Below are positions 1 through 38,195 of a stretch of 38,195 nucleotides of DNA, in pieces. The stretch covers positions 1 through 38,195 of the forward strand of contig JBJKQQ010000002.1 of the NCBI GenBank assembly GCA_046705325.1. Reading direction: 5' to 3'. The translations under genes and the position numbers were made by a program. The notes under the pieces are model-generated. The model did no database searches, was not told the origin of the DNA, and was given only the letters and a program-made list of their open reading frames with translations. Source of the stretch: Candidatus Pacearchaeota archaeon. Lineage in GTDB: Archaea > Nanobdellota > Nanobdellia > Pacearchaeales > GW2011-AR1. The number at the start of each line of letters is the position of its first letter. Positions within the stretch are counted from its first letter, which is position 1.

Positions 1-67
1 GCGACTTTCCATCTTCGCTGCAATAAGCGCTTGAGTCCTGCGCGTTTGACCCCTTCGCTACTCCTGC
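1..67 (-). tRNA. Partial class-II tRNA, Leu(CAA)-like 5' half. It appears to be interrupted by an intron after position 37 and is cut by the window edge.
   Basis: The minus strand from 67 reads GCAGGAG-TA-GCGAAGGGGTCAAACGCG-CAGGA-CTCAAG. That gives an acceptor 5' strand, a D arm laid out like the tRNA at 10299, an anticodon stem 5' strand and a loop with CAA. The complementary TCCTG strand does not follow within the window. Confidence 0.45.
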
Positions 68-124
68 ATACCTAAAAAATTAGATGAAGAGGACTTTTTA
101 AAAATATAGATTGAGAATTAAAAA

Positions 125-844
125 CTATTTTCCTGCAACTTTGGAAACCGCGCTCAAATCTTTTTCCAGGGCGGCGATCGCTCTTTTGAAGACTTCTTCA
201 ACAGGAATCTGGCCGAAAGCCTCTACAGTGATCACAAGCTCGTCTTTTGGGATTATTTCCAGCGACTTTCCTTCTTCCCTGCAGATCTCTTCGCACGCAT
301 CCGTCACATCCGTCTTGAGATTATCATAGACAATCACGCTTTTCCCCTCTTTTCTGATTTCGTTTTCTGGAAGTTTTTCCTTCAATTTATCATGAAGATC
401 CGCATCCATTTTTATCTCGGAAACGTGCCTGTAGTACATCAGTCCAGGAGAGAATTTAGAGTGTTCGCTCCCTTTTCCCGTTTTCGCAGTCGCCACAATT
501 TGCAATTCTCCCTCCGGTCCAAGGGTTGTTATTGGAATCTTGTCGTAAACGACTCCGAGCCCGCCTTCAAGCTGCCCCGAATAAACAATCCCCTCTCCTT
601 TGACTGAAAGTTTTATTTCCATTTCAGTTTTCTCCGAAACTGCTTTGTCCATCTTTAAGGGAATCAGCCCTATTCTGTGCGCAACAGTTTCATCATATAG
701 CGGAGAATCATTTTTGTAAATCTCGACTTCATCCACCGCCAGAATGGGGATCTGGTTTATGTATCTCCTTATCGCATTCGCCAAGCTGTCAGAGATGTCT
801 GCCCTGAACGTGATTTGGTTTTCTTTCTTTTCTACAGTTTCCAT
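125..844 (-). CDS. rpoD: DNA-directed RNA polymerase subunit D (Rpo3)
   Basis: 239-aa ORF with SLANAIRRYI...PILAVDEVEIYKNDSPLYDETVAHRIGLIPL. It sits in the classic archaeal S13-S4-S11-RpoD order. Confidence 0.9.
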   Translation of the reverse strand: METVEKKENQITFRADISDSLANAIRRYINQIPILAVDEVEIYKNDSPLYDETVAHRIGLIPLKMDKAVSEKTEMEIKLSVKGEGIVYSGQLEGGLGVVYDKIPITTLGPEGELQIVATAKTGKGSEHSKFSPGLMYYRHVSEIKMDADLHDKLKEKLPENEIRKEGKSVIVYDNLKTDVTDACEEICREEGKSLEIIPKDELVITVEAFGQIPVEEVFKRAIAALEKDLSAVSKVAGK

Positions 845-880
845 CTTGTTAAAAATTTTTGAACTTTTTTAAATCCTTTC

Positions 881-1396
881 TTAGACTCTTCTCCCGCGCC
901 TTCCGCCCTTCTTCTTTGGGCCTCCGCGCGGCGAGCGCGTGACGTCGAGGATATTGAGTATCCTGAAACCTGATCTTGTCAGGCTCTTTATGATTGCGTG
1001 AGCTCCCGGCCCCGGCGTGTTGTTTCCGGTCTTTGCCCGTATTCTCACGTAAAGTGACTTTACTCCGAGCGGAGCTAGCTCTTCCGCGACGCGTTTAGCA
1101 ATGAACATCGCGATTGTCGGATTAGCCTTCAGTCTCGAATGCTTCGTAACCATTCCGCCGGTGACCTTTGACAAGGTTCTTCCGGACGCGTCTGTAACAT
1201 GAACAATTGTGTTATTGAAAGAAGTGTAAATATGGAGCACTGCCTCGAGCTCCTTTTTCTTTTTTTCATGCCTCTCTTCTTCAGATTCTTTCTTTGCAAT
1301 CCTCTTTTCCTTCTCCGATTCTTCAACAAGTCCTTCTTCAGCCTCTTCCAGCTGTTTTTCCTCGACGGCTTCTTCGCTCTTAGTTTGCGATTTCAT
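881..1396 (-). CDS. rps11: 30S ribosomal protein uS11 with a roughly 45-aa acidic/lysine-rich N-terminal extension
   Basis: The C-terminal two thirds read HIYTSFNNTIVHVTD...GPGAHAIIKSLTRSGFRILNILDVT..PRGGPKKKGGRRGRRV. Synteny with S4 and RpoD supports the call. Confidence 0.92.
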   Translation of the reverse strand: MKSQTKSEEAVEEKQLEEAEEGLVEESEKEKRIAKKESEEERHEKKKKELEAVLHIYTSFNNTIVHVTDASGRTLSKVTGGMVTKHSRLKANPTIAMFIAKRVAEELAPLGVKSLYVRIRAKTGNNTPGPGAHAIIKSLTRSGFRILNILDVTRSPRGGPKKKGGRRGRRV

Positions 1397-1937
1397 TTTC
1401 TATTTCCTTTTTATTTTCTTGCTCCGAAGGAACTTCTTCAGGGCTTTCTACAGACGTTTCCTCCACAACGGGTGCTGCAGGTTGTTTAATTTTTCTTTTC
1501 TTCGCAGAAATTTTATCTTCAAGCTCGACCGGAACAACATAAGCGGGGCTGTTCACGATTCCGCCATTCACTATCACCTTTTTGTGAGTTATCATCTGTC
1601 TTGCCGCCTTTACCGTCGGCGCGAGGTTCTTGTTTGCGACGACCGTCTGGAGCCTTCTCCCAAGATAATCTTCTTTTGTCAATGAAAGAACATCCGCGAT
1701 GCTGTGGACGTTAAGGCCGATTTTGTTCAGCCTTTCGAAGAACGCGCTCTTTTCTTCCCCGCTCGCCGAAATGAGGTTCTTCGCTTTTCCCCTCATGGAA
1801 TCGACTTTTGCCTGCGCTTTCCAGATTTCTCTTTTGTTTTTCAGCCCGAACTTCTTCACTATTTGCACTTCTTCCTCGATCCTCGGCTTGTCGTAAAGTT
1901 TCTTCGGCTGCGAATATAATTTATGCTTTCTCTTCAT
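1380..1937 (-). CDS. rps4: 30S ribosomal protein uS4 with an acidic C-terminal tail
   Basis: N-terminus KRKHKLYSQPKKLYDKPRIEEE..KFGLKNKREIWKA and an S4 domain. It overlaps the rps11 start by 17 nt. Confidence 0.9.
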   Translation of the reverse strand: MKRKHKLYSQPKKLYDKPRIEEEVQIVKKFGLKNKREIWKAQAKVDSMRGKAKNLISASGEEKSAFFERLNKIGLNVHSIADVLSLTKEDYLGRRLQTVVANKNLAPTVKAARQMITHKKVIVNGGIVNSPAYVVPVELEDKISAKKRKIKQPAAPVVEETSVESPEEVPSEQENKKEIENEIAN

Positions 1938-2413
1938 TTTTTGCCTCCTTCGGGCTTATTCTTCTTCTTGATTCCGACGCCCTTGGCCCTGTGCTTCCTG
2001 AAATTCCCTTTTGTCCTTTGTCCCCTCATTGGAAGCCCGAGAGTGTGCCTGATTCCGCGATAACTTTTGATTTGCTTGAGCCTTTTGATGTCGAATTCTT
2101 TTGCCAGCTCCAGGTCAACCCCGACAAAGTGTTTGTCTTCTCCGCTTTCCCTGTCTTTTTGCCTGTTAAGCACGTAAACCGGAACTTTCGGATTTTTCGC
2201 GAACTCTGAAATCTTCTTGATTTCTTCGTCGGTGAGCGAGCTTATCTTTCTTTTTTTGTCTATCCCCAGCATGCGGCAGATTGCGTTCGAGTACGCCCAT
2301 GAGATTCCCTTTATCGTCGCGAGCCCGGAATAAATCGTCATGCCTCCTTCTATGTCTTTGGATAAAATTCTTATGATTCTTTCCGTTTTTTGCTGTTGTT
2401 TCTGTTCTGCCAT
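1934..2413 (-). CDS. rps13: 30S ribosomal protein uS13
   Basis: RILSKDIEG...IKGISWAYSNAICR...YRGIRHTLGLPMRGQRTK. There is a 4-nt overlap with rps4. Confidence 0.9.
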   Translation of the reverse strand: MAEQKQQQKTERIIRILSKDIEGGMTIYSGLATIKGISWAYSNAICRMLGIDKKRKISSLTDEEIKKISEFAKNPKVPVYVLNRQKDRESGEDKHFVGVDLELAKEFDIKRLKQIKSYRGIRHTLGLPMRGQRTKGNFRKHRAKGVGIKKKNKPEGGKK

Positions 2414-2419
2414 CTTGCT

Positions 2420-2956
2420 TTATTTAACAAAAAGGTTGTATCTTTCACGATCAACCAACTCTTTAAAAATTCTTCTCTCCACCGCTTTCTGCGGGTCGGG
2501 AAGATTCGGGATTCTTTTCCTTATGTCCTCGAAAGATTCGAAAGGCTTTTCCTGCCTTTGCTTGAGGATGTCATTCATGTGCTTTTTTCCGAGGCCGGGA
2601 AGAAATTCGATTTGGTGAACTCTCTTGTTTATCGCTTCGGCCTTGTTGAAAAAATCAACGAATTCGCTTTCCCTTTCCTTAACTGCCTTCTTTATAAATT
2701 CTTCCAATTGGGCTTTTCCGGATTCGGTCAGCTTTTCTCTCGGAAGCCTGCCGGAGATGTAATAGACCTTGTCTCTCTTGCCTTCGCCGATGTAAACTTC
2801 TTCTCCGATTTCGAATGAAACTCCCCTTCGGGGAATCAGCTCTAAAAGAACGAGATTTTTCTTACCTATGGCCTGGACTACGGGAATCATTTTCTTTTCC
2901 AGAGGATATCCGTTCGGCAAGTAATCCAGCACTATTGCATATTCTTCTTTTTCCAT
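2420..2956 (-). CDS. Archaeal DUF655-type predicted nucleic-acid-binding protein (OB fold plus helix-hairpin-helix)
   Basis: EEYAIVLDYLPNGYP...LLELIPRRG at the N-terminus and FLPGLGKKHMNDILKQR (HhH-like) at the C-terminus. It occupies the usual position next to rpoF. Confidence 0.6.
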   Translation of the reverse strand: MEKEEYAIVLDYLPNGYPLEKKMIPVVQAIGKKNLVLLELIPRRGVSFEIGEEVYIGEGKRDKVYYISGRLPREKLTESGKAQLEEFIKKAVKERESEFVDFFNKAEAINKRVHQIEFLPGLGKKHMNDILKQRQEKPFESFEDIRKRIPNLPDPQKAVERRIFKELVDRERYNLFVK

Positions 2957-2961
2957 TTTCC

Positions 2962-3267
2962 TTATTTGGCAAATTGTTTAACTGCGTCGAGCACCTTTTG
3001 AGTTTCATTTTCGTCCAAACCGACATCAACAAAAATTTTATTTAAGTCTTCTGCATTGTCGGGCATCACATCTATGATTTTGGATATGCTGTCCGATTTC
3101 AATTTCATGAGTCCGAAGTCTTCGAGCTGTTTTCTCAATTCTTTCGCTTTTTTCGCGTCGATTGCCGAAAACTTTTTTATGAATTTTCCAAGCTCGGCCG
3201 CGTTTTCATCGCCCTTGATGAACTCCGCCGCTTCCGCCATGCTCAAAGATTTTCTTTCGATTATCAT
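2962..3267 (-). CDS. rpoF: RNA polymerase subunit F (Rpo4)-like
   Basis: 101 aa with LSMAEAAEFI, AKKAKELRKQLEDF and KIIDVMPDNAEDLNKIF, matching the Rpo4 helical layout. It lies between L21e and DUF655, as in many archaea. Confidence 0.6.
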   Translation of the reverse strand: MIIERKSLSMAEAAEFIKGDENAAELGKFIKKFSAIDAKKAKELRKQLEDFGLMKLKSDSISKIIDVMPDNAEDLNKIFVDVGLDENETQKVLDAVKQFAK

Positions 3268-3518
3268 TGTTTTATCCTTTTCAGGTGAACCGGCTCAATC
3301 AGAAACTGCTTCGCCTTGTTCTGCGTTTTTATTTCAACTATGTAAGATTTTCCGCGCTTGTCTTTCACGGTTCCGGTAAGCCCCTGAATCCTCAATGGAA
3401 ACTTCGAGCTAACCGAAGGCTCTTTGACTACAGCGACGGGTTCCCCTTCCCTGAACTCCTGAAAAATTCTGTTGAGTCCCGGCCTGGCTTTGCTTTCTAT
3501 CCTTTTGCTCTTGCTCAT
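3264..3518 (-). CDS. rpl21e: 50S ribosomal protein eL21
   Basis: 84 aa with FREGEPVAVVKEPSV...FPLRIQGLTGTV..KRGKSYIVEI...K.FLIEPVHLKRI. Confidence 0.8.
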   Translation of the reverse strand: MSKSKRIESKARPGLNRIFQEFREGEPVAVVKEPSVSSKFPLRIQGLTGTVKDKRGKSYIVEIKTQNKAKQFLIEPVHLKRIKQ

Positions 3519-3575
3519 AATTTACCGAGAAATATGTTCTTTAAAAAGCTATTTGTTTTGCGAAAATCTTTGCGC

Positions 3576-3773
3576 TTACATGAATTTTCTGTCGGTGCCG
3601 TCAAGCAAATCCGGCCTCATGTTCTCGAGGTTTCCCTTGTCTCTGGCTTCGTCTGTCGTCTTCTTTATCGCGTCGAACATTTTCTTTCCCCAGACCTTCT
3701 CGCCGCAGCGGTCGCAGATTTCCATGGACCTGTCGTCGAGCAAATCCGAATTGCAGTAAACGCATCGCCTCAT
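3576..3773 (-). CDS. Small zinc-ribbon protein, function unknown
   Basis: 65 aa with CxxC (CVYC) and CxxC (CDRC) pairs. A TATA-like CTTTAAAAAG lies about 35-40 nt upstream on the minus strand. Confidence 0.5.
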   Translation of the reverse strand: MRRCVYCNSDLLDDRSMEICDRCGEKVWGKKMFDAIKKTTDEARDKGNLENMRPDLLDGTDRKFM

Positions 3774-3826
3774 TTTTTCACCTAACTTTGCTGAAGCAGG
3801 AAATTCTTTTTAAAGATTTGTATTGT

Positions 3827-3835
3827 TTCGTGATA
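3827..3835. repeat. Left copy of the 9-bp target-site duplication TTCGTGATA
   Basis: Identical 9-mer in direct orientation at 9186-9194, immediately outside the terminal inverted repeats. Confidence 0.8.
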
Positions 3836-3852
3836 GGCTTTGTAAATTAAGT
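3836..3852. repeat. Left terminal inverted repeat (17 bp)
   Basis: GGCTTTGTAAATTAAGT, a perfect reverse complement of 9169-9185. Confidence 0.85.
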
Positions 3853-3884
3853 CCTGATTTGGGCTGACTTTTTTTACAGAAAAC

Positions 3885-5297
3885 TTAGTCTTTCCTTAAT
3901 ATTTCCTGCATAAAAATATCACTACTTTTAGCCCTTAGTTCTTCGGCTTCTTTTATCAGAGTTTTTGCCTTTTTATAATCTTGATTAACCAGACTTATTA
4001 TCTTTTCTTGTGTTGTGATATTAGGCAGGGGAATTAAGGTATCGTAAAGTTCAGGGTCTCCTATCCTATCTCTTGAAGAACCTCTAATTGAATATTCCCA
4101 CTGCCTTAGGACATAAGGCGTTCTCAAAATAATCCAGAGATATTCGGGCAAAATTTTTTCAGAAACTATTTTCACAGGAATTAACTCTCCACTCCCTAAA
4201 AATCCATCTGTTTTTTCATCAACAATTATTATTTTTCCTTTTTCAGGTTGTAATCTTGAAATCAGTAATTCACCTTTCCTGAATACAACTTTGTCGCTCC
4301 CCAAAACAGGAACTTCTTTGATATTCTTTACTTCTCCAAAGTTTTCGTCTATGTCATATAATTCAACAAGGTCATAAAAGGGCTTTGGGGAAATCTCTCC
4401 TTTTTTTTGTATCTCAATAAGCTTTTCAAGAACTTCATAATCTCTTTTTTCTACTATGCCTCTTATCTTTTCTCTAAAAGGGCTATTAAATAAAGCGTCT
4501 ATTCTATCCAAATCAAGAGCGGAAGAATAGGTATTGAATTTTGATTTTTCTGGTAACTCTTCAAGTCCTAAAATTTTTCCTATCTTTTCATCTAATGCAA
4601 AGATTGTTTTTTGGCTTTCTTTTTTCTTGCTTTCAATATCTCTCTCAAGTTCTTCTATCTTCCTTATCGTCTCTCGCTGTTTGCTCAAACTTATCTCGCT
4701 GTCTGAGACAGGCAAAGAAATTTCAATCTCTCTGCAATTCTTGAGACTTAATTTATACTGCAAAGAACCGACAGCTAATCTGCTCGTCTGCATTTTACAA
4801 AAAGAAGTATTAAGCATATGAACTAAAAATTGAGTATCAATCTCATCCGTCTTTTTTCTTATCCTCGCAACATTTTCACTGAAAGCATTTTCTTGAAGAG
4901 GGGAATTAACAATTCCAACCTCTCCAATAGTCCCGACAATCGTAATAACTAAATCATCCTTTTTTAGATTGTAATTTTTTATTTGGGTATAGATTTCAGG
5001 ATTTATCTTCTTGCAGTCCTCAAAATCTATTCCCCCATCTTTCACGTCAGTAGCACTGATGTAAGGAATAGTGGTAAGCTCTGATTGTATCACAACCAAA
5101 CCTTTAGGCAATCTCTTCCCCCCGCTTACTCTTGCAACTCTTTCATCGCCTAAAGGTAATAATTCATTATTTTTGTTAGATAACTTCTTCCTTATGTTTT
5201 GAATTTTCCTTAGAAGGTATGGGCTATTAAATAAAGCGTCCAATCTTTCTGTCTTGTCATCTGTCAAGTCAAGAGAATAAAAATTTTCTTCATTCAT
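3885..5297 (-). CDS. hsdS: Restriction-modification specificity subunit (HsdS-like, two target-recognition halves)
   Basis: 470 aa. Each half opens with a (L/I)DALFNSP(Y/F) conserved segment (about residues 19-26 and 265-272). The two divergent TRD-like halves are separated by a charged, apparently helical spacer (residues ~205-225, KQRETIRKIEELERDIESKKKE). It overlaps the upstream MTase gene by 8 nt. Confidence 0.8.
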   Translation of the reverse strand: MNEENFYSLDLTDDKTERLDALFNSPYLLRKIQNIRKKLSNKNNELLPLGDERVARVSGGKRLPKGLVVIQSELTTIPYISATDVKDGGIDFEDCKKINPEIYTQIKNYNLKKDDLVITIVGTIGEVGIVNSPLQENAFSENVARIRKKTDEIDTQFLVHMLNTSFCKMQTSRLAVGSLQYKLSLKNCREIEISLPVSDSEISLSKQRETIRKIEELERDIESKKKESQKTIFALDEKIGKILGLEELPEKSKFNTYSSALDLDRIDALFNSPFREKIRGIVEKRDYEVLEKLIEIQKKGEISPKPFYDLVELYDIDENFGEVKNIKEVPVLGSDKVVFRKGELLISRLQPEKGKIIIVDEKTDGFLGSGELIPVKIVSEKILPEYLWIILRTPYVLRQWEYSIRGSSRDRIGDPELYDTLIPLPNITTQEKIISLVNQDYKKAKTLIKEAEELRAKSSDIFMQEILRKD

Positions 5298-7200
5298 TTC
5301 CTTTCAAAAATTCTTCATATTTATCATAAATCTTGGGTAAGTCATTAAGCTCCATAGTTTCTTTTCCTGCGTCATTATGCCCGACATTCTCGCTTATAGC
5401 CATAAAGACTTTTCCTTGTGTGTCTTTTGCTGATTTCTTTATTAAGTAAAGTATAGATGTTTTAACTCCTGCGTCTGCATTAACGAAAGTATTTTTAGGC
5501 AGGGAAATTATTGCCTTGATGATAAAATGATTTCTCAACCAATCTCTAAATCTTTTATATTCGTCTCCTTGTCCGTCTGCATTAAGGACGCTCTCGTCAA
5601 TTATTGTTATCAATTTTCCGCCTTCTTTCAGCAAATCAAAATATCTTTCAATAAACATAACATTTGATTTCAGGGAACGTATCTTATCCGAGTTTTCTCT
5701 TCCTTGAGGATATGCTAAATCGTATTGAGGCAAAATTCTTTTGTCATAATTATCCGACATTTTATATTTCATGCTGAAAGGGGGATTAGTCATAACAATA
5801 TCAAACCTCTTCTTTTCAAATAATTCTTTCAGTTCTTCTAATTCTTCTTTCCTCTCATCATTTAACCCTTTTGGAATTTCTACCTCTTTATCCAAAGTAT
5901 CTGCTAAAAATATATGGCTTCCCCCGTCTCCATGAAGATACATATTCATGCGGGCAATAGGAATAATCTTGTCCTCGCTTTTGTCAATCCCGAAAAGGCA
6001 TTTCTCCTTTATTTTCTTTTTTAGAACATCTTGATTAGTCTTGCAGTTCTTAGCTTTGTTTATCAAATCGCTAAGGGCAAAAATTAGGAAACCACCCGAA
6101 CCACAGCAACCATCTAAAATTAATGGCGGTTCGTAATCTTCTTTTTCCTTGTTATATTTTATCTGCAAGTTAGCTAACTTAGTCATAAATTTAACAACAG
6201 GTCTCGGAGTGAAGAACATTCCCAACTCTTTCCCCCTTATCACCGCACTCAAAAAAGTTTCAAAAACACGCCCGTTAATGTCATCCTCAACGCTCTTTAA
6301 GTCAAGATTTTCTATAAGCTTGGTTATCTCAATCGTGGTTTCTGTTTGCAATCCCAATTCTTCATTATCTTCAAAAATTCTTTTCTTCTCTTTTCTCTGG
6401 ACTTTTTTGTTTAATTCATCTCTGTATTGTTTGAACAGAACGTCCATCGGGTTTGCTTGTCTCTTGCTTAATTCTCTAATCCTATCAACAGAAAAGAATA
6501 CTTCTTCTTTAGGGATTGGCTTGTCTTTTTCTATTAACTCGTGAATTTTAGCGTCCTCATTTATCTTAACAAATAATAATTTAGTAAATCTGTAAAATGC
6601 TTCTTGAGGAGAAAGATTGTGTTTTTTCCAAATCAGATAATGGCACTGCTGGAAAATTCCCTTAAGCTCATCTATATCTGGTTGTCTGAACTCAAAGATT
6701 TCATCCTCTTTGCCTTTTATGTTTTCTCTTAATGAATTGTAAGAATAAACCTCTTTCAGTTTTTCATATTTCTTATTTCCGTCAATAAAATCTGAAAAAC
6801 TTAATTCAAGCACTGGTTTGTTTTCATCAAGTCTTAACAGGCAGGTTTTTATTCCGTTGCTAACCAAACAATAAGTTATTGGATTTGTCCCGATATACCC
6901 TCTGTTTATTATCTCTGAATAATCTTGTGCTTCATGGAAAAAGTCTTGGACTTCTAAATCAGGATGTTTTGCCTCAACAACAGAAATGATTATCCGATTG
7001 CTTCTCAAAGCATAATCGGGTCTATGTTCTGTTTTCTTCGCTCCTTTTCCGATTAGATATTTTGGTATTAAATGCTTTGTCTGAATATTTGTGTCCTTGT
7101 ATCCTAAATCCTTTAACAACCTGTCAATAAAGAAATGTTCAACGTCGCTCTCGTTTCTCAATACACTTCTCTCGCAGAATTTGTTTTTTTCTGCAACCAT
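5290..7200 (-). CDS. Gamma-class N6-adenine DNA methyltransferase (HsdM-like) fused to an N-terminal HSDR_N/PD-(D/E)xK-like domain
   Basis: Motif I LDGCCGSGGFL precedes motif IV VMTNPPF. The N-terminal roughly 100 aa contain HRPDYAL...ISVVEAKHP (PD...ExK pattern). Confidence 0.8.
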   Translation of the reverse strand: MVAEKNKFCERSVLRNESDVEHFFIDRLLKDLGYKDTNIQTKHLIPKYLIGKGAKKTEHRPDYALRSNRIIISVVEAKHPDLEVQDFFHEAQDYSEIINRGYIGTNPITYCLVSNGIKTCLLRLDENKPVLELSFSDFIDGNKKYEKLKEVYSYNSLRENIKGKEDEIFEFRQPDIDELKGIFQQCHYLIWKKHNLSPQEAFYRFTKLLFVKINEDAKIHELIEKDKPIPKEEVFFSVDRIRELSKRQANPMDVLFKQYRDELNKKVQRKEKKRIFEDNEELGLQTETTIEITKLIENLDLKSVEDDINGRVFETFLSAVIRGKELGMFFTPRPVVKFMTKLANLQIKYNKEKEDYEPPLILDGCCGSGGFLIFALSDLINKAKNCKTNQDVLKKKIKEKCLFGIDKSEDKIIPIARMNMYLHGDGGSHIFLADTLDKEVEIPKGLNDERKEELEELKELFEKKRFDIVMTNPPFSMKYKMSDNYDKRILPQYDLAYPQGRENSDKIRSLKSNVMFIERYFDLLKEGGKLITIIDESVLNADGQGDEYKRFRDWLRNHFIIKAIISLPKNTFVNADAGVKTSILYLIKKSAKDTQGKVFMAISENVGHNDAGKETMELNDLPKIYDKYEEFLKGNE

Positions 7201-7233
7201 AGAGTTTAAATACGTTTCGCATATTTAAACTCT
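7201..7233. promoter_or_regulatory. Palindromic promoter/operator of the MTase-S operon
   Basis: AGAGTTTAAATA-9 nt-TATTTAAACTCT forms perfect 12-bp inverted arms, each containing TTTAAATA. The minus-strand TATA (7229-7222) is centred about 25 nt from the MTase ATG (7200). Confidence 0.6.
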
Positions 7234-7295
7234 TCGTTTTTAAGCTTTTCCCGATTAGTTACGTCGCAGGCGTAACAGAATTCCCATTTTCATTC

Positions 7296-8540
7296 TTACA
7301 ATTCTTTTGTCTGCTCCAAAATAAACTCGGATTTTATGCCGAGTTCGTTCACTTCTTGGATTACAACGCAGATGTTATGGCAGAGGACTTTAAGCAAAAG
7401 TTCATTATATTGGGCTGTTTTGTTCTTGCTCCTTATCGCTCCGCCGAACTTTGCCTTAATCATGTGGAAAGTCGTTTCTACATTACTGCGGGCGTGATAG
7501 TGTTCAAGAAATTCATCATGCTTGTATAGAAAATAGTGATACATTTTTCCCCACAGACCGAGCGTTCCTCTTTTTCCTGAAACATTTTTCTTGAACGGAA
7601 TGAAAGCAACTCCGCCGACTTCGTCAATTACCTTAAGATTTGCTCGGCTGTTGTATGCTTTATCTCCACTTTGTTCTTTTATTGTGAAGTTCTCGGCTGT
7701 CTTTCTTACGAGTTCGGCAAGTTGCGGGCTGTCGTTTTCAGTTCCTTCCGTAACCTTGACTGAAGTGATGATGTTTGTTTTTGTCCCTGCATTTATGTGG
7801 GCTTTGAGCCAGACTTTATACTTTCGCTCCTTTCCCCATTTGTAATCAAACCAACGAGCATATCTTGAAGTTGAAAATCCCGAACTGTCAACTGCGAAGC
7901 TCGTGTCTGTTTCTTTCAACGGCAACGAGCTTAATGTAATCAGGTTTTCAAGTATCGGCGTCATCTCTGGCTTGTTCATATAATTGCTGACGCTCATATA
8001 AGTCGGCTCGTTCTCAATCAATCCGAACTCTTTGGCTATCTTGACATCGGACATGAACCGCCTTAAAGAAAATGTTGAATAAACTTTGAGAGCCGAATTA
8101 AAAATCATTTCCGAGATTGGAAGATTAGGTCTTCCGAATTTATATTCTGGCTGTTCAACATTATCCGCCAAATCTTTTAACAACCTCATAAAGATTATTT
8201 TCTCATTTGTTTGCGACTTGTCGTATGCTTTCCAATCTTGCTTATAGCTAACCTTTACGCCTTTGGTCTCTATGATTTTTCCTTCTTCGTCTATCTGCCT
8301 TTTTATGTAAAGCTCAACAGCGATTATATGCTTGCATTTCTTATGTCGCAGTTCGCAATCAGGACACGAGCAGACAGGATTTTCATTCCTGAAAATTACT
8401 TTGTATGCTTTGAACGAGGTTTGAGAGCCGACAACCCAAAAGTTATTCTGCTTTCTTATCCTTCCACGCTGAAAGATTAGCTTTCCTTTCTGCTCTCGGT
8501 CAAGATTTCTCAAATCCACCGATTGTATCTTTGTATTCAT
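7296..8540 (-). CDS. DDE transposase (IS4/IS5 superfamily) with an N-terminal SWIM zinc finger
   Basis: SWIM signature CSCPDCELRHKKCKH. Candidate DDE residues lie in FAVDSSGF, SGDKAYNS and NVETTF. An exact Y-x2-R-x3-E-x6-K signature is present (YHARSNVETTFHMIK). Confidence 0.85.
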   Translation of the reverse strand: MNTKIQSVDLRNLDREQKGKLIFQRGRIRKQNNFWVVGSQTSFKAYKVIFRNENPVCSCPDCELRHKKCKHIIAVELYIKRQIDEEGKIIETKGVKVSYKQDWKAYDKSQTNEKIIFMRLLKDLADNVEQPEYKFGRPNLPISEMIFNSALKVYSTFSLRRFMSDVKIAKEFGLIENEPTYMSVSNYMNKPEMTPILENLITLSSLPLKETDTSFAVDSSGFSTSRYARWFDYKWGKERKYKVWLKAHINAGTKTNIITSVKVTEGTENDSPQLAELVRKTAENFTIKEQSGDKAYNSRANLKVIDEVGGVAFIPFKKNVSGKRGTLGLWGKMYHYFLYKHDEFLEHYHARSNVETTFHMIKAKFGGAIRSKNKTAQYNELLLKVLCHNICVVIQEVNELGIKSEFILEQTKEL

Positions 8541-8547
8541 AATATAT

Positions 8548-8633
8548 TTAGATACCTAACCTTTATATACTTTTCGGTATCTAAAAGTATAAGTTGCAGA
8601 ATAGAAATCTTTATAAATAATAGGTATCTAAAA
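8548..8633. promoter_or_regulatory. Divergent promoter region with three copies of the 9-mer GGTATCTAA and two TATA boxes
   Basis: TTAGATACC at 8548-8556 (inverted), and GGTATCTAAAA at 8576-8586 and 8623-8633. TTTATATA (8562-8569) lies about 25 nt from the transposase ATG. TTTATAAATA (8610-8619) lies about 25 nt from the AbrB-like ATG. Confidence 0.55.
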
Positions 8634-8638
8634 AGGAC

Positions 8639-8800
8639 ATGAAATTGCAGAGCCAAATTTCAAGAAAGGTCGGTGAAACTGAATATCTTAAATCTTGGGT
8701 TGTTATACCTAATAAAATTCTTGAACAGCTTAAATGGAAATCGGGTCAGGATTTGGACGGAGAAGTTAAAGATGGCAAGTTGATTGTTAAGAAAAAATGA
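8639..8800 (+). CDS. AbrB/SpoVT-type (MazE-like) small DNA-binding protein, 53 aa, absent from the supplied ORF track
   Basis: Manual translation: MKLQSQISRKVGETEYLKSWVVIPNKILEQLKWKSGQDLDGEVKDGKLIVKKK. It shows the swapped-hairpin pattern v.IPk.i...L.wk.Gd.l...v.dgklivkk. Its stop overlaps the next ATG (ATGA). Confidence 0.65.
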   Translation: MKLQSQISRKVGETEYLKSWVVIPNKILEQLKWKSGQDLDGEVKDGKLIVKKK

Positions 8801-9138
8801 ACAAAAAAATTTATGAAAAATTAAAAGATGTTGCAAGAAGAAAAGACACAATTTCTTATTCACAATTAGCAAGTGATTGTAATTTCCCTTATTCTTCTAT
8901 TGATGAAAGAAATAAGTTTCATGAATTATTGGTGGAGATTTCAAGATTTGAAGTAGCAAATGGAAAGCCAATGTTATCTGTATTAGTTCATCATAAAGGA
9001 GATGTTGAAAGAAAATGTGGAAAAGGATTTTTTGAATTAGCAGATGAACTTAATCAGAGAAAAGAAAATGAAAAAGGAAATGATAAAAAAATGCAATATA
9101 GGATTATTGGAGAAGTTTGGAAAGAATATAACAAGTAA
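8797..9138 (+). CDS. Hypothetical 113-aa protein translationally coupled to the AbrB-like gene; possibly a winged-helix fold
   Basis: The ORF has a 4-nt ATGA overlap with the upstream gene. TISYSQLA...LLVEISRFEVANGKPMLSVLVHHKG is loosely reminiscent of MGMT/ATL-type wHTH but lacks a catalytic Cys motif. T-rich tracts follow the stop. Confidence 0.5.
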   Translation: MNKKIYEKLKDVARRKDTISYSQLASDCNFPYSSIDERNKFHELLVEISRFEVANGKPMLSVLVHHKGDVERKCGKGFFELADELNQRKENEKGNDKKMQYRIIGEVWKEYNK

Positions 9139-9168
9139 TTTTTTTCAGAGACTTTTTTTACAAAAGCC

Positions 9169-9185
9169 ACTTAATTTACAAAGCC
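9169..9185. repeat. Right terminal inverted repeat (17 bp)
   Basis: ACTTAATTTACAAAGCC, the reverse complement of 3836-3852. Confidence 0.85.
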
Positions 9186-9194
9186 TTCGTGATA
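9186..9194. repeat. Right copy of the 9-bp target-site duplication TTCGTGATA
   Basis: Identical to 3827-3835, in direct orientation. Confidence 0.8.
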
Positions 9195-9229
9195 GTAACG
9201 TTTAAAAACTGAAGTTCAGGTGTAATACC

Positions 9230-9427
9230 ATGATAATTCCGGTAAGATGTTTTTCATGCGGCAAGCCGCTCGGCCATTTGTGGGAAGAATACAAGCGCCG
9301 CGTCGCGGAAGGCGAAAAGTCCAGCAAGGTCCTCGACGAGCTGGGCATAGAAAGATTCTGCTGCAGGTCTGTGTTCCTCGGGCAAACGGATTTGATTGAG
9401 CTGGTCGGCAAATTCAAGAAAGCTTAA
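9230..9427 (+). CDS. rpoN: RNA polymerase subunit N (Rpo10)
   Basis: MIIPVRCFSCGKPLG..WEEY......G......LDELGIERFCCR. TATA TTTAAAAA (9201-9208) lies about 25 nt upstream of the ATG. Confidence 0.9.
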   Translation: MIIPVRCFSCGKPLGHLWEEYKRRVAEGEKSSKVLDELGIERFCCRSVFLGQTDLIELVGKFKKA

Positions 9428-9689
9428 GCTTGCTGATTTTATATCTGGATACATAATCGCAATTTCCGCATTCAATTGATTTTATTCCTTTGTTAATTTT
9501 GATTTTTTCTTTTCCTGAATAAGGCATCAAACACTTTTTGCAAAACGATTTTCTTTTTTCGCGAAGCCTGATGTTTGAATTCGCAGCCAGCTTCTTAATT
9601 TTCTTGACTTCTTTCGGAGTTTTGTTTTTTATATCCACAAAAAATTCTTCAATTTGTTTCGCGGCTTCAGACTTTGAAAGTTTTTTCAT
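9414..9689 (-). CDS. rnp4: RNase P protein component 4 (Rpp21/Rpr2 family)
   Basis: 91 aa with a basic helical N-terminus followed by the zinc ribbon FCKKC...ECGNC. It converges on rpoN with a 14-nt overlap. Confidence 0.7.
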   Translation of the reverse strand: MKKLSKSEAAKQIEEFFVDIKNKTPKEVKKIKKLAANSNIRLREKRKSFCKKCLMPYSGKEKIKINKGIKSIECGNCDYVSRYKISKLKLS

Positions 9690-10078
9690 TCAATTAATAC
9701 CTCCAATTCAGGATAGTTCTCCTTGCATCTCTCTGCCAGTAGCCTTCTATGGCATTTCTCTGAGGTTTTTTCAATACAGAGCAATCTTATATCTTTTCCT
9801 GCTGCTGCAAGGGTAAGATTCTCCACTTCTTCTCGTATGGAATCAAGATAATCAAAGTATCTTTTTTCAAACTCTTCCCAAGGAAGATATCTTTTATAAT
9901 AATCTCCAATAAGTTTTAATGGCGGCGCAAAAACATTCCAATGTTCATCGTAAGAAATGCCTTCGGTTATTCTCCTGTCCAGAGTTGTTCCGTCATTCAG
10001 GGTGTGCCTCGACATAATAGAAACCCTCAGAGTATCTTGTTCATTGTAATAAGTCAGAATGCAACCTGTTTTTAGCAT
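9686..10078 (-). CDS. DUF488 family protein
   Basis: HW..FAPPLKL...Y......WEEFEKRYFDYL.......L......K.IRLLCIEK..EKCHRRLLAE is the typical DUF488 pattern. Confidence 0.65.
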   Translation of the reverse strand: MLKTGCILTYYNEQDTLRVSIMSRHTLNDGTTLDRRITEGISYDEHWNVFAPPLKLIGDYYKRYLPWEEFEKRYFDYLDSIREEVENLTLAAAGKDIRLLCIEKTSEKCHRRLLAERCKENYPELEVLIE

Positions 10079-10298
10079 GGGAAATTTAAGAATTCAGATT
10101 TTATAAAATTAAAGAAAATGATAGAAGACAGTTCAATGAGTTCGCGCCTTTTGGGAGCTATAGTCATCGACGCAAAGGGCTTAGCTTCCGGGTTCGGAAA
10201 GAGACCGGGCGTTTCCCCTTTGCTTTGACCGTCTTCAAAAATTACTCAATATCTGGATTTATAAAACTTTTTATAGGGTCAATTTCTTGATATTTCAC

Positions 10299-10382
10299 GC
10301 GGGGGTGCCGGAGTGGTCAAACGGGCAAGATTAAGGCTCTTGTGGGTTAGTCCCTACACAGGTTCGAATCCTGTCTCCCGCA
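10299..10382 (+). tRNA. Class-II tRNA-Leu. The anticodon loop TTAAGGC reads AAG in the canonical register.
   Basis: The cloverleaf folds by hand. Acceptor GCGGGGG/CTCCCGC, anticodon stem CAAGA/TCTTG, long variable arm GGG..CCC, T arm ACAGG-TTCGAAT-CCTGT, discriminator A. TATA-like sequence lies about 29 nt upstream. Confidence 0.8.
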
Positions 10383-10433
10383 TGCATCGACAGGATTCTG
10401 GACCCCGGATCGAAAACATGGAGGAGGTTTTCA

Positions 10434-10454
10434 TTCGAATCCTGTCTCCCGCAT
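10434..10454 (+). repeat. 21-nt direct duplicate of the tRNA-Leu T-loop/acceptor 3' end
   Basis: TTCGAATCCTGTCTCCCGCAT at 10363-10383 recurs exactly at 10434-10454. A T5 run (10454-10458) follows only the second copy. Confidence 0.85.
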
Positions 10455-10566
10455 TTTTCAAGTTTAAGTTAAATCTCTTCAAAGAAAACCGGCCAAAAAG
10501 AGATACGCTTGGTTAGCTTAGATAGTTTAGAGAAAGATATATAAAATTAAGATTCTTCTTAAATTC

Positions 10567-11607
10567 ATGAAAATATTGTTGTCTAGAGAATCAAAGAAAA
10601 AACTACTTAAGTCCTTGCTTGAAAAAAATTTTTGCAGTTCTCTAAAGGAACTTTCAGAGATTCTAAAAATATCCAAGGGAACTTTAAGCGATTGGTTTTA
10701 TTCTGGAAAGAGATATTTGCCTGAAGAGATCATCCCTATACGCTTGAAGAGCAGGTTGCAAATTTTGGATCTCCAAAAAGATAATTGGGGGAAGATTAAG
10801 GGAGGAAAAGAAACTTACAAAATAATCTCCAAAAAATACGGGAAATCTGAAATCAAAAGAAGGCAGTCTCGGGGAGGAAAAGTTTCTGGAGAAAATCGGG
10901 GGAGCCTCGACAAACCTCTAAATCTTGATTTATCAAACAAATATCTTTTGGAATTCTACGGCGCGCTTCTCGGCGATGGCTGGATGGGAATATATAATGC
11001 TAAGAAAAAGCCCATTTATCTCATTGGTATTGCAGGCCATCTGACCCGGGATAAGGATTATCTTCTTTATCTGAGAGAAATAGTAAAAAGGTTTTTTGAC
11101 CGGAAAGGTTATCTGAAAGAAAGACCCCGCTACAATTGTTTAGAATTGCATTGTTATCATAAAAAACTCCTCTCCTTTTTTAATCAAAAATTAAACTTTC
11201 CTGTTGGCAAAAAAATTAATTTAAAGATCAACGATGAAATAGTCGAGTCTGGTTTTGATAAAATGAAATATGTGATAAGAGGAATATTTGATACTGATGG
11301 CTCTTTTTATTTAGACAAAGATCCTGCCGGAATGCCTTATCCTTGCATTTCCTTAACAATGAAATCTCCTCTGCTTTTGGAACAGGTTAGTAAGGTCTTG
11401 TTGAACGAGGGATTCAAAGTGAGTTTCAGGAAAGAGAAATATATGCTAACTCTGAAAGGAAAAAAACAAGTTTCTAAATGGTTAAAATCGATAGGTTTTT
11501 CAAACGAAAAACACCTAAAAAAGATAAGGTCCTGTAACTCAGCCTGGATAGAGTGCCACCCCCCTAAGGTGGAAGTCGTAGGTTCAAATCCTATCAGGGC
11601 CGCTTGA
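10567..11607 (+). CDS. LAGLIDADG homing endonuclease (double-motif) with an N-terminal HTH-like region. The ORF tail reads through tRNA 11528-11602.
   Basis: LAGLIDADG motifs LLEFYGALLGDGWM and VIRGIFDTDGSFY. TATATAAAA (10538-10546) lies about 25 nt upstream of the ATG. There is no in-frame stop before 11605-11607. Confidence 0.8.
   Translation: MKILLSRESKKKLLKSLLEKNFCSSLKELSEILKISKGTLSDWFYSGKRYLPEEIIPIRLKSRLQILDLQKDNWGKIKGGKETYKIISKKYGKSEIKRRQSRGGKVSGENRGSLDKPLNLDLSNKYLLEFYGALLGDGWMGIYNAKKKPIYLIGIAGHLTRDKDYLLYLREIVKRFFDRKGYLKERPRYNCLELHCYHKKLLSFFNQKLNFPVGKKINLKINDEIVESGFDKMKYVIRGIFDTDGSFYLDKDPAGMPYPCISLTMKSPLLLEQVSKVLLNEGFKVSFRKEKYMLTLKGKKQVSKWLKSIGFSNEKHLKKIRSCNSAWIECHPPKVEVVGSNPIRAA
11528..11602 (+). 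tRNA. tRNA, probably Arg(CCU). The anticodon loop is CCCCTAA, with an unusual C at position 33.
   Basis: A 75-nt cloverleaf. Acceptor GGTCCTG/CAGGGCC, D arm ACTC..GAGT, anticodon stem CCACC/GGTGG, T arm GTAGG-TTCAAAT-CCTAT. Confidence 0.7.
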
Positions 11608-11664
11608 TCTCTTATGAATTTCAAACATAAACTTTAAAATATGCCTTCTCAATAAGAATTATAA

Positions 11665-11735
11665 GCGCCGGTGGTTTAATGGTAGAATCTCTGCCTTCCA
11701 AGCAGATGACCCGGGTCCGATTCCCGGCTGGCGCA
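11665..11735 (+). tRNA. tRNA-Gly(UCC)
   Basis: Acceptor GCGCCGG/CTGGCGC, anticodon stem TCTGC/GCAGA with loop CTTCCAA, T arm CCGGG-TCCGATT-CCCGG. TTTAAAATA at 11634-11642 lies about 28 nt upstream. Confidence 0.85.
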
Positions 11736-11745
11736 TTTTGACAAA

Positions 11746-12675
11746 ATGGCAGAATCAGAAGAAAAAACCGAAAAACGTGAAAGAAAGTTCAAAGAGAAAT
11801 TCGCAAGATTCTACCGCAAGAACTACAAAAAATTTCTTTTTGTAACTGCAACGCTAATAGCATTCTGCTTTGTTTTCATAATAATTTTCCACGCGCAAAA
11901 CGGCGACTTCATCCACAAAGATATCTCGCTTGCAGGAGGAACATCCGTAACTATCTATGATTCTTCACTGAACATAAACCAGTTAAAGCAAGACCTTCCG
12001 CAGTATCTTGGAGAGGTTGATGTCCAGTCAATAAAAGATCTTGTGACCCAGGAACAGAAGGCGGTCATAATAGAAACTTCTGCAGATTCGGACAACGCGC
12101 GGCAAATTTTGCAAAATTATCTCGGATACAATCTGACCGAAAAGAACAGCAGTTTCGAGTTTACAACGCCTTCGCTCGGAGGGAGTTTCTACCAGCAATT
12201 GCTTATTGCAATCTTGATAGCCTTCGCATTCATGTCTATAGTCGTTTTCATTCAGTTCCGGACCTTTGTTCCCTCGGCGGCAGTTGTAATCTCCGCTTTC
12301 GCGGATATTTTCATGACACTCATTGTTGTCGATATAATGGGAATGAAACTCTCGACTGCGGGAATCATCGCATTCCTTATGCTTATCGGTTATTCTGTAG
12401 ATACAGATATTTTGCTGACTACAAGAGTGTTGAAACGGGATGAAGGTTCAAACAATGAAAGAATATTCAAGGCATTCAAAACAGGTATTACTATGACCTT
12501 GACTTCGCTGGTTGCGGTTTTGTCCGCGCTGGTAATCACGAGTTCTTTCTCTTCTGTGTTGTCTCAGATTTTCACCGTTTTGGCAATCGGCCTAGGATTT
12601 GATCTGTTCAACACATGGGTTACGAACGCATCTATAATTAAGTGGTACGCTGAAGGCAGGAGGAAAAAGAAATGA
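11746..12675 (+). CDS. secF: Protein-export membrane protein SecF
   Basis: 309 aa. One N-terminal TM segment, a periplasmic-type loop, then five C-terminal TM segments. It lies directly upstream of secD (ATGA overlap), the archaeal secF-secD order. Confidence 0.75.
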   Translation: MAESEEKTEKRERKFKEKFARFYRKNYKKFLFVTATLIAFCFVFIIIFHAQNGDFIHKDISLAGGTSVTIYDSSLNINQLKQDLPQYLGEVDVQSIKDLVTQEQKAVIIETSADSDNARQILQNYLGYNLTEKNSSFEFTTPSLGGSFYQQLLIAILIAFAFMSIVVFIQFRTFVPSAAVVISAFADIFMTLIVVDIMGMKLSTAGIIAFLMLIGYSVDTDILLTTRVLKRDEGSNNERIFKAFKTGITMTLTSLVAVLSALVITSSFSSVLSQIFTVLAIGLGFDLFNTWVTNASIIKWYAEGRRKKK

Positions 12676-14195
12676 AGTTCAAGATAAAGTGGACTTGGAA
12701 GATATGGCTCTTAGTGATCATGCTTGCTCTTTCGCTTCTTGCGATTTTCGCCGGCGGAAATCTGTTCCAGAAAGGAGTTTCAATCTCAAGCGTCACTTCA
12801 AATTCAACTGCCGCGATGCAGGGATTCAAGGCAGGACAAATTATAACTTCAGTAAATGGCCAGCCGATTGAAAATACAAGCGACTACGCAAACATAATCG
12901 AATCTCACTTTTCGAACAATCAGACTGTAAAGCTTACTTTTGGCACAGACAATGGAAGCGTTGTCTATTACTCTGATGTGCCTCCACAAATTGTCGTTTC
13001 AGATTTGTCGCCAACAAACCTTAAGACCGGTTTGGATTTATCAGGCGGAGCGCGCGCATTAGTTCAGGCTGAAAATCACACTCTCTCTTCCGAAAACGCA
13101 AGCCTCATCGCGACAATGATTTCGCAAAGGCTTAACGTCTATGGCCTCGAAGACATTCAGGTCGCTCCAATCCAGGACCTTTCCGGAAACAATTACATCA
13201 GCATTGAAATCGCGGGAGCTACGCCAAGCGACTTGGAATCCCTGATTTCCCAGCAGGGGAAATTCGAAGCCAAGATTGGAAACCAAACCGTCTTCCAGGG
13301 AGAAAATGGCGACATCGCTTCTGTCGCAAGATCCGGACAGCAGGCAGGCATCCAAAGTTGCAATCAGCAATCGGATGGAAGTTACGTTTGCAGTTTCCAA
13401 TTTGCGGTTTACTTAAGTCAGACTGCGGCCGAAAGATTTGCGAACATAACCGCAGGCATTCCGGTAAGTGGACAATACCTGACAAAAACAATCGACTTAT
13501 ATCTTGACGGGCAGGAAATAGAAAACCTTTCCATAAGCAAGGACTTAAGGGGTCAGGTGCAGACACAGATTTCCATACAAGGTTCAGGAAACCCTGCTTC
13601 AACTTCGATAGACGCTTCCCATAATGCGCAAAATCAGATGAATAAATTGCAGACAATTCTAGAAACCGGAAGTTTGCCTTACAAGCTCGAGATAGTTAAA
13701 CTTGACACAATATCTCCGACTCTTGGAAAAGACTTCTCAAAAAGCATTTTGCTTGCCGCAATAGTTGCGATACTTGCGGTTTCTATAGTGGTTTTCATAA
13801 GATACAAAAAACCAAAAGCCTCGCTTGCTCTCTTACTGACAAGCACGTCTGAGATAATCATAATTCTCGGAATAGCTGCCGTAATCAATTGGAATCTGGA
13901 TCTTCCCTCAATTGCAGGAATCCTTGCTACAATAGGAACCGGAATCGACGCGCAGATAATTATCCTGGATGAAGCGCGCGGAAAATTCCTGTCGCTGAAA
14001 CAAAGAATCAAGCGCGCGTTTTCAATAATTGTCGGCTCTTATTTTACTTCCTTCGTCGCACTTATTCCTCTTTACAGTGTCGCTGCGGGCCTTTTCAAAG
14101 GCTTTGCATTCACAACAATAATCGGAATCACTATCGGCGTCCTGATTACGCGGCCCGCATTCGCGGACATCATTAATCTGGTCGAGAAAGAATAA
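12672..14195 (+). CDS. secD: Protein-export membrane protein SecD
   Basis: 507 aa with an N-terminal TM segment, a large extracytoplasmic domain (LKTGLDLSGGARALVQ) and a C-terminal multi-TM block. Confidence 0.8.
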   Translation: MKFKIKWTWKIWLLVIMLALSLLAIFAGGNLFQKGVSISSVTSNSTAAMQGFKAGQIITSVNGQPIENTSDYANIIESHFSNNQTVKLTFGTDNGSVVYYSDVPPQIVVSDLSPTNLKTGLDLSGGARALVQAENHTLSSENASLIATMISQRLNVYGLEDIQVAPIQDLSGNNYISIEIAGATPSDLESLISQQGKFEAKIGNQTVFQGENGDIASVARSGQQAGIQSCNQQSDGSYVCSFQFAVYLSQTAAERFANITAGIPVSGQYLTKTIDLYLDGQEIENLSISKDLRGQVQTQISIQGSGNPASTSIDASHNAQNQMNKLQTILETGSLPYKLEIVKLDTISPTLGKDFSKSILLAAIVAILAVSIVVFIRYKKPKASLALLLTSTSEIIIILGIAAVINWNLDLPSIAGILATIGTGIDAQIIILDEARGKFLSLKQRIKRAFSIIVGSYFTSFVALIPLYSVAAGLFKGFAFTTIIGITIGVLITRPAFADIINLVEKE

Positions 14196-14225
14196 TCTCA
14201 TTTCATTAAGAGATTTCTTATAATC

Positions 14226-15173
14226 CTAACTCTCATTTAAGACTCTTTCGACTTCACTTTTATCTTTTAATATTTCTTTTAAACCTTCTTTAAAACTTCT
14301 TGGTGAAAAACCAGGATAGATGGATTTTAATCGGGATATGTCTGTTCTTTTCTCGAAAGTTCCATCTGGTTTAGTGGGATCCCAGTCAATTTCTCCCGCC
14401 CAACCGATCTCTCCTGAAATAATCTCCACAATCTCTTTTATAGAATAATCAAAGCCGGTCCCTATATTTACAATTTCTTTTGAAGAGTAATGTCCCATAA
14501 GATAAATAAGAGCCTCCGCGCAATCTTCAGAATAAAGGGCCTCCCTTCTCGGGCTTCCCGTACCCCATAATATTACCTTGGAATTGTTTTTTTTGGCCAA
14601 AAGAAATTTTTTTATCAGAGTAGGAATCATGTGTCCATTTTCTAGGTCATAGGTATCCCTTAATCCATAAAGGTTGGTCGGCATAGCACAAATAGTATCT
14701 ATCCCATATTGTTTCCGGTAAAGTTGGCAAGCCACAACCCCCATCCCTTTTGCAACAGCATACCCTTTATTTGTCTCTTCAAGTTTCCCTGCCATAAACC
14801 TCTCTTCTTTTATCGGCTGAGGGTTTTCTTTAGGGTAAATGCATGTGGATCCGGTATAAAGCAATTTTGATTTTGGAGACTTTTCTTTTATAGATTCAAG
14901 AAGATTAAGGATCATTATCGAATTTTGGTATAAAAAATCAGCAGGTCTTTTTTTGTTTCCCATTATCCCACCAACTAACCCCGCAACCATAAAGATATGT
15001 TCAGGCAGATTATTTTCCAGATACTTTTCAATATCTCTCTTGTCAAGAAGATTTAGTTCTTTGCTTCTTGGAGACAATATGTTGTTGTAACCTCGCCGGA
15101 TTAAAATCCTTTTCACTGCACTTCCAAGCAAACCCCCTGACCCCAAGATCAATATTTTTGAATCCTTCTCCAT
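14226..15173 (-). CDS. fcl: GDP-L-fucose synthase (GDP-4-keto-6-deoxymannose 3,5-epimerase/4-reductase)
   Basis: ILILGSGGLLGSAV Rossmann motif, STCIYP, YAVAK (YxxxK). It lies immediately downstream of gmd. Confidence 0.8.
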   Translation of the reverse strand: MEKDSKILILGSGGLLGSAVKRILIRRGYNNILSPRSKELNLLDKRDIEKYLENNLPEHIFMVAGLVGGIMGNKKRPADFLYQNSIMILNLLESIKEKSPKSKLLYTGSTCIYPKENPQPIKEERFMAGKLEETNKGYAVAKGMGVVACQLYRKQYGIDTICAMPTNLYGLRDTYDLENGHMIPTLIKKFLLAKKNNSKVILWGTGSPRREALYSEDCAEALIYLMGHYSSKEIVNIGTGFDYSIKEIVEIISGEIGWAGEIDWDPTKPDGTFEKRTDISRLKSIYPGFSPRSFKEGLKEILKDKSEVERVLNES

Positions 15174-15174
15174 A

Positions 15175-16230
15175 TTAATAAAGAATTTTCTCTCCGGATT
15201 TTATGAGATTATAATCATGTTTGGTCATTATTTTAACTAACTCCCCGAACTTTGTTTTAGCTTTCCATCCTAATTTTTCTTCTGCTTTTCTTGGATTCCC
15301 TAAGAGTAGGTCCACTTCTGCAGGACGAAATTGTTTTGGATTTACTTTGATTATTTCTCTGCCAGTACTTTCATCAATCCCAACTTCATCAGCCCCCTTA
15401 CCTTTCCATTTAATTTTTATCCCTAACTCTTTGCAGGCCTCTTCTATAAACTCTCTAACCGAATGCAACTCCCCTGTGGCAATCACAAAATCTTCAGGCT
15501 TTTCCTGTTGGAGCATAAGCCACATTGCTTCTACAAATTCAGGAGCATAACCCCAATCTCTTTTTGAGTCTAAATTTCCCATCTCAAGATAATCCTGTAG
15601 GCCTAATTTTATTTTAGATAATCCAATTGTTATTTTTCTTGTTACAAAATTAAACCCTCTTCTTTCTCCTTCGTGATTGAATAAAATCCCATTACATGCA
15701 TACATATGATAAGATTCTCTATAATTCTTTATGATCCAGTATCCATATAATTTTGCAACTCCATAGGGGCTTCTTGGATAAAATGGGGTTTCTTCTGATT
15801 GGGGTGTTTCTACTACCTTTCCAAATAATTCAGAAGTTGAAGCTTGATAAATTTTCACTTTATCTTTTAATCCAAGTTCCCTTACTGCCTCAAGAATTTT
15901 CAATGTCCCAAGAGCATCTATACTTGCAGTAATCTCTGGAATTTCAAAGGATATCCTTACATGAGACTGTGCTGCAAGATTGTAAATTTCATCCGGACGA
16001 ATTTTATTTATCAAACTCATCAAAGAGACCACATCTGTAAGATCTCCATAGTGTAAGAAAAGCCTTTTATCAAGAATTTCCGAGTCATTGTACAAATGAT
16101 CTATTCTCCAGGTATTTATTGAACTGGCACGCCTAATTATTCCATGGACCTCATATCCCTTTTTCAAAAGCAAATCCGCGAGATGGGACCCATCCTGCCC
16201 CGTTATTCCAGTGATTAACGCTTTCTTCAT
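15175..16230 (-). CDS. gmd: GDP-mannose 4,6-dehydratase
   Basis: [52 protein letters not shown] and NHEGERRG are typical Gmd signatures. Confidence 0.9.
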
Positions 16231-16419
16231 ATTCCGAGGGGGGGCTTTTATTTTATAAAGATTATGAAACGGGGTTCCTGCGAAATTCTAACTCAAGAAA
16301 AAATTCAAATAAATATAATTTTGTAAATAGAGGATATCAAAGTAGGAAAAAATAAAAATAGGTCTCTGTTTGTTAATCGATGGGTGCGATTCAAAAGGAG
16401 AAAAAAGATTTTTCGGTCC

Positions 16420-16668
16420 TTCCAGTTTAGCCCTCTCAACAATCCTAATTCTTGCAGAATCAATTTTTCTATTGATTTCCGGAATATTTCTTGGATACCT
16501 TGACAGGATAATGCTCAGACACTTCGTTATAGAAGAATTTGTCGGATGCTATTTTGTATGCCTTGGTTTTATTGGTGCACTAACCCTCCGATGGAATTTA
16601 GTGCAGTTGTGCCCCCTTCTTTTTCAGTAGAAGGGGGAAGAATCGATTAAGAGGGTCTCCCTAACGGC
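16420..16668 (+). pseudogene. Internally deleted remnant of a Wzx-type flippase gene, paralogous to 17709-19112
   Basis: 16424-16455 resembles 17919-17950. 16470-16665 resembles about 18505-18725, at roughly 70% nt identity by eye; at the peptide level ISGIFLGYLDRIMLRHFV.EEFVG aligns with ISGIFFGYIDRLMLGHFVAGEFVG. About 550 nt between the two segments is missing. Confidence 0.65.
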
Positions 16669-16783
16669 GGTCGCGGGATTCTTCAAAGGTTTCGCGTTCA
16701 CGACCATTATCGGAATCACTATCGGCGTCCTGATTACGCGGCCCGCATTCGCGGACATCATTAATCTGGTCGAGAAAGAATGA
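16667..16783 (+). pseudogene. Detached duplicate of the last 38 codons of secD
   Basis: It translates to AVAGFFKGFAFTTIIGITIGVLITRPAFADIINLVEKE*. 16709-16781 is 73/73 identical to 14121-14193. The preceding 42 nt differ from secD at 14 positions, mostly synonymous. Confidence 0.85.
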
Positions 16784-16832
16784 ATGATTTTTATTTCATA
16801 AGTTTTAAAAGGAAATCTCTCTGTTCAGTAAC

Positions 16833-17678
16833 ATGAAAATTGGAATTATTGGAATGGGTTTCGTTGGTGGAACAACGGCCAAAGTTTTCGAAAAAGTTCA
16901 TGAAGTGATTCCTTATGATAAATACAAGGGGCCTTATACAGACCCATCAAGACTTTCAGATGCAGAAGTTATATTCATTTGCGTTCCGACGCCGATGAAA
17001 TCAAGCGGAGAAATCGATTTGTCCGCAATCCATGATGCTATGAATCTCCTTAAGAGATTATTTCCTGAGTCTAAACAAAAACCTCTTATTGTGATTAGGT
17101 CTACAATTATCCCCGGAACATCCGATGATTTAGAGAAAGAGTATCAATTCAATTTTGTTTCCAACCCGGAATTCCTTAGGGAAAAACACGCTCTTGAAGA
17201 TATGGAAAACACAAATAGAATGGTCATCGGGGCTAATAGGGGCGAAGACTCTAAAAAATTGGAAGAAGTTTACAAACCTCTTTTTCCTAATATAAAATAT
17301 GTCTGCGTTGATAGAAAAACAGCAGAGATGACAAAATATGCTTCGAATGTAATGCTTGTGAGCCAAGTAGCAATCGCCAATGAAATTTATCAGGTCTGCC
17401 AACATCTTGGCGTCGATTATGGAGAAGTTAAGGACACCCTTTTAATGGATGAAAGAATAGCAAGAAATATTCAGGTTCCCGGGCCTGACGGGGATCTTGG
17501 CTTCGGCGGGAAGTGTTTCCCTAAAGACCTTAGCGCGCTGATATACCTTTCTAAAGAAAAAGGCTACGACCCCGACCTGCTTGAAGAAGTATGGAAACTC
17601 AATGGAAGGATAAGAAAGAACAAGGATTGGCTTGACATAAAAGGCGCGACTTCGGAAAACAACTTCAAAAAAGAATAG
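16833..17678 (+). CDS. UDP-glucose/GDP-mannose dehydrogenase family protein, short form
   Basis: N-terminal KIGIIGMGFVGG Rossmann motif and the catalytic-Cys motif FGGKCFPKDL. Only about 55 aa follow the Cys. Confidence 0.7.
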   Translation: MKIGIIGMGFVGGTTAKVFEKVHEVIPYDKYKGPYTDPSRLSDAEVIFICVPTPMKSSGEIDLSAIHDAMNLLKRLFPESKQKPLIVIRSTIIPGTSDDLEKEYQFNFVSNPEFLREKHALEDMENTNRMVIGANRGEDSKKLEEVYKPLFPNIKYVCVDRKTAEMTKYASNVMLVSQVAIANEIYQVCQHLGVDYGEVKDTLLMDERIARNIQVPGPDGDLGFGGKCFPKDLSALIYLSKEKGYDPDLLEEVWKLNGRIRKNKDWLDIKGATSENNFKKE

Positions 17679-17708
17679 AAATAAAAAACAAAAAAGATTC
17701 TTTTTCTT

Positions 17709-19112
17709 ATGAAGATCGCGAATGAGATTAATTCTGAGAAAAAAGATATTTCTGACATCTGGAGAAGAATGAAGACAAGGAATTTTTCCGGAAACACCGG
17801 CCTCGCAGTAAAAAATGGAGCTTACCAATTCTTGACCACAGTAGCTTCAAAACTCGGCTCTCTTATTTTAACAGTGGTCCTCGCGCGTCTCCTCATGCCC
17901 GAGCTTTTTGGACTTTACAATTTAGCTCTCTCGACAATCCTTATCTTCGCCGCTTTCTCCGAGTTGGGTTTGGGCTCTACCCTTGTAAGGTTCGTTTCAA
18001 GGGAACTTGGGAAAAAGAACAAGATTCTCGCAAAAGCTTATTTAAGGCATCTCGGAAAAATAAAGCTCTTCCTTCTTCTGGGCGTGTCTGCAATACTTTT
18101 GTGGTCTGCAAGATTCATCTCTGAAAATTATTACCAAAAGCCGTTGTTTTTGGCTCTTGCAGCCGGAGCAATTTACATCCTGATTATGGAATCCGTTATT
18201 TTCTTCCAGTCTGTTTTGCAGTCTTTCAATTATTTTAAGGGAATCTTAAAAAACGAATTTGTCTTCCAGATCTCCCGGCTGATCCTGGTCCCTCTTGCAG
18301 TGGTATTCGCTTTGAAATATTCTCTTCCACAGCAAAATATCTTGTTTTACATAATTCTTGCTTTGGCTGCTTCTTATTTCATATCCCTATTGTTCATAGC
18401 ATTCTTCCAGTACCGAAAGTTTAATCCACTCAAAGAGATTTCCAAAAAATTAAAACTCGAAAAAACAGACAAATCCGGCATTAACAAATTTTTTGCCGCT
18501 TCAATCGCCCTTTCGATATCCGGAATATTTTTCGGGTACATAGACCGATTAATGCTCGGACATTTTGTCGCAGGGGAATTTGTCGGTTACTATTCCGCCT
18601 CCATAAGCCTCTTTAGCGCCTTGATACCTCTGGCGGGATTCGGGGCCGTCGCTCTTCTCCCTGTTTTCAGCAGGATAGGAAAAGAAGAACAACTTGACAG
18701 GGGGATGAAAGGGTCTCTGAGGATGACTGTTTTTATTTCCATCATTGCCATAATAGGAACTCTCGCTTTGGCTTATCCCGCAATCTATCTGATATTTGGA
18801 ACCCCCTATCTTCCCTCTGTAAATATTCTAAGGGCTTTGTCGCCTATGCTGATCATAGTCCCTTTAACCAGCATTTACGGCGCTTACTTTTTGTCGAAAG
18901 GAAAACCCGGGATGATGTCCATACTTCTTATTTCAGCTACGGCGTTGAACATAGTCTTAAATTATGTCTTTATTGTAACTTTCATAAATATCAGCACGCT
19001 TGCCGCGGTTTACGGGGTTGTTCTTGGAACTGTAATAAGCGATTTGATCTACCTCTTGGCGTTGGTCGTCGCGAAGAAAAAACTTTCGAAAGTGCAAAAG
19101 AATAATGCTTAA
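17709..19112 (+). CDS. Oligosaccharide/polysaccharide flippase (Wzx-like, MOP superfamily)
   Basis: 467 aa with roughly 12-14 hydrophobic segments, in a glycan-cluster context. Confidence 0.7.
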   Translation: MKIANEINSEKKDISDIWRRMKTRNFSGNTGLAVKNGAYQFLTTVASKLGSLILTVVLARLLMPELFGLYNLALSTILIFAAFSELGLGSTLVRFVSRELGKKNKILAKAYLRHLGKIKLFLLLGVSAILLWSARFISENYYQKPLFLALAAGAIYILIMESVIFFQSVLQSFNYFKGILKNEFVFQISRLILVPLAVVFALKYSLPQQNILFYIILALAASYFISLLFIAFFQYRKFNPLKEISKKLKLEKTDKSGINKFFAASIALSISGIFFGYIDRLMLGHFVAGEFVGYYSASISLFSALIPLAGFGAVALLPVFSRIGKEEQLDRGMKGSLRMTVFISIIAIIGTLALAYPAIYLIFGTPYLPSVNILRALSPMLIIVPLTSIYGAYFLSKGKPGMMSILLISATALNIVLNYVFIVTFINISTLAAVYGVVLGTVISDLIYLLALVVAKKKLSKVQKNNA

Positions 19113-19136
19113 AAATCCATTTCTTTTACTAAGAAC

Positions 19137-19823
19137 ATGAAAGAATTGCTTTTCTCTTCGCAAAATCCTCTGGAACTAGTTGGAGAAGATGGAAAAAAAA
19201 TTTTCAACTTCCTTAATCTTTACAGCCTTTATCTTTTCTTCCGGAATGACCGGTTCATGGAATCTATTTCCTCAGGAAATGCAATTAATTTTCCGGATGG
19301 AACAATGATTGCAAGACACCTTGGGTTAAAGCAACAACGAGGCCCAAGTTTTACAAGAGATTTTCTTAAGGGTAATGAGGCAAGATACAAGAAACATTTT
19401 TTTATTGGACTTAATCTTAATGAAATCCCAAAACTTTCAGAAATAACTTCTATCCCCGAAAATAAAATTAATTCCTATAATCCTTCTCGTATTTTGGGGA
19501 TTGAATTTCCTCCAGAGGAAAAGAAAAAGATGATTAAAGAGGTAAATAAATTCAGGCCCGATTTTCTCTGGGTTTGCGTCGGAAACCCGAAGCAAGAGAT
19601 TTTATCTTATGAACTTTTTGAGAAGGTCAAAGTTGAAAAAATTTTTAACGTTGGAGCAGCGCTTGATTTTCTTCTTGGAAAAAAGAAGGAAGCTCCTAAA
19701 TTCTGGCGAGGCGTGAAATTGGAATGGCTTTATCTCGGGATCACCAATCCAAAAAGAACGTTAAAGAAGATAAAAGGCAGTTTCATAGCATTGCCAAGAT
19801 TAAAGTATGTAAAAACAAAATGA
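19137..19823 (+). CDS. WecG/TagA/CpsF family glycosyltransferase (GT26)
   Basis: NFPDGTMIA, VCVGNPKQE, NVGAALDFLLGKKKEAPKFW...LEWLY....NP.R are GT26 hallmarks. Confidence 0.7.
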   Translation: MKELLFSSQNPLELVGEDGKKIFNFLNLYSLYLFFRNDRFMESISSGNAINFPDGTMIARHLGLKQQRGPSFTRDFLKGNEARYKKHFFIGLNLNEIPKLSEITSIPENKINSYNPSRILGIEFPPEEKKKMIKEVNKFRPDFLWVCVGNPKQEILSYELFEKVKVEKIFNVGAALDFLLGKKKEAPKFWRGVKLEWLYLGITNPKRTLKKIKGSFIALPRLKYVKTK

Positions 19824-20932
19824 AAAAGCTATTATTTCTCAGCCCCCTTCCTCCGCCGCATTACGGCGCGGCGATGTCCAGCGAAGCTTGTCTTAAGATA
19901 TTGAATGATTCTAGCGAGTTTGAAGTTGAAAATATAAAACTAAATTATTCAAAAGAAATGTCTGATGTGGGAAAAATAAATCTTTCTAAGATCCTTGGGG
20001 TATTTAAGGTAAGGAAAGAGATAAAAGAAAAAACAAAACAATTTCAGCCGGATGAAATTTATTTTGTTCCTGCAACTTCCGGATTCGGATTGATAAGAGA
20101 TTCATTCTTTGTTTCAATAATAAAAAAGAAATCCAAAAATAAAATCTTATTCCACATAAGAAGCAGGATACAGGATGAAGACTGGAACAACAAAAAATAT
20201 CAAAAGATGTATCGGTCCATGTTGTCAGGTCAAAAAGCAATCGTCCTCGATGATTCTTTAGCAAAAGATCTTCACGGGCTTGTTGAAGAAAAAAATATTT
20301 ATGTTCTCCCCAACGCGATAGAAAATGCAATCTCGGATGATGAAATAAAAAGAATCGTATTGGAAAGAAAAAAATCAAAAGAATTCAACATATTATTTCT
20401 TTCAAATATGGACGAGACAAAAGGATGGTTCAAACTTTTACAAGCTTGCAAAATCCTGAAAGACAAGAAAATAAACTTCAAGTGCAATTTTGTCGGGGCA
20501 TTTCCCGGTGAGAAAGAGAAAAATAAATTTTATGATTATGTGAAGAAAAACAATCTTGAGGATTTTGTTTCTTATCTCGGAAAAAAGACAGGACAAGATA
20601 AAAATGAGATTCTTAAAAAATCCGATGCCCTTGTGTTTCCCACAGAATACAGGCTTGAAACTTTTGGTCGCGTAATCCTCGAAGGGATGATGTTTTCAAT
20701 GCCGGTGATAGCAAACGGAATAGCCGCAATTCCAAACATAATTTCCGACGGCAAAACAGGATTTGTGCTTAAAGAAAACACGCCTGAAGAAATCGCGGAA
20801 AAAATAAAAATCCTGGCAGAAGATAAAAAGCTCAGAGAGAAAATGGGAAGAGAAGGAAGAAAAAGATTCCTCGATAAATTCGAGATGAAAAAATATAGTG
20901 AAGAGTTTTTGAAGATACTGAATCAGGGGTGA
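19820..20932 (+). CDS. Glycosyltransferase family 4 (GT-B). The start was moved to an internal ATG that overlaps the upstream stop.
   Basis: MKKLLFLSPLPPPHYGAA... and ETFGRVILEGMMFSMPVIAN....IPNIISDGKTGF (E-x7-E type). The track start 19724 would overlap GT26 by 100 nt, whereas ATG 19820 gives an ATGA junction. Confidence 0.7.
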   Translation: MKKLLFLSPLPPPHYGAAMSSEACLKILNDSSEFEVENIKLNYSKEMSDVGKINLSKILGVFKVRKEIKEKTKQFQPDEIYFVPATSGFGLIRDSFFVSIIKKKSKNKILFHIRSRIQDEDWNNKKYQKMYRSMLSGQKAIVLDDSLAKDLHGLVEEKNIYVLPNAIENAISDDEIKRIVLERKKSKEFNILFLSNMDETKGWFKLLQACKILKDKKINFKCNFVGAFPGEKEKNKFYDYVKKNNLEDFVSYLGKKTGQDKNEILKKSDALVFPTEYRLETFGRVILEGMMFSMPVIANGIAAIPNIISDGKTGFVLKENTPEEIAEKIKILAEDKKLREKMGREGRKRFLDKFEMKKYSEEFLKILNQG

Positions 20933-20956
20933 ATATCCATCAAAAATTTTTTATTT

Positions 20957-21907
20957 TTACAATTCTTTAAATGTTTCAATGTTGTAAAACGATTTTTTTG
21001 AAAAATCTTCATACTCGGGTAAGTGTTCTATGATGGATTTTATGGTGTCTTTTATTCCATATTGGGGACTGAATCCCAAAACAGTTTTTGCTTTTTCTGA
21101 AGAGACTTTGTAATTTCTGAAATCTTGAATATGCTTTATGTTTAATTTAATTTTTCTTCCAAGTTTTTTTTCAATTTCCTCTCTGACTATGTCGCCCACC
21201 ATCCCGACAGTGTAATTCTCCGAGGTTATATTGAATATGCCACTGATTCTTGAATCTGTTTCCATGGCGCGGATGTAACCCTGAACTGCATCCCTAATAT
21301 CGAGCAATGGCCTCCAAATAGCAGGATTATTGACGGTTATTTCTCCGGTGGTCATAGCAAACTTGAACATTGTATTTATTATAAGGTCAAATCTCATCCT
21401 CTGGCTGTATCCGCAAACAGTTCCTTTCCTTAAAGCGATTACAGAAAAGTTATCATCAGTTAACTGTAGACATCCTTTTTCAGCCTGAAGCTTAGAGATG
21501 CCGTAGGGATATTGGCAGGTGGCCGGAGAATTTTCATTATATAACTCGTCAATAGTATACCCATAAACTGAGCAAGATGAAGCTAGGATAAATCTTTTTA
21601 CTCCTGCTGCTTTGGACTGGAATGCTAAATAAGTGGGAACTGCAGAATTTGAGATAAAATTCTTCGCAGGATCAAATTCTGCCATAGGGTCATTAGACAA
21701 ACCGGCGAGAAATATGACTTGATCGTATCCTCTTAAATCTTCCACACCGAGATCCAGTATGTCTCTCTTGTGAACATTTACTTCTGGAGGCAAATGATTC
21801 CCAAACCAAAGCAAATCTACGACATCTACTTCATAGCCTCGGTTTAACAATTCTGGAACAAGCATCGAACCAACATATCCAGCTCCGCCGGCAACAAGCA
21901 CTTTCAT
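20957..21907 (-). CDS. NAD-dependent sugar epimerase/dehydratase (extended SDR)
   Basis: KVLVAGGAGYVGS, SSCSVYG, YGISK (YxxxK). Confidence 0.7.
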   Translation of the reverse strand: MKVLVAGGAGYVGSMLVPELLNRGYEVDVVDLLWFGNHLPPEVNVHKRDILDLGVEDLRGYDQVIFLAGLSNDPMAEFDPAKNFISNSAVPTYLAFQSKAAGVKRFILASSCSVYGYTIDELYNENSPATCQYPYGISKLQAEKGCLQLTDDNFSVIALRKGTVCGYSQRMRFDLIINTMFKFAMTTGEITVNNPAIWRPLLDIRDAVQGYIRAMETDSRISGIFNITSENYTVGMVGDIVREEIEKKLGRKIKLNIKHIQDFRNYKVSSEKAKTVLGFSPQYGIKDTIKSIIEHLPEYEDFSKKSFYNIETFKEL

Positions 21908-22632
21908 TGCAATCCCTCCTTGAATATGGAAAGATATCTTCCGCAGTTTAATGAAGTGTCTTTTGGAACATTGAAGTTGACCTCTTTTATTGAAATCCTT
22001 TTAATGTTTTTTTCAGGGCTTATGTGCTTAGCATATTCAAAAACAGACATTCTTTTTCCTCCGATGTGAATTATCCCTTTTAATTTTTCATTATCTAATA
22101 TCGTTATGATCTTTTTTGCAATCTCGCTGACTTTTTCGCGGCTCGTCCATTGATCAATGAAAGCTCCTTCATATGGAAATTCATTTTGGCTGAATGAAGT
22201 TCGTACAATCAAAGAATCATCATAAAGCCTTGCAGCACACTCTCCTCCAAGCTTTGACCAAGCATATTTGTTTATGGGATACAATTCATCATCTTCAGAA
22301 TAATCCCCGCGGTCTCCTTTAAAGACATAATCTGTAGAGATGTAAATAAGTCTAATCTTTTTTTTGATGCAAACTTTTGTGATGTTCGCGGTTCCGACAA
22401 TGTTAGACTCAAGCGCTTCCAGAGGGTTTTGGTCTATTTTTGGAGGTGATGTGAAAGCGGCAAGATGCAAGATGCAATTGATGTCTTTTTCTGAAATATA
22501 TTTTTCAATTGATGCATAATCTTTCACATCTAACTCGTTTCTGGTGGGGAAGAAAGCGTGGGGGATAAGATATCTTATTTCAGAACCAAGAAGCCCGCTT
22601 CCGCCGGTTACGAGAACTTTGCTATAATCCAT
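21904..22632 (-). CDS. rfbD: dTDP-4-dehydrorhamnose reductase-like SDR
   Basis: From the internal start: MDYSKVLVTGGSGLLGSEI, STDYVF.G, YAWSK. ATG 22632 shares 1 nt with the rfbC stop (TAATG). The track start 22698 lies inside rfbC. Confidence 0.65.
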   Translation of the reverse strand: MDYSKVLVTGGSGLLGSEIRYLIPHAFFPTRNELDVKDYASIEKYISEKDINCILHLAAFTSPPKIDQNPLEALESNIVGTANITKVCIKKKIRLIYISTDYVFKGDRGDYSEDDELYPINKYAWSKLGGECAARLYDDSLIVRTSFSQNEFPYEGAFIDQWTSREKVSEIAKKIITILDNEKLKGIIHIGGKRMSVFEYAKHISPEKNIKRISIKEVNFNVPKDTSLNCGRYLSIFKEGLQ

Positions 22633-23291
22633 TAACTTATTCTCCTTTCTTTTAGATCTTCGTAAATAAAAACTTTTGAATTTTCTGATTTTCCCCATTC
22701 AGACAACGATTGTGCGTTTTTATCCTTGTCCGAAATTATAAGACTTTCCTTTAAGTTTTCAAATTTTTCCCGAAGCTCCTTATTGCAAAGCGACCAATCC
22801 AAGTCTTCGGAAAGAGGGCTTATTCCAGATTCAAACTTTGGACTGTATTCTCCAGTGCAAAAGTATTCTATTGTGGTGTTTTCTAAGAAAAAATTCCCAT
22901 GGGCAAATCCGGGGGGAACCCAGATCCATTCTTCATAATCTCCTTCTTCCGAGGCGGGCATATCATAAGCAATTGCTTTTCCATAGGTAGGGGAATCTTT
23001 CCGTATGTCTAGTACAACGTCAATCATGTGCCCCGAAATCGTCCGAACAAGCTTTCCCATATAAGGATTCCATTGAAAGTGAAGACCGCGCATAACATTC
23101 TTCTTAGAAAAACTTTCATTCCCCTGAAGCAGCTCTTTTCCTTCCAATGCATTTATTTCCGAACCAAGAAAGTCTCTCTTTCTATAATGCTCCGTAAAAT
23201 AACCCCTTTCATCCCTGAATCTTGCAAAGCGTATGACTTTAACATCAGGAATTTCAAGTTCTTTTATCTCGAGTATTTTCATAAATTCCAA
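22632..23291 (-). CDS. rfbC: dTDP-4-dehydrorhamnose 3,5-epimerase-like cupin with a C-terminal extension
   Basis: IPDVKVI...RF.DERGYF.E.Y, RGLHFQ, KLVR...G...DVVLDIRK.SPTYGK, VPPGFAHGF-like. Confidence 0.75.
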   Translation of the reverse strand: MEFMKILEIKELEIPDVKVIRFARFRDERGYFTEHYRKRDFLGSEINALEGKELLQGNESFSKKNVMRGLHFQWNPYMGKLVRTISGHMIDVVLDIRKDSPTYGKAIAYDMPASEEGDYEEWIWVPPGFAHGNFFLENTTIEYFCTGEYSPKFESGISPLSEDLDWSLCNKELREKFENLKESLIISDKDKNAQSLSEWGKSENSKVFIYEDLKERRIS

Positions 23292-23343
23292 AATAGGAAA
23301 GAGTTTATAAATTTATTTTCAAATTAGCATATGCTTTAGATTA

Positions 23344-24240
23344 CTAAAAGTTGTGTAAAAGCCCTTCCCAAATGCCGCTAAAAAATTTCCGATTTTTTTC
23401 TTTTCTGTCTTTTTTATCGAGTGAATTAACAATCAACTGCTTTGGGATCTTGTATAAGGTGAGATAAGTTAGAAAAAAAATCTTCTGTAAGATGTTCCCA
23501 TACCTCTTAACAAACAGAAGAGAATTTCTTATTTCATAGTGCTGTCTGAATCCGATTTTTTTCTTATTGGTCGATTCGCCTTTATGCCAAATCTTTGAGT
23601 TTGGAACAATAAAAAACTTATATCCTTTTTGTTTAATTCTATATGCCCATTCAATCTCTTCCTTGTATGCGAAATAATTTTCATTAAATCCTTGGGTTTC
23701 TTCAAAAACATTTTTCCTAAGAAGCCAACAGCATCCCGATGCATAATCACACTCATATGGTTGATCCTTTGGGAGAATCGGCCTTCCTCCACCTAACCAC
23801 AAATTAAATTTTCCCGGAGAGTTAATCTTATTGAGTTCATCTCTTTTGGAATACTTATATATGGCAGGCGCAGAAACTCCTACCTTCTCGTCTTTTTCCA
23901 TAAAGCTAATAAGGGCGGACAAGAAATTCTTTTCTACAATTGTGTCATTATTCAACAGAAGAAAAAAATCAGAATCAAAATTGCTCCTTATTGCCTCATT
24001 GTTGCCTTTGGCAAACCCTAAGTTTTCTTTGCTCTCTAGAATTCTTATCTTTTTGTTAAGTGGGTACTTTTTTTTAAGGCTCCTAACAGAATCATCCGAG
24101 GACCCATTATCTAAGATTATTATTTTATAATCTTCATAATTTATCTTTAGCAGAGAATCAACACATTCAACCGTATCATTATATCCATTGTGATTCAAAA
24201 GGATTATGTTCACTGGAGGTTGTTTATCTGCCATTTTCAT
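23344..24240 (-). CDS. Glycosyltransferase family 2
   Basis: VNIILLNHNGYNDTVECVDSL......DYKIIILDNGSSDDS, LLLNNDT. Rhamnosyltransferase-like layout. Confidence 0.75.
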   Translation of the reverse strand: MKMADKQPPVNIILLNHNGYNDTVECVDSLLKINYEDYKIIILDNGSSDDSVRSLKKKYPLNKKIRILESKENLGFAKGNNEAIRSNFDSDFFLLLNNDTIVEKNFLSALISFMEKDEKVGVSAPAIYKYSKRDELNKINSPGKFNLWLGGGRPILPKDQPYECDYASGCCWLLRKNVFEETQGFNENYFAYKEEIEWAYRIKQKGYKFFIVPNSKIWHKGESTNKKKIGFRQHYEIRNSLLFVKRYGNILQKIFFLTYLTLYKIPKQLIVNSLDKKDRKEKNRKFFSGIWEGLLHNF

Positions 24241-25228
24241 TAAAAATATCGGAAGCTTGCTTTTCCATAAATTTCTTCCAACCCAAAAGGTCTTTTTTAT
24301 AACTGGAATATTCGCCTATTTCATTATCATAATTTAGAATACAACCCTCAATTAGTTTAACAACTTCCCCTAGCGGTTCTTTTTTGCTATCAACTTTGTA
24401 CTTTATGGGAACATCGTGATCATTACCTGCAGATCCTGCTTTATTTGTTATAACAATACAATCATTTAAAATAGCTTCACGAGGAATCCGGTCTTTTCCA
24501 GGGTGTGTCCCAAAATCGATATAGGCTTTAGATTCTTTTAAAGCATTATAAAGTTCAGGTTTAGTCATATTGACTAAAGGAATAAATTTTAATGAATGAG
24601 AATTCTTAATTATTCTTTGAGTATATCTAAAACCTTTCTTAGGATTATAAGCAACTAAGTCTTTTTTCTTAATCTCCATCTTTTTATTATTCTCGCTTAA
24701 AAAAATGTAATCTTCTAGCATAGACCACCGTTCAATTTTTTTTTGAATCAATTCTCTTTTTACATACTCACAGGAGAAAAGATGCTCCACCCCGTAAAAT
24801 TCTTTTCTTAAGGATCTCTTCTTCCGGAACAGATACATTGTAATTCTTTTATGAATCTTGGGAATAAACTTGCGAAACAACTTATTGATAAATCCCGAAA
24901 TCCTATTCAGGGGGTAAATATATTTTTCGAAGGGAGCGTTGTTAAAACTTAACCACCAAATAGCTTTTTGGATGTTCTTGTAGCGATAAACAAACTCGGG
25001 GTATATCTCTGCAATAATCAATAAGTTGTTTTCAGAATCTTCAATTTTTTCAAACACCTTGTAGTCATATTCTGGGTAAAGTTTCTCTGAAGGTTTTTTT
25101 AAATAAACAATGCCTGCATTAAGTCCCCTCCTATTTAACAATTGGCACAGCTGGTGCAAACTTTCTACTCCTCCTGTTTTATTGTCTGGAGCAATTATGA
25201 ATATTTTTGAGTTCCTATAAACCTTCAT
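24224..25228 (-). CDS. Hypothetical protein, possibly a divergent GT-B glycosyltransferase
   Basis: N-terminal IIAPDNKTGGVESLHQL and C-terminal GKDRIPREAILNDCIVITN faintly resemble GT4 donor-binding elements. It overlaps both neighbours, indicating operon membership. Confidence 0.35.
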   Translation of the reverse strand: MKVYRNSKIFIIAPDNKTGGVESLHQLCQLLNRRGLNAGIVYLKKPSEKLYPEYDYKVFEKIEDSENNLLIIAEIYPEFVYRYKNIQKAIWWLSFNNAPFEKYIYPLNRISGFINKLFRKFIPKIHKRITMYLFRKKRSLRKEFYGVEHLFSCEYVKRELIQKKIERWSMLEDYIFLSENNKKMEIKKKDLVAYNPKKGFRYTQRIIKNSHSLKFIPLVNMTKPELYNALKESKAYIDFGTHPGKDRIPREAILNDCIVITNKAGSAGNDHDVPIKYKVDSKKEPLGEVVKLIEGCILNYDNEIGEYSSYKKDLLGWKKFMEKQASDIFNENGR

Positions 25229-26249
25229 GATTCATCTCCCTAAATTTATTTAACGCATTTTGCACAGCAGTGTCAATATCCAAGTATTTTCCTTCGGCCT
25301 GGCGCCCTAAAAAGACTAATTTTGGAAATTTTTTTGAATACTCCAAGTACTTGTCTATTCTTTTTAGATTTTCCTTTGTTTGAACTGGATAGAATCTGTT
25401 TTTTCTCGAAGGTTCCTCTAAGCAGAGAATTCTTTTTTTTGAATTAGAATTATAAAATTGATTCATTTCAGATATTCTTGTGTATCTTGGATGCGTGGAT
25501 AAATTAACGACTGCTTCAGGCAGAAGTTTATTCTCACTGATTATATCTAAAAAATTAAAGTTCATACCTTCATATTTTATTTTCCCCAATCGATAAGAGA
25601 AAAAAGAATCTAAGTGGGAGGTTACAATTACCTTATCCCATAAATCTATTTCCTGTTGAATTGAGTCCAAATTTTCTTCTTTAGAAGTTACAATTCTGAT
25701 GCCTTCAGACATTTTTCTCAGCAGATTTAGGAAACCCTCTTCTGGGATATATGTCTCCTGCCCTTCAAAAAATAGATTGTTTCTTGAATGCTTTGGTTCA
25801 AACCGTTCCTTTATTTTTTCGATAACTTCTTCAGTATTGTCTTTCCACATTTTTTTAGAATATGATTCTATAAATTCATTAAACATGTCTTTATGGGGTG
25901 TTAAATAATCAAAAAGTTCTCTATAAGATTTGTTTATTGGCCAATAAGTGAAAGAAGAATCATTTCCCAAACAGATAACCCTATGATCATATTTTTTCCA
26001 TTGGGTAAAATTTGACAAAAAGTTAAAGGCTTCCCTAGTTCCTCTCGCATCACTAAAATGGAATATGTGGGGACCACACCAAGAGATGTAACACTCTGCT
26101 TCATCATCATATTTATCATTTAGCAGCCCCCCCATCTCCTTATTCTTCTCCCGTATTTCCACATAACACCCCCCTTTTTGGAATAGGTGCCCCATAACTA
26201 GTCCGCTTAATCCTGCCCCGATAATAAGAATTCTTTTACCTTCCTTCAT
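25215..26249 (-). CDS. glf: UDP-galactopyranose mutase
   Basis: ILIIGAGLSGLV, EKNKEMGGLL, CGPHIFHFSD, F.NFLSNFTQWKKYDHRV match the Glf pattern. Confidence 0.75.
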   Translation of the reverse strand: MKEGKRILIIGAGLSGLVMGHLFQKGGCYVEIREKNKEMGGLLNDKYDDEAECYISWCGPHIFHFSDARGTREAFNFLSNFTQWKKYDHRVICLGNDSSFTYWPINKSYRELFDYLTPHKDMFNEFIESYSKKMWKDNTEEVIEKIKERFEPKHSRNNLFFEGQETYIPEEGFLNLLRKMSEGIRIVTSKEENLDSIQQEIDLWDKVIVTSHLDSFFSYRLGKIKYEGMNFNFLDIISENKLLPEAVVNLSTHPRYTRISEMNQFYNSNSKKRILCLEEPSRKNRFYPVQTKENLKRIDKYLEYSKKFPKLVFLGRQAEGKYLDIDTAVQNALNKFREMNHEGL

Positions 26250-27349
26250 CTCAAAGCTTCCTCGTAAATCTTTTTTAATTTTTCGTTTCTCAAGTTAACT
26301 GAAAAATTATTCTTAACTGACTTTGTGCACTCGTTTGACATTTTATCGCGAAGATTTTTGTCTTTTATTAAGACATCTGTCTGCTTATACAGATTTATTA
26401 TGGTCGTTTCACTTTCCAGTTTGTCAAGGTTGAAATTGAAATCATCTCCCAACCCGACGACAAATCCAGTTTTTCCGTTTTCGATTAATTCACTTCTTGA
26501 TTGGCCCTCTGCACTAACTACTGGCAGACCAAAACTCATCGCTTCGGTAATTCCAAATCCAAAAGTGTCTGTAAAACTTGGATAGAGAAAGATATCTGCC
26601 GCAGGATATATTTCTTCAAAAAGTTTTTTCTGGGGAACTGTTCCAATAAATTTGATTTGTTTATTCTCTTTATATTTTTCATGAACTTCTTTTGGCGTTT
26701 CGGAAACTATCCAGCCTTCAACGTTTGGATATTTTTTTGTAAGTCTGTCCATGACTTCAATTGCATAAAGCCCCCCCTTGAAATAAAATCTCCTCGAGGA
26801 ATAAAGCAGGACAACTTTGTTTGTTTGTTTTTTCTTCTTTTCTGGTTTTTGTTCCGGGATTCCTGGGTATAAAACTTCCACCTTACTCCTTATTTCAGGA
26901 AACTCTTTTATGATTTTTTCCCCAACCCATTTTGTCCAAGGGAGAATTTTCTTGCAGTTCTCAGATTTAAGATACTTCAAGACTTCCTGTCGCGCCCTCT
27001 CAGATTTTTCTCGTCCTGCTGCGGCCCAAAACTGGCCTAGATATTCGATATCGCAGACCCAGGGTTTATCTCTGTTTTTTGACAAACAATGCGCGCAATG
27101 AATTAAATTATAATCTCCTTTAGGAGACAGGTGCGCGTTTGGAAGCGAGGGGCTTAATTTCTTTATGATTTTTTTCAGATTTTGTTTTGCGAAATTATTA
27201 AGTTTGAATTTTCTCTGACTCTGGAGTAATCCAAATTCGGAAATGTTCTTGTAATTCACTCCTTCAGGAGGAAACTCTCTTAAGAATTTATAATACGGGG
27301 AGTCTGTTGCCTTCCATGGCCGCTGGAGGTAAACTTTAATGAGATTCAT
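26246..27349 (-). CDS. Glycosyltransferase family 4 (GT-B)
   Basis: DTFGFGITEAMSFGLPVVSAEGQSRSELIENGKTGFVV. Confidence 0.75.
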   Translation of the reverse strand: MNLIKVYLQRPWKATDSPYYKFLREFPPEGVNYKNISEFGLLQSQRKFKLNNFAKQNLKKIIKKLSPSLPNAHLSPKGDYNLIHCAHCLSKNRDKPWVCDIEYLGQFWAAAGREKSERARQEVLKYLKSENCKKILPWTKWVGEKIIKEFPEIRSKVEVLYPGIPEQKPEKKKKQTNKVVLLYSSRRFYFKGGLYAIEVMDRLTKKYPNVEGWIVSETPKEVHEKYKENKQIKFIGTVPQKKLFEEIYPAADIFLYPSFTDTFGFGITEAMSFGLPVVSAEGQSRSELIENGKTGFVVGLGDDFNFNLDKLESETTIINLYKQTDVLIKDKNLRDKMSNECTKSVKNNFSVNLRNEKLKKIYEEALR

Positions 27350-27351
27350 TT

Positions 27352-30111
27352 TTAACTTTTATTCACCAGCGATTCATTCACAACAGTAACATTATCAAGA
27401 GAAGCGTAAGCGCCTTCAGCCATGGTGAACCCCTTGTTGGTTATTATGTAACTTGGATACTTTGTGTTCCAGATCTTTATAGGCCCGTCGAAATTTCCCC
27501 CGTAATAAATGAACTCTCCGGTGAATCCCTGCGCCTTGAGGCTCTGCAGAACCTGGTCGTCCTGCGCGTGCGCAAGAGTTATCGTCGGATATTTGTTGAA
27601 CGGGTCGTCCATAAGGTACAGCTGCGCAAACAGGCTGTTGAAAACTTTCGGCGAGAGGTATATAACAGAACCGAGATAATCTATCTGGTAACTCGTGGAT
27701 GTTTGGGACAGCGAGGGCAGCACATACGCCGCTCCCGGATATCCGCTCTTGAAATCTATCAGCTGGCCGTTGTAATAAAGGTATCTCATCGGAAGGCTCA
27801 ACTGCTGGTTGTTGTAATACAAGACTTCTTTTGGCTGCGAGAAAGTTATTCCGTTTCCGGTCTTCGTTTCATTGAGGATTACTCCGACAACATAAGCCTG
27901 TCCCTGCGGTATGAACATCTGCCCCTGGCTTGAATTGTACAGGATATCTGCGTCGGTGGGAACGACGTTCTGGTAAACCCGAAGAGTGGAATTTCCCTGA
28001 ACCTGCGTCTGCGTCGAATCGGAAGGCATTATTGGGGCGGATGAATATCTGTCGGTTCCGGCTGCGTCGCTTCCTATTATTGAGTAAGCGGGATACTTGC
28101 CCAAATCGCTCGGGTCTATCAAAAGGTAAGAGATGTTGTTCGATTTAAGGAAACTCAATGACATGTTCGGGTTAGGTTCCGTAAGCAAATATCTCCCCAG
28201 CATATGGTCCATGAACTCGCCCTCAAAGTGCCCGCCGTCGGCAATCGTCGACCTGTTTCCAAGGTACTCGACCCAGTACCCATAATCCCACCAATGCGCG
28301 AATGTAGCATTAACTGGCGTGTTGTTTCGCACCCATTGCATTGCATACTGCCATTGGTAATCCGCGCTTGGCCCGGTGTATTTTGCCTGCGTTATCGAAG
28401 CGCTCGCCAGATTGTTGAAACTGAAAATCGATGCAACTAAAACTCCGATAAGGGCCAGCACAAGGACCATCTTAAGCAGGTCGTCTTTTGCTTTCTTCGC
28501 GTAAGAAGCGAGGTTGAAAATTAAGTATCCTATGAAAAGGCATGCAAAAGGAGTCACTGTGAAGATAAGTCTCGCAGCTCCCCGCGCCGCGATAAGCATG
28601 AACAAGGTCAGCGAGAACAATAATATAAGCTCCGAAGAAACTTTTATGTCGTCTTTCCTGTAAAGGTAAATGCAATAAACCAGGAACGCCAGCATGCTTC
28701 CAAAGTAAAGCAACTTGCTTATGAAATTCGTTCCGTTCAATACCGAAGTCGCGGAAAGCCTTGTCAGCAAGAGACCTGCGATGAAAACCGTCCATAAGGC
28801 TATGAACCCCCCTTTCCTCTTCTTGTTCTTTACCCCTCTGGAGATATTTATTCCGAAAGTTATAAGTCCGGCGAAGAAAAGCCAGAAAAATATCGGGCCT
28901 GTTTGCGAGAGCCAATCCGAAATGTAAGGCTGCGCATTTTCCGCCACAGTCAGGCTTATTCTGTTTGTTCCGAAAGGATGAAGCAGGGTATTGGTTATGC
29001 TGCCGACAAAACTTGAGACTCCTCCGCTGCTCAAGACCAGAATTAAAATCCCCAGAATCAAGGTGGCAACAAGGCTCCAGATTATGTGATTTTTCTTTAT
29101 GTTTTTGACGCGAATTCTATTTATGTACTTCACGACAAAGAAATCGATTATGATGAATCCCAATGCGATTCCTTCAAGCAGGCTGGTGGGAACTATAAGG
29201 AACCTTCTTATCATGTCGTAAAGCGGGAATCCGTAGACTGTCGCGGAAAATATGCTGAAGAAAATGAATGTTATATAGAATGCCAAAAGTTTGGGCAATT
29301 CTTTTTTCCCGGAATCGAAATCTTTCATCTTAAGGGCCCATATAATCAGGAAGCTCAAAGGAATAATCATCGGGATAAATTCGGAGATTCCTCCCCAACT
29401 GGTCAGCGTCATAGAAGACAGGAATCCGACCCCGGCGCCAAGAAGCCCGGCGACAACAAGGTTCTTTTTTGGTTTCCTGTCTTTTTCCATCTTCTTAAGT
29501 GCGAACAGATAAAGCATTATGGTCAAAAAGAACATCAGCGTTCCAAGGGCGTCGTGGTCTGAAAAACCCGCCATGGTCCTGTAGAGATAAGTCGGGATTA
29601 TCGTGAGAAATGCGGAGCCGATTGCTGCGGTAACTTTCGATTTTGTCAGCGCATAGGTCAGGAAATAAAATGCGATTATTCCCAGGGCGAATGCAATCAC
29701 AGGATAAATCACGTCGGCAAAGTTGAGGGTTATGCTTGGATTGAAGAAATGAAGGAATTTGTAAAGCCCTGCAATTATCCACGGCAAAAGTTCATTTGAA
29801 AATCCGAAGCCGCCCTGACCTATAGCAACGCGATAGGGGTCCAGCGCAGGAAGTCCGCCCGTCTGGACAATTGTCGTCGCCATTCTTAACCAGTAAAACG
29901 GATCGAGCGCAAGAGGGATGTATTTTCCCATCGTCGCATCATGAAGCAGCGAGAGATTTTGTATTCTTATAAGGACTCCAATGACCACAAGCGCAGCGAG
30001 AATCGCAAGCGGAAGAATTATTTTTACCTTGTCTTTCTTGAACCAATCTGCAGCTTTTTTGAAAACTTTTTTCGTCTGGTCAAAATTAAACTTAATATCT
30101 TCGTCCGACAT
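27352..30111 (-). CDS. aglB: Archaeal oligosaccharyltransferase AglB (STT3 family)
   Basis: 919 aa with a multi-TM N-terminal half and the catalytic WWDYGYW motif (HWWDYGYWVEY). Confidence 0.9.
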   Translation of the reverse strand: MSDEDIKFNFDQTKKVFKKAADWFKKDKVKIILPLAILAALVVIGVLIRIQNLSLLHDATMGKYIPLALDPFYWLRMATTIVQTGGLPALDPYRVAIGQGGFGFSNELLPWIIAGLYKFLHFFNPSITLNFADVIYPVIAFALGIIAFYFLTYALTKSKVTAAIGSAFLTIIPTYLYRTMAGFSDHDALGTLMFFLTIMLYLFALKKMEKDRKPKKNLVVAGLLGAGVGFLSSMTLTSWGGISEFIPMIIPLSFLIIWALKMKDFDSGKKELPKLLAFYITFIFFSIFSATVYGFPLYDMIRRFLIVPTSLLEGIALGFIIIDFFVVKYINRIRVKNIKKNHIIWSLVATLILGILILVLSSGGVSSFVGSITNTLLHPFGTNRISLTVAENAQPYISDWLSQTGPIFFWLFFAGLITFGINISRGVKNKKRKGGFIALWTVFIAGLLLTRLSATSVLNGTNFISKLLYFGSMLAFLVYCIYLYRKDDIKVSSELILLFSLTLFMLIAARGAARLIFTVTPFACLFIGYLIFNLASYAKKAKDDLLKMVLVLALIGVLVASIFSFNNLASASITQAKYTGPSADYQWQYAMQWVRNNTPVNATFAHWWDYGYWVEYLGNRSTIADGGHFEGEFMDHMLGRYLLTEPNPNMSLSFLKSNNISYLLIDPSDLGKYPAYSIIGSDAAGTDRYSSAPIMPSDSTQTQVQGNSTLRVYQNVVPTDADILYNSSQGQMFIPQGQAYVVGVILNETKTGNGITFSQPKEVLYYNNQQLSLPMRYLYYNGQLIDFKSGYPGAAYVLPSLSQTSTSYQIDYLGSVIYLSPKVFNSLFAQLYLMDDPFNKYPTITLAHAQDDQVLQSLKAQGFTGEFIYYGGNFDGPIKIWNTKYPSYIITNKGFTMAEGAYASLDNVTVVNESLVNKS

Positions 30112-30167
30112 CTTTCAATAATGGCGAAACCGTTTAAAAAGATTGTGAATATTTTGTCTAATTAACA

Positions 30168-31181
30168 TTACAAGTTTCCTGTGACTAAAAATGCCAGAAC
30201 GATTACGACAATTTGGAAGGCGTTTATCAGATTCACGACATCTTTTTCATAAACCTTGTGGCTTGGCTTTATCTTCTTTAAAATTTTTATTGAAAGGTGC
30301 GTCAGGCTGTAAACTTTTTTGTACGGCATCTCGATGCTGCCGTCCTCTTCATTGAGCTTGCCGAAACTTTCTTTAACAAGCCGCCCTCTTACCTTGAGCA
30401 AAATTTCTATTATATACAAAGCCATGAATAGAACCGCGATTTTTTCCACATTTCCAAGAATTGCTATCGCGGCAATCATTGCTCCAACGGAATAAGTCAT
30501 CACGTCTCCTGGGAAAACTTTTGCAGGATATCTGTTAAATAAATAAAATGCTATGAGTGAAGCAACCATGATCAATGCTATCAAACTTAACCAACTGTTT
30601 CCTGTTAAGTAAGTCACAATTGCCAAAGCAGATAAAATCAGGATGCCCTGCCTTGCTTCCAATCCGTTCCATCCGGCAAGAAAATTGAAAGTTGTGGTGG
30701 CTCCAACAACCCCCAAGGGAATCAAAAACAGAGGGTAGACCAGACCAAAATTTATTTCTCCGATTATCGGGATCACCATGCTGAACGTTCCAGCGCCGAT
30801 TACCATGAGCGGGACGGCAGCGAAGAAAATTATTGCCAGCCTGACTTTTCTGCTTAATCCTTTTTTCCATCCAAGCAGATCGTCCATCATGCCGACTATA
30901 GAACTTATCAGGAAGACTGAAAGAAGCGCAAAAATCTTGATCTGGTTTCCATCCTCGTTTCCGAAGACAAAATTCTCCACTGCGATGAAAGACAATATCC
31001 CCAAAGCGACGCCGAGAAGAACCATGACCCCGCCGCTTTCGGCAACAATCGGCTTTTCCCTTTTTTGCATATCTTTTCCGACAAGATTATTTTTGCGCGC
31101 CTGTTTTATCCAGTAAGGCAGTCCAATTAAAGTAACAAAAAAACTCACAACAACCGTTCCAAGCAGCCACGCGCTTACCAT
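30168..31181 (-). CDS. Polyprenyl-phosphate HexNAc-1-phosphate transferase (MraY/WecA family, AglH-like)
   Basis: Polytopic membrane protein with MDDLLGW and FNFLAGWNGLEARQG motifs. Confidence 0.75.
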   Translation of the reverse strand: MVSAWLLGTVVVSFFVTLIGLPYWIKQARKNNLVGKDMQKREKPIVAESGGVMVLLGVALGILSFIAVENFVFGNEDGNQIKIFALLSVFLISSIVGMMDDLLGWKKGLSRKVRLAIIFFAAVPLMVIGAGTFSMVIPIIGEINFGLVYPLFLIPLGVVGATTTFNFLAGWNGLEARQGILILSALAIVTYLTGNSWLSLIALIMVASLIAFYLFNRYPAKVFPGDVMTYSVGAMIAAIAILGNVEKIAVLFMALYIIEILLKVRGRLVKESFGKLNEEDGSIEMPYKKVYSLTHLSIKILKKIKPSHKVYEKDVVNLINAFQIVVIVLAFLVTGNL

Positions 31182-31247
31182 CCGATTAATATCTCATTTC
31201 AACTTTTAAATTTAATGAAACTCTGATCTGTTCCGGATTTTTGAAAT

Positions 31248-32141
31248 TTATCCAAACAACAGCGGAGTGAGATAAACTTCCATCAGGCCCGCCACGACAA
31301 GGAGGAGAATTGCGATTAGAATCAGGAATGCGGTGTGCTCCGCGACTTTGTAAAACACCTTGTCTTTTATCCCGTGCCTCACTATTCCGACTCCGAGAAT
31401 TCCCCCCGCCAGCGCCGCGACAAAATACGCCGCAATCTCCGGAAAACCGTGAATCATATATCTGGCTATTCCCACAGGGATATCCAGAAGATTGTACTTC
31501 GTAAAAATTCCAATGCTTGCCGATATGACGCTCGCGTTCCATGCCAGAACAAAAATCGCGCCCGCTCCGAACACAAGCGAGAATACGAGCGTGAAAACCA
31601 TCACAAGGAGATTGTTCTCCAGAATCGAAACGAACTTTACAGGATCTGAAACTGCAGCCGCGCCCGTAATCTGCGTCGAAGAATTCGCGGACGGGATGTA
31701 ATTTGAAATGCATCCGGTCACGTCTGTCGGGCTGTTGATTGAACAGTAAGTTCCGATTTGCGCGTTGAAAAGGCTGTGATCCTGCAGCAGAATATACCAA
31801 AACGAAAACGCGACGATAAATCCGACGAACAGCCACATGAATGCGTAGATCGCGTCGCTGTGGATTTTCCAGACGCCGAGAAAGCTGTTCGCTTTCTCGT
31901 CCTGTTTTTCTTCGCGCTTTATTATGAAATACATGAACGGCAGCGAGAACATCACGCAAAAGGTCACGACCATAACCCCCGAATATTTGGAAAGGATTGC
32001 ATCGCTCGAGAAAAACCAGTGGACAAGCAGCAGCGACAGCGAAGCGTAAACCAGGCCGATGAAGAACATTTCCCACGGCTTTCTCTCCGCTTTTTTTGGA
32101 TTGATTAAAGATTCCAGCATTAACAACAAAGCAGAGTCCAA
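31248..32141 (-). CDS. SpoIIM/DUF95-family membrane protein
   Basis: Multi-TM protein with IHGFPEIAAYFVAALAGG (HGxxE motif). Confidence 0.55.
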   Translation of the reverse strand: MDSALLLMLESLINPKKAERKPWEMFFIGLVYASLSLLLVHWFFSSDAILSKYSGVMVVTFCVMFSLPFMYFIIKREEKQDEKANSFLGVWKIHSDAIYAFMWLFVGFIVAFSFWYILLQDHSLFNAQIGTYCSINSPTDVTGCISNYIPSANSSTQITGAAAVSDPVKFVSILENNLLVMVFTLVFSLVFGAGAIFVLAWNASVISASIGIFTKYNLLDIPVGIARYMIHGFPEIAAYFVAALAGGILGVGIVRHGIKDKVFYKVAEHTAFLILIAILLLVVAGLMEVYLTPLLFG

Positions 32142-32157
32142 TTTTTAAACTTTACAA

Positions 32158-32559
32158 TTATTCGCTTTTCTTCCCGCTTTCTTCTTGATATTCCTGAATC
32201 ATCTTCATGAACTCGCTGTTCGAGGCTTCAAGGTTTTCTTTCAGTTCCGTTTCAACTTCTTTGAGCCTTTTTACCTGCGCGCCGATCATTTCTTTCGCTT
32301 CAGGAACGCTTCGGTTAACGAAGTTGTTTTCTCCGACGTTAACGGTCAGTTCTCCTGAAATTATCTTCGCCTTGACGTAAATCCCTTTTCCGACCTGCGC
32401 GAGAATCTCTTTTCCTTCAGCATTTGGGATTTCATCCAGTCCGATTTTCAGTGATTCCAATTCCCCAATTCCTCCTGCAATCGCTTCAAGTTGCTGCTGG
32501 AGCTGCTGCATTTGCTGTTCCATTAATTGAAGCCTGAAAATCATTTCCTGCTGTTCCAT
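32158..32559 (-). CDS. pfdA: Prefoldin subunit (alpha-like)
   Basis: Q/E-rich coiled coils at both ends flank a beta-hairpin region (ILAQVGKGIYVKAKI...LTVNVGENNFV). Confidence 0.6.
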   Translation of the reverse strand: MEQQEMIFRLQLMEQQMQQLQQQLEAIAGGIGELESLKIGLDEIPNAEGKEILAQVGKGIYVKAKIISGELTVNVGENNFVNRSVPEAKEMIGAQVKRLKEVETELKENLEASNSEFMKMIQEYQEESGKKSE

Positions 32560-32640
32560 AAAAAAAAGAAGTTTGACATGTTTTAAATCTTATCCTTCCT
32601 GAAAACTAAAAGCTTTAAACTTTCATAAAGGGCGGATTAT

Positions 32641-32826
32641 ATGGATCTGGATAAATTATATGATGATTACAACGTGTTGCTGGATTTGGAAGAGGATTCA
32701 TTGAAGAAATGCGAAGATGGCTACACTGCAGATTATGTTTTCGGGTGGTTTTATTTTCAAAGGTCTCTCTTAAAAGAGGTGATAATTAATGAAGAAGCTT
32801 CAAGAAGAATCCGGAATTTTTCTTAA
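32641..32826 (+). CDS. Possible small acidic protein (61 aa)
   Basis: It is the only ORF in a 263-nt spacer. GCTTTAAAC-type TATA lies about 25 nt upstream of the ATG. No recognisable motif. Confidence 0.3.
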   Translation: MDLDKLYDDYNVLLDLEEDSLKKCEDGYTADYVFGWFYFQRSLLKEVIINEEASRRIRNFS

Positions 32827-33392
32827 ACAACCTTGAAAACCTTTCTCAAGATCATGCTGAAGACGAGCGTAAAAATCAGGTAAAACCAGAACCAGCTCAT
32901 GAAGCCGAAAAATGTCGGATTAGCGACGAGCGTGTAACCAGTGTTTGCGGTGAAAAGGTCGCTGAACCATCTGAATAAAAGGATGAACGGGATCCCTGTG
33001 AACATTATCGGCCGCGTGCTCAATTTCATGCTGCGGCTCATTATGTCCATCTGCTTCTTGTTGAGCTCCGCCATTTTTTCAGGATGTTCCCTAACAGATT
33101 TCATCTCTTCCTGCATCTTCTTCTGCTCCGCTCTGATTTCTTTCAAAGTCTTCTGGTCCGTTCCGTACTTTTGCGCGATGATTGAAATGACCGAGATGAA
33201 AAGCACGAGAATAAGCATTCCTACCGTAAGGTTCCATTTGAGGAGAGCCCCGAGGCTCGGATCCAAAACAAAATGGACCGCCTTTTGAAGAAACGGCAGC
33301 TGGTTCCAAAGGAACGCTATCAGCAGCGAAAAAAGCATTACGAAGATCAGCGGTTTGTAACTTCCTTCTTTGTTCATGTTTTCTTTAGCCAA
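32823..33392 (-). CDS. DUF106 / EMC3-TMCO1-like membrane insertase homologue (archaeal YidC/Oxa1-like)
   Basis: TM, coiled-coil (KEIRAEQKKMQEEMK...KMAELNKKQMD..) and TM-TM layout. It lies directly downstream of secY. Confidence 0.65.
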   Translation of the reverse strand: MAKENMNKEGSYKPLIFVMLFSLLIAFLWNQLPFLQKAVHFVLDPSLGALLKWNLTVGMLILVLFISVISIIAQKYGTDQKTLKEIRAEQKKMQEEMKSVREHPEKMAELNKKQMDIMSRSMKLSTRPIMFTGIPFILLFRWFSDLFTANTGYTLVANPTFFGFMSWFWFYLIFTLVFSMILRKVFKVV

Positions 33393-33407
33393 AGTTGTCT
33401 TTTAAAT

Positions 33408-34856
33408 TTACTTGCCCGCCATTCTCCCGAGCGAAGGGTTGATTATCTCCGGATGTTGCTGTGCGATGTTCTGATAGAACTGATTTGCGATCATGATTAC
33501 CAGCAGGATGGATGTTCCCGAAACAAGCGCGCCCATCAAGTCAGTCAGCGCGGCGAGCAATCCAATCGCAAGTCCGCCCATGACCGTCAAGGGCATGATA
33601 TATCTGTCGAGAATCGTCTCCAAAACTCTCTGGTCCTGCCTAAATCCTGAAATCTGCAAGCCCGAAGATGCGATTTTGTGCGCCACTGCTTTAGCGTCCA
33701 TCTGCGATGTCTTTACCCAAAGGACCGCGAACAGCGTCGAGAAAGTCATGTAGAATATCGCGTGGATCACGCCTTGCAGGATGTATGAAGGCAGGAATCC
33801 TCCTCTTATAAGCAAATCGAGAATGTTTGTGTAACCGATCCAGAATGCCAATCCGGAAACGGCCTGGCCATTGACGAAATGTCCGAGGAAACTGAAATGC
33901 GACGCGAAGCTCGCCAGCGGGCTGCACGCTCCCGAAGCGCACGATGTCGCAGCTGTTTCGAAGATCCCTCCGAATAGTTGCGTGCTCGCTACCAGCGCTG
34001 CGGTGAATATAACCGGGATGACCGAAGCATAGAAGAACGACAAAGGCCACTTTATCTGCTGGCCTCTTCCGACCTGGCTTCTCACTCCCGCGCCAAACGA
34101 CAGCGGAATCTCGACTCTCAAGCTCTGCGCCCAGACTATCAGCAGGAAAATCCCGATAGTTACCGCAATCGCCGCTGCCGCCGAAACAAGCTCCGTGTTT
34201 TGCCTGGTTATTATGGACTGAATCAGGACAAGAATTTTTCCGGAACATGCCGTGCCCGAAAAGTTGAGAAGGCAATTGTTCCCGGACTGGTCCACGAATT
34301 GCAGCGAACTGGTTATGATTCTCCACGAAACTCCCGCCGCTATGAACAGGCTGATTCCGGAGCCGAGTCCCCACTTGGTCATAAGATCATCCATGTAATA
34401 AATCGCGATTCCTCCCAGAATCAATTGCAGTATTACGAGCCATGCAAAACCGCTTTGAGCCTGAAGCCCCTGCATCAAAACATAAACGAGGGCCTCGAAA
34501 ACTATGAAGAACAAGACCAAAACTTTTTGCAATCCCTGGAAGAACTTTCTCCCTTCAACATTCGTCGTATCAATATTCAGGATCCCTGCGCCCGTTAACA
34601 GCTGCAAAATAACCGAAGCCATAACGATTGGCCCGATACCAAGAGAAATTATGCTTCCGAAATTCGTTCCAAGAATTATCGCAAGATATTGGAACCGCGA
34701 AAGCGCGTTTTGCGACAGGCCGAAAAGCGGAATGTTCGCAAGAACGAAGAACGACGCGAGAACTATCAGCGTCCACTTCGCTTTTTCCTTGAATCCGAGT
34801 TTTCCTTCCGGCTGCTTGACCTCCGGTATAAACTTCAGGATGTTTCTGAAATCCAT
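33408..34856 (-). CDS. secY: Preprotein translocase subunit SecY
   Basis: 482 aa, 10-TM layout, N-terminal PEVK.P......FKEK..WT. Position after L15. Confidence 0.9.
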   Translation of the reverse strand: MDFRNILKFIPEVKQPEGKLGFKEKAKWTLIVLASFFVLANIPLFGLSQNALSRFQYLAIILGTNFGSIISLGIGPIVMASVILQLLTGAGILNIDTTNVEGRKFFQGLQKVLVLFFIVFEALVYVLMQGLQAQSGFAWLVILQLILGGIAIYYMDDLMTKWGLGSGISLFIAAGVSWRIITSSLQFVDQSGNNCLLNFSGTACSGKILVLIQSIITRQNTELVSAAAAIAVTIGIFLLIVWAQSLRVEIPLSFGAGVRSQVGRGQQIKWPLSFFYASVIPVIFTAALVASTQLFGGIFETAATSCASGACSPLASFASHFSFLGHFVNGQAVSGLAFWIGYTNILDLLIRGGFLPSYILQGVIHAIFYMTFSTLFAVLWVKTSQMDAKAVAHKIASSGLQISGFRQDQRVLETILDRYIMPLTVMGGLAIGLLAALTDLMGALVSGTSILLVIMIANQFYQNIAQQHPEIINPSLGRMAGK

Positions 34857-35135
34857 GTTTCACATAATAAAAGTCAGTTTTTAAAGTCTGCGAAACCTCG
34901 AATCACGACGGGTTTTTTGGATTGAAATATATGCGCTCGCGGATTGATTTAACTCCGAAATCGCCTTCGGCAGATTTCTCCATATAATATAATGATAAAG
35001 GGGAAAGATTTTCGGAGAAGCTATTCGACGCTTTTGCAGTCAGTTTAATTTTTAGTAACCGCATAGCATAAAATCTTAATCTTCCTCGCAGGCTCGGAAA
35101 AAGAGGTGATATTGAATCTAAAAATATGTCTGGAT

Positions 35136-35618
35136 TTATTCAGACTTAACTTCTTCGGTTTTCTTTCCGACAACAATCGCTTCTCCCCCCGCGGCTTTGA
35201 TTTTTTCTTCTGCCTGCTTAGAGAAACCTGCGGCTTTCACAACGAGCTTGTTTTTCACTTCGCCTTTTCCAAGAATTTTGTAACTCGCGAGATTCAATTC
35301 AAAACCTTTTGCGGTCTTTTTTGCGATTCCTGCTTTTTCCAGGTTTGAAAGATTCATTTCAATATCCTGAAGATTGATTCTGTCCGATTTGTCTTTTTTC
35401 GTTCCTCTGCTCGTAACTCCTTTCTTTCCGAAGTAATCGTTTCCGTAAAGTTTTGTGATGAGCGTTTTTTTCTGGTCCGCCCGCTTTCCTGTTCCTGCCA
35501 TTCCAGAACCGCCGCGCTGTCCGGACTTTCTCGCCATTTTTCTGGCCCCGTGCCCGTAGGTTCCCATTTTCTTTCCGCGGTATTTTCCTGTTTTCTTCTT
35601 TGCGTGTGTTTTTATCAT
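35136..35618 (-). CDS. rpl15: 50S ribosomal protein uL15
   Basis: GHGARKMARKSGQRGGSGMAGTGKR, with L30-L15-SecY synteny. Confidence 0.85.
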   Translation of the reverse strand: MIKTHAKKKTGKYRGKKMGTYGHGARKMARKSGQRGGSGMAGTGKRADQKKTLITKLYGNDYFGKKGVTSRGTKKDKSDRINLQDIEMNLSNLEKAGIAKKTAKGFELNLASYKILGKGEVKNKLVVKAAGFSKQAEEKIKAAGGEAIVVGKKTEEVKSE

Positions 35619-35684
35619 TTTTTATTATCCTGTTTTAGTTTTCTTTTACAGTGTAGCTTTTCTTTTTCTAAAAGAAAAACCCAT

Positions 35685-36110
35685 TTACAACATCCTCTCC
35701 AATAATAGATTTAATTTGTCTTTGTGATTTCCAAGAACGCCTTTTCCGACGCCAAAATGCTTCTTGCTTTCAATTCCTTTTCTTGGAGGATGAAGCGCAA
35801 AGAATGGCTTTATGTTCAAATCTTTGAATTTCTTTCCTGCCGCGATTTCTTTTGCAGCTGCCTTGAAGTCGACTTTCTTCGTCTTGTCGATTGCTTTTCC
35901 GCGCGCTTCAAGAAGTTTTCCGAACATTTCATCGCTTATTTCTCCGTAAGCGACAAGGTCTTTGACTTTTTTTATCATTCCCAAGGTTTCTTTTTCCGGT
36001 TTAGCGAATATCACGCACGAGTACTTCTTTCTCAATCTCAATCGGTTCAAGGTCTCTCCCATCTTTCTGTTCAATCCGACTCCGCCTCTGATTCTTATTG
36101 CTGCTATCAT
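35685..36110 (-). CDS. rpl30: 50S ribosomal protein uL30
   Basis: AAIRIRGGVGLNRKMGETLNRLRLRKKYSCVI. Confidence 0.85.
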   Translation of the reverse strand: MIAAIRIRGGVGLNRKMGETLNRLRLRKKYSCVIFAKPEKETLGMIKKVKDLVAYGEISDEMFGKLLEARGKAIDKTKKVDFKAAAKEIAAGKKFKDLNIKPFFALHPPRKGIESKKHFGVGKGVLGNHKDKLNLLLERML

Positions 36111-37036
36111 TTCCTAACCTCCACTGCCTTCGGATTTGTCTTTTCCAAGGCTGCCACGCAAGCCTTAACAAGATTGAATGAAGTTCTTTTCTTTCCCGAA
36201 GTCTTGCTGTAAATATCCTTGATTCCCGCGAGCTGCAAAACTTTCTGGATTTCTTTAGCTGCAACGAGGCCGGTTCCCTGCGGCGCCGGAATCAATGTTA
36301 CTTCCACGCTTCCGGATTTTCCTGTTACTTTAAATGGAATCGAGTGCTGTTCTGTGCACGAACATTCGAATCCCCCGCAAGCCCTGTTGATTTTTATCAG
36401 GTTCAATTTTGCTTTTCTCGAAGCCTTGTCTCTTGCAGGCAAGGTCTCTGCAGCCTTTCCTGATCCGATTCCGACGTGACCGTTTTCATCTCCGACAACC
36501 GCCAAAGCTGAGAAACTTGGGACGTTTCCTTCCTTTGTCTTTTTCTGCGTCTGTCTCCACGCTCTTCTCTTTCCGCCTCCGAACTTTCCTTTCGATTGTC
36601 CGATTGCGATTAAATCTGATTTAACATTAATCAAAGTGTCGATGATTTGCTCTTCCATGATTTTCTTTCCGCTGCTCAGGATTTCGTCGATGTCTTTGAT
36701 CTTTCCTTCCTTAACGTCTTTCCCCAGCTTTGTCTTCGCGTTCCATGGCAGGTGCTGTTCTTCTCTTGAGTATCTTCCGCGGCCTCTGCCATTTCTTTCT
36801 CTGCTTTCTTCTCTTGGAGTTTCTTCTTTCTTTTCTTCATTTGATTCTTCGCTTTTCTCTTCAGCTTCAACTACGTCAACACTTTCATTTCCTTCAAGTT
36901 CCTTGTCAAGTTCCTGTTCCAAATCTTCTTCAGTCGCTTCAGGATTTTCTTCGATAACTTTTTCCGCAGCGTCGGCTACAGGAGCTTCTAAAGCTTCTTT
37001 CCTGATTTGCTCTTTATCGCTTATTTTTTCCGCCAT
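36107..37036 (-). CDS. rps5: 30S ribosomal protein uS5 with a roughly 90-aa acidic N-terminal extension
   Basis: The C-terminal part, VVGDENGHVGIGSGKA.E...A..KA...AKLNLI and PAPQGTGLVAA, is typical uS5. Confidence 0.9.
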   Translation of the reverse strand: MAEKISDKEQIRKEALEAPVADAAEKVIEENPEATEEDLEQELDKELEGNESVDVVEAEEKSEESNEEKKEETPREESRERNGRGRGRYSREEQHLPWNAKTKLGKDVKEGKIKDIDEILSSGKKIMEEQIIDTLINVKSDLIAIGQSKGKFGGGKRRAWRQTQKKTKEGNVPSFSALAVVGDENGHVGIGSGKAAETLPARDKASRKAKLNLIKINRACGGFECSCTEQHSIPFKVTGKSGSVEVTLIPAPQGTGLVAAKEIQKVLQLAGIKDIYSKTSGKKRTSFNLVKACVAALEKTNPKAVEVRK

Positions 37037-37038
37037 TT

Positions 37039-37341
37039 TTATTGATTTGAGTTTGAGTATTTGGATTCTTTTTTAATTCTTCGATTGTATCTGAAATTTT
37101 CGACAGCTTCATATGCTTTCTGGATTAAATAAAAATCTCTTCCGGACACCATATCGGCAATTCCATCTGTTAAAGCAAACCCGCTAAAAGTATAAACAAA
37201 TGGAGCCGCTTCCCTAACTTCCGGCGATGATAATGATGCGATCGTAAATCCTGTCGCTACAAGTCCGCTTAATATTTCTATACCTCCAAGTAATCTTGTT
37301 CGATTCTTTTGCTTTTGTATTTCTTTCATTATATTTTCCAT
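37039..37341 (-). CDS. Hypothetical 100-aa protein wedged between rpl18 and rps5
   Basis: There are 1-nt and 2-nt gaps to the neighbouring genes. One hydrophobic stretch (LLGGIEILSGLVATGFTIASL). It is AT-richer than the flanking r-protein genes. Confidence 0.5.
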   Translation of the reverse strand: MENIMKEIQKQKNRTRLLGGIEILSGLVATGFTIASLSSPEVREAAPFVYTFSGFALTDGIADMVSGRDFYLIQKAYEAVENFRYNRRIKKESKYSNSNQ

Positions 37342-37342
37342 T

Positions 37343-37846
37343 TTATTTCCCTTTCTCGATGTTTGATTTTACTTTTTCGAAGATAGTTGAAAAATCTTTC
37401 TTCAGGCTTTTTCCCCGCATTCTTTCCTCTTCGGGGAAAGCTTCTTCTTTCTTCGTTCCGATTTCAACTCCTGCGTCTATCAGGCCTTTGATGAATGCGA
37501 ATGGCCTCGATTTGTGAACCGGCGAAATCATTCCGAAATCTACGATTGGAGTTTCTTTCTTCTCTTTAAGTATTTTCTTTCCCGTCAAAAATCCGGTCAG
37601 GTACGACGCTGTTATCGAACCGAGGCTTCCTTCATTTTCTTTCGGCCAGCCGTATTTCAAAAGCATCTTCGAAGTGACTCCGATTTCGACTTTGTCTTTT
37701 GCTTCCGAGCTCGTCACGTACTGCGCAATCAGATACCTGTTCGTCTTTCTGAAGACCACTCTCGGCTTCTGCGACTTCAGCATCCCTTTTCTCTTAAGGT
37801 AATTCGTCTTTCCTTCTTTCCTTCTTCTGAATTGTGTTTTCATCAT
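37343..37846 (-). CDS. rpl18: 50S ribosomal protein uL18
   Basis: FRRRKEGKTNYLKR..ML.S.KPR.VFRKTNRY.IAQ. Confidence 0.88.
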   Translation of the reverse strand: MMKTQFRRRKEGKTNYLKRKGMLKSQKPRVVFRKTNRYLIAQYVTSSEAKDKVEIGVTSKMLLKYGWPKENEGSLGSITASYLTGFLTGKKILKEKKETPIVDFGMISPVHKSRPFAFIKGLIDAGVEIGTKKEEAFPEEERMRGKSLKKDFSTIFEKVKSNIEKGK

Positions 37847-38195
37847 TTCCTCAAACCTCCGACGTATTCCCTAAGTTGAGCCTGACTTTTGAAATGCCTG
37901 TTTCTGATTTTGTTTCTTATGTCTTTGACTTCGTCTTTATCGAGCGCTTTTTTCTCTTTCAGCATAGCGACATATTTTCTCAATTTTCTCGTCATCGTCA
38001 TGTATTCTCTCTTTGTGTCTTTCGCTTTCTTTCTGATGTTTCCCTGGCTTCTCTTTGCCTTTTTCTTCGGCGCGCTTCTTCTCGCTTTTATTCCCTTGAT
38101 CATTATCGCGCCGTCCGCTTTCAGCCCGCGGATATCTTCCTTCGTGATGGCTTCCTTTATCTCTTCCAGCCTCGGCTCGAGGAAAACGATTCTCT
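37843..38195 (-). CDS. rpl19e: 50S ribosomal protein eL19; the N-terminus lies beyond the window
   Basis: The frame stays open upstream of the track's Met: ...EAITKEDIRGLKADGAIMIKGIKARRS... followed by the basic eL19 tail. Confidence 0.8.
   Translation of the reverse strand, partial: RIVFLEPRLEEIKEAITKEDIRGLKADGAIMIKGIKARRSAPKKKAKRSQGNIRKKAKDTKREYMTMTRKLRKYVAMLKEKKALDKDEVKDIRNKIRNRHFKSQAQLREYVGGLRK

Follow-up and report, generated by a model that had tools for sequence, protein, structure and literature searches.

We conclude that positions 3836-9185 of the window (the whole stretch of archaeal DNA analysed, 38,195 nucleotides) very likely, with a probability of about 0.9, represent a single-unit, non-composite DDE transposon from an IS903-like lineage within IS5, inserted into the spacer between a Zn-ribbon gene and rpoN. 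The element is 5,350 bp (~5.35 kb) long and contains five genes. Its boundaries, its target duplication, the corresponding empty site and the lack of inner ends are shown. Its current activity is unproven, because the window contains one copy only and the identical transposase is recorded elsewhere only in L001, an internal fragment of 2.6 kb; no transposition has been observed.

Element boundaries and the empty site

At its transposase-5'-distal end (RE in the transposase orientation), the element is bounded by the 17-bp terminal inverted repeat GGCTTTGTAAATTAAGT (3836..3852, + strand), and at the opposite end (LE; 9169..9185, - strand) by the exact reverse complement. The repeat has the GGCTTTG...AAGT form that also terminates 49 relatives. 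Directly adjoining the repeats are the left (3827..3835) and right (9186..9194) copies of a perfect 9-bp target-site duplication, TTCGTGATA, both on the + strand and found nowhere else in the window. With up to three mismatches allowed, GGCTTTGTAAATTAAGT was not detected in the 38-kb window beyond the two ends, and neither was the family-level end pattern GGCTTTGNNNNWWAAGT. Shuffled-sequence controls gave on average 0.19 matches for GGCTTTGTAAATTAAGT and 0.21 for TTCGTGATA, the latter never in two copies. A repeat finder reported 18-bp arms owing to a chance pairing of A3835 with T9186, and the direct repeat can also be read as 10 bp, as G follows both copies; the combination of 17-bp repeats and a 9-bp duplication is the sole symmetric reading and fits all 49 relatives. 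The GC content of the element is 0.347 (0.445 in the left flank), and its composition is both foreign and internally mosaic (S gene 0.338, RM gene 0.340, transposase gene 0.400, AbrB cassette 0.290).

Three independent assemblies (L002, NCBI GCA_975959525.1; L003 and L004, both from Logan) contain the uninterrupted site. Here, the divergent Zn-ribbon gene and rpoN are separated by a 97-bp spacer, ...GTATTGTTTCGTGATAGTAACGTTT..., in which the 9-mer is present once, and all five element genes are missing together. No terminal-repeat-like sequence was found around the transposase gene (7296-8540), the best interior matches having four to five mismatches and none being located at gene borders. All five genes thus moved together as a single block.

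These results agree for the most part with an initial annotation made from the sequence alone, which had claimed perfect 17-bp terminal repeats with a 9-bp direct duplication, an element AT-richer than its flanks, and a divergent spacer of about 97 bp after deletion of the element and one 9-mer. All of these held, as did its view of a 5.35-kb unit, and not a minimal IS, hauling restriction-modification (R-M) genes. Every refutation test it named favoured its reading: the 17-mer is confined to the element ends and is no general repeat, the empty site with a single TTCGTGATA exists in related genomes, and no separate IS ends flank 7296-8540 alone. Its claim of a recent insertion held only in part; recency is relative, because the flanks of the empty-site genomes diverge by 6-13% from the window.

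Alternatively, only the transposase gene might be mobile, with the R-M genes and the AbrB cassette being resident and the outer repeats fortuitous. In support of this, four relatives (L006, L007, L010 and L034) have one terminal repeat ~45 bp past the transposase stop, indicating that the minimal backbone is small, and the relative L022 comprises just 1.8 kb. However, the two ends in those four relatives are separated by several kb that include cargo, the empty sites have lost all five genes together while keeping a single 9-mer, nothing resembling a terminal repeat adjoins the transposase gene, and a perfect 17-bp inverted repeat with a perfect 9-bp direct repeat adjoining it is far more than chance would produce. 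This alternative can practically be ruled out.

It is also conceivable that the region is a genomic island that arrived through a site-specific recombinase, homologous recombination or a two-IS composite, with the transposase as a passenger. The Zn-ribbon/rpoN spacer indeed varies among relatives (in L104 and L105 it is occupied by a 3.1-kb ABC-transporter block lacking a transposase), and serine recombinase genes are present nearby in L002 and L104. Against this, no integrase or second IS copy was found within or beside the element, and ends of the same type bound 49 relatives from the family of this transposase, in every case with the 9-bp duplication that is the IS903 signature. We consider an island highly improbable.

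Finally, the element could be a relic of one past insertion that has since lost its mobility. It is present in the window in a single copy, no second insertion site of the exact element was found, and a metagenome scan with its 29-nt end returned only L087, which has the same end and a different interior. On the other hand, terminal repeats and duplication are perfect, the transposase ORF is complete and retains all residues that are invariant in the family, and a sibling with 84% transposase identity occurs at no fewer than three different metagenome junctions. A relic thus appears unlikely.

Transposase, subterminal sites and possible control regions

The transposase gene (7296..8540, - strand) encodes 414 aa matching Pfam SWIM and DDE_Tnp_1. 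The protein consists of an N-terminal SWIM zinc finger (C57-x-C59...C69-x-H71), a disordered linker and an IS903-like DDE domain. D218, D293 and E355, together with the signature Y348-x2-R351-x3-E355-x6-K362, are invariant across 23 family members, confirming the YREK signature of the initial annotation; the zinc-ligand residues are likewise invariant in the family alignment. The best model, NCBIfam transpos_IS5_2, was covered over its full length by residues 103-390 with 124.8 bits (cut-off 140); the same model scores IS17 at 411 bits and another plasmid IS of the GGCTTTGT/9-bp type at 387 bits. BLASTP against the IS903 transposase gave 24% identity (E 2e-10). Homology to IS903 and intact catalytic residues are thus shown. 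An AF2 model yielded Foldseek matches to the ISCth4, Tn5 and P-element transposases, whose fold that of our transposase is predicted to resemble.

We regard the transposase as a divergent IS903-group relative (IS5 family) with an extra N-terminal SWIM domain of ~100 residues. Strict membership in the IS903 group is not established, because the score falls below the equivalog cut-off and identity to IS903-group transposases is only 24-27%. In common with that group (IS903, IS17, ISAha2 and similar), the element has a DDE_Tnp_1 transposase with Y-x2-R-x3-E-x6-K, a best NCBIfam model naming IS17-type transposases, ends starting with GGCTTTGT and a 9-bp target duplication. The sequence GGCTTTGTTGAATAAATC terminates IS903 itself (L112), GGCTTTGTTGCACAAG ends with a perfect 9-bp duplication were seen in a related plasmid IS (L085), and the 9-bp duplication of IS903 is tabulated in PMC2577343; what the initial annotation had stated about the start of the IS903 repeat and its duplication length was therefore correct. 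The target half-sites are partly alike (TRAAW in IS903, RAAA in the element). In contrast, IS903 is a one-gene element of ~1.06 kb with simple 18-bp repeats, whereas the 5.35-kb element has five genes, the additional SWIM-bearing region in its transposase and asymmetric ends with co-varying subterminal sites, and the insertions of its family keep a fixed phase relative to archaeal promoters. What the SWIM domain contributes, if anything, can only be inferred.

The subterminal sites were absent from the initial annotation. At the transposase-proximal end, the end motif is present a second time (GGCTTTTGTAAAAAAAGTC in the inward direction; 9150..9168, - strand), directly adjoining the LE repeat, while the site GACTTTTTTTACAG (3866..3879, + strand), which corresponds to the inner portion of the repeat in inverted orientation, is located 13 nt inside the RE repeat. 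The 13-mer GACTTTTTTTACA has exactly two copies in the window, in the latter site and at 9150. Most relatives have the LE site too, and its core there agrees with their own terminal repeat. The own 6-nt core recurs at LE in 29/41 elements and, inverted, at RE in 31/41, as against 5-6% for foreign cores. Asymmetry and co-variation with the terminal repeat are thus family-wide. Binding of these sites by the transposase is an inference: it would recognise the 17-bp repeats along with two co-varying sites, of which one adjoins the transposase-near end and the other lies in inverted orientation 13 nt inward from the far end.

Two internal regions might have control functions, which are inferred only. 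A perfect 12-nt palindrome (AGAGTTTAAATA..TATTTAAACTCT; 7201..7233), situated downstream of the transposase stop and upstream of the RM start, is possibly a terminator or else a control site of the RM gene that includes a TATA sequence. The region from which the transposase and AbrB genes diverge (8541..8638) contains TATA-like boxes and three copies of GGTATCTAAA (8547-8556, inverted; 8576-8585; 8623-8632) and could serve as an operator.

Cargo of the element and its family

The S gene (3885..5297, - strand) encodes a 470-aa specificity subunit with two target-recognition domains (Pfam Methylase_S in two stretches, E 4.4e-17; PADLOC Specificity_I, E 2.5e-31). It overlaps by 8 nt with the RM gene (5290..7200, - strand), the product of which is a 636-aa fused nuclease-methyltransferase with Pfam HSDR_N (residues 55-120, motif PD...EAK), N6_Mtase (E 7.9e-39) and Eco57I matches. 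Its best solved relative is RM.BsaXI (8w0p, E 5.5e-29, residues 14-594). The module is a BsaXI-like, two-gene type IIB system (RM and S), and a type I identity was rejected; restriction activity is inferred. As in the BsaXI/BcgI enzymes, an RM subunit alignable with RM.BsaXI over residues 14-594 combines an N-terminal PD..EAK nuclease motif with an NPPF methyltransferase and is accompanied by a separate S subunit with two recognition domains. The RM subunit is, however, shorter than that of BsaXI (636 versus 916 aa), and the likeness rests on homology only, double-sided cleavage and the recognition sequence being unestablished for the element.

The remaining two genes overlap by 4 nt. The first (8639..8800, + strand) encodes a 53-aa protein weakly matching the AbrB/MazE fold, with sub-cut-off scores for Pfam MazE_antitoxin (22.8 bits, cut-off 24.7) and TIGR01439 AbrB (19.3 bits, cut-off 28.3). 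The second (8797..9138, + strand) encodes a 113-aa protein without a family in Pfam, NCBIfam or PADLOC; it has only 18 homologues, of which all those examined occupy the second position in a small cassette of two overlapping genes, and it is absent from the other family elements. The AbrB regulator pair claimed by the initial annotation is thus not established, and a regulatory or toxin-antitoxin role of the cassette is inferred.

More than 6,685 transposase homologues were found. Among 80 genome loci, 40 relatives with GGCTTTG[TC] repeats and perfect 9-bp duplications were delimited (1.8-11.4 kb); nine further ones, from viral contigs, the sibling element and a hold-out set, brought the total with intact duplications to 49. 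The median length of the first 45 elements, including that of the window, was 5.46 kb, and only one of the 49 relatives (L022) was shorter than 2 kb. Among 172 cargo ORFs (called by a simple longest-ORF rule, so that counts are approximate), Pfam detected N6_Mtase 18 times, Eco57I 12, N6_N4_Mtase 8, Methylase_S 7 and ResIII 4 times; C5 and D12 methylases, Mrr, GmrSD, ThsB and RE_Eco47II were also present. At least 25/40 elements contained a DNA methyltransferase and all four hold-out elements contained R-M genes. Cargo, mostly R-M genes, is therefore the rule in this large and apparently undescribed family. The sibling (4,191 bp) shares with the window element only the transposase gene (77.6% nucleotide identity) and ends of ~50 nt (90-94%), its cargo being a different restriction enzyme, of type IIG.

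Passenger genes, in some cases defence cargo, are carried by transporter insertion sequences (tIS), Tn3-family and Tn7-like elements. The present family resembles these unit transposons in that one transposase and one pair of ends move passenger genes rich in defence functions. It differs in its IS5/IS903-like transposase lineage, its small elements, the lack of resolvase or target-selector genes, and its mainly DPANN-type archaeal hosts; a 2019 survey stated that passenger-gene transposons were undetected in archaea (PMC6563490). Kobayashi and co-workers reportedly described mobile R-M units flanked by repeats and target duplications. These are similar in placing an R-M system in a selfish mobile unit and in their insertion polymorphism between related genomes. 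Here, by contrast, the vehicle is defined, with transposase, ends, duplication and empty site all identified, and is common to many R-M types (I-like, IIB, IIG, IIP MwoI-like and III).

Insertion next to promoters

A BRE/TATA-like promoter element of rpoN, GTAACGTTTAAAAA (9195..9208, + strand), begins at the first base outside the duplication, and the rpoN ATG (9230) is 35 nt from the duplication. This promoter-adjacent target, absent from the initial annotation, is shared by most family insertions, which directly adjoin an outward-facing archaeal BRE/TATA promoter. The motif R-AAA-NN-TTTAWAWA was present at exactly that offset, on one side only, in 32/45 family insertions and 4/4 hold-out elements. 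Among 90 half-sites, 24 had T[AT]TA[AT]A starting at offset 7 relative to the duplication (binomial P 5.6e-38), and none had it at offset 6 or 8. An outward ORF followed the motif in 23/27 cases, with a modal start codon 35-36 nt from the duplication. The 13/45 elements without a strict motif included all GC-rich, apparently bacterial loci. In L040, two different elements are arranged in tandem within the same 9-mer, and in another host (L113-L119) a different family member occupies the same relative position upstream of rpoN, representing an independent event.

It remains possible that the unit transposon is correctly identified while its promoter adjacency merely reflects survivorship, i.e. 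landing in AT-rich, RAA-flanked sites followed by selection for insertions in the short, promoter-containing spacers of gene-dense genomes. The published IS903 target motif WTTYA-N9-TRAAW, with its intrinsic RAA preference next to the duplication (PMC2577343), resembles the R-AAA half-site, TATA-less half-sites are still mildly A-enriched at positions 2-3, no motif is seen in GC-rich bacterial hosts, and all data come from fixed natural insertions, not de novo events. However, intergenic selection alone would not predict the single-nucleotide phasing, a strictly one-sided motif comprising the full BRE-plus-TATA consensus beyond AAA alone, the constant distance to the start codon, or the sites shared by two different elements, both within one 9-mer and upstream of rpoN in different hosts. 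We therefore favour a target that is not random; whether DNA sequence, a TBP/TFB-bound promoter or post-insertion selection is the cause can only be inferred.

Ty3 is directed to the start sites of RNA polymerase III by TFIIIB, whose components include TBP and Brf1, a homologue of TFB. Such eukaryotic elements likewise show nucleotide-phased insertion relative to a TBP/TFB-type promoter, a 'safe haven' sparing coding sequence, and an integrase which, like the element's transposase, has an RNase H-like fold. The family described here, in contrast, inserts at the upstream BRE/TATA edge and not at the start site, and the parallel is an analogy only, as no TBP/TFB interaction has been shown for the element.

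In the mechanism we propose, the transposase would join the element ends to a 9-bp staggered target cut, repair of which would yield the TTCGTGATA duplication, and the 5,350-bp element entered the 97-bp spacer in one piece, possibly by cut-and-paste or by replicative movement, either choice being inferred only. The cut falls directly against the upstream edge of the BRE/TATA promoter of rpoN, 35 nt before its ATG, so that the duplication leaves the core promoter intact. The RM and S pair and the AbrB-type cassette travel as passengers of the element, probably protecting the host while stabilising the element itself.

Boundaries, empty site and genes of the element

The element occupies positions 3836-9185 of the window, between the divergent Zn-ribbon gene and rpoN. 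Its terminal inverted repeat, GGCTTTGTAAATTAAGT at 3836-3852, has an exact reverse complement at 9169-9185, and a 9-bp target-site duplication, TTCGTGATA, adjoins both repeats on the outer side (3827-3835 and 9186-9194). Neither the 17-mer, even with three mismatches allowed, nor the 9-mer has any further copy in the 38,195-bp window (dinucleotide-shuffle means of 0.19 and 0.21, respectively). The initial annotation had reported these repeats and this duplication, and the observation held, with both coordinates and uniqueness confirmed. Two slightly different readings can be made: a repeat finder returned 18-nt arms, which arise only because the bases of the two 9-mers next to the repeats happen to pair, and the direct repeat is readable as 10 bp, as both 9-mers are directly followed by G. 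The 17-bp repeat with the 9-bp duplication is the symmetric reading, and it is the same in every relative. The GC content of the enclosed DNA is 0.347, compared with 0.445 to the left of the element, and the element is itself a mosaic, with values of 0.29 in the AbrB cassette, 0.34 in the restriction genes and 0.40 in the transposase gene.

An exact-sequence look-up of the neighbouring RpoN protein yielded three matching contigs, L002 (NCBI GCA_975959525.1), L003 and L004 (both Logan). In all three, a 65-aa Zn-ribbon gene and rpoN are divergent and separated by a 97-bp spacer, as had been predicted for the empty site. The spacer reads ...GATTTGTATTGTTTCGTGATAGTAACGTTTAAAAAC..., with the 9-mer TTCGTGATA in single copy, and equals the window sequence minus 3836-9194, being identical at every base; the coding flanks are 6-13% divergent between the window and these contigs. 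We regard this spacer as the pre-insertion state, because DDE excision would not normally restore such a site. As the passenger genes and the transposase gene are jointly missing at the empty sites, the criterion for a unit transposon or transporter IS is met. The divergent promoter spacer itself (3774-3835 plus 9186-9229 in the window, 6613-6709 in L002) is 100% identical despite the divergence of the coding sequences, which implies strong constraint on it.

The initial annotation had also interpreted the locus as a single cargo transposon and had named ends flanking only the transposase gene as the case that would refute this. No such ends were found in a search at up to five mismatches, which gave scattered chance matches but none at the gene borders, and neither a second copy nor an integrase was detected in the window. 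Together with the empty site, this indicates that the mobile unit is the full 5,350 bp. A composite transposon was considered and rejected, as there is one transposase gene and no internal sequence resembling a terminal repeat, save for the abutting subterminal site at 9150-9168. No known RNA families were found in 3300-9700. The single-transposon interpretation thus held, with corrections: the restriction module is of type IIB, the role of the AbrB pair is unproven, and the insertion can be called recent only in a relative sense.

Three genes lie on the minus strand: a 470-aa specificity (S) subunit with two recognition domains (3885-5297), a 636-aa RM subunit (5290-7200) and the 414-aa transposase (7296-8540). 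The RM subunit fuses an N-terminal nuclease with a PD..EAK motif (HSDR_N) to an N6-adenine methyltransferase with NPPF, and among solved structures its nearest relative is the corresponding subunit of BsaXI, a type IIB enzyme (8w0p; E 5.5e-29, residues 14-594). No helicase/ResIII gene is present in the element, so that the composition criterion for type IIB, a fused nuclease-methyltransferase plus a separate S subunit without a helicase subunit, is met. From the BsaXI match and the missing helicase subunit we infer a BsaXI/BcgI-like type IIB system rather than type I; this rests on gene content and homology, and cleavage on both sides of the site is inferred only. A type I system was rejected since no HsdR translocase/nuclease gene occurs in or beside the element.

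The plus strand carries the cassette, a 53-aa protein (8639-8800) and a 113-aa protein without known family (8797-9138), whose genes overlap by 4 nt. The former is a weak AbrB/MazE-fold match under the curated cut-offs (MazE_antitoxin 22.8 bits, cut-off 24.7). The latter has only 18 homologues, which formed the second gene of a small overlapping pair in all three contexts examined, with methylases nearby in two. The cassette might represent a toxin-antitoxin pair or a regulator, neither role having been shown. In the spacer between it and the transposase gene (repeats at 8547-8632), three copies of GGTATCTAAA, one of them inverted, could possibly constitute an operator. Neither protein can be regarded as a core gene of the family: tblastn, phmmer and blastp clustering found no homologues in 40 other elements, and both are therefore cargo. 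The small end-proximal ORFs of other elements likewise show no relation among themselves. In three contigs containing homologues of the 113-aa protein (L100, L101 and L103), these adjoin a C5 methylase with a Schlafen/AlbA_2 ATPase, or an N4/N6 methylase, and none of them lies within a family element that could be recognised, a hint that the 113-aa protein may be linked to restriction-modification or defence loci.

Several other differences were observed in the neighbourhood. In the stretch 10299-11735, a 346-aa LAGLIDADG_3-like ORF (10567-11607) lies between tRNA-Leu(aag) (10299-10382) and tRNA-Arg(cct) (11528-11603), its 3' end running through the tRNA-Arg gene. Positions 10383-11622 have no counterpart in L002, from which a second strain-specific insertion can be inferred. 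A DUF488 gene of 130 aa (9686-10078, minus strand) is replaced in L002 and L003 by a 61-aa ORF.

The transposase and its relation to IS903

Pfam assigns a SWIM zinc finger to residues 53-79 of the transposase and DDE_Tnp_1 to residues 215-390 (E 9.4e-22). The residues D218, D293, E355, Y348, R351 and K362 are invariant in 23 family members, as are the zinc ligands C57, C59, C69 and H71. With DDE_Tnp_1, the catalytic D, D and E and a Y-x2-R-x3-E-x6-K motif, the criterion for the IS5 family is met. Transposases bearing a SWIM domain are known from the MULE/Mutator type; this assignment was rejected, as Pfam gives DDE_Tnp_1 and SWIM only and the SWIM domain is N-terminal here. In the AlphaFold model (pLDDT 71.8), a small domain at the N-terminus is followed by a disordered linker at residues 87-110 and then by the catalytic domain. 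The closest solved folds in Foldseek, the ISCth4, Tn5 and P-element transposases, matched weakly (E about 1e-3, TM 0.2-0.3); these matches to a predicted structure would back the fold class only and are silent on the SWIM domain.

The top NCBIfam model, transpos_IS5_2 (NF033579), matched over its full length to residues 103-390 with 124.8 bits, under the cut-off of 140 bits, while IS17 scored 411 bits and an IS from a plasmid (L085) 387 bits. The identity to the IS903 transposase is 24%, with an alignment running through two aspartates and the YxxRxxxE motif. Both ends of IS903, taken from a Klebsiella plasmid on which it is annotated (L112), read GGCTTTGTTGAATAAATC, those of the window element GGCTTTGTAAATTAAGT and those of IS17 GGCTTTGTTGCACAAA; IS17 and the plasmid IS both terminate in GGCTTTGTTGCACAA, and the latter has a perfect 9-bp duplication, as at the window element. 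A 9-bp duplication is tabulated for IS903 (PMC2577343). Members of the IS903 group are about 1 kb long and possess a single transposase gene and simple terminal repeats, a description given by ISfinder. The window element, with its 5,350 bp, five genes, extra SWIM domain and subterminal sites, does not fit it. As for strict membership in the group, the element therefore passes on its ends, which start with GGC(TTTGT), and on its 9-bp duplication, and fails on the curated score and on compactness. Based on the model match, the ends, the alignment and the conserved residues, we place it beside the IS903 group, as a divergent sister to which a SWIM domain has been added at the N-terminus.

In carrying passengers, the element resembles transporter IS and unit transposons, while its ends and duplication work as in IS903. 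The Asgard 'aloposons' were rejected as relatives, being tRNA site-specific and unrelated. In the full-text literature searched we found no description of IS5-type transposases with a SWIM domain, of comparable cargo transposons in archaea, of IS5-family subterminal sites or of TATA-phased insertion in archaea; prior cataloguing of the transposase cannot be excluded, since ISfinder was not covered.

The family: distribution, cargo and ends

More than 6,685 transposase homologues were present in the protein database, and those with a named source belonged mostly to Pacearchaeota or Nanoarchaeota. Scanning a single genome for each species gave 80 loci, chiefly in MAGs of Woese-, Pace- and Nanoarchaeota, along with other archaea. 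That the host of the window element is itself a DPANN-type archaeon is inferred solely from its archaeal flanking genes and from the occurrence of the closest transposase relatives in such MAGs. The 80 loci were scanned blindly for a 17-nt inverted repeat (at least 14/17) adjoined by a 9-nt direct repeat (at least 8/9), and 40 elements were delimited around the transposase gene, all with GGCTTTG[TC] or AGCTTTG[TC] ends and perfect 9-bp duplications. Nine further elements came from viral-classed contigs (three distinct), from the closest sibling and from four additional proteins, a hold-out set retrieved after the targeting rule described below was framed, so that transposase, ends and duplication are defined for 50 elements, the window's included. 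The first 45, again with the window's, are 1.8-11.4 kb long (median 5.46 kb, one below 2 kb), and the hold-out elements 3.6-5.0 kb (n=4). Because the blind scan would find small elements most easily, cargo appears to be the rule in the family and not a peculiarity of the window copy.

The elements from viral-classed IMG/VR contigs (L088, L090/L091 and L094) are 3.9-4.4 kb long and have perfect 9-bp duplications inside these contigs. They might point to vehicles for cell-to-cell transfer, or the contigs might be misclassified cellular DNA.

Restriction-modification genes of many types dominate the cargo. Among 172 cargo ORFs of the 40 genome-scan elements, Pfam matches comprised N6_Mtase (18 ORFs), Eco57I (12), N6_N4_Mtase (8), Methylase_S (7), ResIII, HSDR_N_2 and PDDEXK_1 (4 each), D12 methylase (3), and C5 methylase and Mrr_cat (2 each), with GmrSD_N, ThsB_TIR, RE_Eco47II and Vsr among the one-off matches. 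PADLOC agrees, methyltransferases of types I, II, IIG and III being the most frequent, and clustering indicated that at least 25 of the 40 elements carry a DNA methyltransferase. In a few elements, transport or glycosyltransferase genes replace the restriction cargo. All four hold-out elements carry restriction-modification genes, two of them an MwoI-like enzyme with a C5 methylase and two a fused methylase-specificity protein.

The sibling, with 84% transposase identity, is 4,191 bp long and flanked by the duplication GTTTAAAAC. Only the transposase gene (77.6% at the nucleotide level) and the ends of about 50 nt (90-94%) are common to it and the window element; its cargo is different, consisting of an 814-aa type IIG enzyme and two unrelated small ORFs. 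From this it can be inferred that backbone and cargo are swapped in modular fashion, to either side of the transposase gene. In metagenomes, the sibling occurs with no fewer than three distinct left junctions. In the genome of its host (L104 and L105, 1583-4864), the Zn-ribbon/rpoN spacer contains a four-gene ABC-transporter block of about 3.1 kb (MacB/FtsX, ABC_tran) without a transposase, which indicates that this spacer gains DNA repeatedly.

Outside the window, a look-up retrieved the identical transposase only on L001, a 2.6-kb fragment from the element's interior that matches window 6409-9002 at 100% identity. Neither this look-up nor a metagenome scan with the 29-nt end revealed the identical element at a second insertion site. 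The scan retrieved one contig (L087, Ga0210057_1010775) with the same end and another interior and flank. Its positions 1-230 contain a 37-nt end as in the window element, with one mismatch, followed by a spacer of duplication length and then CAAAACTTTATAAAG; the contig begins 212 nt inside the element.

For 41 elements, the outermost 70 nt at each end were aligned. At the near, transposase-proximal end, the inner part of the terminal repeat, yTG-core-AAAAGTC, recurs directly behind the repeat and often once more after that. At the far end, the terminal repeat is followed by a spacer of about 12 nt and by one or two inverted copies, GACTTTTT-core-CAG. The cores vary among elements (GTAAA, GTGTA, GCCCG, GCTCC and others) and agree at all sites of one element: of the 41 elements, 29 repeat their own 6-mer core at the near end and 31 carry it in inverted form at the far end, compared with 5-6% for foreign cores. 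In the window, the subterminal sites lie at 9150-9168 and 3866-3879, and both contain the 13-mer GACTTTTTTTACA, which occurs nowhere else in the window. Such co-variation is as expected of protein-binding sites, although binding is only inferred. IS903 has nothing like these sites. In two elements (L030 and L075) the asymmetric pattern is reversed relative to the transposase gene, so that family members differ in how this gene is oriented with respect to the ends.

Target sites and promoter adjacency

Target sites of 45 elements were rebuilt and read outward from the duplication (90 half-sites). From the first base beyond it, one side reads R-AAA-NN-TTTAWAWA, which is the BRE-plus-TATA consensus of archaeal promoters. 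Of the 90 half-sites, 24 have the hexamer T[AT]TA[AT]A beginning at offset 7 and none at offsets 6 or 8 (background 0.0035 per position; binomial P 5.6e-38). Elsewhere it was seen 0-3 times at most offsets and 18 times at offset 9; the latter peak is probably a second register of the same box, as TTTATATA fits both. In 32 elements a single side bears the motif (19 at the near end, 13 at the far end), in the other 13 neither side does, and no element has it on both. The 13 lacking it take in all GC-rich, bacterial-looking loci, and several of the others are near misses by eye. An outward ORF of at least 50 aa was present on 23 of 27 testable sides, with the start codon most often 35-36 nt from the duplication. 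This spacing is as expected of leaderless genes, and the outward ORFs are consistent with the promoter assignment. In the window, GTAACGTTTAAAAA runs from 9195, and the ATG of rpoN at 9230 is at offset 35. The rule was also obeyed in cases that came after it was framed, namely all four hold-out elements, the L087 flank and the sibling's second junction.

Repeated use of one site was observed twice. In one contig (L040, 850-11461), two different elements of 5,126 and 5,459 bp, each with its own transposase gene, stand in tandem in one 9-mer, three copies of TAACTCTTA being present beside a single BRE/TATA. The terminal-repeat cores differ between these two elements, and the transposase gene of the first is frameshifted. 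In a tandem of this type, the outermost ends might merge the cargo sets, a possible route to cargo exchange. In another lineage (L113-L119), a member with 66% transposase identity lies upstream of rpoN in the same relative position as in the window, with the ATG at the 36th base past the duplication; in L113, for example, this element of 4,971 bp (1927-6915) carries an MwoI-like endonuclease and a C5 methylase. An unrelated 477-aa DDE_Tnp_1 transposase gene was seen nearby in L114 and L115.

IS903 is reported to prefer the target WTTYA-N9-TRAAW (PMC2577343), and the half-site might in part be inherited from an IS903-like preference. Its one-sidedness, the full promoter consensus, the phasing to a single nucleotide and the repeated use of one site nevertheless argue for real targeting of the promoter edge. 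Whether the transposase reads the DNA sequence or a promoter bound by TBP/TFB cannot be distinguished on present evidence. The insertion in the window spares both the BRE/TATA of rpoN and the TATA of the Zn-ribbon gene (3806-3815, minus strand), which may be why a 5-kb insertion was tolerated in a spacer that is 100% conserved between strains of about 10% divergence.

The main significance lies at the family level, in features of which the window element is an example: a nearly obligatory restriction-modification cargo, asymmetric ends with several sites, and insertion at promoter edges. According to a 2019 survey, no passenger-gene transposons had been detected in archaea (PMC6563490); against this stand the 50 elements presented here, of which the window's also has a documented empty site. 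We favour, at slightly better than even odds, the reading that the family represents a large, undescribed group of unit transposons of archaea, chiefly DPANN, which descend from an IS903-like ancestor and whose transposase actively targets the upstream edge of BRE/TATA. For this, the transposase would either recognise the DNA of the promoter or dock on the TBP/TFB complex, perhaps with the help of its added SWIM domain. If true, this would be analogous, in prokaryotes, to the promoter targeting of Ty3-type elements.

The co-varying terminal and subterminal sites provide a natural set for studying the evolution of transposase-DNA specificity, and with this family as a model, integration directed to archaeal promoters can be put to the test. 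Should the targeting prove intrinsic, the system might also serve as an insertion tool for archaea. Phasing to BRE/TATA would explain how 5 kb could harmlessly enter a 97-bp regulatory spacer between two essential genes. Since many types of restriction-modification systems dominate the cargo, the family looks like a main route of defence-gene exchange in small-genome DPANN archaea. If the favoured reading is true, it would be a dedicated shuttle by which restriction-modification and other defence modules are inserted at safe sites next to promoters in very compact genomes.

Follow-up and report, generated by a model that had tools for sequence, protein, structure and literature searches.

The gene pair at positions 5290-7200 and 3885-5297 of the 38,195-nt contig JBJKQQ010000002.1 from Candidatus Pacearchaeota archaeon (assembly GCA_046705325.1), the whole of which was analyzed and is called the window below, probably encodes a self-contained restriction-modification (R-M) enzyme of the BcgI/BsaXI type (Type IIB-like), with DNA cleavage predicted from the sequence. 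The pair, abbreviated RM and S in the following, is a further member of a known enzyme class, which is found here in an unusually clear mobile setting.

Domain organization of the RM and S proteins

Both genes are located on the minus strand. The RM gene (5290..7200, 636 aa) joins a nuclease, a helical connector and an N6-adenine methyltransferase in one polypeptide, while the S gene (3885..5297, 470 aa) encodes an HsdS-like protein with two target-recognition domains (TRDs) and two helical conserved regions. The genes overlap by 8 nt at 5290-5297 (ATGAATGA). This two-gene layout had been recognized in a preliminary description of the DNA, together with methyltransferase motif I preceding motif IV and the stretch RPDYAL...VVEAKHP near the N-terminus of the longer protein (residues 60-65 and 74-80), and all these features were read again in the translations. 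The gamma-class N6-adenine DNA methyltransferase domain (5293..6303, minus strand) is matched by the Pfam families N6_Mtase (residues 306-631, E 7.9e-39) and Eco57I (residues 400-569, E 1.1e-15). It contains motif I as LDGCCGSGGFL (residues 362-372, 6085-6117) and motif IV as TNPPF (residues 471-475, 5776-5790), and the motif residues are invariant among 31 homologues. The connector (residues about 166-299, 6304..6705, minus strand) is formed by the helices 176-194, 198-224, 238-268 and 286-296 in the AlphaFold2 (AF2) model; it aligns with the connector of BsaXI in the PDB sequence match, for which enzyme a 'multi-helical connector' has been reported (PMC11997821).

The Type IIB-like architecture proposed previously is borne out by both sequence and predicted fold, in which the RM protein of BsaXI is the closest solved relative. 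RM.BsaXI (8w0p_A) represents the top PDB sequence match (E 5.5e-29, query residues 14-594), and the AF2 model of RM (pLDDT 82.4) found three BsaXI entries as its best PDB fold matches (best E 6.6e-23), followed by the Type IIG enzyme DrdV. The fold match to Type I M subunits is restricted to the methyltransferase part of the model. The S protein contains two stretches matching Pfam Methylase_S (E 4.4e-17) and is similar to the Type I S subunits 5ybb_D and 3okg_A (PDB matches, E about 2e-13). It is 78% identical to its counterpart at the closest related locus, L007.

The predicted nuclease and its catalytic residues

The N-terminal PD-(D/E)xK nuclease domain comprises residues 1-165 (6706..7200, minus strand). 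Pfam HSDR_N was found at residues 55-120 with 29.7 bits compared to the curated cut-off of 25.1, and a profile of residues 1-165 matched the nuclease domain of the Type I HsdR structure 3h1t (E 4.3e-5) with the helix-1 Glu, PD, ExK and Q..Y motifs all in register. The AF2 model shows the secondary-structure order alpha-beta-beta-beta-alpha-beta at high pLDDT. Hence, the nuclease-like N-terminus suspected earlier withstood the profile searches. The predicted catalytic residues D62 (codon 7015-7017), E76 (6973-6975) and K78 (6967-6969) stand opposite D90, E105 and K107 of BsaXI in the PDB sequence alignment, which have been shown by mutagenesis to be essential for cleavage (PMC11997821). Further motif residues of the domain are E17 in helix 1 as well as E90, Q92 and Y94. 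The conservation of the D/E/K triad, which the preliminary description had singled out as a check, holds across the family: E17, P61-D62-Y63, E76 and K78 are invariant in the 31 homologues (52-100% identity), and among 64 representatives taken from clusters built at 50% identity, D62 is kept in 63, an acidic residue (E/D) at position 76 in all 64, K78 in 63, Y94 in 62 and E17 in 59.

This conservation has to be weighed against the best-surviving alternative, namely an orphan module of M and S functions only, in which the nuclease fold is kept but catalytically silent and the pair serves, for example, in epigenetic marking or in protection against other restriction enzymes. Such a module might be suspected from the absence of a fourth residue, because BsaXI E73, whose substitution by Ala abolishes cleavage (PMC11997821), aligns with the non-acidic Lys42, a residue shared by all close family members and by 46 of the 64 representatives. 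The conserved E17 in helix 1 might compensate for Lys42. Moreover, RM is devoid of the C-terminal knob and paddle of BsaXI, in which cleavage depends on the paddle residues D816 and E823 as well (PMC11997821); however, BcgI, a proven nuclease, likewise has no paddle (PMC11997821, Fig. 8 legend). No characterized close homologue of RM was identified, and the public annotation of all family members reads either 'N-6 DNA methylase' or 'type I restriction enzyme M protein', which is in line with a mere modification role. On the other side, the D...(D/E)xK triad, the helix-1 Glu and the (Q/E)xxxY motif kept in 59 to 64 of the 64 representatives are hard to explain for a dead domain, and the R-M cargo of sister elements of the transposon described below mostly contains, besides a methyltransferase, either an identified nuclease domain or a small ORF that could not be identified. 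We regard the orphan module as unlikely and favor the complete Type IIB-like enzyme.

Absence of HsdR from the window and distribution of the RM family

The preliminary description had stated that the element carries no HsdR gene, which is correct: between 3836 and 9185 only four ORFs exist (S, RM, the transposase and a 113-aa ORF), none of which encodes a helicase or translocase. Also in the entire 38-kb window neither a possible HsdR ORF nor a ResIII/Helicase_C ORF was found, and the only ORFs of at least 500 aa are RM, a 919-aa STT3/AglB homologue and a 507-aa SecD homologue. The RM+S pair occurs at ten further homologous places, three of them on contigs of 0.4 to 3.1 Mb, and no ResIII/helicase gene was detected in the fetched flanks of these ten places, which reach up to 10 kb if the contig is long enough. 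The pairing of RM and S without a helicase gene at every homologous locus examined therefore supports the Type IIB-like reading by sequence. Overall, 2,708 proteins among 8,000 candidates scored match RM at E 1e-5 or better, and 779 cluster representatives do so at E 1e-30 or better. The family consists of RM+S pairs or of RM fused to a single TRD, the latter form being represented by many relatives of about 870 aa, and neither form has an adjoining helicase gene.

The same observations speak to the view that the pair belongs to a Type I system with the HsdR motor encoded elsewhere, in which the M-fused nuclease would be an accessory and cleavage would proceed via ATP-dependent translocation. 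The methyltransferase and S parts are indeed similar to Type I M and S subunits, 'MTase_I' and 'Specificity_I' are the best PADLOC models for RM and S, respectively, and the visible genome amounts to 38 kb only. However, not only is the helicase gene absent from the fetched flanks throughout, but the pair also travels as a two-gene cassette that was found in three different mobile contexts, and the nuclease domain fused to M is exactly what HsdR normally supplies, so that we consider a Type I system very improbable. Finally, a fragment of a larger multi-gene defense system such as MADS, with RM as MAD2 methyltransferase and S as MAD5 S subunit, can be practically dismissed, because the best NCBIfam models antiphage_MADS2 (173.6 bits) and antiphage_MADS5 (105.3 bits), which are accompanied by PADLOC matches to mad2 and mad5, score far below the 720 and 400 bits set as curated cut-offs, the MAD2 match begins at residue 163 and therefore does not cover the nuclease domain, and further defense genes are absent from the transposon, outside of which the neighbors are housekeeping genes.

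Comparison with characterized systems and proposed mechanism

BsaXI is a Type IIB R-M enzyme from Geobacillus sp. (PDB 8w0p/8w2p/8w2q; PMC11997821, PMC9159934). It shares with the present pair the RM fusion ordered as nuclease, helical connector and N6A methyltransferase, the lack of an ATPase, and a separate two-TRD S protein encoded directly after RM (476 aa in BsaXI, 470 aa here; PMC9159934). The differences concern the identity of only about 22%, the length of RM (636 aa here versus 916 aa in BsaXI), and the archaeal host and transposon location of the present pair. The prototype Type IIB enzyme BcgI has the composition A2B (Kong 1998 as cited in PMC9159934 and PMC11997821). Compared by its published description, it also consists of two genes for a nuclease-methyltransferase and an HsdS-like subunit, has no knob or paddle, and carries an N-terminal P(D/E)-Xn-ExK motif, which reads PE-X12-ExK in BcgI and PD-X13-EAK here. 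The BcgI RM subunit has a length of roughly 637 aa, and its S subunit is with 341 aa shorter than the present 470-aa protein. The conserved regions of the S subunit of BcgI are skewed in its AlphaFold model (PMC11997821, Fig. 8 legend).

The core M2S of Type I enzymes (EcoKI, EcoR124I; PDB 5ybb, 2okc, 3ufb) resembles our pair in the homologous methyltransferase domain and S subunit, and the N-terminal domain of RM is homologous to the HsdR nuclease domain; however, the nuclease is here fused to M instead of a helicase, and the HsdR motor is absent. In Type IIG/IIL enzymes such as MmeI, Eco57I, BpuSI and DrdV, a single chain likewise contains a PD-(D/E)xK nuclease and, after it, a gamma-class N6A methyltransferase; DrdV and BpuSI are fold matches to the RM model. 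These enzymes each bring a single TRD with them and cleave to one side of the site, whereas specificity lies in a separate two-TRD subunit in the present system.

If the enzyme resembles BsaXI and BcgI in its mechanism, two RM protomers and one S subunit would form an (RM)2S complex, which is the assembly reported for BsaXI (PMC11997821), and S would read a bipartite target. The methyltransferase domains would use SAM to methylate one adenine per half-site of the host DNA, while unmethylated DNA would be cut by the two nuclease domains at fixed distances on either side of the site, a reaction expected to need Mg2+ and to proceed without ATP-driven translocation. Restriction might thereby defend the host against foreign DNA, and the transposon carrying the R-M system could be stabilized by post-segregational killing.

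The carrier transposon

The suggestion that the RM+S pair rides on a transposon is substantiated by inverted repeats, a target duplication and empty sites in relatives. The unit transposon spans 5350 bp (3836..9185), with the minus-strand order inverted repeat, 113-aa ORF (on the opposite strand), transposase, RM, S, inverted repeat. The left terminal inverted repeat of 17 bp (GGCTTTGTAAATTAAGT, 3836..3852, plus strand) is the perfect complement of the right one (9169..9185, minus strand), and this sequence occurs in two copies in the window compared to 0.05 expected by chance. The repeats are flanked by exactly matching 9-bp target-site duplications (TTCGTGATA, 3827..3835 and 9186..9194). When one duplication copy is removed, the joined flanks align gap-free with seven related metagenome contigs, which represent the empty site. 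The insertion point is situated between a Zn-ribbon gene and rpoN. The R-M genes have a GC content of about 33%, the rest of the element 31-41%, and the housekeeping DNA to the left 41-48%.

The transposase gene (7296..8540, minus strand, 414 aa) is located directly upstream of RM on the same strand and encodes an N-terminal SWIM zinc finger (Pfam E 1.3e-5) and a DDE_Tnp_1 domain (IS5 family, E 9.4e-22); its top NCBIfam model is the IS5-family transpos_IS5_2 with 124.8 bits, which is below the 140-bit cut-off. The fourth gene, the 113-aa ORF (8797..9138, plus strand), is divergent from the transposase and had no match in Pfam, NCBIfam, PADLOC or PDB. It has 17 homologous clusters at 61-71% identity, and the two homologues checked for context were both chromosomal and without this transposase.

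The 5.35-kb element is an intact unit transposon of the IS903 group with R-M cargo and not a plain IS. Its terminal repeat conforms to those of the group (about 17-18 bp, beginning with GGCTTTG) and starts with GGCTTTGT compared to GGCTTTGTTGAATAAATC in IS903B, which also has a 9-bp direct repeat (PMC10569121). Both have a DDE_Tnp_1-type transposase; the present one differs by its N-terminal SWIM zinc finger and by a score under the NCBIfam IS5 cut-off. IS903 itself has a length of about 1.06 kb. With 5350 bp and three genes beyond the transposase, the element does therefore not correspond to a simple, transposase-only IS of about 1 kb.

A transposon lineage with R-M cargo

Relatives of this transposase are encoded on 101 stretches in genome contigs, and the closest ones (60-85% identity) are almost all found in DPANN archaeal MAGs. 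Among them, at least 35 bounded elements with inverted repeats and target duplication were recognized, 18 of the 35 with R-M cargo, and GGCTTTG-type repeats together with a 9-bp duplication are found, besides the present element, in the other 34. The cargo, which may lie on either side of the transposase, includes Type II, Type IIB-like RM+S, single-chain RMS fusion, Type IIG, Type III and MTase-Mrr fusion systems. RM+S was captured independently three times in the lineage, the other two elements being L060 and L045. Other R-M systems are found in sixteen elements; for most of them a nuclease as well as a methyltransferase domain was identified. The transposase most similar to the present one (85% identity), whose element has the same inverted repeat, is accompanied by a different R-M gene in the corresponding position. 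It is conceivable, at somewhat less than even chances, that an IS903-group lineage of SWIM+DDE unit transposons has repeatedly captured whole R-M systems and that this R-M bias is real and undescribed. If so, the lineage would be a dedicated R-M vehicle, mostly of DPANN archaea but also of methanogens and several bacterial phyla, and would provide direct evidence of autonomous R-M unit transposition in archaea.

Transposon-like R-M units of bacteria have been surveyed by Furuta, Abe and Kobayashi 2010 (PMC2853133), and no archaeal cases are among them. These units are similar in having terminal inverted repeats and a short duplication around the R-M genes and an empty site in a relative, and one case has BcgI-like RM+S cargo. 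The unit of Neisseria gonorrhoeae comprises 26-bp inverted repeats, an 8-bp duplication, Type IIG RM and S homologues and a transposase remnant (PMC2853133). Its RM is truncated and its transposase, which belongs to another family, is degraded, whereas all parts are intact in the present element.

Significance

Loci of this kind are presumably tallied as incomplete Type I systems or as orphan methyltransferases, but the RM+S loci of the RM family are probably complete restriction systems. In that case, censuses of defense systems would be biased, especially for the small-genome DPANN archaea and CPR bacteria. Type IIB enzymes are also useful reagents, for example in 2b-RAD, and compact RM+S versions without knob and paddle may provide new specificities as well as a test of the paddle requirement for cleavage. 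Furthermore, the element shows very clearly that an R-M system can be the cargo of an intact, autonomous transposon in an archaeon, which is relevant to the idea of selfish mobile R-M systems. It was stated in 2019 that passenger-carrying transposons are undetected in archaea (PMC6563490), and the R-M-carrying archaeal transposon found here bears on that statement.

Domain architecture of the RM protein

The two genes of the putative restriction-modification (R-M) unit are read from the minus strand and overlap by 8 nt (ATGAATGA). The ORF of the RM protein (5290-7200) encodes 636 aa and that of its partner S (3885-5297) 470 aa. Both can be regarded as non-random, because long frames in DNA of 33% GC are combined with strong family matches. 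The methyltransferase motif I of RM (LDGCCGSGGFL, residues 362-372) precedes motif IV (TNPPF, residues 471-475), as had been claimed in the preliminary description. The PD...ExK arrangement proposed there for the N-terminus was also recovered in the translation (RPDYAL, residues 60-65; VVEAKHP, residues 74-80), and Pfam placed an HSDR_N domain at residues 55-120 with 29.7 bits against a cut-off of 25.1. Furthermore, Pfam assigned N6_Mtase (E 7.9e-39) and Eco57I. The top sequence match in the PDB was the RM subunit of the Type IIB enzyme BsaXI (8w0p_A, E 5.5e-29), in which residues 14-594 of RM align to BsaXI residues 45-627 and thereby span nuclease, connector and methyltransferase. Type I M subunits from the PDB align only from about residue 290 on.

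An AlphaFold2 model of RM built from 31 homologues reached a mean pLDDT of 82.4. Its residues 1-160 mostly scored 80-97 and follow the order alpha-beta-beta-beta-alpha-beta, which is typical for PD-(D/E)xK nucleases. Three BsaXI entries headed the Foldseek comparison of the model with the PDB (E 6.6e-23 to 6.8e-21), followed by the Type IIG enzyme DrdV and then by Type I M subunits. A profile of residues 1-165 also matched the nuclease domain of the Type I HsdR structure 3h1t (E 4.3e-5), the paired stretches being L-R-N-E-S-D/A-L-N-E-A-D, PDY/ADY, IEAK/VEAK and EAQDYA/QAKDYA. Hence, the N-terminal nuclease fold is backed by this profile match as well as by the HSDR_N score.

Conservation of the nuclease active site

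Alanine scanning of BsaXI has shown that E73, D90, E105 and K107 are each needed for cleavage (PMC11997821). Counted along the sequence alignment, D62, E76 and K78 of RM lie opposite D90, E105 and K107. In the 31 homologues, which are 52-100% identical, E17, P61, D62, Y63, E76, K78, Q92 and Y94 are invariant. The wider family was searched among 1.84 billion cluster representatives, giving 10,023 matches at E <=0.001 and 779 at E <=1e-30, and the N-termini of 64 full-length representatives were aligned. Position 62 is D in 63 of these 64 and position 78 is K in 63, while position 76 is always acidic (E and D in 32 each), so the D/E/K triad is conserved across the family. E is found at position 17 in 59 and Y at position 94 in 62 representatives, and position 90 holds Q in 51, D in eight and E in five of the 64; positions 90 and 94 make up a (Q/E)xxxY motif such as is familiar from HsdR nucleases. 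Purifying selection on an active nuclease would be expected to leave such a pattern.

The fourth BsaXI residue differs. The place of E73 is taken in RM by Lys42 (codon 7075-7077), a residue that does not vary among close relatives; K occupies this position in 46 and E in eight of the 64 representatives, and Glu is seen only in the most distant relatives. The HsdR structure 3h1t has Glu at the equivalent position. In RM, E17 or another residue might substitute for E73.

The S subunit and the two-gene unit

The overlapping 470-aa partner had been described as a two-TRD, HsdS-like protein, in agreement with the two Methylase_S stretches identified by Pfam. Its sequence matches in the PDB are Type I S subunits (5ybb_D and 3okg_A, E ~2e-13), and it shows the usual layout TRD-helix-TRD-helix. 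With 470 aa it is nearly equal in size to the BsaXI S subunit (476 aa), the gene of which likewise follows the RM gene (PMC9159934). The BsaXI S chain was not matched by sequence at E <=0.1, S subunits being too variable for this. An internal duplication of S was considered and rejected, since its halves have only the short motif (L/I)DALFNSP(Y/F) in common. This motif opens each half and is encoded by a 29-nt direct repeat (4480-4508 and 5221-5249, 90% identical, 741 nt apart), which could serve as recombination substrate for the deletion or swap of a TRD.

Gene neighbourhoods were examined for nine RM homologues in ten distinct places, with flanks extending to 10 kb if the contig was long enough. 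The contigs measured 3.1 Mb, 584 kb and 427 kb, three were of 29-88 kb, and the closest relatives (75-87% identical) were included. Downstream of RM, every place has an S-subunit gene or a gene whose product equals S in size, which in most cases overlaps RM slightly; at one place this second gene is displaced and shortened. The flanks examined contained no ResIII/helicase gene. The window also holds no HsdR candidate, its other ORFs of at least 500 aa encoding only an STT3/AglB and a SecD homologue. The earlier statement that the element lacks HsdR can thus be extended to the window and to the flanks of the ten homologous places.

Many representatives of the RM family have about 870 aa and carry one TRD fused at the C-terminus. 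The occurrence of RM+S pairs and single-TRD fusions, both without helicase, points to a modular specificity function in the family and to units in which a motor subunit is never included. Among the representatives of 50%-identity clusters, most have about 860-920 aa with a single C-terminal TRD, as do the homologous proteins P0114 and P0118. Two actinobacterial plasmid loci (L176 and L177) encode stand-alone versions of 898 and 919 aa by annotated coordinates, without S or R gene, which are annotated as 'N-6 DNA methylase' only.

Interpretation as a probable Type IIB-like enzyme

Collectively, these data make it probable that RM and S form a BcgI/BsaXI-like R-M enzyme, complete with nuclease activity. 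The Type IIB-like architecture suggested in the preliminary description gains support from the BsaXI match, the gene pairing and the triad alignment. Domain architecture, conserved residues, gene pairing and the finding of no motor gene were established directly; subunit stoichiometry, cleavage geometry and the activity itself we infer by analogy. BsaXI was found by cryo-EM to be an (RM)2S complex (PMC11997821). By analogy with BsaXI and BcgI, two RM protomers would assemble on one S subunit, which would read a bipartite sequence, and each methyltransferase domain would modify an adenine in one of the half-sites. When the DNA is unmodified, the N-terminal nuclease domains of both protomers would cut on both sides of the site at fixed distances and without ATP.

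It is rather unlikely that the pair is instead an M+S modification module in which the nuclease fold is silent. Lys42 at the E73 position and the lack of the BsaXI paddle in RM would fit such a module, but the active-site residues are conserved and the BcgI RM subunit, which has about 637 aa, is also without paddle. Even less likely than this module, and very improbable in our view, is a Type I system served by a distant HsdR; a linked HsdR was rejected, because none occurs in the window or in the flanks of the homologous loci examined. The assignment as a fragment of a MADS system also ranks below the M+S module and can practically be dismissed, given scores of 173.6 and 105.3, for which the cut-offs are 720 and 400, respectively, and the absence of the partner genes.

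The transposon carrying RM and S

The putative BcgI/BsaXI-like pair is carried as cargo by a transposon. It is enclosed by perfect inverted repeats of 17 bp (GGCTTTGTAAATTAAGT, refined against related elements) at 3836-3852 and 9169-9185; the window has no further copy of this sequence, and 0.05 copies would be expected by chance. Immediately outside, a 9-bp exact direct repeat (TTCGTGATA) is found at 3827-3835 and 9186-9194. IS903 shares with the element the GGCTTTG at the start of the repeat and the duplication of 9 bp; for IS903B, the repeat GGCTTTGTTGAATAAATC and a 9-bp direct repeat have been reported (PMC10569121). The element of 5350 bp contains four genes, which along the minus strand are a 113-aa ORF (oppositely oriented), the transposase (414 aa, with SWIM zinc finger and DDE_Tnp_1 domain), RM and S. 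Its composition is unlike that of the flanks, with about 33% GC in the R-M genes and 31-41% in the remaining element compared to 41-48% in the housekeeping genes leftward. An inner inverted repeat enclosing the transposase alone was not found in the repeat search of the window.

The element is inserted in the gap that separates rpoN (9230-9427, plus strand) from a small Zn-ribbon gene (3576-3773, minus strand). After in silico excision of the element together with one copy of the direct repeat, the flanks aligned without gap over the junction in seven related metagenome contigs, three with 80-82% nucleotide identity (L093, L094, L095) and four with 71-75% (L096, L100, L102, L104). These contigs represent the empty site and hence demonstrate the insertion. 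The earlier suggestion that the pair may ride a transposon is therefore substantiated by inverted repeats, exact duplication and empty sites.

A/T-rich TATA-like boxes flank the insertion (TTTTTAAA left and TTTAAAAA right, within 3805-3835 and 9195-9229), each preceding one of the two divergent genes (Zn-ribbon gene and rpoN). Since the boxes are conserved in the empty-site relatives, the insertion seems to have left the two presumed promoters intact. Another box, TTTAAATA, is located about 25 nt ahead of the start codon of RM. A scan for sigma-70 promoters and terminators was uninformative, with counts equal to those in shuffled sequence and an archaeal host. The 113-aa ORF (8797-9138, plus strand) has 17 homologous clusters with 61-71% identity and showed no family, defence or structure match. 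Two of its homologues with examined context are chromosomal, surrounded by housekeeping genes or close to an N6_N4 methyltransferase, with the transposase absent.

Just outside the transposon, a DUF488 protein (9686-10078, minus strand) matches the PADLOC candidate-defence model PDC-M45C (E 2.3e-12). Between the transposon and about 11600 the GC content remains low (~36-40%). The 3' end of a tRNA-Leu gene (10299-10382) recurs 71 nt later as an exact 21-nt copy (10434-10454). The region 10567-11735 holds a LAGLIDADG-domain ORF (346 aa, 10567-11607), the end of which overlaps tRNA-Arg (11528-11603), and then tRNA-Gly. The tRNA-Leu copy and the LAGLIDADG region may be the remnant of another integration.

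The transposon lineage and its cargo

A total of 101 places in species-representative genomes encode a relative of the transposase, and those most similar to it (60-85% identity) lie nearly all in MAGs of Woesearchaeota, Pacearchaeota and Nanoarchaeota. This distribution, together with the archaeal housekeeping genes of the window, suggests a DPANN-type archaeon as host. At the 101 loci a further 34 elements of 1.3-11 kb could be bounded by the same repeat type and a 9-bp duplication, which is exact in all but two (one mismatch each). The lineage thus comprises at least 35 elements, and annotation with Pfam and NCBIfam revealed R-M cargo in 18 of the 35 bounded ones, the present element included. 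A window-like HSDR_N-N6_Mtase gene with S, but only 25-27% identical and in other placement, is carried in Methanothrix (L060) and a bacterium (L045). Single-chain Type IIG proteins (HSDR_N + N6_Mtase/Eco57I + TaqI_C) occur at L016, L026, L030 and L070, an 852-aa HSDR_N_2 + N6_Mtase protein in which no TRD domain was identified at L036, and a 1240-aa methyltransferase with a fused two-TRD S part at L018. Other R-M cargoes are Type II units of a C5 or N6 methyltransferase with a small ORF (L010, L020, L021, L037, L049), Type III Mod and Res (L011, L029), and N6_N4_Mtase-Mrr fusions (L046, L082). Proteases and TPR/HTH proteins make up non-R-M cargo (L052, L072, L050, L055, L075), and L019, L067 and L086 are bare or deleted elements. 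Across the loci L009-L086 cargo is found on either side of the transposase; the locus with the closest transposase (L009, 85% identity, same inverted repeat) has a different nuclease-methyltransferase gene downstream in the same position. Most R-M cargoes combine an identified nuclease with a methyltransferase, which indirectly supports RM and S as a complete system.

Cassette and vehicle are separable. DNA similarity of the closest RM+S relatives to the window is confined to the two genes (3896-7308); at the protein level, identities are 75-87% for RM and 53-78% for S. In four of them (L007, 6960-12781; L087, 6290-12263; L088; L089), with RM identities of 81-87%, the cassette adjoins an unrelated IS240/IS66-like DDE transposase and a conserved gene of about 300 aa without family match, and is thus also present in a second kind of mobile context. 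The N-terminal region of that transposase resembles the SWIM finger of the window transposase. L090 has no transposase gene, and the short contigs L091 and L092 end in an uncharacterised gene. A search for IS903-type inverted repeats around L007 and L087-L092 found none.

Relation to known systems

Type IIB enzymes composed of RM and S are well established, with BcgI and BsaXI as examples, and the fusion of HSDR_N to N6_Mtase is a frequent domain arrangement. The present pair is an uncharacterised addition to this enzyme class from an archaeal lineage, with an RM protein that is more compact than that of BsaXI and carries Lys in place of E73. From bacteria, R-M units bounded by inverted repeats and short duplications have been described, among them a Neisseria unit consisting of a truncated IIG-like RM gene, an S gene and a transposase remnant, and no archaeal case survived the screen (Furuta et al., PMC2853133). 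According to a thaumarchaeal mobile-element survey of 2019, no passenger-carrying transposons had been detected in archaea (PMC6563490). A description of an IS903-like lineage with R-M cargo was not found in the literature searched, which was covered in part, with ISfinder and REBASE outside its scope. We consider it possible, at slightly less than an even chance, that this SWIM+DDE lineage, with its repeated capture of R-M systems, is a novel case. The intact transposon, the demonstrated empty site and the habit of the lineage to carry R-M genes give the finding an interest beyond that of an ordinary enzyme class.

Follow-up and report, generated by a model that had tools for sequence, protein, structure and literature searches.

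A DDE transposon with restriction-modification genes in a DPANN-type archaeal genome, its proposed AbrB-fold repressor and a probable 113-residue passenger of an un-modelled family

Introduction

Some restriction-modification (R-M) genes form part of mobile units whose ends are imperfect inverted repeats, with a short duplication of the target (Furuta, Abe and Kobayashi 2010, PMC2853133; tIS, PMC7986276). One bacterial unit of this kind has, besides a type IIG R-M gene, a type I S homologue and one hypothetical gene (Furuta, Abe and Kobayashi 2010, PMC2853133); the 2010 survey found no archaeal case, and by design its units were those without a linked transposase (PMC2853133). The element described here likewise encloses R-M genes between imperfect inverted repeats, with a short duplicated target, but it differs from those units in several ways: it encodes a DDE transposase of its own, which has a SWIM finger, its duplication is 9 bp long, there is a slot for a regulator gene, and several independent copies carry different cargo.

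In Tn3-family transposons, toxin-antitoxin pairs, AbrB-PIN among them, form an integral part of the element (PMC7157771), and the concept of a burst of expression on entry into a new host, followed by repression, comes from the same paper (PMC7157771). We also compare with TnpR, at the res site of Tn3, and with the controller (C) proteins that R-M systems encode. Like these, the 53-residue protein studied here is a small and, as we propose, autoregulatory DNA-binding protein with repeated operators in a bidirectional promoter or its own promoter, and in many loci its homologues are encoded directly 5' of methyltransferase or R-M fusion genes. It differs from them in its AbrB fold (replaced by a ribbon-helix-helix fold in sibling elements), and it is neither a serine recombinase with resolvase function nor an Xre-type helix-turn-helix protein.

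We analysed a stretch of 38,195 nucleotides, called the window below. An earlier note on this DNA had pointed to a 53-codon AbrB-like ORF at 8639 that overlaps a 113-codon ORF, and both the sequence and the ORF list bear this out, the overlap being the ATGA at 8797-8800. The note read the pair either as an addiction module or as a regulator of the adjacent transposase and R-M genes; we suggest instead that the first gene encodes the repressor of a transposon and that the second is a passenger.

Results and discussion

A transposon with exact ends and independent copies

Both small genes occupy the right end of a complete DDE transposon of 5,350 bp (5.35 kb) in a DPANN-type archaeal genome (Table 1); the earlier note had placed them on a transposon, beside transposase and R-M genes, and the element is now delimited exactly, at 3836-9185. 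It has the features of a DDE transposon, namely terminal inverted repeats, a perfect 9-bp duplication and a DDE transposase. The two terminal repeats of 19 nt agree at 17 positions, where 0.02 such matches are expected by chance in the window, and a low-GC island at ~3.5-9.5 kb coincides with the span of the element. We call the element IS4-like on the basis of the Pfam family and the 9-bp duplication only. An alternative left end at ~7243, just past the transposase, was considered from the alignment with locus L029 and rejected, as only a weak 7-bp match is found there and the true end is at 3836; the sequence at 7243 may be the vestige of an inner end. When metagenomes were searched for the reconstructed junction, no empty target site was found.

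Table 1. Features of the transposon and its flanks; positions are those of the window.
Feature	Positions	Strand	Basis
Left target-site duplication copy, TTCGTGATA	3827..3835	.	Read directly; identical to 9186-9194
Left terminal inverted repeat, GGCTTTGTAAATTAAGTCC	3836..3854	+	Agrees with the inverted right repeat (9167-9185) at 17/19
Specificity (S) subunit, 470 aa, passenger	3885..5297	-	Pfam Methylase_S in two segments, E=4e-17
Fused nuclease-methyltransferase, 636 aa, BcgI-like type IIB/IIG R-M subunit, passenger	5290..7200	-	
DDE transposase, 414 aa, N-terminal SWIM zinc finger	7296..8540	-	Pfam DDE_Tnp_1 E=9e-22, SWIM E=1e-5
Putative bidirectional promoter and operator region	8541..8638	.	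Sequence, inverted repeat I1, 5-locus alignment
53-aa AbrB/SpoVT-fold protein, proposed transposon repressor	8639..8800	+	Profiles, predicted fold, conservation
113-aa passenger, un-modelled family	8797..9138	+	ORF overlapping the AbrB stop codon by ATGA
Two T7 runs (9139-9145, 9153-9159), likely archaeal terminator of the AbrB operon	9139..9159	+	Deduced from the sequence
Right terminal inverted repeat (reverse complement GGCTTTGTAAATTAAGTGG)	9167..9185	-	Pairs with the left end
Right target-site duplication copy, TTCGTGATA	9186..9194	.	Perfect 9-bp match to the left copy

The fused R-M subunit matches the Pfam families HSDR_N (E=7e-7), N6_Mtase (E=8e-39) and Eco57I (E=1e-15), and has a homologue in the R-M gene of locus L012. 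The transposase is 84-85% identical to those of L029, L123 and L193, and 66% identical to that of L007.

Four sibling elements share the same ends, each within its own, different and perfect 9-bp duplication (L193, GTTTTAAAC; L180, AAGCACTTC; L149, TCAAATCGG; L007, ATTAAAACC), and further distinct right flanks are present in L008/9/11 and in L010; these are independent copies at different sites. In the window, L029 and L032 the flanks part immediately past ...ACAAAGCC. The window-type right-end motif is absent from IS6-type loci, and we therefore rejected the idea that the AbrB cassette is part of an IS6-type element. The result is a family of mobile, active archaeal transposons of 4-8 kb, with 9-bp target duplications and complete type IIB/IIG R-M systems, and this points to a way in which defence genes could pass between small DPANN genomes.

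The 53-residue protein has an AbrB/SpoVT fold

The first of the two genes runs from the ATG at 8639 to the TGA at 8798-8800, and its product is ..SWVVIPNKILEQLKWKSGQDLDGEVKDGKLIVKKK. Against this protein the Pfam profile PF04014 (MazE_antitoxin, AbrB/SpoVT) gives E=9e-5 and 22.8 bits, which just misses the gathering score of 24.7; residues 21-53 of 53 align with profile positions 10-43 of 48, so that the match reaches the last residue and there is no C-terminal toxin-binding tail. TIGR01439 matches at E=7e-4, below its cut-off, and PF04014 is among the precomputed matches of 10 of its 29 close homologues. The AlphaFold model (pLDDT 81.8) has strands at 2-11 and 14-22, a helix at 25-31, and strands at 39-44 and 47-52, which is the order of β-hairpin, short helix and β-hairpin of AbrB/MazE/SpoVT domains. 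With this 53-residue query, the best Foldseek matches are MazE (2mrn, 1mvf), pSSVi C56 (7xi6), pSSVx C68 (3o27), AbrB-N (1yfb) and SpoVT (2w1t), with probabilities of 0.6-0.96 and E values of 0.1-0.4; the family profile had no match at E<=1 among PDB sequences. The fold named in the earlier note is thus upheld by a near-threshold profile match and by the predicted topology.

C68 (pSSVx, PDB 3o27), C56 (pSSVi, PDB 7xi6), AbrB-N and MazE-N resemble the 53-residue protein in being swapped-hairpin domains on their own, of ~53-68 aa, and they are its best structural matches; C68 and C56 are, like it, encoded on archaeal mobile elements. It differs from all four in its low sequence similarity to them and in that its gene is tied to a specific palindrome and to transposases; from MazE and VapB it differs in lacking a toxin-binding tail and a conserved toxin partner.

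For the small ORF, homologues of 52-59 aa fall into 29 clusters with 57-89% identity, and it occurs at 51 genomic loci. Purifying selection acts on both ORFs, with pN of 0.08-0.22 against pS of 0.47-0.83 in comparison with relatives, and both are real, conserved genes.

A repeated palindrome in the divergent promoter

The AbrB gene and the transposase gene are divergent, and the spacer between them (8541-8638) is 98 nt long. It contains a TATA box for each, at 8562-8569 on the minus strand for the transposase and at 8610-8619 for the AbrB gene, and three copies of the palindrome TAGRTAYCTA, at 8549-8558, at 8621-8630 and, in the centre with one mismatch, at 8575-8584. The whole region is built as a 40-nt imperfect inverted repeat with arms at 8536-8575 and 8604-8643, and on both sides the palindrome stands between TATA box and ATG.

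An alignment of this region between the window and five related loci supports conservation of the palindrome at fixed positions around the TATA boxes, and it is strongly concentrated at AbrB genes: AGRTAYCT has a density of 12.2 per kb within the 130 nt that precede them, as against 0.10 per kb elsewhere, a ~120-fold difference. In most of 44 AbrB loci, transposase-free loci included, it lies at -16 to -19 from the ATG, usually at -17. In about 20 of these 44 loci a transposase gene lies divergently at a distance of 93-134 nt, and the transposases belong to two catalytic families.

The fixed position of the palindrome upstream of genes of this family gives no more than indirect support for dimerisation and DNA binding by the AbrB protein. 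We thus suggest that the spacer acts as promoter and operator and that the 53-residue protein is the repressor of the transposon; alternatively, the transposase or a host factor may be what binds the palindrome. The part of the earlier note that saw a regulator or controller here is partly borne out, in that a conserved palindrome surrounds both divergent TATA boxes at fixed positions. The protein has an AbrB/SpoVT fold and not the Xre-type helix-turn-helix of C proteins. As for the gene order of an R-M controller, the AbrB promoter has the palindromes, and in related loci AbrB homologues stand directly 5' of methyltransferase or R-M fusion genes, but in the window the R-M genes are read from the other strand and are separated from the AbrB gene by the transposase. 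The R-M genes also have a TATA-containing palindrome of their own at 7201-7233, and AbrB may therefore not control them.

In loci L123, L193, L171 and L007 the regulator slot is filled by a ribbon-helix-helix protein that is not homologous to AbrB, so that either of two unrelated folds takes this place in different copies of the element. L123, the single ribbon-helix-helix spacer inspected, has repeats that differ from those of the AbrB-type spacer.

The 113-codon gene as a probable, ORF-exact passenger

The second gene extends from the ATG at 8797 to the TAA at 9136-9138. In two short copies of the element, L029 and L032, the sequence follows window positions 7303/8242-8801 and then continues directly with the homologue of 9137-9185, so that exactly the 113-codon ORF is missing and the segment with the T runs is kept directly 3' of the AbrB stop codon. 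We read the gene as an ORF-exact passenger between the AbrB stop codon and the likely terminator and right end; the event behind the difference may be a gain of the ORF in the window or its loss from L029 and L032. A homologue is also the last gene before the related right end in L007-L011, at three or more different insertion sites. This recurrence near the right end in two lineages of the element could reflect a role in the biology of the element rather than inert cargo.

Our explanation of the locus as a whole, an AbrB-fold protein as the element's own repressor and, as passenger, a protein of DNA-reading, defence-related type, is one that we hold to be probable, if by no large measure. The 53-residue protein would bind TAGRTAYCTA as a dimer or tetramer, at sites between TATA box and start codon of two divergent and probably leaderless units and at the third copy in the middle. 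The leftward promoter of the transposase would thereby be shut, possibly together with read-through into the R-M genes, and so would the rightward operon of the repressor itself; on arrival in a naive cell there would then be a burst of expression, followed by repression. The placement of the 113-codon gene between the AbrB stop codon and the terminator suggests that it is transcribed from the AbrB promoter, and through the ATGA overlap it may be translated by termination-reinitiation. Such a module would be compact, with one 53-residue protein that acts through a 10-bp palindrome on a mirror-image pair of leaderless promoters.

A large family with a probable DNA-reading role

The earlier note could name no motif in the 113-residue protein and suspected a new family, which agrees with our searches: the protein had no match in Pfam, NCBIfam, PADLOC or PDB sequences, its best PHROGs match was at E=0.31, and no existing model describes it. 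A Pfam scan of 90 relatives one by one returned scattered noise only, an NCBIfam search with 10 diverse members yielded nothing beyond weak matches of one of them to ogt, and tblastn against annotated collections found two weak plasmid matches (hypothetical or unannotated) and no phage match. By a pattern method, close relatives were found neither in species-representative genomes nor in viral contigs. The protein has 18 close relatives, and at E<=1e-3 the family comprises at least 335 clusters from bacteria and archaea. Its signature is TItY-x-eLA ... DRN ... LGEIS ... RPMLSavVV ... PG-x-GFF ... W, and the stretch TISYSQLA...PMLSVLV that the note had singled out turns out to belong to it; Y21 (Tyr) and R38 (Arg) are invariant.

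The AlphaFold model (pLDDT 95.8) is all-helical and winged-helix-like. About 10 of the top 25 Foldseek matches in the PDB, the best ones included, are alkyltransferases, at E>3 and TM of 0.25-0.41, and the best PDB sequence match of the family is 1mgt. An hhalign comparison with the MGMT C-domain gave a probability of 78-87% and P=4e-6 to 2e-5 over only 28-30 columns; with an MGMT alignment restricted to three PDB-verified sequences the probability was 78.5%. The member that matches best, P0028, reaches E=0.003 and 17.8 bits (threshold 27) with PF01035 (DNA_binding_1), and E=6e-4 with TIGR00589 (ogt); no member passes the threshold of any model, and the window protein has no match to PF01035 at all. 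The family thus weakly resembles the alkyltransferase (MGMT/Atl) winged helix. With MGMT, Ogt, Ada-C (PF01035) and Atl1 it shares a helix followed by a v-I-T-Y-x-e-L-A start, and like the Atl proteins it lacks a catalytic cysteine. It differs from alkyltransferases in having RPMLSxxVV in place of PCHR, a longer recognition helix and an extra C-terminal helix, and the structural similarity is only TM 0.35-0.41; neither PCHR (alkyltransferases) nor PWHR (Atl) is present, the consensus there being RPMLSavVV, without Cys, Trp-His or His-Arg. We presume, with low confidence in the mapping, that Y21 and R38 sit at the positions of Tyr114 and Arg128 of human MGMT.

Fusions and gene neighbours point to a DNA-reading, defence-related function. 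Members of the family are fused to HNH domains, to NERD with a UvrD-type helicase, and to NOV_C, and one protein contains a tandem triplication of the domain; gene neighbours include an HNH nuclease in L001 and a Shedu-type nuclease in L079. The HNH protein upstream of the L001 homologue has no detectable homology with the HNH domain of fusion P0110, so the argument from split and fused HNH partners is one of analogy only. Co-occurrence with R-M systems, a check put forward in the note, came out in part: by an informal count, R-M, methyltransferase or defence genes are present in 9 of 12 distinct contexts, but L001 and L079 have no methyltransferase nearby.

The sensor domains of type IV systems (SRA, EVE/PUA, DpnI-type winged helix; PMC11037411, PMC7897488) are alike in architecture, in that a small N-terminal domain, which in the 113-residue type would read DNA, is joined to HNH or PD-(D/E)XK-type nucleases, and the 113-residue type is also encoded as a separate gene beside nucleases. 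The fold is different, with neither DpnI nor SRA among the fold matches, and since no DpnI-like structure was among them, we rejected the DpnI-type winged-helix 6mA sensor (PMC11037411) as the identity of the family. Many members of the family also adjoin methyltransferases, whereas most DpnI-type fusion genes do not. Taking fusions and contexts together, we believe that the 113-residue protein probably binds DNA and is most likely a DNA-recognition or sensor module with a part in defence, alongside nucleases or R-M enzymes, rather than a toxin.

A more specific form of this view is that the family is an unrecognised, catalytically dead, alkyltransferase-like base-flipping branch, which recognises bases that are modified or damaged and guides HNH, Shedu-type, NERD-helicase or PD-(D/E)XK nucleases or type IIG/IIB R-M enzymes, and which R-M transposons have spread in DPANN archaea under interchangeable AbrB and ribbon-helix-helix repressors. 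We offer this as a speculation that is rather unlikely to be right; if true, it would add a new class of sensor to modification-dependent defence.

A C-protein-like transcription factor for the adjacent type IIB/IIG R-M genes, forming a two-regulator operon with AbrB, would also be small, helical and winged-helix-like, and close homologues do stand divergent from or directly 3' of N6_Mtase/Eco57I-type R-M genes (L007-L010 and L012), while a Rhizobium homologue is found inside an R-M operon. We nonetheless consider such a role improbable, as the HNH, NERD-helicase and NOV_C fusions and the tandem triplication are typical of targeting or sensor domains and not of repressors, and as the L001 and L079 homologues adjoin nucleases rather than methyltransferases.

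Nor does the protein seem likely to serve the element itself, whether as an end-binding accessory in transposition or as an anti-restriction or anti-defence factor for incoming DNA, and we rate this a little lower still. Its position as last gene before the right inverted repeat, in the window and in L007-L011 at several insertion sites, would suit such a service, as would full-length structural relatives (TM 0.76-0.81) encoded by the jumbo phages PaBG, JA13 and Noxifer; against it, the gene is missing from most copies of the transposon family (L029, L032, L123, L193, L149, L171), most family members are chromosomal and outside such elements (L001, L003, L004, L012, L014, L079, L081), and the nuclease fusions favour defence over anti-defence. 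With the DNA-reading role in defence as the preferred reading, this large un-modelled family, which is present in bacteria as well as archaea and has structural relatives encoded by jumbo phages, is a good candidate for family definition and biochemical study.

The two genes are not a conserved pair

Among the loci compared, the AbrB gene and the 113-codon gene are paired only in the window. Relatives of the 113-residue protein were found in 0 of 50 other AbrB loci, and AbrB, in any frame and at E<=10, in 0 of 23 loci of the 113-residue family, whose members usually stand alone, with no small upstream partner, or are N-terminal to nucleases in fusions, in the manner of a targeting domain. The co-occurrence of the two families that the earlier note had expected is thus absent, and the pair is not a conserved module.

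This speaks against a type II toxin-antitoxin (addiction) module with a stabilising effect on the transposon, with AbrB as antitoxin and autorepressor and the 113-residue protein as a new toxin: the antitoxin-first order, the 4-nt overlap and the upstream palindrome are the classic type II layout, the AbrB fold is used by the MazE and VapB antitoxins, toxin-antitoxin pairs including AbrB-PIN belong to Tn3-family transposons (PMC7157771), and in the sibling L193 an overlapping small ORF follows the ribbon-helix-helix gene as well, but the pairing is not conserved, the 53-residue protein ends with its AbrB domain and so has no toxin-neutralising region, the 113-residue protein has no toxin fold and matches no toxin family (Pfam, NCBIfam, PADLOC, PHROGs, PDB), and L029 and L032 retain AbrB alone, so that we reject this part of the note as highly improbable.

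What follows the AbrB gene is instead hypervariable. Its homologues, for all their 57-89% identity, precede 37 unrelated clusters of genes in 45 loci; these are mostly methyltransferases and include R-M fusions, and some homologues directly precede a methyltransferase, an MTase-Mrr_cat or a type IIG fusion gene.

Two overlapping genes at the end of a transposon

The 53-codon ORF runs from ATG 8639 to TGA 8800 and the 113-codon ORF from ATG 8797 to TAA 9138 (sequence and ORF list), and both contain the ATGA at 8797-8800, stop codon of the first and start codon of the second, as the earlier note had described. Compared with relatives, both ORFs show 0.08-0.22 non-synonymous differences per site, against nearly saturated synonymous sites; they are genuine genes. 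The small ORF is conserved, with 29 clusters of homologues (57-89% identity) and 51 loci in species-representative genomes, almost all from DPANN archaea (Woese-, Pace-, Nano- and Aenigmarchaeota). The 113-aa protein has 18 close relatives, and an exhaustive search gave 335 clusters at E≤1e-3.

The proposed AbrB/SpoVT-like nature of the small protein is supported by Pfam PF04014 (MazE_antitoxin, AbrB/SpoVT domain), which aligns from residue 21 to the final residue with E=9e-5 (22.8 bits, below the 24.7 cut-off), and, in agreement, by TIGR01439 (E=7e-4). The AlphaFold model, with 29 homologues as input, has a hairpin-helix-hairpin topology (pLDDT 81.8); its closest PDB structures are MazE, the archaeal plasmid-virus proteins C56 and C68, the AbrB N-domain and SpoVT, with probabilities up to 0.96 and E-values of just 0.1-0.4 given the very short query.

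Two related loci, L029 and L032, match the window from the transposase to the AbrB stop and then run straight into a homologue of 9137-9185; exactly the 113-aa ORF is missing from both. Their transposases are close to that of the window: the full L029 protein is 85% identical, and the fragment present in L032 is 73% identical. The flanks of all three diverge immediately past ...CCACTTAATTTACAAAGCC. The reverse complement of this right end has one further copy in the window, GGCTTTGTAAATTAAGTCC, with 17 of 19 positions matching (chance expectation 0.02), and the nine bases before this left end and the nine after the right end both read TTCGTGATA. The inverted end copy and the flanking repeats set the limits of a complete transposon of 5,350 bp, whose span coincides with a low-GC island. 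The AbrB and 113-aa genes lie at its end, so that their placement on the transposon was correct; the layout of its two R-M genes is BcgI-like (type IIB/IIG).

Features of the transposon, its spacer and its surroundings in the window
Feature	Coordinates	Strand	Evidence or remark
9-base flanking repeat, left	3827-3835
Transposon	3836-9185
Left end copy	3836-3854
S subunit	3885-5297	-	Methylase_S
636-aa nuclease-methyltransferase fusion	5290-7200	-	HSDR_N + N6_Mtase + Eco57I
Palindrome 5' of R-M gene	7201-7233
DDE transposase with SWIM finger	7296-8540	-	domain matches
Inverted-repeat arms of spacer	8536-8575, 8604-8643
TATA boxes of spacer	8562-8569, 8610-8619
TAGRTAYCTA	8549-8558, 8621-8630
TAGRTAYCTA, one mismatch	8575-8584
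AbrB gene	8639-8800	+	PF04014 match and structural neighbours
113-aa gene	8797-9138	+	family of homologues
Two T7 runs	9139-9159	+	sequence
9-base flanking repeat, right	9186-9194
RpoN	9230-9427
Small zinc-ribbon ORF	9414-9689
DUF488 gene	9686-10078
5S rRNA gene	10123-10236	-
tRNA-Leu	10299-10382
346-aa ORF	10567-11607	+	LAGLIDADG-like motifs
tRNA-Arg(CCT)	11528-11603
tRNA-Gly	11665-11735

Just 5' of the R-M gene start lies a perfect 12-nt palindrome, AGAGTTTAAATA(9)TATTTAAACTCT, with TATA-like boxes. The sequence beside it at ~7243-7262 (AGCTTTTCCCGATTAGTT) aligns with the left end of a short element in L029, and may be a vestigial inner end dating from capture of the R-M genes.

A mobile family with variable cargo

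When metagenomes were scanned with the end sequence, at least 120 matches came up, most of them probably due to chance; among the matches listed, at least 15 adjoin a transposase of the window's type. Four complete siblings are each flanked by their own perfect 9-bp duplication: L193 (4,191 bp, GTTTTAAAC), L180 (8,353 bp, AAGCACTTC), L149 (4,674 bp, TCAAATCGG) and L007 (6,308 bp, ATTAAAACC). The transposon family is mobile and its cargo variable, consisting mainly of R-M genes of type IIG/IIB (814-1,244 aa). In bacteria, R-M units that resemble transposons, with inverted repeats and duplications of 8 bp, have been described previously, and one of them contains an S homologue and a hypothetical gene besides its type IIG gene; no unit from archaea survived that survey (PMC2853133).

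At L007 (57-101), the right end of another copy (ACTTATTAAACAAAGCC) directly touches the duplication of the complete element, and the two elements therefore lie end to end, which may reflect insertion beside a pre-existing end.

The divergent spacer and its putative operator palindrome

The start codons of the transposase (8540, minus strand) and of AbrB (8639) are separated by 98 mirror-symmetric nucleotides, with one TATA box on each side, 22-29 nt from the respective ATG, a spacing that would fit leaderless transcripts. The palindrome TAGRTAYCTA is found between TATA and ATG on both sides, and a third copy lies mid-spacer. Alignment reveals that the spacer is kept in related loci, even with a different transposase. 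In 44 non-redundant loci, the 130 nt upstream of AbrB contain 69 copies of the AGRTAYCT core (12.2 per kb), compared to 0.10 per kb in the other 361 kb; in most of the 44 it is located at -16 to -19 from the AbrB ATG, with further recurrent positions near -65 and around -89 to -103. The site near -17 belongs to the AbrB gene, since it is also present in loci lacking a transposase (L019, L052, L057, L058).

In about 20 of the 44 loci, a divergent transposase lies 93-134 nt from AbrB. These transposases fall into two catalytic families, IS6/IS240-like and the DDE_Tnp_1 type of the window, and some members of both have an N-terminal SWIM finger. Between the two types (window, L024, L070, L029), this zinc-finger segment of ~65 aa is 43-50% identical, and their loci also have the AbrB cassette and spacer in common while the catalytic domains are unrelated; this suggests that a regulator-promoter-N-terminal-domain module has recombined between insertion sequence families.

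The AbrB protein as a putative autorepressor

In siblings that share the window's ends and whose transposase is 84% identical (L123, L193, L171, L007), the position of AbrB is taken by an unrelated 44-46-aa ribbon-helix-helix protein, and the one spacer of these inspected (L123) has different repeats, such as TTACTACT; the siblings L149, L112 and L084 carry other AbrB-like proteins there. That non-homologous proteins substitute for one another at this fixed position speaks for a regulatory function, rather than for specific binding of a partner. C proteins of R-M systems allow a burst of expression on entry, followed by repression. We suggest that the 53-aa protein is the element's autorepressor and would act on both divergent promoters, so that entry into a new host would bring a burst of transposase and cargo expression and then repression, the same behavior that TnpR confers on Tn3 (PMC7157771).

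The earlier note had considered the pair either a regulator of the transposase and R-M genes or an addiction (toxin-antitoxin) module. The controller reading is the better of the two, with the qualification that the most direct target would be the transposase and AbrB operon rather than the R-M genes; these have their own TATA-bearing palindrome, and their control by AbrB would need read-through past 7296. The toxin-antitoxin reading fails the three tests run, which asked whether the partner is conserved, whether the antitoxin has its tail and whether the downstream protein has the fold of a toxin.

As for the partner, AbrB loci were gene-called and searched with profiles of both families. A 113-aa family member adjoins AbrB in the window only: none was found beside AbrB in the other 50 AbrB loci, and none of 23 loci of the 113-aa family has the AbrB in any reading frame, even with a cut-off as loose as E≤10. 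The pair is not a conserved module. The gene 3' of AbrB homologues is hypervariable (37 clusters in 45 loci), is often placed -11 to +9 nt relative to the AbrB stop codon, and is frequently a DNA methyltransferase (N6_N4_Mtase with or without RAMA or Mrr_cat, MT-A70, Dam-type, or type IIG fusion). Conversely, what lies upstream of close 113-aa homologues varies: in L001 it is an HNH nuclease gene that overlaps by 4 nt, in L004 an unrelated 65-aa ORF, in L003 and L014 genes for a membrane protein and a MarR-like winged-helix protein, respectively, in L007-9 a large R-M fusion gene, and in L010 and L012 a divergent R-M operon.

In L193 (8768-9054), a 51-aa ORF of unknown function follows and overlaps the gene of the 44-aa ribbon-helix-helix regulator and lies just ahead of the right inverted repeat, the layout of AbrB and the 113-aa gene but with unrelated proteins. 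Small regulator genes also occur elsewhere: directly 5' of an R-M gene in L010 (3548-3721, minus strand; 57-aa AbrB-like, with a weak match to DUF2080 'putative transposon-encoded protein') and in L008 (1073-1225, plus strand; 50-aa ribbon-helix-helix), and past the 3' end of an S gene on the opposite strand in L012 (1181-1318, plus strand; 45-aa ribbon-helix-helix). The arrangement in L010 and L008 hints that mini-regulators are generally used as R-M controllers in these archaea.

The 113-aa family

Family members are mainly stand-alone proteins of 107-125 aa, all named 'hypothetical protein' at source, with the consensus TItY-x-eLA ... DRN ... LGEIS-x-x-E ... RPMLSavVV-x-K ... PG-x-GFF-x-LA ... 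W. Searches of Pfam, NCBIfam, PADLOC and PDB sequences with the window's protein gave no match, and PHROGs gave only E=0.31; across 90 members, no Pfam family is common to more than 4, and those matches are noise. As no library has a model for it, calling the family new was fair. Tandem copies, two or three per protein, occur in P0028, P0037 and P0053, and the domain is fused N-terminally to HNH (P0110); other fusions are to NERD and a UvrD-type helicase (P0079) and to NOV_C (P0113, P0115).

The AlphaFold model (pLDDT 95.8, pTM 0.87) is all-helical with a short wing. Its best PDB fold matches are O6-alkylguanine alkyltransferases (SNAP-tag, human AGT, the M. tuberculosis and Sulfurisphaera tokodaii enzymes), which make up ~10 of the top 25, none significant (E>3, TM 0.25-0.41). 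The best PDB sequence match of the family profile is Thermococcus MGMT (1mgt, E=0.25), and one member matches PF01035 (E=0.003) and TIGR00589 (ogt, E=6e-4). Alignment by hhalign to the MGMT C-domain reached a probability of 78.5% with three PDB-verified sequences and 87% with five further sequences added to these (P from 2e-5 to 4e-6), over the first 28-30 columns only. Since the catalytic PCHR motif is absent from the family, we regard kinship to the alkyltransferase/Atl winged helix as a lead, with membership not established. Among viral structure models (BFVD), the full-length matches (TM 0.76-0.81, E 4e-5 to 4e-4) are uncharacterized jumbo-phage proteins of PaBG (S5VMJ6), Dickeya phage JA13 (A0A384ZWU5) and Noxifer (A0A1Y0T084); tblastn of the window's protein found no phage sequence.

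An R-M or DNA methyltransferase gene lies within about 5 kb in 9 of 12 distinct contexts (the window, L003, L004, L007, L010, L012, L077, L081 and the Rhizobium plasmid operon L082), and L001 and L079 have an adjacent nuclease instead (HNH and a Shedu-type SduA_C protein, respectively). In L007-L011, the final gene ahead of a related right inverted repeat is again a 119-aa homologue, at no fewer than three different insertion sites; the 113-aa gene is therefore recurrent cargo of the transposon family, though most copies are without it. We read the protein as a DNA-recognition module partnering nucleases or R-M enzymes, which possibly reads a modified base. Inserted so exactly behind AbrB, its gene would use the AbrB promoter and terminator. 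No Shine-Dalgarno-like sequence is seen ahead of ATG 8797 in the window, and termination-reinitiation at the ATGA would thus be a reasonable route for translation.

The ingredients are each of a known kind: a passenger-gene transposon, a divergent promoter with a small repressor, mobile R-M units and an accessory winged-helix protein of defense loci. New are an archaeal transposon family, now delimited, that carries R-M cargo, a regulator slot in which AbrB and ribbon-helix-helix proteins interchange and which has a defined putative operator, and the unnamed 113-aa family, the part most worth following up.

Surroundings of the transposon

The window is archaeal, with RpoN, one 5S rRNA and three tRNAs. 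The 5S rRNA gene is solitary, ~0.9 kb right of the transposon's right end, and neighbored by the DUF488 gene and the small zinc-ribbon ORF. Between tRNA-Leu and tRNA-Gly, a 346-aa ORF with LAGLIDADG-like motifs (LLGDGW..., GIFDTDGS) overlaps tRNA-Arg(CCT) with its 3' end, and is possibly a homing endonuclease tied to the tRNA cluster.

Follow-up and report, generated by a model that had tools for sequence, protein, structure and literature searches.

Mobile genetic elements are known from several settings that resemble the locus reported here. In the atp6 gene of Allomyces macrogynus, a mobile endonuclease ORF reportedly carries a replacement gene end, an arrangement said to have been described by Paquin et al. 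in 1994. The SegB gene of the T4 tRNA cluster is said to have been studied by Brok-Volchanskaya et al. in 2008. T4 SegB is a free-standing phage homing endonuclease that uses intron-less homing and belongs to a tRNA gene cluster (PMC13096335). At the tRNA-Thr(GGU) locus of Caldiarchaeum subterraneum (Sugahara et al. 2012, PMC3293823), a mobile insert is preceded by a 5' tRNA fragment and followed by a working tRNA with the same anticodon, with heterogeneity at the population level. All 39 archaeal group I introns are in rRNA genes (Nawrocki et al. 2018). A full-text literature search returned no account of LAGLIDADG genes lying within archaeal tRNA genes.

An endonuclease reading frame runs through a complete tRNA-Arg(CCT) gene

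We analyzed a stretch of 38,195 nucleotides from a Candidatus Pacearchaeota archaeon (GCA_046705325.1, JBJKQQ010000002.1:1-38195), referred to here as the window. On its plus strand, an ORF of 346 codons starts with ATG at 10567 and ends at 11607, where a TGA at 11605-11607 is the first in-frame stop. A complete tRNA-Arg(CCT) occupies 11528-11602 of the same strand and also makes up ORF codons 321-346, so the last 26 codons are tRNA sequence and the stop lies 3 nt beyond the discriminator base. Both ARAGORN (11528-11603) and Rfam (11528-11602, 57.6 bits) called this tRNA, and ARAGORN found it as the sole tRNA-Arg(CCT) copy in the source assembly, which is 67% complete. To the left are a minus-strand 5S rRNA (10123-10236) and tRNA-Leu(AAG) (10299-10382), both called by ARAGORN and Rfam. 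To the right are tRNA-Gly(TCC) (11665-11735, plus strand), likewise called by both and the resident right-hand neighbor, and secF (11746-12675), which together anchor synteny to empty sites.

A prior sequence-only reading had described an AT-rich gene that crosses an entire tRNA and begins 113 nt past a tRNA-Leu scar. The ORF and tRNA coordinates bear out the crossing, and the start codon does fall 113 nt after the second copy of a duplicated tRNA-Leu 3' end (10363-10382 and 10434-10453). The composition was only mildly biased: the GC content of the ORF is below that of the window (34.7% versus 39.8%), at about the 20th percentile of equal-sized windows.

The neighboring tRNA features showed several peculiarities of their own. 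The tRNA-Leu 3' end is duplicated over 20 nt around a 51-nt spacer (10363-10453), and matching duplications occur at uninterrupted tRNA-Arg(CCT) genes in G188 (locus L083, about 1018-1104) and G063 (locus L107, about 100-195). The spacers share a motif, …aacccgcagg.ggtt.t…, with the window form aaaacatggaggaggttttca, and oligo-T follows the second copy only; the duplication has the look of a small recurring element, or of a T-loop intron with a spare 3' end. The anticodon loop of the window tRNA-Arg(CCT) (11559-11565) reads CCCCTAA, with C at position 33, and T33 was present in all relatives and same-genus tRNA-Arg(CCT) genes inspected. In the 67%-complete source assembly, ARAGORN found no tRNA-Arg(TCT) and called many intron-bearing tRNAs, with introns of up to about 126 nt. 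A small ORF starting …QEDPMGCG(I/S)… comes after tRNA-Arg(CCT) in at least two relatives, of which one carries the endonuclease gene and another lacks it (L083, 1110-1515, in G188; L003, 4085-4210).

The encoded protein has the motifs and predicted fold of a LAGLIDADG homing endonuclease

The two LAGLIDADG motifs noticed earlier are present as LLGDGWM and FDTDGSFY, and the ORF product matched Pfam LAGLIDADG_3 at 35.4 bits (cut-off, 22.5). The motif aspartates, D137 (LLGDGW) and D244 (FDTDG), are invariant in 29 homologues. We modeled the protein with AlphaFold2 (mean pLDDT, 87.6); residues 326-346 fell below 50, and the remainder was confident. Pfam and Foldseek place a monomeric two-motif nuclease core at residues about 122-320 (10930-11527, plus strand), and residues about 122-325 are predicted to adopt the pseudo-dimeric alpha-beta-beta-alpha-beta-beta-alpha LAGLIDADG fold. 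Residues 1 to about 121 (10567-10929, plus strand) form an extra N-terminal domain, confident in the model and helix-turn-helix (HTH)-like by weak Pfam HTH matches, that falls outside the Foldseek matches to short LAGLIDADG structures.

Foldseek gave TM scores of 0.75 for I-Tsp061I and 0.68-0.70 for I-DmoI, and its list also held I-AniI, bI3 maturase, the I-OnuI family, and WhiA. The probability was 1.00 for I-Tsp061I, I-DmoI, I-AniI, and the I-OnuI family, and bI3 maturase had the top E-value. These relatives came from the fold search only, as a PDB sequence search with E up to 1 returned no matching chain. By motif and fold, the product is predicted to be a monomeric two-motif LAGLIDADG homing endonuclease.

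The ORF-tRNA junction recurs across DPANN archaea

We found more than 180 matching proteins in Pacearchaeota/Woesearchaeota-type DPANN archaea, at about 45-56% identity over residues 1-320, with C termini that resemble translated tRNA 5' ends (…ALVAQSG, …ARVAQLG, …LECHPPKVDVVGSNP). Among 80 related loci taken from species-representative genomes, a tRNA gene overlaps or touches the ORF 3' end in about 65. In close relatives the partner is, almost without exception, a same-strand tRNA-Arg(CCT) that begins within a few bases of the conserved protein end. The commonest overlaps are 25 nt, where the stop is the D-loop TAG, and about 40 nt, where it is the TAA of T36-A37-A38; overlaps of at least 80 nt, like that in the window, occur in 10 of the 32 Arg-linked loci.

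The first in-frame stop lies inside or past the tRNA in 28 of these 32 loci, which excludes the sequencing error near the stop codon that had been raised as a possible objection. The same junction recurs in dozens of genomes, and on that ground we rejected both sequencing error and chance overlap. The 26 tRNA-derived codons, earlier proposed as a possible protein tail, form no conserved one: all three frames occur among the relatives, tail lengths differ, and the tail is disordered in the model, so a conserved tRNA-encoded tail was also rejected.

More distant clades adjoin tRNA-Thr(GGT), tRNA-Thr(TGT), tRNA-Ser(GCT), or tRNA-Arg(GCG), and in some the ORF end is antisense to the tRNA, on the opposite strand. 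On the enzyme tree, tRNA partner and orientation require 26 label changes, versus 41.7 in shuffles, and 0 of 200 shuffles were as low. Since the overlap with a tRNA is independent of orientation, it reflects packing at the DNA level and not a device that depends on cotranscription. The frame's run through the tRNA is a side effect of tight packing. For annotators this is a warning that such ORFs lack a stop of their own and that the neighboring tRNA stubs are not genes. The endonuclease-tRNA design recurs across DPANN archaea. The closest pair of sampled enzymes is about 55% identical and none are near-identical, so no recent transfer was caught directly; a search of viral contigs for relatives of the enzyme found none.

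The source assembly holds a second, Thr-clade LAGLIDADG gene at 34% identity (locus L002, contig C54:9421-10600). This gene has its own stop and no inner tRNA, and an intact tRNA-Thr(CGT) lies just upstream. Its flanks contain a degenerate tRNA stub with a TATA box (…CCAATAGCTCTAGAGCACAAAGTATAAATA) and a decayed tRNA 3' part (GGTCGGGAGCTCAAATCTTTCTACAGGCT).

The gene lies within a former tRNA-Arg(CCT) gene

We built a profile from the 68 nt before the ORF in 26 relatives, leaving the window out. Its best match in the window was 10503-10560 (E = 2e-6), and its second match was the tRNA 5' part at 11524-11553. Based on the first match, GCTTGGTTAGCTTAGATAGTTTAGAG (10507-10532, plus strand) is a decayed stub left from the 5' end (about positions 1-26) of the tRNA-Arg(CCT) gene formerly resident here, and the TATA-like box ATATATAAAA (10537-10546, plus strand), which ends 20 nt before the ATG, is the putative promoter of the ORF itself. 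Thus, where the sequence-only reading had the gene merely lodged between tRNAs, we place it inside a former tRNA gene.

The relatives share this layout: a TATA box (about -33), a tRNA 5' part comprising positions 1 to about 26 (e.g., GCGCCCGTAGCTCAGCCTGGATAGAGC), a second TATA box, about 25 nt, and the ATG. The D-arm motif of the stub is present at -75 to -31 in 25 of the 32 relatives, compared with a control-window background of 0.9%, and an A/T octamer occurs at -42 to -15 in 31 of 32. This conservation suggests that ATATATAAAA functions as a promoter, from which the ORF mRNA would be leaderless or near leaderless. As for Seg/Mob-type intron-less homing, the conserved layout and the TATA box are seen, and the promoter and co-conversion are putative.

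Some relatives keep the other half of the broken gene

Past the complete inner tRNA, loci L011, L014, L019, L030, and L035 carry a tRNA 3' part that usually resumes at T33-CCT-AA. L012 keeps the whole anticodon arm downstream, L018 keeps only the T-arm and acceptor end, and the 3' parts of L015 and L021 are degenerate. The acceptor stems of stub and 3' part are complementary and lineage specific in L011, L014, L018, L019, L030, and L035 (examples from the relatives are GCATCCG/CGGGTGC and GCTCCTG/CAGGAGC); in L012, the acceptor end was not reached in this comparison. Thr-type clades are nested likewise; their stub covers positions 1-15, and their 3' part begins at the variable loop.

The dead outer tRNA-Arg 3' parts of L035 (4074-4190) and L012 (4045-4200) contain T-loop insertions of about 50 nt, longer in L012, where the insertion consists of repeated hairpins.

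Paired outer halves could be exons, with the ORF and inner tRNA forming one giant intron removed by the archaeal splicing endonuclease. Archaeal rRNA has ORF-bearing introns that would be a model for this, the closest structures, I-DmoI and I-Tsp061I, are intron encoded, these genomes have many odd tRNA introns, and the acceptor strands pair in the six relatives named above. However, when we joined the flanks over a grid of end points, ARAGORN recovered a tRNA-Arg(CCT) in just 2 of the 31 loci. The joined sequences fail because they lack the 5' strand of the anticodon stem (positions about 26-32), and we rejected the outer halves as spliced exons on this result. The 3' half is absent from most loci, the window included, and the complete inner tRNA, which has the same anticodon, makes a spliced outer tRNA needless. 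Nor did any intron family match: Rfam returned no intron at its gathering score, nor with E relaxed to 1, and group I, group II, and other catalogued introns were rejected accordingly. A giant intron is, in our judgment, very improbable. The wider class of intron- or intein-encoded endonucleases does not fit either, as the ORF has its own ATG and TATA box and joined flanks rarely give a tRNA. The description of a free-standing LAGLIDADG gene is therefore borne out, the intron or intein signature being absent.

Most relatives, like the window, have no visible 3' fragment. Compared with the same-genus loci L083, L085, and L091, the right junction of the window (11603-11625) contains no recognizable 3' fragment of the old tRNA gene, and homology to the same-genus genomes, in the tRNA-Gly promoter, resumes at about 11626. 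The window insertion is old or reshuffled, with its 5' stub decayed and its 3' half gone. The T-arm of the window tRNA (GTCGTAGGTTCAAATCCTATC) is identical to that of same-genus resident genes. Together with the missing 3' fragment, this means that the 3' part of the window tRNA could be resident rather than cassette DNA; the other possibility is recombination between the two copies.

If the 3' part is resident, the inserted unit could consist of a promoter, the ORF, and a new tRNA 5' part (about positions 1-32, under the ORF end) fused to the resident 3' part. The window tRNA would then be chimeric, and a second 3' half would never have existed here, as the absence of a 3' fragment from most relatives would also allow. 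We consider this partial replacement unlikely. The acceptor 3' strand of the window tRNA, CAGGGCC, fits its own 5' strand and not the resident CGGGCGC, and recombination between T-arms that deleted the duplicate would look the same as a chimera. Moreover, L011, L012, L014, L018, L019, L030, and L035 carry a separate, host-like 3' part past a self-consistent inner tRNA, as do three relatives of the Thr type; in L015 and L021 this part is degenerate.

Occupied and empty sites in related genomes

Genome G178 (locus L019) is occupied, and in the same-genus genomes G170, G197, and G063 the tRNA-Arg(CCT) gene is uninterrupted. G178 can be matched to G170 and G197 on both sides of the gene; the G063 contig begins just upstream of its gene. 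By BLAST, flank homology between G178 and the empty sites ends exactly at the stub end. The insert (L019 2968-4041, 1.07 kb) replaces about 8 nt, corresponding to tRNA positions 25-32, and contains the LAGLIDADG ORF and a tRNA only. Compared with the G170 gene, the outer stub of G178 agrees at 23 of 25 positions and its outer 3' part at 39 of 41, with the single acceptor difference compensated, whereas for the inner tRNA the counts drop to 17 of 25 and 31 of 41. In this one occupied/empty pair, the flanking halves are host-like and the inner tRNA is foreign. The flanking genes of G178 and its congeners share only 70-78% identity, yet the dead halves are almost undecayed, which argues for a fairly recent arrival in G178. 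We sought a second occupied/empty pair via L030 and found none, its genus being a single genome.

We also considered an integrase-driven tRNA-gene element. The 1.07-kb insert holds no integrase or recombinase, and such an element is further contradicted by insertion at positions about 25-32 rather than at the 3' end.

In the genus of the window, G104, G009, and G188 have a syntenic locus of tRNA-Leu(CAA), tRNA-Arg(CCT), tRNA-Gly(TCC), and secF without the ORF. Comparison with relatives lacking the endonuclease, a check suggested at the outset, thus yielded empty sites, but the insertion could not be delimited within this genus because the left flank of the window (5S rRNA and tRNA-Leu(AAG)) is not syntenic with its congeners. 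In G009 (L085/L089), the 5S rRNA and tRNA-Leu(AAG) are inverted and about 5.3 kb distant, and the gene before tRNA-Arg is tRNA-Leu(CAA); set against window positions 10123-10382, this arrangement indicates that the left side of the cassette was rearranged. Related genomes are polymorphic for presence or absence at one defined site.

A protein search found the Arg-type gene in 5 of 201 genomes of the order and returned no Arg-type match in the five other genomes of the window's genus. This patchy spread bears on whether the protein is still, or ever was, a mobile nuclease. The HTH-LAGLIDADG protein could instead be a host factor, e.g., one that regulates by binding DNA or RNA or that assists the adjoining tRNA much as a maturase would, inherited vertically and frequently lost. 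Intact ORFs in nearly all loci despite about 50% identity, the extra HTH domain, the stable position in the Leu-Arg-Gly cluster, and the presence of bI3 maturase and WhiA among the fold matches would all suit such a domesticated protein. Maturases such as bI3 have lost the motif aspartates, however, and here both are invariant. Domestication also sits poorly with the sparse distribution, with the recent arrival indicated by the nearly undecayed outer halves in G178, and with sister clades at other tRNAs in either orientation. We regard it as improbable, though less so than the giant intron.

A cassette that may cut a tRNA gene and supply its replacement

In the window and in the relatives, we found no conserved or well-placed TATA box at the right distance before the inner tRNA, in agreement with the sequence-only reading. 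Third codon positions vary freely at the ORF end before the inner tRNA, and a hidden conserved tRNA promoter in that segment was rejected for this reason. The lack of a TATA box and the free synonymous sites suggest that ORF and tRNA are probably one transcript, as had been proposed; this is the likeliest reading given the missing TATA box. RNase P, whose RNA is encoded in the source genome (145.7 bits), would cut this transcript at 11527/11528 and leave an mRNA that ends right after codon 320, the conserved protein end, while unprocessed RNA would give a 26-residue disordered tail.

We propose, at a probability of roughly 0.7, that a homing-endonuclease cassette destroyed the resident tRNA-Arg(CCT) and supplies a replacement, with ORF and tRNA made as one transcript. 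The cassette would span about 10537-11603 (about 1.07 kb) and consist of a TATA box of its own and an intact HTH-LAGLIDADG gene that passes directly into a complete tRNA-Arg(CCT), with neither spacer nor stop codon between them. It would sit within the former resident tRNA-Arg(CCT) gene of the tRNA-Leu/tRNA-Arg/tRNA-Gly/secF cluster and be transcribed from the cassette promoter. The enzyme would cut uninterrupted tRNA-Arg(CCT) genes near the junction of D-arm and anticodon stem. Repair from an occupied allele would then copy in the TATA box, ORF, and tRNA, using the tRNA halves as homology, and the cassette tRNA would take over the function of the destroyed gene. Judged from the sequence, the element appears to bear its own tRNA copy and to have left part of the resident gene as a fragment, as expected of endonuclease elements that carry a replacement.

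Several observations weigh against this proposal. The window has no 3' fragment and a nonsyntenic left flank, and no two sampled enzymes are near-identical. A weak A/T-rich stretch, TTTTTCAAA, about 35 to 27 nt before the tRNA, is a possible poor internal promoter; some inner tRNAs, which would have to escape cutting, look like ordinary resident types around the insertion point; and the window tRNA has C33 in place of the near-universal U33.

The idea that the selfish gene hitchhikes on a tRNA, which hinders its loss, survives in part: the gene is physically tied to an important tRNA, but it is not borrowing a resident unit. In place of the promoter-less tRNA unit supposed earlier, we see an inserted unit with its own TATA box, to which the tRNA belongs. 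Since the cassette holds the only tRNA-Arg(CCT) found, loss of the cassette would mean loss of that tRNA.

More tentatively, the system could be a natural "cleave-and-rescue" drive whose substitute tRNA resists cutting, so that the selfish unit becomes indispensable to its host. Such events, recurring at one tRNA gene after another, might then be a main source of tRNA stubs, split tRNA genes, and oddly placed tRNA introns in DPANN and other archaea; we hold this broader view to be possible, with the odds somewhat against it. If the enzyme cuts empty-site tRNA genes, the cassette would provide a compact natural counterpart of engineered cleave-and-rescue gene drives, a concrete mechanism for archaeal tRNA gene fragmentation, and a source of LAGLIDADG enzymes with specificities keyed to particular tRNA genes. 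An odd single case becomes a general, testable design: an endonuclease gene with a spare tRNA, nested in a broken tRNA gene.

Comparison with known systems

T4 SegB resembles the window gene in being free-standing beside tRNA genes, with its own promoter (a putative one in the window), and its preferential inheritance goes together with flanking markers (PMC13096335). SegB is a GIY-YIG enzyme encoded between intact phage tRNA genes, whereas here a LAGLIDADG gene interrupts a cellular tRNA gene and carries a substitute; the predicted nuclease fold of the window enzyme differs from GIY-YIG or HNH. The 1.8-kb insert of C. subterraneum (PMC3293823) carries a recombinase gene and has been interpreted as transposable or integrative. 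Unlike the window, this insert has no LAGLIDADG gene and no ORF-tRNA overlap.

I-Tsp061I and I-DmoI share with the window enzyme a two-motif, single-chain LAGLIDADG fold with the motif aspartates kept, an archaeal host, and a conserved stable-RNA gene as the (here predicted) target. Those two enzymes are encoded in rRNA bulge-helix-bulge introns, whereas the window gene is not in an intron: it interrupts a tRNA gene and has a putative replacement tRNA attached, and its product has an extra 120-residue N-terminal HTH domain.

The mobile endonuclease ORFs of fungal mitochondria are alike in landing in an essential gene, bringing the displaced part with them, and stranding the resident fragment. 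Here, however, the host gene is a tRNA gene in an archaeal chromosome, and the best-kept relatives appear to supply the whole gene and not just its end. There is also no in-frame fusion to a host protein, the stop of the ORF being borrowed from an RNA gene. The general principle of an endonuclease that brings a replacement gene end is known from fungal mitochondria.

Follow-up and report, generated by a model that had tools for sequence, protein, structure and literature searches.

How did a pair of sugar-nucleotide genes come to stand between two copies of the end of secD in a pacearchaeotal genome? The question is raised by contig JBJKQQ010000002.1 of a Candidatus Pacearchaeota archaeon, of which positions 1 to 38,195, hereafter the window, are the whole stretch of DNA that was analysed. 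In relatives, the secF-secD pair is followed by a variable glycan island, which usually opens with a flippase gene: a flippase on the same strand lies within 3.6 kb of secD in 35 of 62 related loci, at most 160 nt after it in 14 and at most 3.6 kb after it in 21 more. Here, secD is followed by an fcl-like gene, gmd, the remains of a flippase gene and a second secD tail, and only then by the first genes of the resident island (Table 1).

Table 1. Features at the boundary between secF-secD and the glycan island (window coordinates)
Feature	Position	Strand	Evidence
secF, first gene of the archaeal-type secF-secD pair	11746..12675	+	Pfam SecD_SecF_C
Intact secD, 507 aa, N-terminal PDZ domain	12672..14195	+	Pfam and NCBIfam matches
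Resident-type block of secD, unusually close to L004	13930..14058	+	119/129 = 92% identity
Atypical X patch in the working secD, 62 nt	14059..14120	+	putative imported donor secD sequence
Direct repeat copy 1, last 24 codons of secD	14121..14193	+	73/73 with 16709-16781
fcl-like gene, GDP-L-fucose synthase family, SDR epimerase/reductase	14226..15173	-	Pfam Epimerase, E = 5e-50
gmd, GDP-mannose 4,6-dehydratase	15175..16230	-	TIGR01472, 543.7 bits, above the 415-bit cut-off
Divergent intergenic region, gmd / flippase pseudogene	16231..16379	.	read from sequence
Flippase (Polysacc_synt/Wzx-type) pseudogene	16380..16654	+	blastx against window, L004 and L005 flippases: 52, 48 and 46 bits
Putative illegitimate junction, flippase codon ~331 / secD nt ~1408	16655..16666	.	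flippase homology stops at ..EESIKR, secD homology starts at 16667
Putative displaced native secD tail	16667..16784	+	42-nt clade-typical part, repeat copy 2 (16709-16781), TGA stop
Short nucleotide-sugar dehydrogenase (ugd-like), first resident island gene	16833..17678	+	Pfam UDPG_MGDP_dh_N and central domain
Intact resident flippase, conserved opening gene of the island	17709..19112	+	Pfam Polysacc_synt

The direct repeat and the two ends of secD

The two repeat copies lie in the same orientation at an offset of 2588 nt and are identical at all 73 positions, exactly where the first-pass annotation had placed them; no other repeated stretch of at least 31 nt occurs within the window. The arrangement is physically real, as contigs of a separate assembly, described below, show. 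In the 42 nt 5′ of each copy (14079-14120 vs 16667-16708), 29 positions match and 13 differ, one fewer than previously counted, and further upstream the similarity of the two tails is gone (4/39). The differences affect ten codons, seven of them by single synonymous changes and three by conservative replacements (V/A, A/V, L/F), as would be expected for two working secD alleles, and their description as mostly synonymous is upheld. Against a background identity of 69%, the probability of a perfect run of 73 nt by chance is about 2e-12.

As also noted earlier, both tails encode the same FKGFAFTT-type end (..FKGFAFTTIIGITIGVLITRPAFADIINLVEKE*) and the detached copy keeps a stop codon, although the stop codons are unlike, TAA at 14194 in the intact gene and TGA at 16782 in the detached tail. 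The latter has no start codon and was not called as an open reading frame. Homologues with 89-75% identity can be aligned to the intact secD from end to end, and secF, for which the best NCBIfam matches are SecF models at about 204 bits, under the equivalog cut-off, is syntenic in the related loci L003, L004, L005 and L087.

Mosaic ancestry of the secD end

The last ~137 nt of the intact secD are a mosaic. Identity to L004, the one relative by which the high-identity block is defined, runs along the end of the gene from 92% (13930-14058) to 66% (14059-14120) and then to 98% (14121-14167), so that a 238-nt block with 92-98% identity contrasts with 76% (922/1210) in the remainder of secD. The earlier reading of the sharp identity switch between the two tails as a recombination or gene-conversion boundary is supported. 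Within the block, the X patch matches L004 at 41 of 62 positions and its flanks at 165 of 176 (Fisher p = 4e-7), and its translation is LIPLYSVAAGLF, in contrast to LLPLYWAVAGFF in the clade. Among the fetched loci none is more than 81% identical to the patch over its 62 nt, and the searches returned no sequence with the motifs YSVAAGLF/NLVEKE. Repeat copy 1 matches L004 in 46 of its first 47 nt and in 18 of its last 26 nt, the latter being the background level. When only the intact secD is considered, a maximum chi-square test gives a borderline result (p = 0.06).

The gap that the X patch leaves in this block is filled by the detached 42 nt, of which 38 (90%) match L004; when these are taken together with 13930-14058 and with nt 1-47 of the repeat, 203 of 218 positions match (Fisher p = 9e-10). 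Against the four distinct nearest relatives (L097 and L087 are the same locus), the detached 42 nt score 38, 37, 35 and 35, compared with 30, 30, 33 and 30 for the 42 nt of the intact copy. By BLAST, the detached tail is 86.7% identical to the secD end of L004 over 135 nt, and the similarity continues for about 12 nt 3′ of the TGA stop codon that both have.

These affinities suggest that the detached tail is the native, clade-typical end of secD and that the X patch in the working gene is an imported allele. The first-pass annotation had taken the second copy for the tail of a different secD allele; that there are two alleles stands, and the foreign one appears to be the other, the detached copy being closer to all nearest relatives. 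In this clade, the end of secD is a recombination flank of mosaic make-up.

The bracketed segment

The spacer between the repeat copies is 2515 nt long, with a GC content of 36.8%, compared with 43.5% in secFD and 38.6% in the rest of the glycan island. Its gene content is as first described, with fcl and gmd on the minus strand next to a flippase remnant, and the label AT-rich holds relative to secD and does not hold relative to the island. Gmd, whose TIGR01472 score is at equivalog level, also matches Pfam GDP_Man_Dehyd (E = 3e-148), and its closest homologue, located in another gene context, is just 83% identical. The best NCBIfam match of the fcl-like gene is the GDP-L-fucose synthase model NF047922, at full length and with 309 bits, the equivalog cut-off being 500 bits; its product could be another GDP-6-deoxyhexose. 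No donor was found in the searches, in which the best DNA match to the gmd-fcl cassette is 75% identical and the best match to the X patch 81%. A/T-rich, TATA-like boxes, which are putative promoters, lie about 25 nt 5′ of each start codon flanking the divergent intergenic region.

What remains of the flippase gene is its beginning (the start codon and 12 codons in all) and two internal fragments, one from around aa 64-81 and one spanning aa 257-331, with an in-frame TAG at 16628; the pseudogene stretch MGAIQKEKKDFS aligns with MGFIQKEKEDLS of the L004 flippase. In comparison with the intact resident flippase, 16449-16553 and 18490-18594 are 72% identical in DNA over 105 nt, and the flippase parts are 36% identical in protein. 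Because the pseudogene has its own start codon and secD in relatives usually has a flippase gene as its neighbour, the insert is best understood as a slice of the homologous secD-to-flippase locus of another strain, not as a free cassette.

A probable recombination scar at the edge of the island

On balance, the locus probably preserves the scar of a recombination event where a hypervariable surface-glycan island has its left edge, with one homologous and one illegitimate junction, of a kind resembling homology-facilitated illegitimate recombination (HFIR) or C-terminal displacement. Several features of the locus speak for this reading. At one junction, inside a conserved gene, the ancestry switches; at the other (16655-16667), flippase codon ~331 abuts secD nt 1408 and the two partners share no homology; and a clade-typical 3′ end is orphaned downstream of a secD that is full length through an end that was apparently imported.

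From the anatomy and the allele affinities, which are directly visible, the order and mechanism of the events may be reconstructed. The ancestral locus would have read secF-secD, ugd, flippase and the rest of the island, with a clade-typical, L004-like secD end, and the donor would have been another Pacearchaeote with the order secD, fcl and gmd on the opposite strand, flippase. On the left, a homologous crossover may have occurred inside secD between ~14046 and 14060; on the right, the donor flippase would have been joined near codon 331 to resident secD nt 1408. About 2.6 kb (14059-16666) would thereby have replaced some 20 nt of the resident gene, with the donor's own secD tail restoring the reading frame and keeping secD intact, and with the resident's last 115 nt and stop codon shifted downstream as a non-coding remnant. 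The truncated donor flippase would later have decayed through deletions and a stop codon. The 73/73 identity may stem from a short gene conversion between the tails that reached as far as the stop codon, where their homology ends; alternatively, these 73 nt may already have been identical in the donor. Conversion between tails that were ~25-30% diverged is an extra step, which counts against this reconstruction.

The nearest relatives L004, L005 and L087 have an epimerase or a flippase straight after secD and no gmd-fcl, which agrees with the earlier claim that a cassette of roughly 2.6 kb was gained here; the site of the gain is inside the 3′ end of secD and not, as had been proposed, downstream of it. 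The ugd-like gene, which scores 208.9 bits against TIGR03026 (cut-off 189.8 bits), also lies directly 3′ of secD in L026 and L057.

Alternative explanations

The alternative that survives best, although it is unlikely, is one-sided insertion from a sister strain whose secD tail was identical but whose island differed. This would have left a perfect 115-nt duplication, the 62-nt patch in the working copy then stemming from a later, unrelated conversion by a divergent source. Such a donor would make conversion between diverged repeats unnecessary, and near-identical flanks with very different islands do exist, L004 being 92-98% identical at the secD end and 49% in the flippase; moreover, short discontinuous donor segments can result from transformation, according to one report (PMC13344027). 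The difficulty lies in the patch: an independent foreign patch of 62 nt must hit the left edge of the duplication, for which the chance is estimated here at ~12% per random position in a 1.5-kb gene, and it adjoins the cassette side, as if both had arrived together.

Somewhat less credible is a Campbell-type integration, in which a piece of donor DNA comprising the secD tail, fcl, gmd and the 5′ part of the flippase gene formed a circle and entered by a single crossover in 73 nt that were identical beforehand; the repeat would then mark the place of the crossover and owe nothing to later conversion. It predicts a resident-type left copy and a donor-type right copy, the opposite of what is seen, since it is the right copy that resembles the clade and the left one that is atypical; with this allele order it needs a resident that natively carried the odd patch inside its L004-like block, and circularisation is an additional step. 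Its appeal is that a circle entering by a single crossover ends up flanked by two direct copies of the homologous segment, precisely as in a duplication of this kind, that 47 nt of the repeat are common to L004 although the lineages are otherwise 24% diverged, and that a 2588-nt circle also fits the assembly graph considered below.

An assembly artefact, that is, a chimeric or looped contig in which two strains are fused via a shared 73-nt stretch, is very improbable. The suspicion arises because the source is a metagenome bin and the repeat is a branching node in the graph of a separate k=31 assembly (Logan) of run SRR31309758. This assembly breaks exactly at the repeat, so that all four junctions exist in the reads. 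Its contig L002, which begins 30 nt before the end of repeat copy 2, also breaks at 18962, where there is no repeat, a hint at strain variation in the sample. Contig L001 (2575 nt), in contrast, equals window positions 14164-16738, the 2515-nt spacer with 30 nt (k-1) into each copy, and is unbroken from repeat to repeat, so that any genome with it must have the order R-spacer-R, where R is the repeat. Two edges lead into R and two lead out, and just one linear path uses all of them, secD-R-(spacer-R)n-ugd with n ≥ 1, which is the order seen in the window. The detached tail, furthermore, is cut off and fused to the flippase pseudogene, so that it cannot belong to another full secD gene, and the mosaic relative to L004 is coherent, unlike a random chimera. 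A deletion variant was found in none of the collections searched, the k=31 graph being unable to resolve a 73-nt repeat.

Just as doubtful is an integrative element whose integrase recognises the secD 3′ end and which brings a replacement tail, with the repeat as attL/attR. It would leave a conserved gene that stays intact and, at its 3′ end, foreign DNA between perfect direct repeats, as is seen, and L095, an unrelated contig of 522 nt, holds a candidate orphan SecD tail that starts at most two codons from the same position. The bracketed DNA, however, contains no integrase or recombinase, only fcl, gmd and the flippase pseudogene; the 84 related loci show no second secD tail, the tail motif is absent from the viral contigs and no plasmid matches; and the homology, in diverged form, runs 42 nt past the perfect core. 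Least probable of all is a tandem duplication in situ from secD nt 1408 to flippase codon 331 with later divergence or replacement of the first copy, which would account for the gene order and for a single new junction, between the flippase interior and the secD tail, but would have to explain copies of unlike gene content (fcl and gmd vs ugd) with flippase parts only 36% identical in protein and 72% over 105 nt of DNA, and needs a further replacement event that would itself be the foreign insertion.

Comparison with known systems

The one-sided insertion favoured here has a close parallel in HFIR (de Vries & Wackernagel, 2002; Prudhomme et al., 2002; Meier & Wackernagel, 2003, as cited in PMC5361080), which is also described in E. 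coli conjugation (PMC3240628). In both, homology to a conserved gene anchors one end, while the other is joined to unrelated sequence, with few resident bases lost and kilobases gained; HFIR is, however, an experimental finding in bacteria, whereas the event proposed here would be read from a scar in a DPANN archaeon, with the homogenisation of 73 nt as an extra feature to account for. The same mechanism has been proposed for the orphaned 3′ ends of V. cholerae T6SS and Rhs genes (PMC5361080), and C-terminal displacement with orphan 3′ ends is known from Rhs, CDI and T6SS effector-immunity loci (Jackson et al., 2009; Kirchberger et al., 2017, PMC5361080). There, too, the incoming module consists of a new 3′ end and its cargo, and the old 3′ end is orphaned downstream. 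The displaced gene is a polymorphic toxin in those systems and a housekeeping secD here, the cargo consists of immunity genes there and of sugar-nucleotide genes here, and unlike in their arrays the displacement is single, with no recurrence in the 84 related loci. Nor was a second clear case of such a displaced tail found among the collections searched.

Bacterial O-antigen and capsule loci undergo serotype-like replacement via recombination in conserved flanking genes. For archaea, the glycosylation clusters of Haloferax offer a comparison for the replacement of a surface-glycan locus (PMC5867893). The present locus shares with such replacements a conserved flank (secD) beside a variable island starting with a Wzx-type flippase, and a flank of mosaic ancestry, but the foreign segment was apparently added in tandem and the island not replaced, with the result that the flank end is present twice and a flippase pseudogene remains. 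Integrative elements that use att sites in tRNA genes duplicate the 3′ end of their target gene. Perfect direct repeats around the insert and a carried 3′ end that keeps the target intact are common to these elements and the present case, which differs in having no integrase, in a cargo that appears to be a fragment of a homologous chromosomal locus, and in a site that is not reused in the 84 related loci or the viral contigs.

Biological meaning

With gmd and the fcl-like gene, the cell probably gained a source of GDP-6-deoxyhexose, probably GDP-L-fucose, on which the glycan island could draw. Through recombination of the RadA type between the 73-nt direct repeats, the cassette could be deleted again, and precise excision and coexisting strains with and without the cassette, as suggested by the first-pass annotation, are possible. 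Surface glycans likely matter in these cells for host attachment and virus recognition, and the locus would offer a base-resolved example of an episymbiotic DPANN archaeon altering its surface-glycan repertoire, the module having come from the homologous locus of another strain by one-sided recombination in a housekeeping flank and not by a mobile element. The scar is of an ordinary kind, its mechanism and outcome being familiar from bacterial glycan, Rhs and T6SS loci; it adds a new lineage to a known pattern but reveals no new principle. It is a far-fetched idea that the FKGFAFTT-coding end of secD is a recurrent anchor at which DPANN archaea add, stack and lose sugar modules at the start of the glycan island without an integrase, with L095 as a second case and the repeat as a switch that turns fucosylation on or off within populations. 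The island itself holds genes of the families GT1, GT2 and GT4.

A direct repeat at the 3' end of secD

The end of secD is present twice in the window, once in the working gene and once in a detached tail that lacks a start codon (16667-16784). The two copies, 14121-14193 and 16709-16781, are identical at 73 of 73 positions with an offset of 2588 nt, as the first-pass annotation had reported, and no other stretch of at least 31 nt occurs twice within the window. The sharp switch in identity between the tails also holds: in the 42 nt preceding each copy, only 29 positions match, and the 13 differences (14 had been counted earlier) fall in 10 codons, of which 7 are changed synonymously, in line with the earlier description, and 3 conservatively. 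Farther upstream, 4 of 39 positions match and the similarity is gone. At 69% identity, a perfect run of 73 nt would be expected with a probability of about 2e-12. Both copies encode ..FKGFAFTTIIGITIGVLITRPAFADIINLVEKE, with TAA as the stop of one and TGA as the stop of the other.

Features of the window and identity of secD segments to L004, a locus of one of the nearest relatives
Feature	Position	Strand	Remarks
Type I-like restriction-modification S subunit	3885-5297
Type I-like restriction-modification methylase	5290-7200
DDE transposase with SWIM finger	7296-8540
DUF488 gene	9686-10078
Lone 5S rRNA	10123-10236	minus
LAGLIDADG ORF	10567-11607		3' end overlaps tRNA-Arg (11528-11603)
secF	11746-12675
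secD	12672-14195
Intact secD	12720-13929		76% to L004 (922/1210)
Intact secD	13930-14058		92% to L004 (119/129)
Atypical patch	14059-14120		66% to L004 (41/62)
Intact copy's 42 nt	14079-14120		71% to L004 (30/42)
Repeat, first 47 nt	14121-14167		98% to L004 (46/47)
Repeat, last 26 nt	14168-14193		69% to L004 (18/26), background level
fcl-like gene	14226-15173	minus	between repeat copies
gmd	15175-16230	minus	between repeat copies
Flippase pseudogene	between gmd and detached tail	plus
Detached copy's 42 nt	16667-16708		90% to L004 (38/42)

Assembly of the repeat region

An independent assembly, the Logan contigs of run SRR31309758 (k=31), matches the window sequence exactly. One contig, L001, corresponds to 14164-16738, that is, the 2515-nt spacer and exactly 30 nt (k-1) of each repeat copy, which makes the spacer a single unbroken contig from repeat to repeat, and another, L002, begins at 16752, 30 nt short of the end of the second copy. 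Since these ends lie 30 nt inside the repeat, the repeat is a graph node entered by two edges (the secD body, and the flippase pseudogene with the divergent tail) and left by two (fcl and ugd). The sole linear path that uses every edge is secD-R-(spacer-R)n-ugd, where R is the repeat and n is at least 1; the alternative solution of the graph is a 2588-nt circle together with secD-R-ugd. A chimeric contig, a concern raised in the first-pass annotation, is unlikely given the exact reproduction of the sequence, the unbroken spacer contig and the single all-edge linear path.

No deletion variant was found in any of the collections searched, mixtures with a deletion form being invisible at k=31, and a 32-mer of the repeat had no match in the JGI metagenomes. 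The exact-protein search for SecD gave no match because the Logan contigs break within the repeat. L002 ends at 18962, within the flippase gene at 17709-19112, where the window has no repeated 31-mer, which suggests strain variation or low coverage of the 3' part of this gene in SRR31309758.

Ancestry of the two secD tails

The most informative reference for the secD mosaic is L004, to which the atypical patch differs in identity from its flanks with p = 4e-7. The 42 nt of the detached copy match L004, L087, L003 and L005, the loci of the nearest relatives (L087 and L097 being one contig), at 38, 37, 35 and 35 positions, versus 30, 30, 33 and 30 for the intact copy. The TGA stop is common to the detached copy and L004, with similarity extending about 12 nt past it, and 13930-14058 joined to the detached tail is identical to L004 at 203 of 218 positions, versus 76% elsewhere (p = 9e-10). 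Taken together, the closer match to the relatives, the shared stop codon and the joined block identify the detached tail, as judged from sequence comparison, as the native end of secD, and we infer that the working gene carries a foreign patch of 62 nt, encoding LIPLYSVAAGLF where the clade counterpart is LLPLYWAVAGFF. This reverses the polarity proposed earlier, in which the detached copy was the foreign allele. Copying of the patch from the paralogous secF was dropped as an explanation, the match being only 75% over 20 nt.

A block of about 238 nt (window 13930-14167; L004 ~11250-11450) is 92-98% identical between the two loci, where the remaining secD is 76% and the flippases 49% (protein) identical, which indicates that the lineages have recombined at the flank of the island. 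SecD of this clade has an N-terminal PDZ domain (window 12672-12950, residues 33-90; Pfam PDZ_6, PDZ, PDZ_2), and several database records label it merely as "PDZ domain-containing protein".

Proposed origin of the insertion

The region ~14059-16666 is best read as a single segment from the corresponding locus of a different strain, comprising the secD tail, the stop codon, fcl, gmd, the intergenic region and a flippase that breaks off at codon ~331. On the left, the segment would have entered by a homologous crossover within secD; on the right, flippase codon ~331 would have been joined illegitimately to nt 1408 of the resident secD. The exchange would have cost about 20 nt of resident DNA and brought in about 2.6 kb. 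The 73/73 identity would need an extra step, a short conversion of the imported tail by the native one, which ran to the stop codon, the limit of their homology; alternatively, the donor would have been identical over the 73 nt beforehand. In this stretch, 47 nt of the repeat are common to L004 and the window, lineages that are otherwise 24% diverged. The repeat itself is confirmed, and the earlier interpretation of the repeat and the identity switch as the breakpoint of a GDP-fucose cassette insertion is partly supported: it is retained for the recombination boundary and the gain of the cassette, and abandoned for the polarity.

A sister-strain donor, which would have produced a perfect 115-nt duplication into which the patch was written later, is an improbable origin. 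The integration of a circularised fragment via the 73 nt appears more doubtful still, as the polarity seen here is harder to reconcile with it. Evidence speaks against an integrase-type element: the bracket lacks an integrase gene, reuse of the site is seen in none of 84 related loci, and scans of viral contigs and of plasmids were both empty. Tandem duplication was rejected, the copies being unlike in content (fcl and gmd versus ugd). In the searches for a donor, a degenerate AAGLFKGFAFTT scan gave six matches, none of them donor-like, and the 47-aa tail peptide matched only seven short fragments.

The combination of one homologous and one illegitimate junction corresponds in topology to homology-facilitated illegitimate recombination (PMC3240628). 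The insertion in the window also has the topology of "C-terminal displacement", a process put forward to explain orphaned 3' ends in Rhs loci and in the T6SS effector-immunity loci of V. cholerae (PMC5361080). Serotype-like turnover of glycan loci via recombination in conserved flanks is a close analogue, and an archaeal precedent for variable glycosylation clusters is found in Haloferax (PMC5867893). The feature is a well-resolved yet ordinary recombination scar, left by a known kind of event.

Genes and predicted product of the cassette

Gmd passes the equivalog cut-off of TIGR01472 (543.7 bits versus 415), and the fcl-like gene gives a full-length match to GDP-L-fucose synthase below the cut-off (309 versus 500 bits). 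With one gene above and one below its cut-off, the predicted product is likely GDP-L-fucose, another GDP-6-deoxyhexose being possible. The 73-nt repeat would allow loss of the cassette by homologous recombination.

Of the flippase pseudogene, the start codon and the first 12 codons remain (MGAIQKEKKDFS, aligned to MGFIQKEKEDLS of L004), together with a piece of ~aa 64-81 and a piece of aa 257-331, and a TAG interrupts it at 16628. Within the pseudogene, some 27 nt ahead of the illegitimate junction, lies a 9-bp perfect stem, CCCCCTTCT / AGAAGGGGG (16612-16637), whose folding energy is not significant versus shuffles (z = -1.55). No signal beyond chance came from bacterial-type promoter and terminator scans or from folding of the spacer between secD and fcl. 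A/T-rich TATA-like boxes, putative promoters, are read about 25 nt ahead of the start codons of gmd, the flippase pseudogene and ugd.

The glycan island and its relatives

The source names of the SecD homologues point to a Pacearchaeota-like DPANN archaeon. The glycan island reaches ~31181 and contains a ugd-like gene, a flippase, WecG, transferases of the GT1, GT2 and GT4 families, rmlC and rmlD-like genes, glf and an AglB/STT3 oligosaccharyltransferase. The nearest SecD homologues are 89, 89, 85 and 81% identical and keep the secF-secD arrangement; secD is followed directly by a flippase in L005 and L087, and by an epimerase and then a flippase in L004. Of 62 related loci whose sequence reaches 1.5 kb or more past secD, 14 have a same-strand flippase that starts at most 160 nt from secD, and a further 21 have one that starts at most 3.6 kb away. 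Given this recurrence, the secD end is the conserved left boundary of a glycan island that is itself variable.

A second secD tail is present in none of 84 related loci. One of the seven fragments matched by the tail peptide, L096 (GCA_964634845.1, CAZWLX010000027.1, 2568-4069), was rejected, its secD being split into ORFs of 446 and 53 aa by a frameshift or sequencing error. Another contig, L095 (ENA ERZ27228609, k141_5844607, 522 nt), has at 237-416 a 59-aa ORF whose last ~41 residues are the SecD tail (..TAGLLKGFAFTTVIGLTLGILITRPAFADIV..), with a breakpoint at most two codons from that of the window. Neither the 19 residues at the start of this ORF nor the DNA upstream, which holds on the opposite strand a membrane-protein ORF without a Pfam match, is related to secD. 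L095 may hold another displaced secD tail or be a short chimera.

In close relatives, gmd-fcl is absent after secD. The closest Gmd homologue, at 83% identity, has wecG on one side and a flippase on the other in unrelated surroundings, the second-closest (81%) adjoins NUDIX and defence-type genes, and the order secD, fcl, gmd, flippase is seen around neither. In DPANN-like contigs, a unit of the two genes gmd and fcl turns up in varied neighbourhoods, flanked by wecG and a flippase in L088 (8001-9999) and adjoining NUDIX in L089-L094, with AbiEii, HEPN/nucleotidyltransferase or Schlafen-like defence genes also near in L089 and L090. This is consistent with a portable module.

The ugd-like nucleotide-sugar dehydrogenase (16833-17678) has only 281 aa, without the usual C-terminal domain. 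Since matches of the same length (57-66% identity) follow secD in L024, L026, L027, L054, L057 and L077, the short ugd looks like a conserved form and not a truncation.

Region upstream of secF

Upstream of secF, 3885-11607 is a variable stretch that also includes three tRNAs. In a comparison of protein-coding genes only, none of those listed for this stretch is among the called genes of L003 and L004, where ribosomal-protein and RNA-polymerase genes precede secF.
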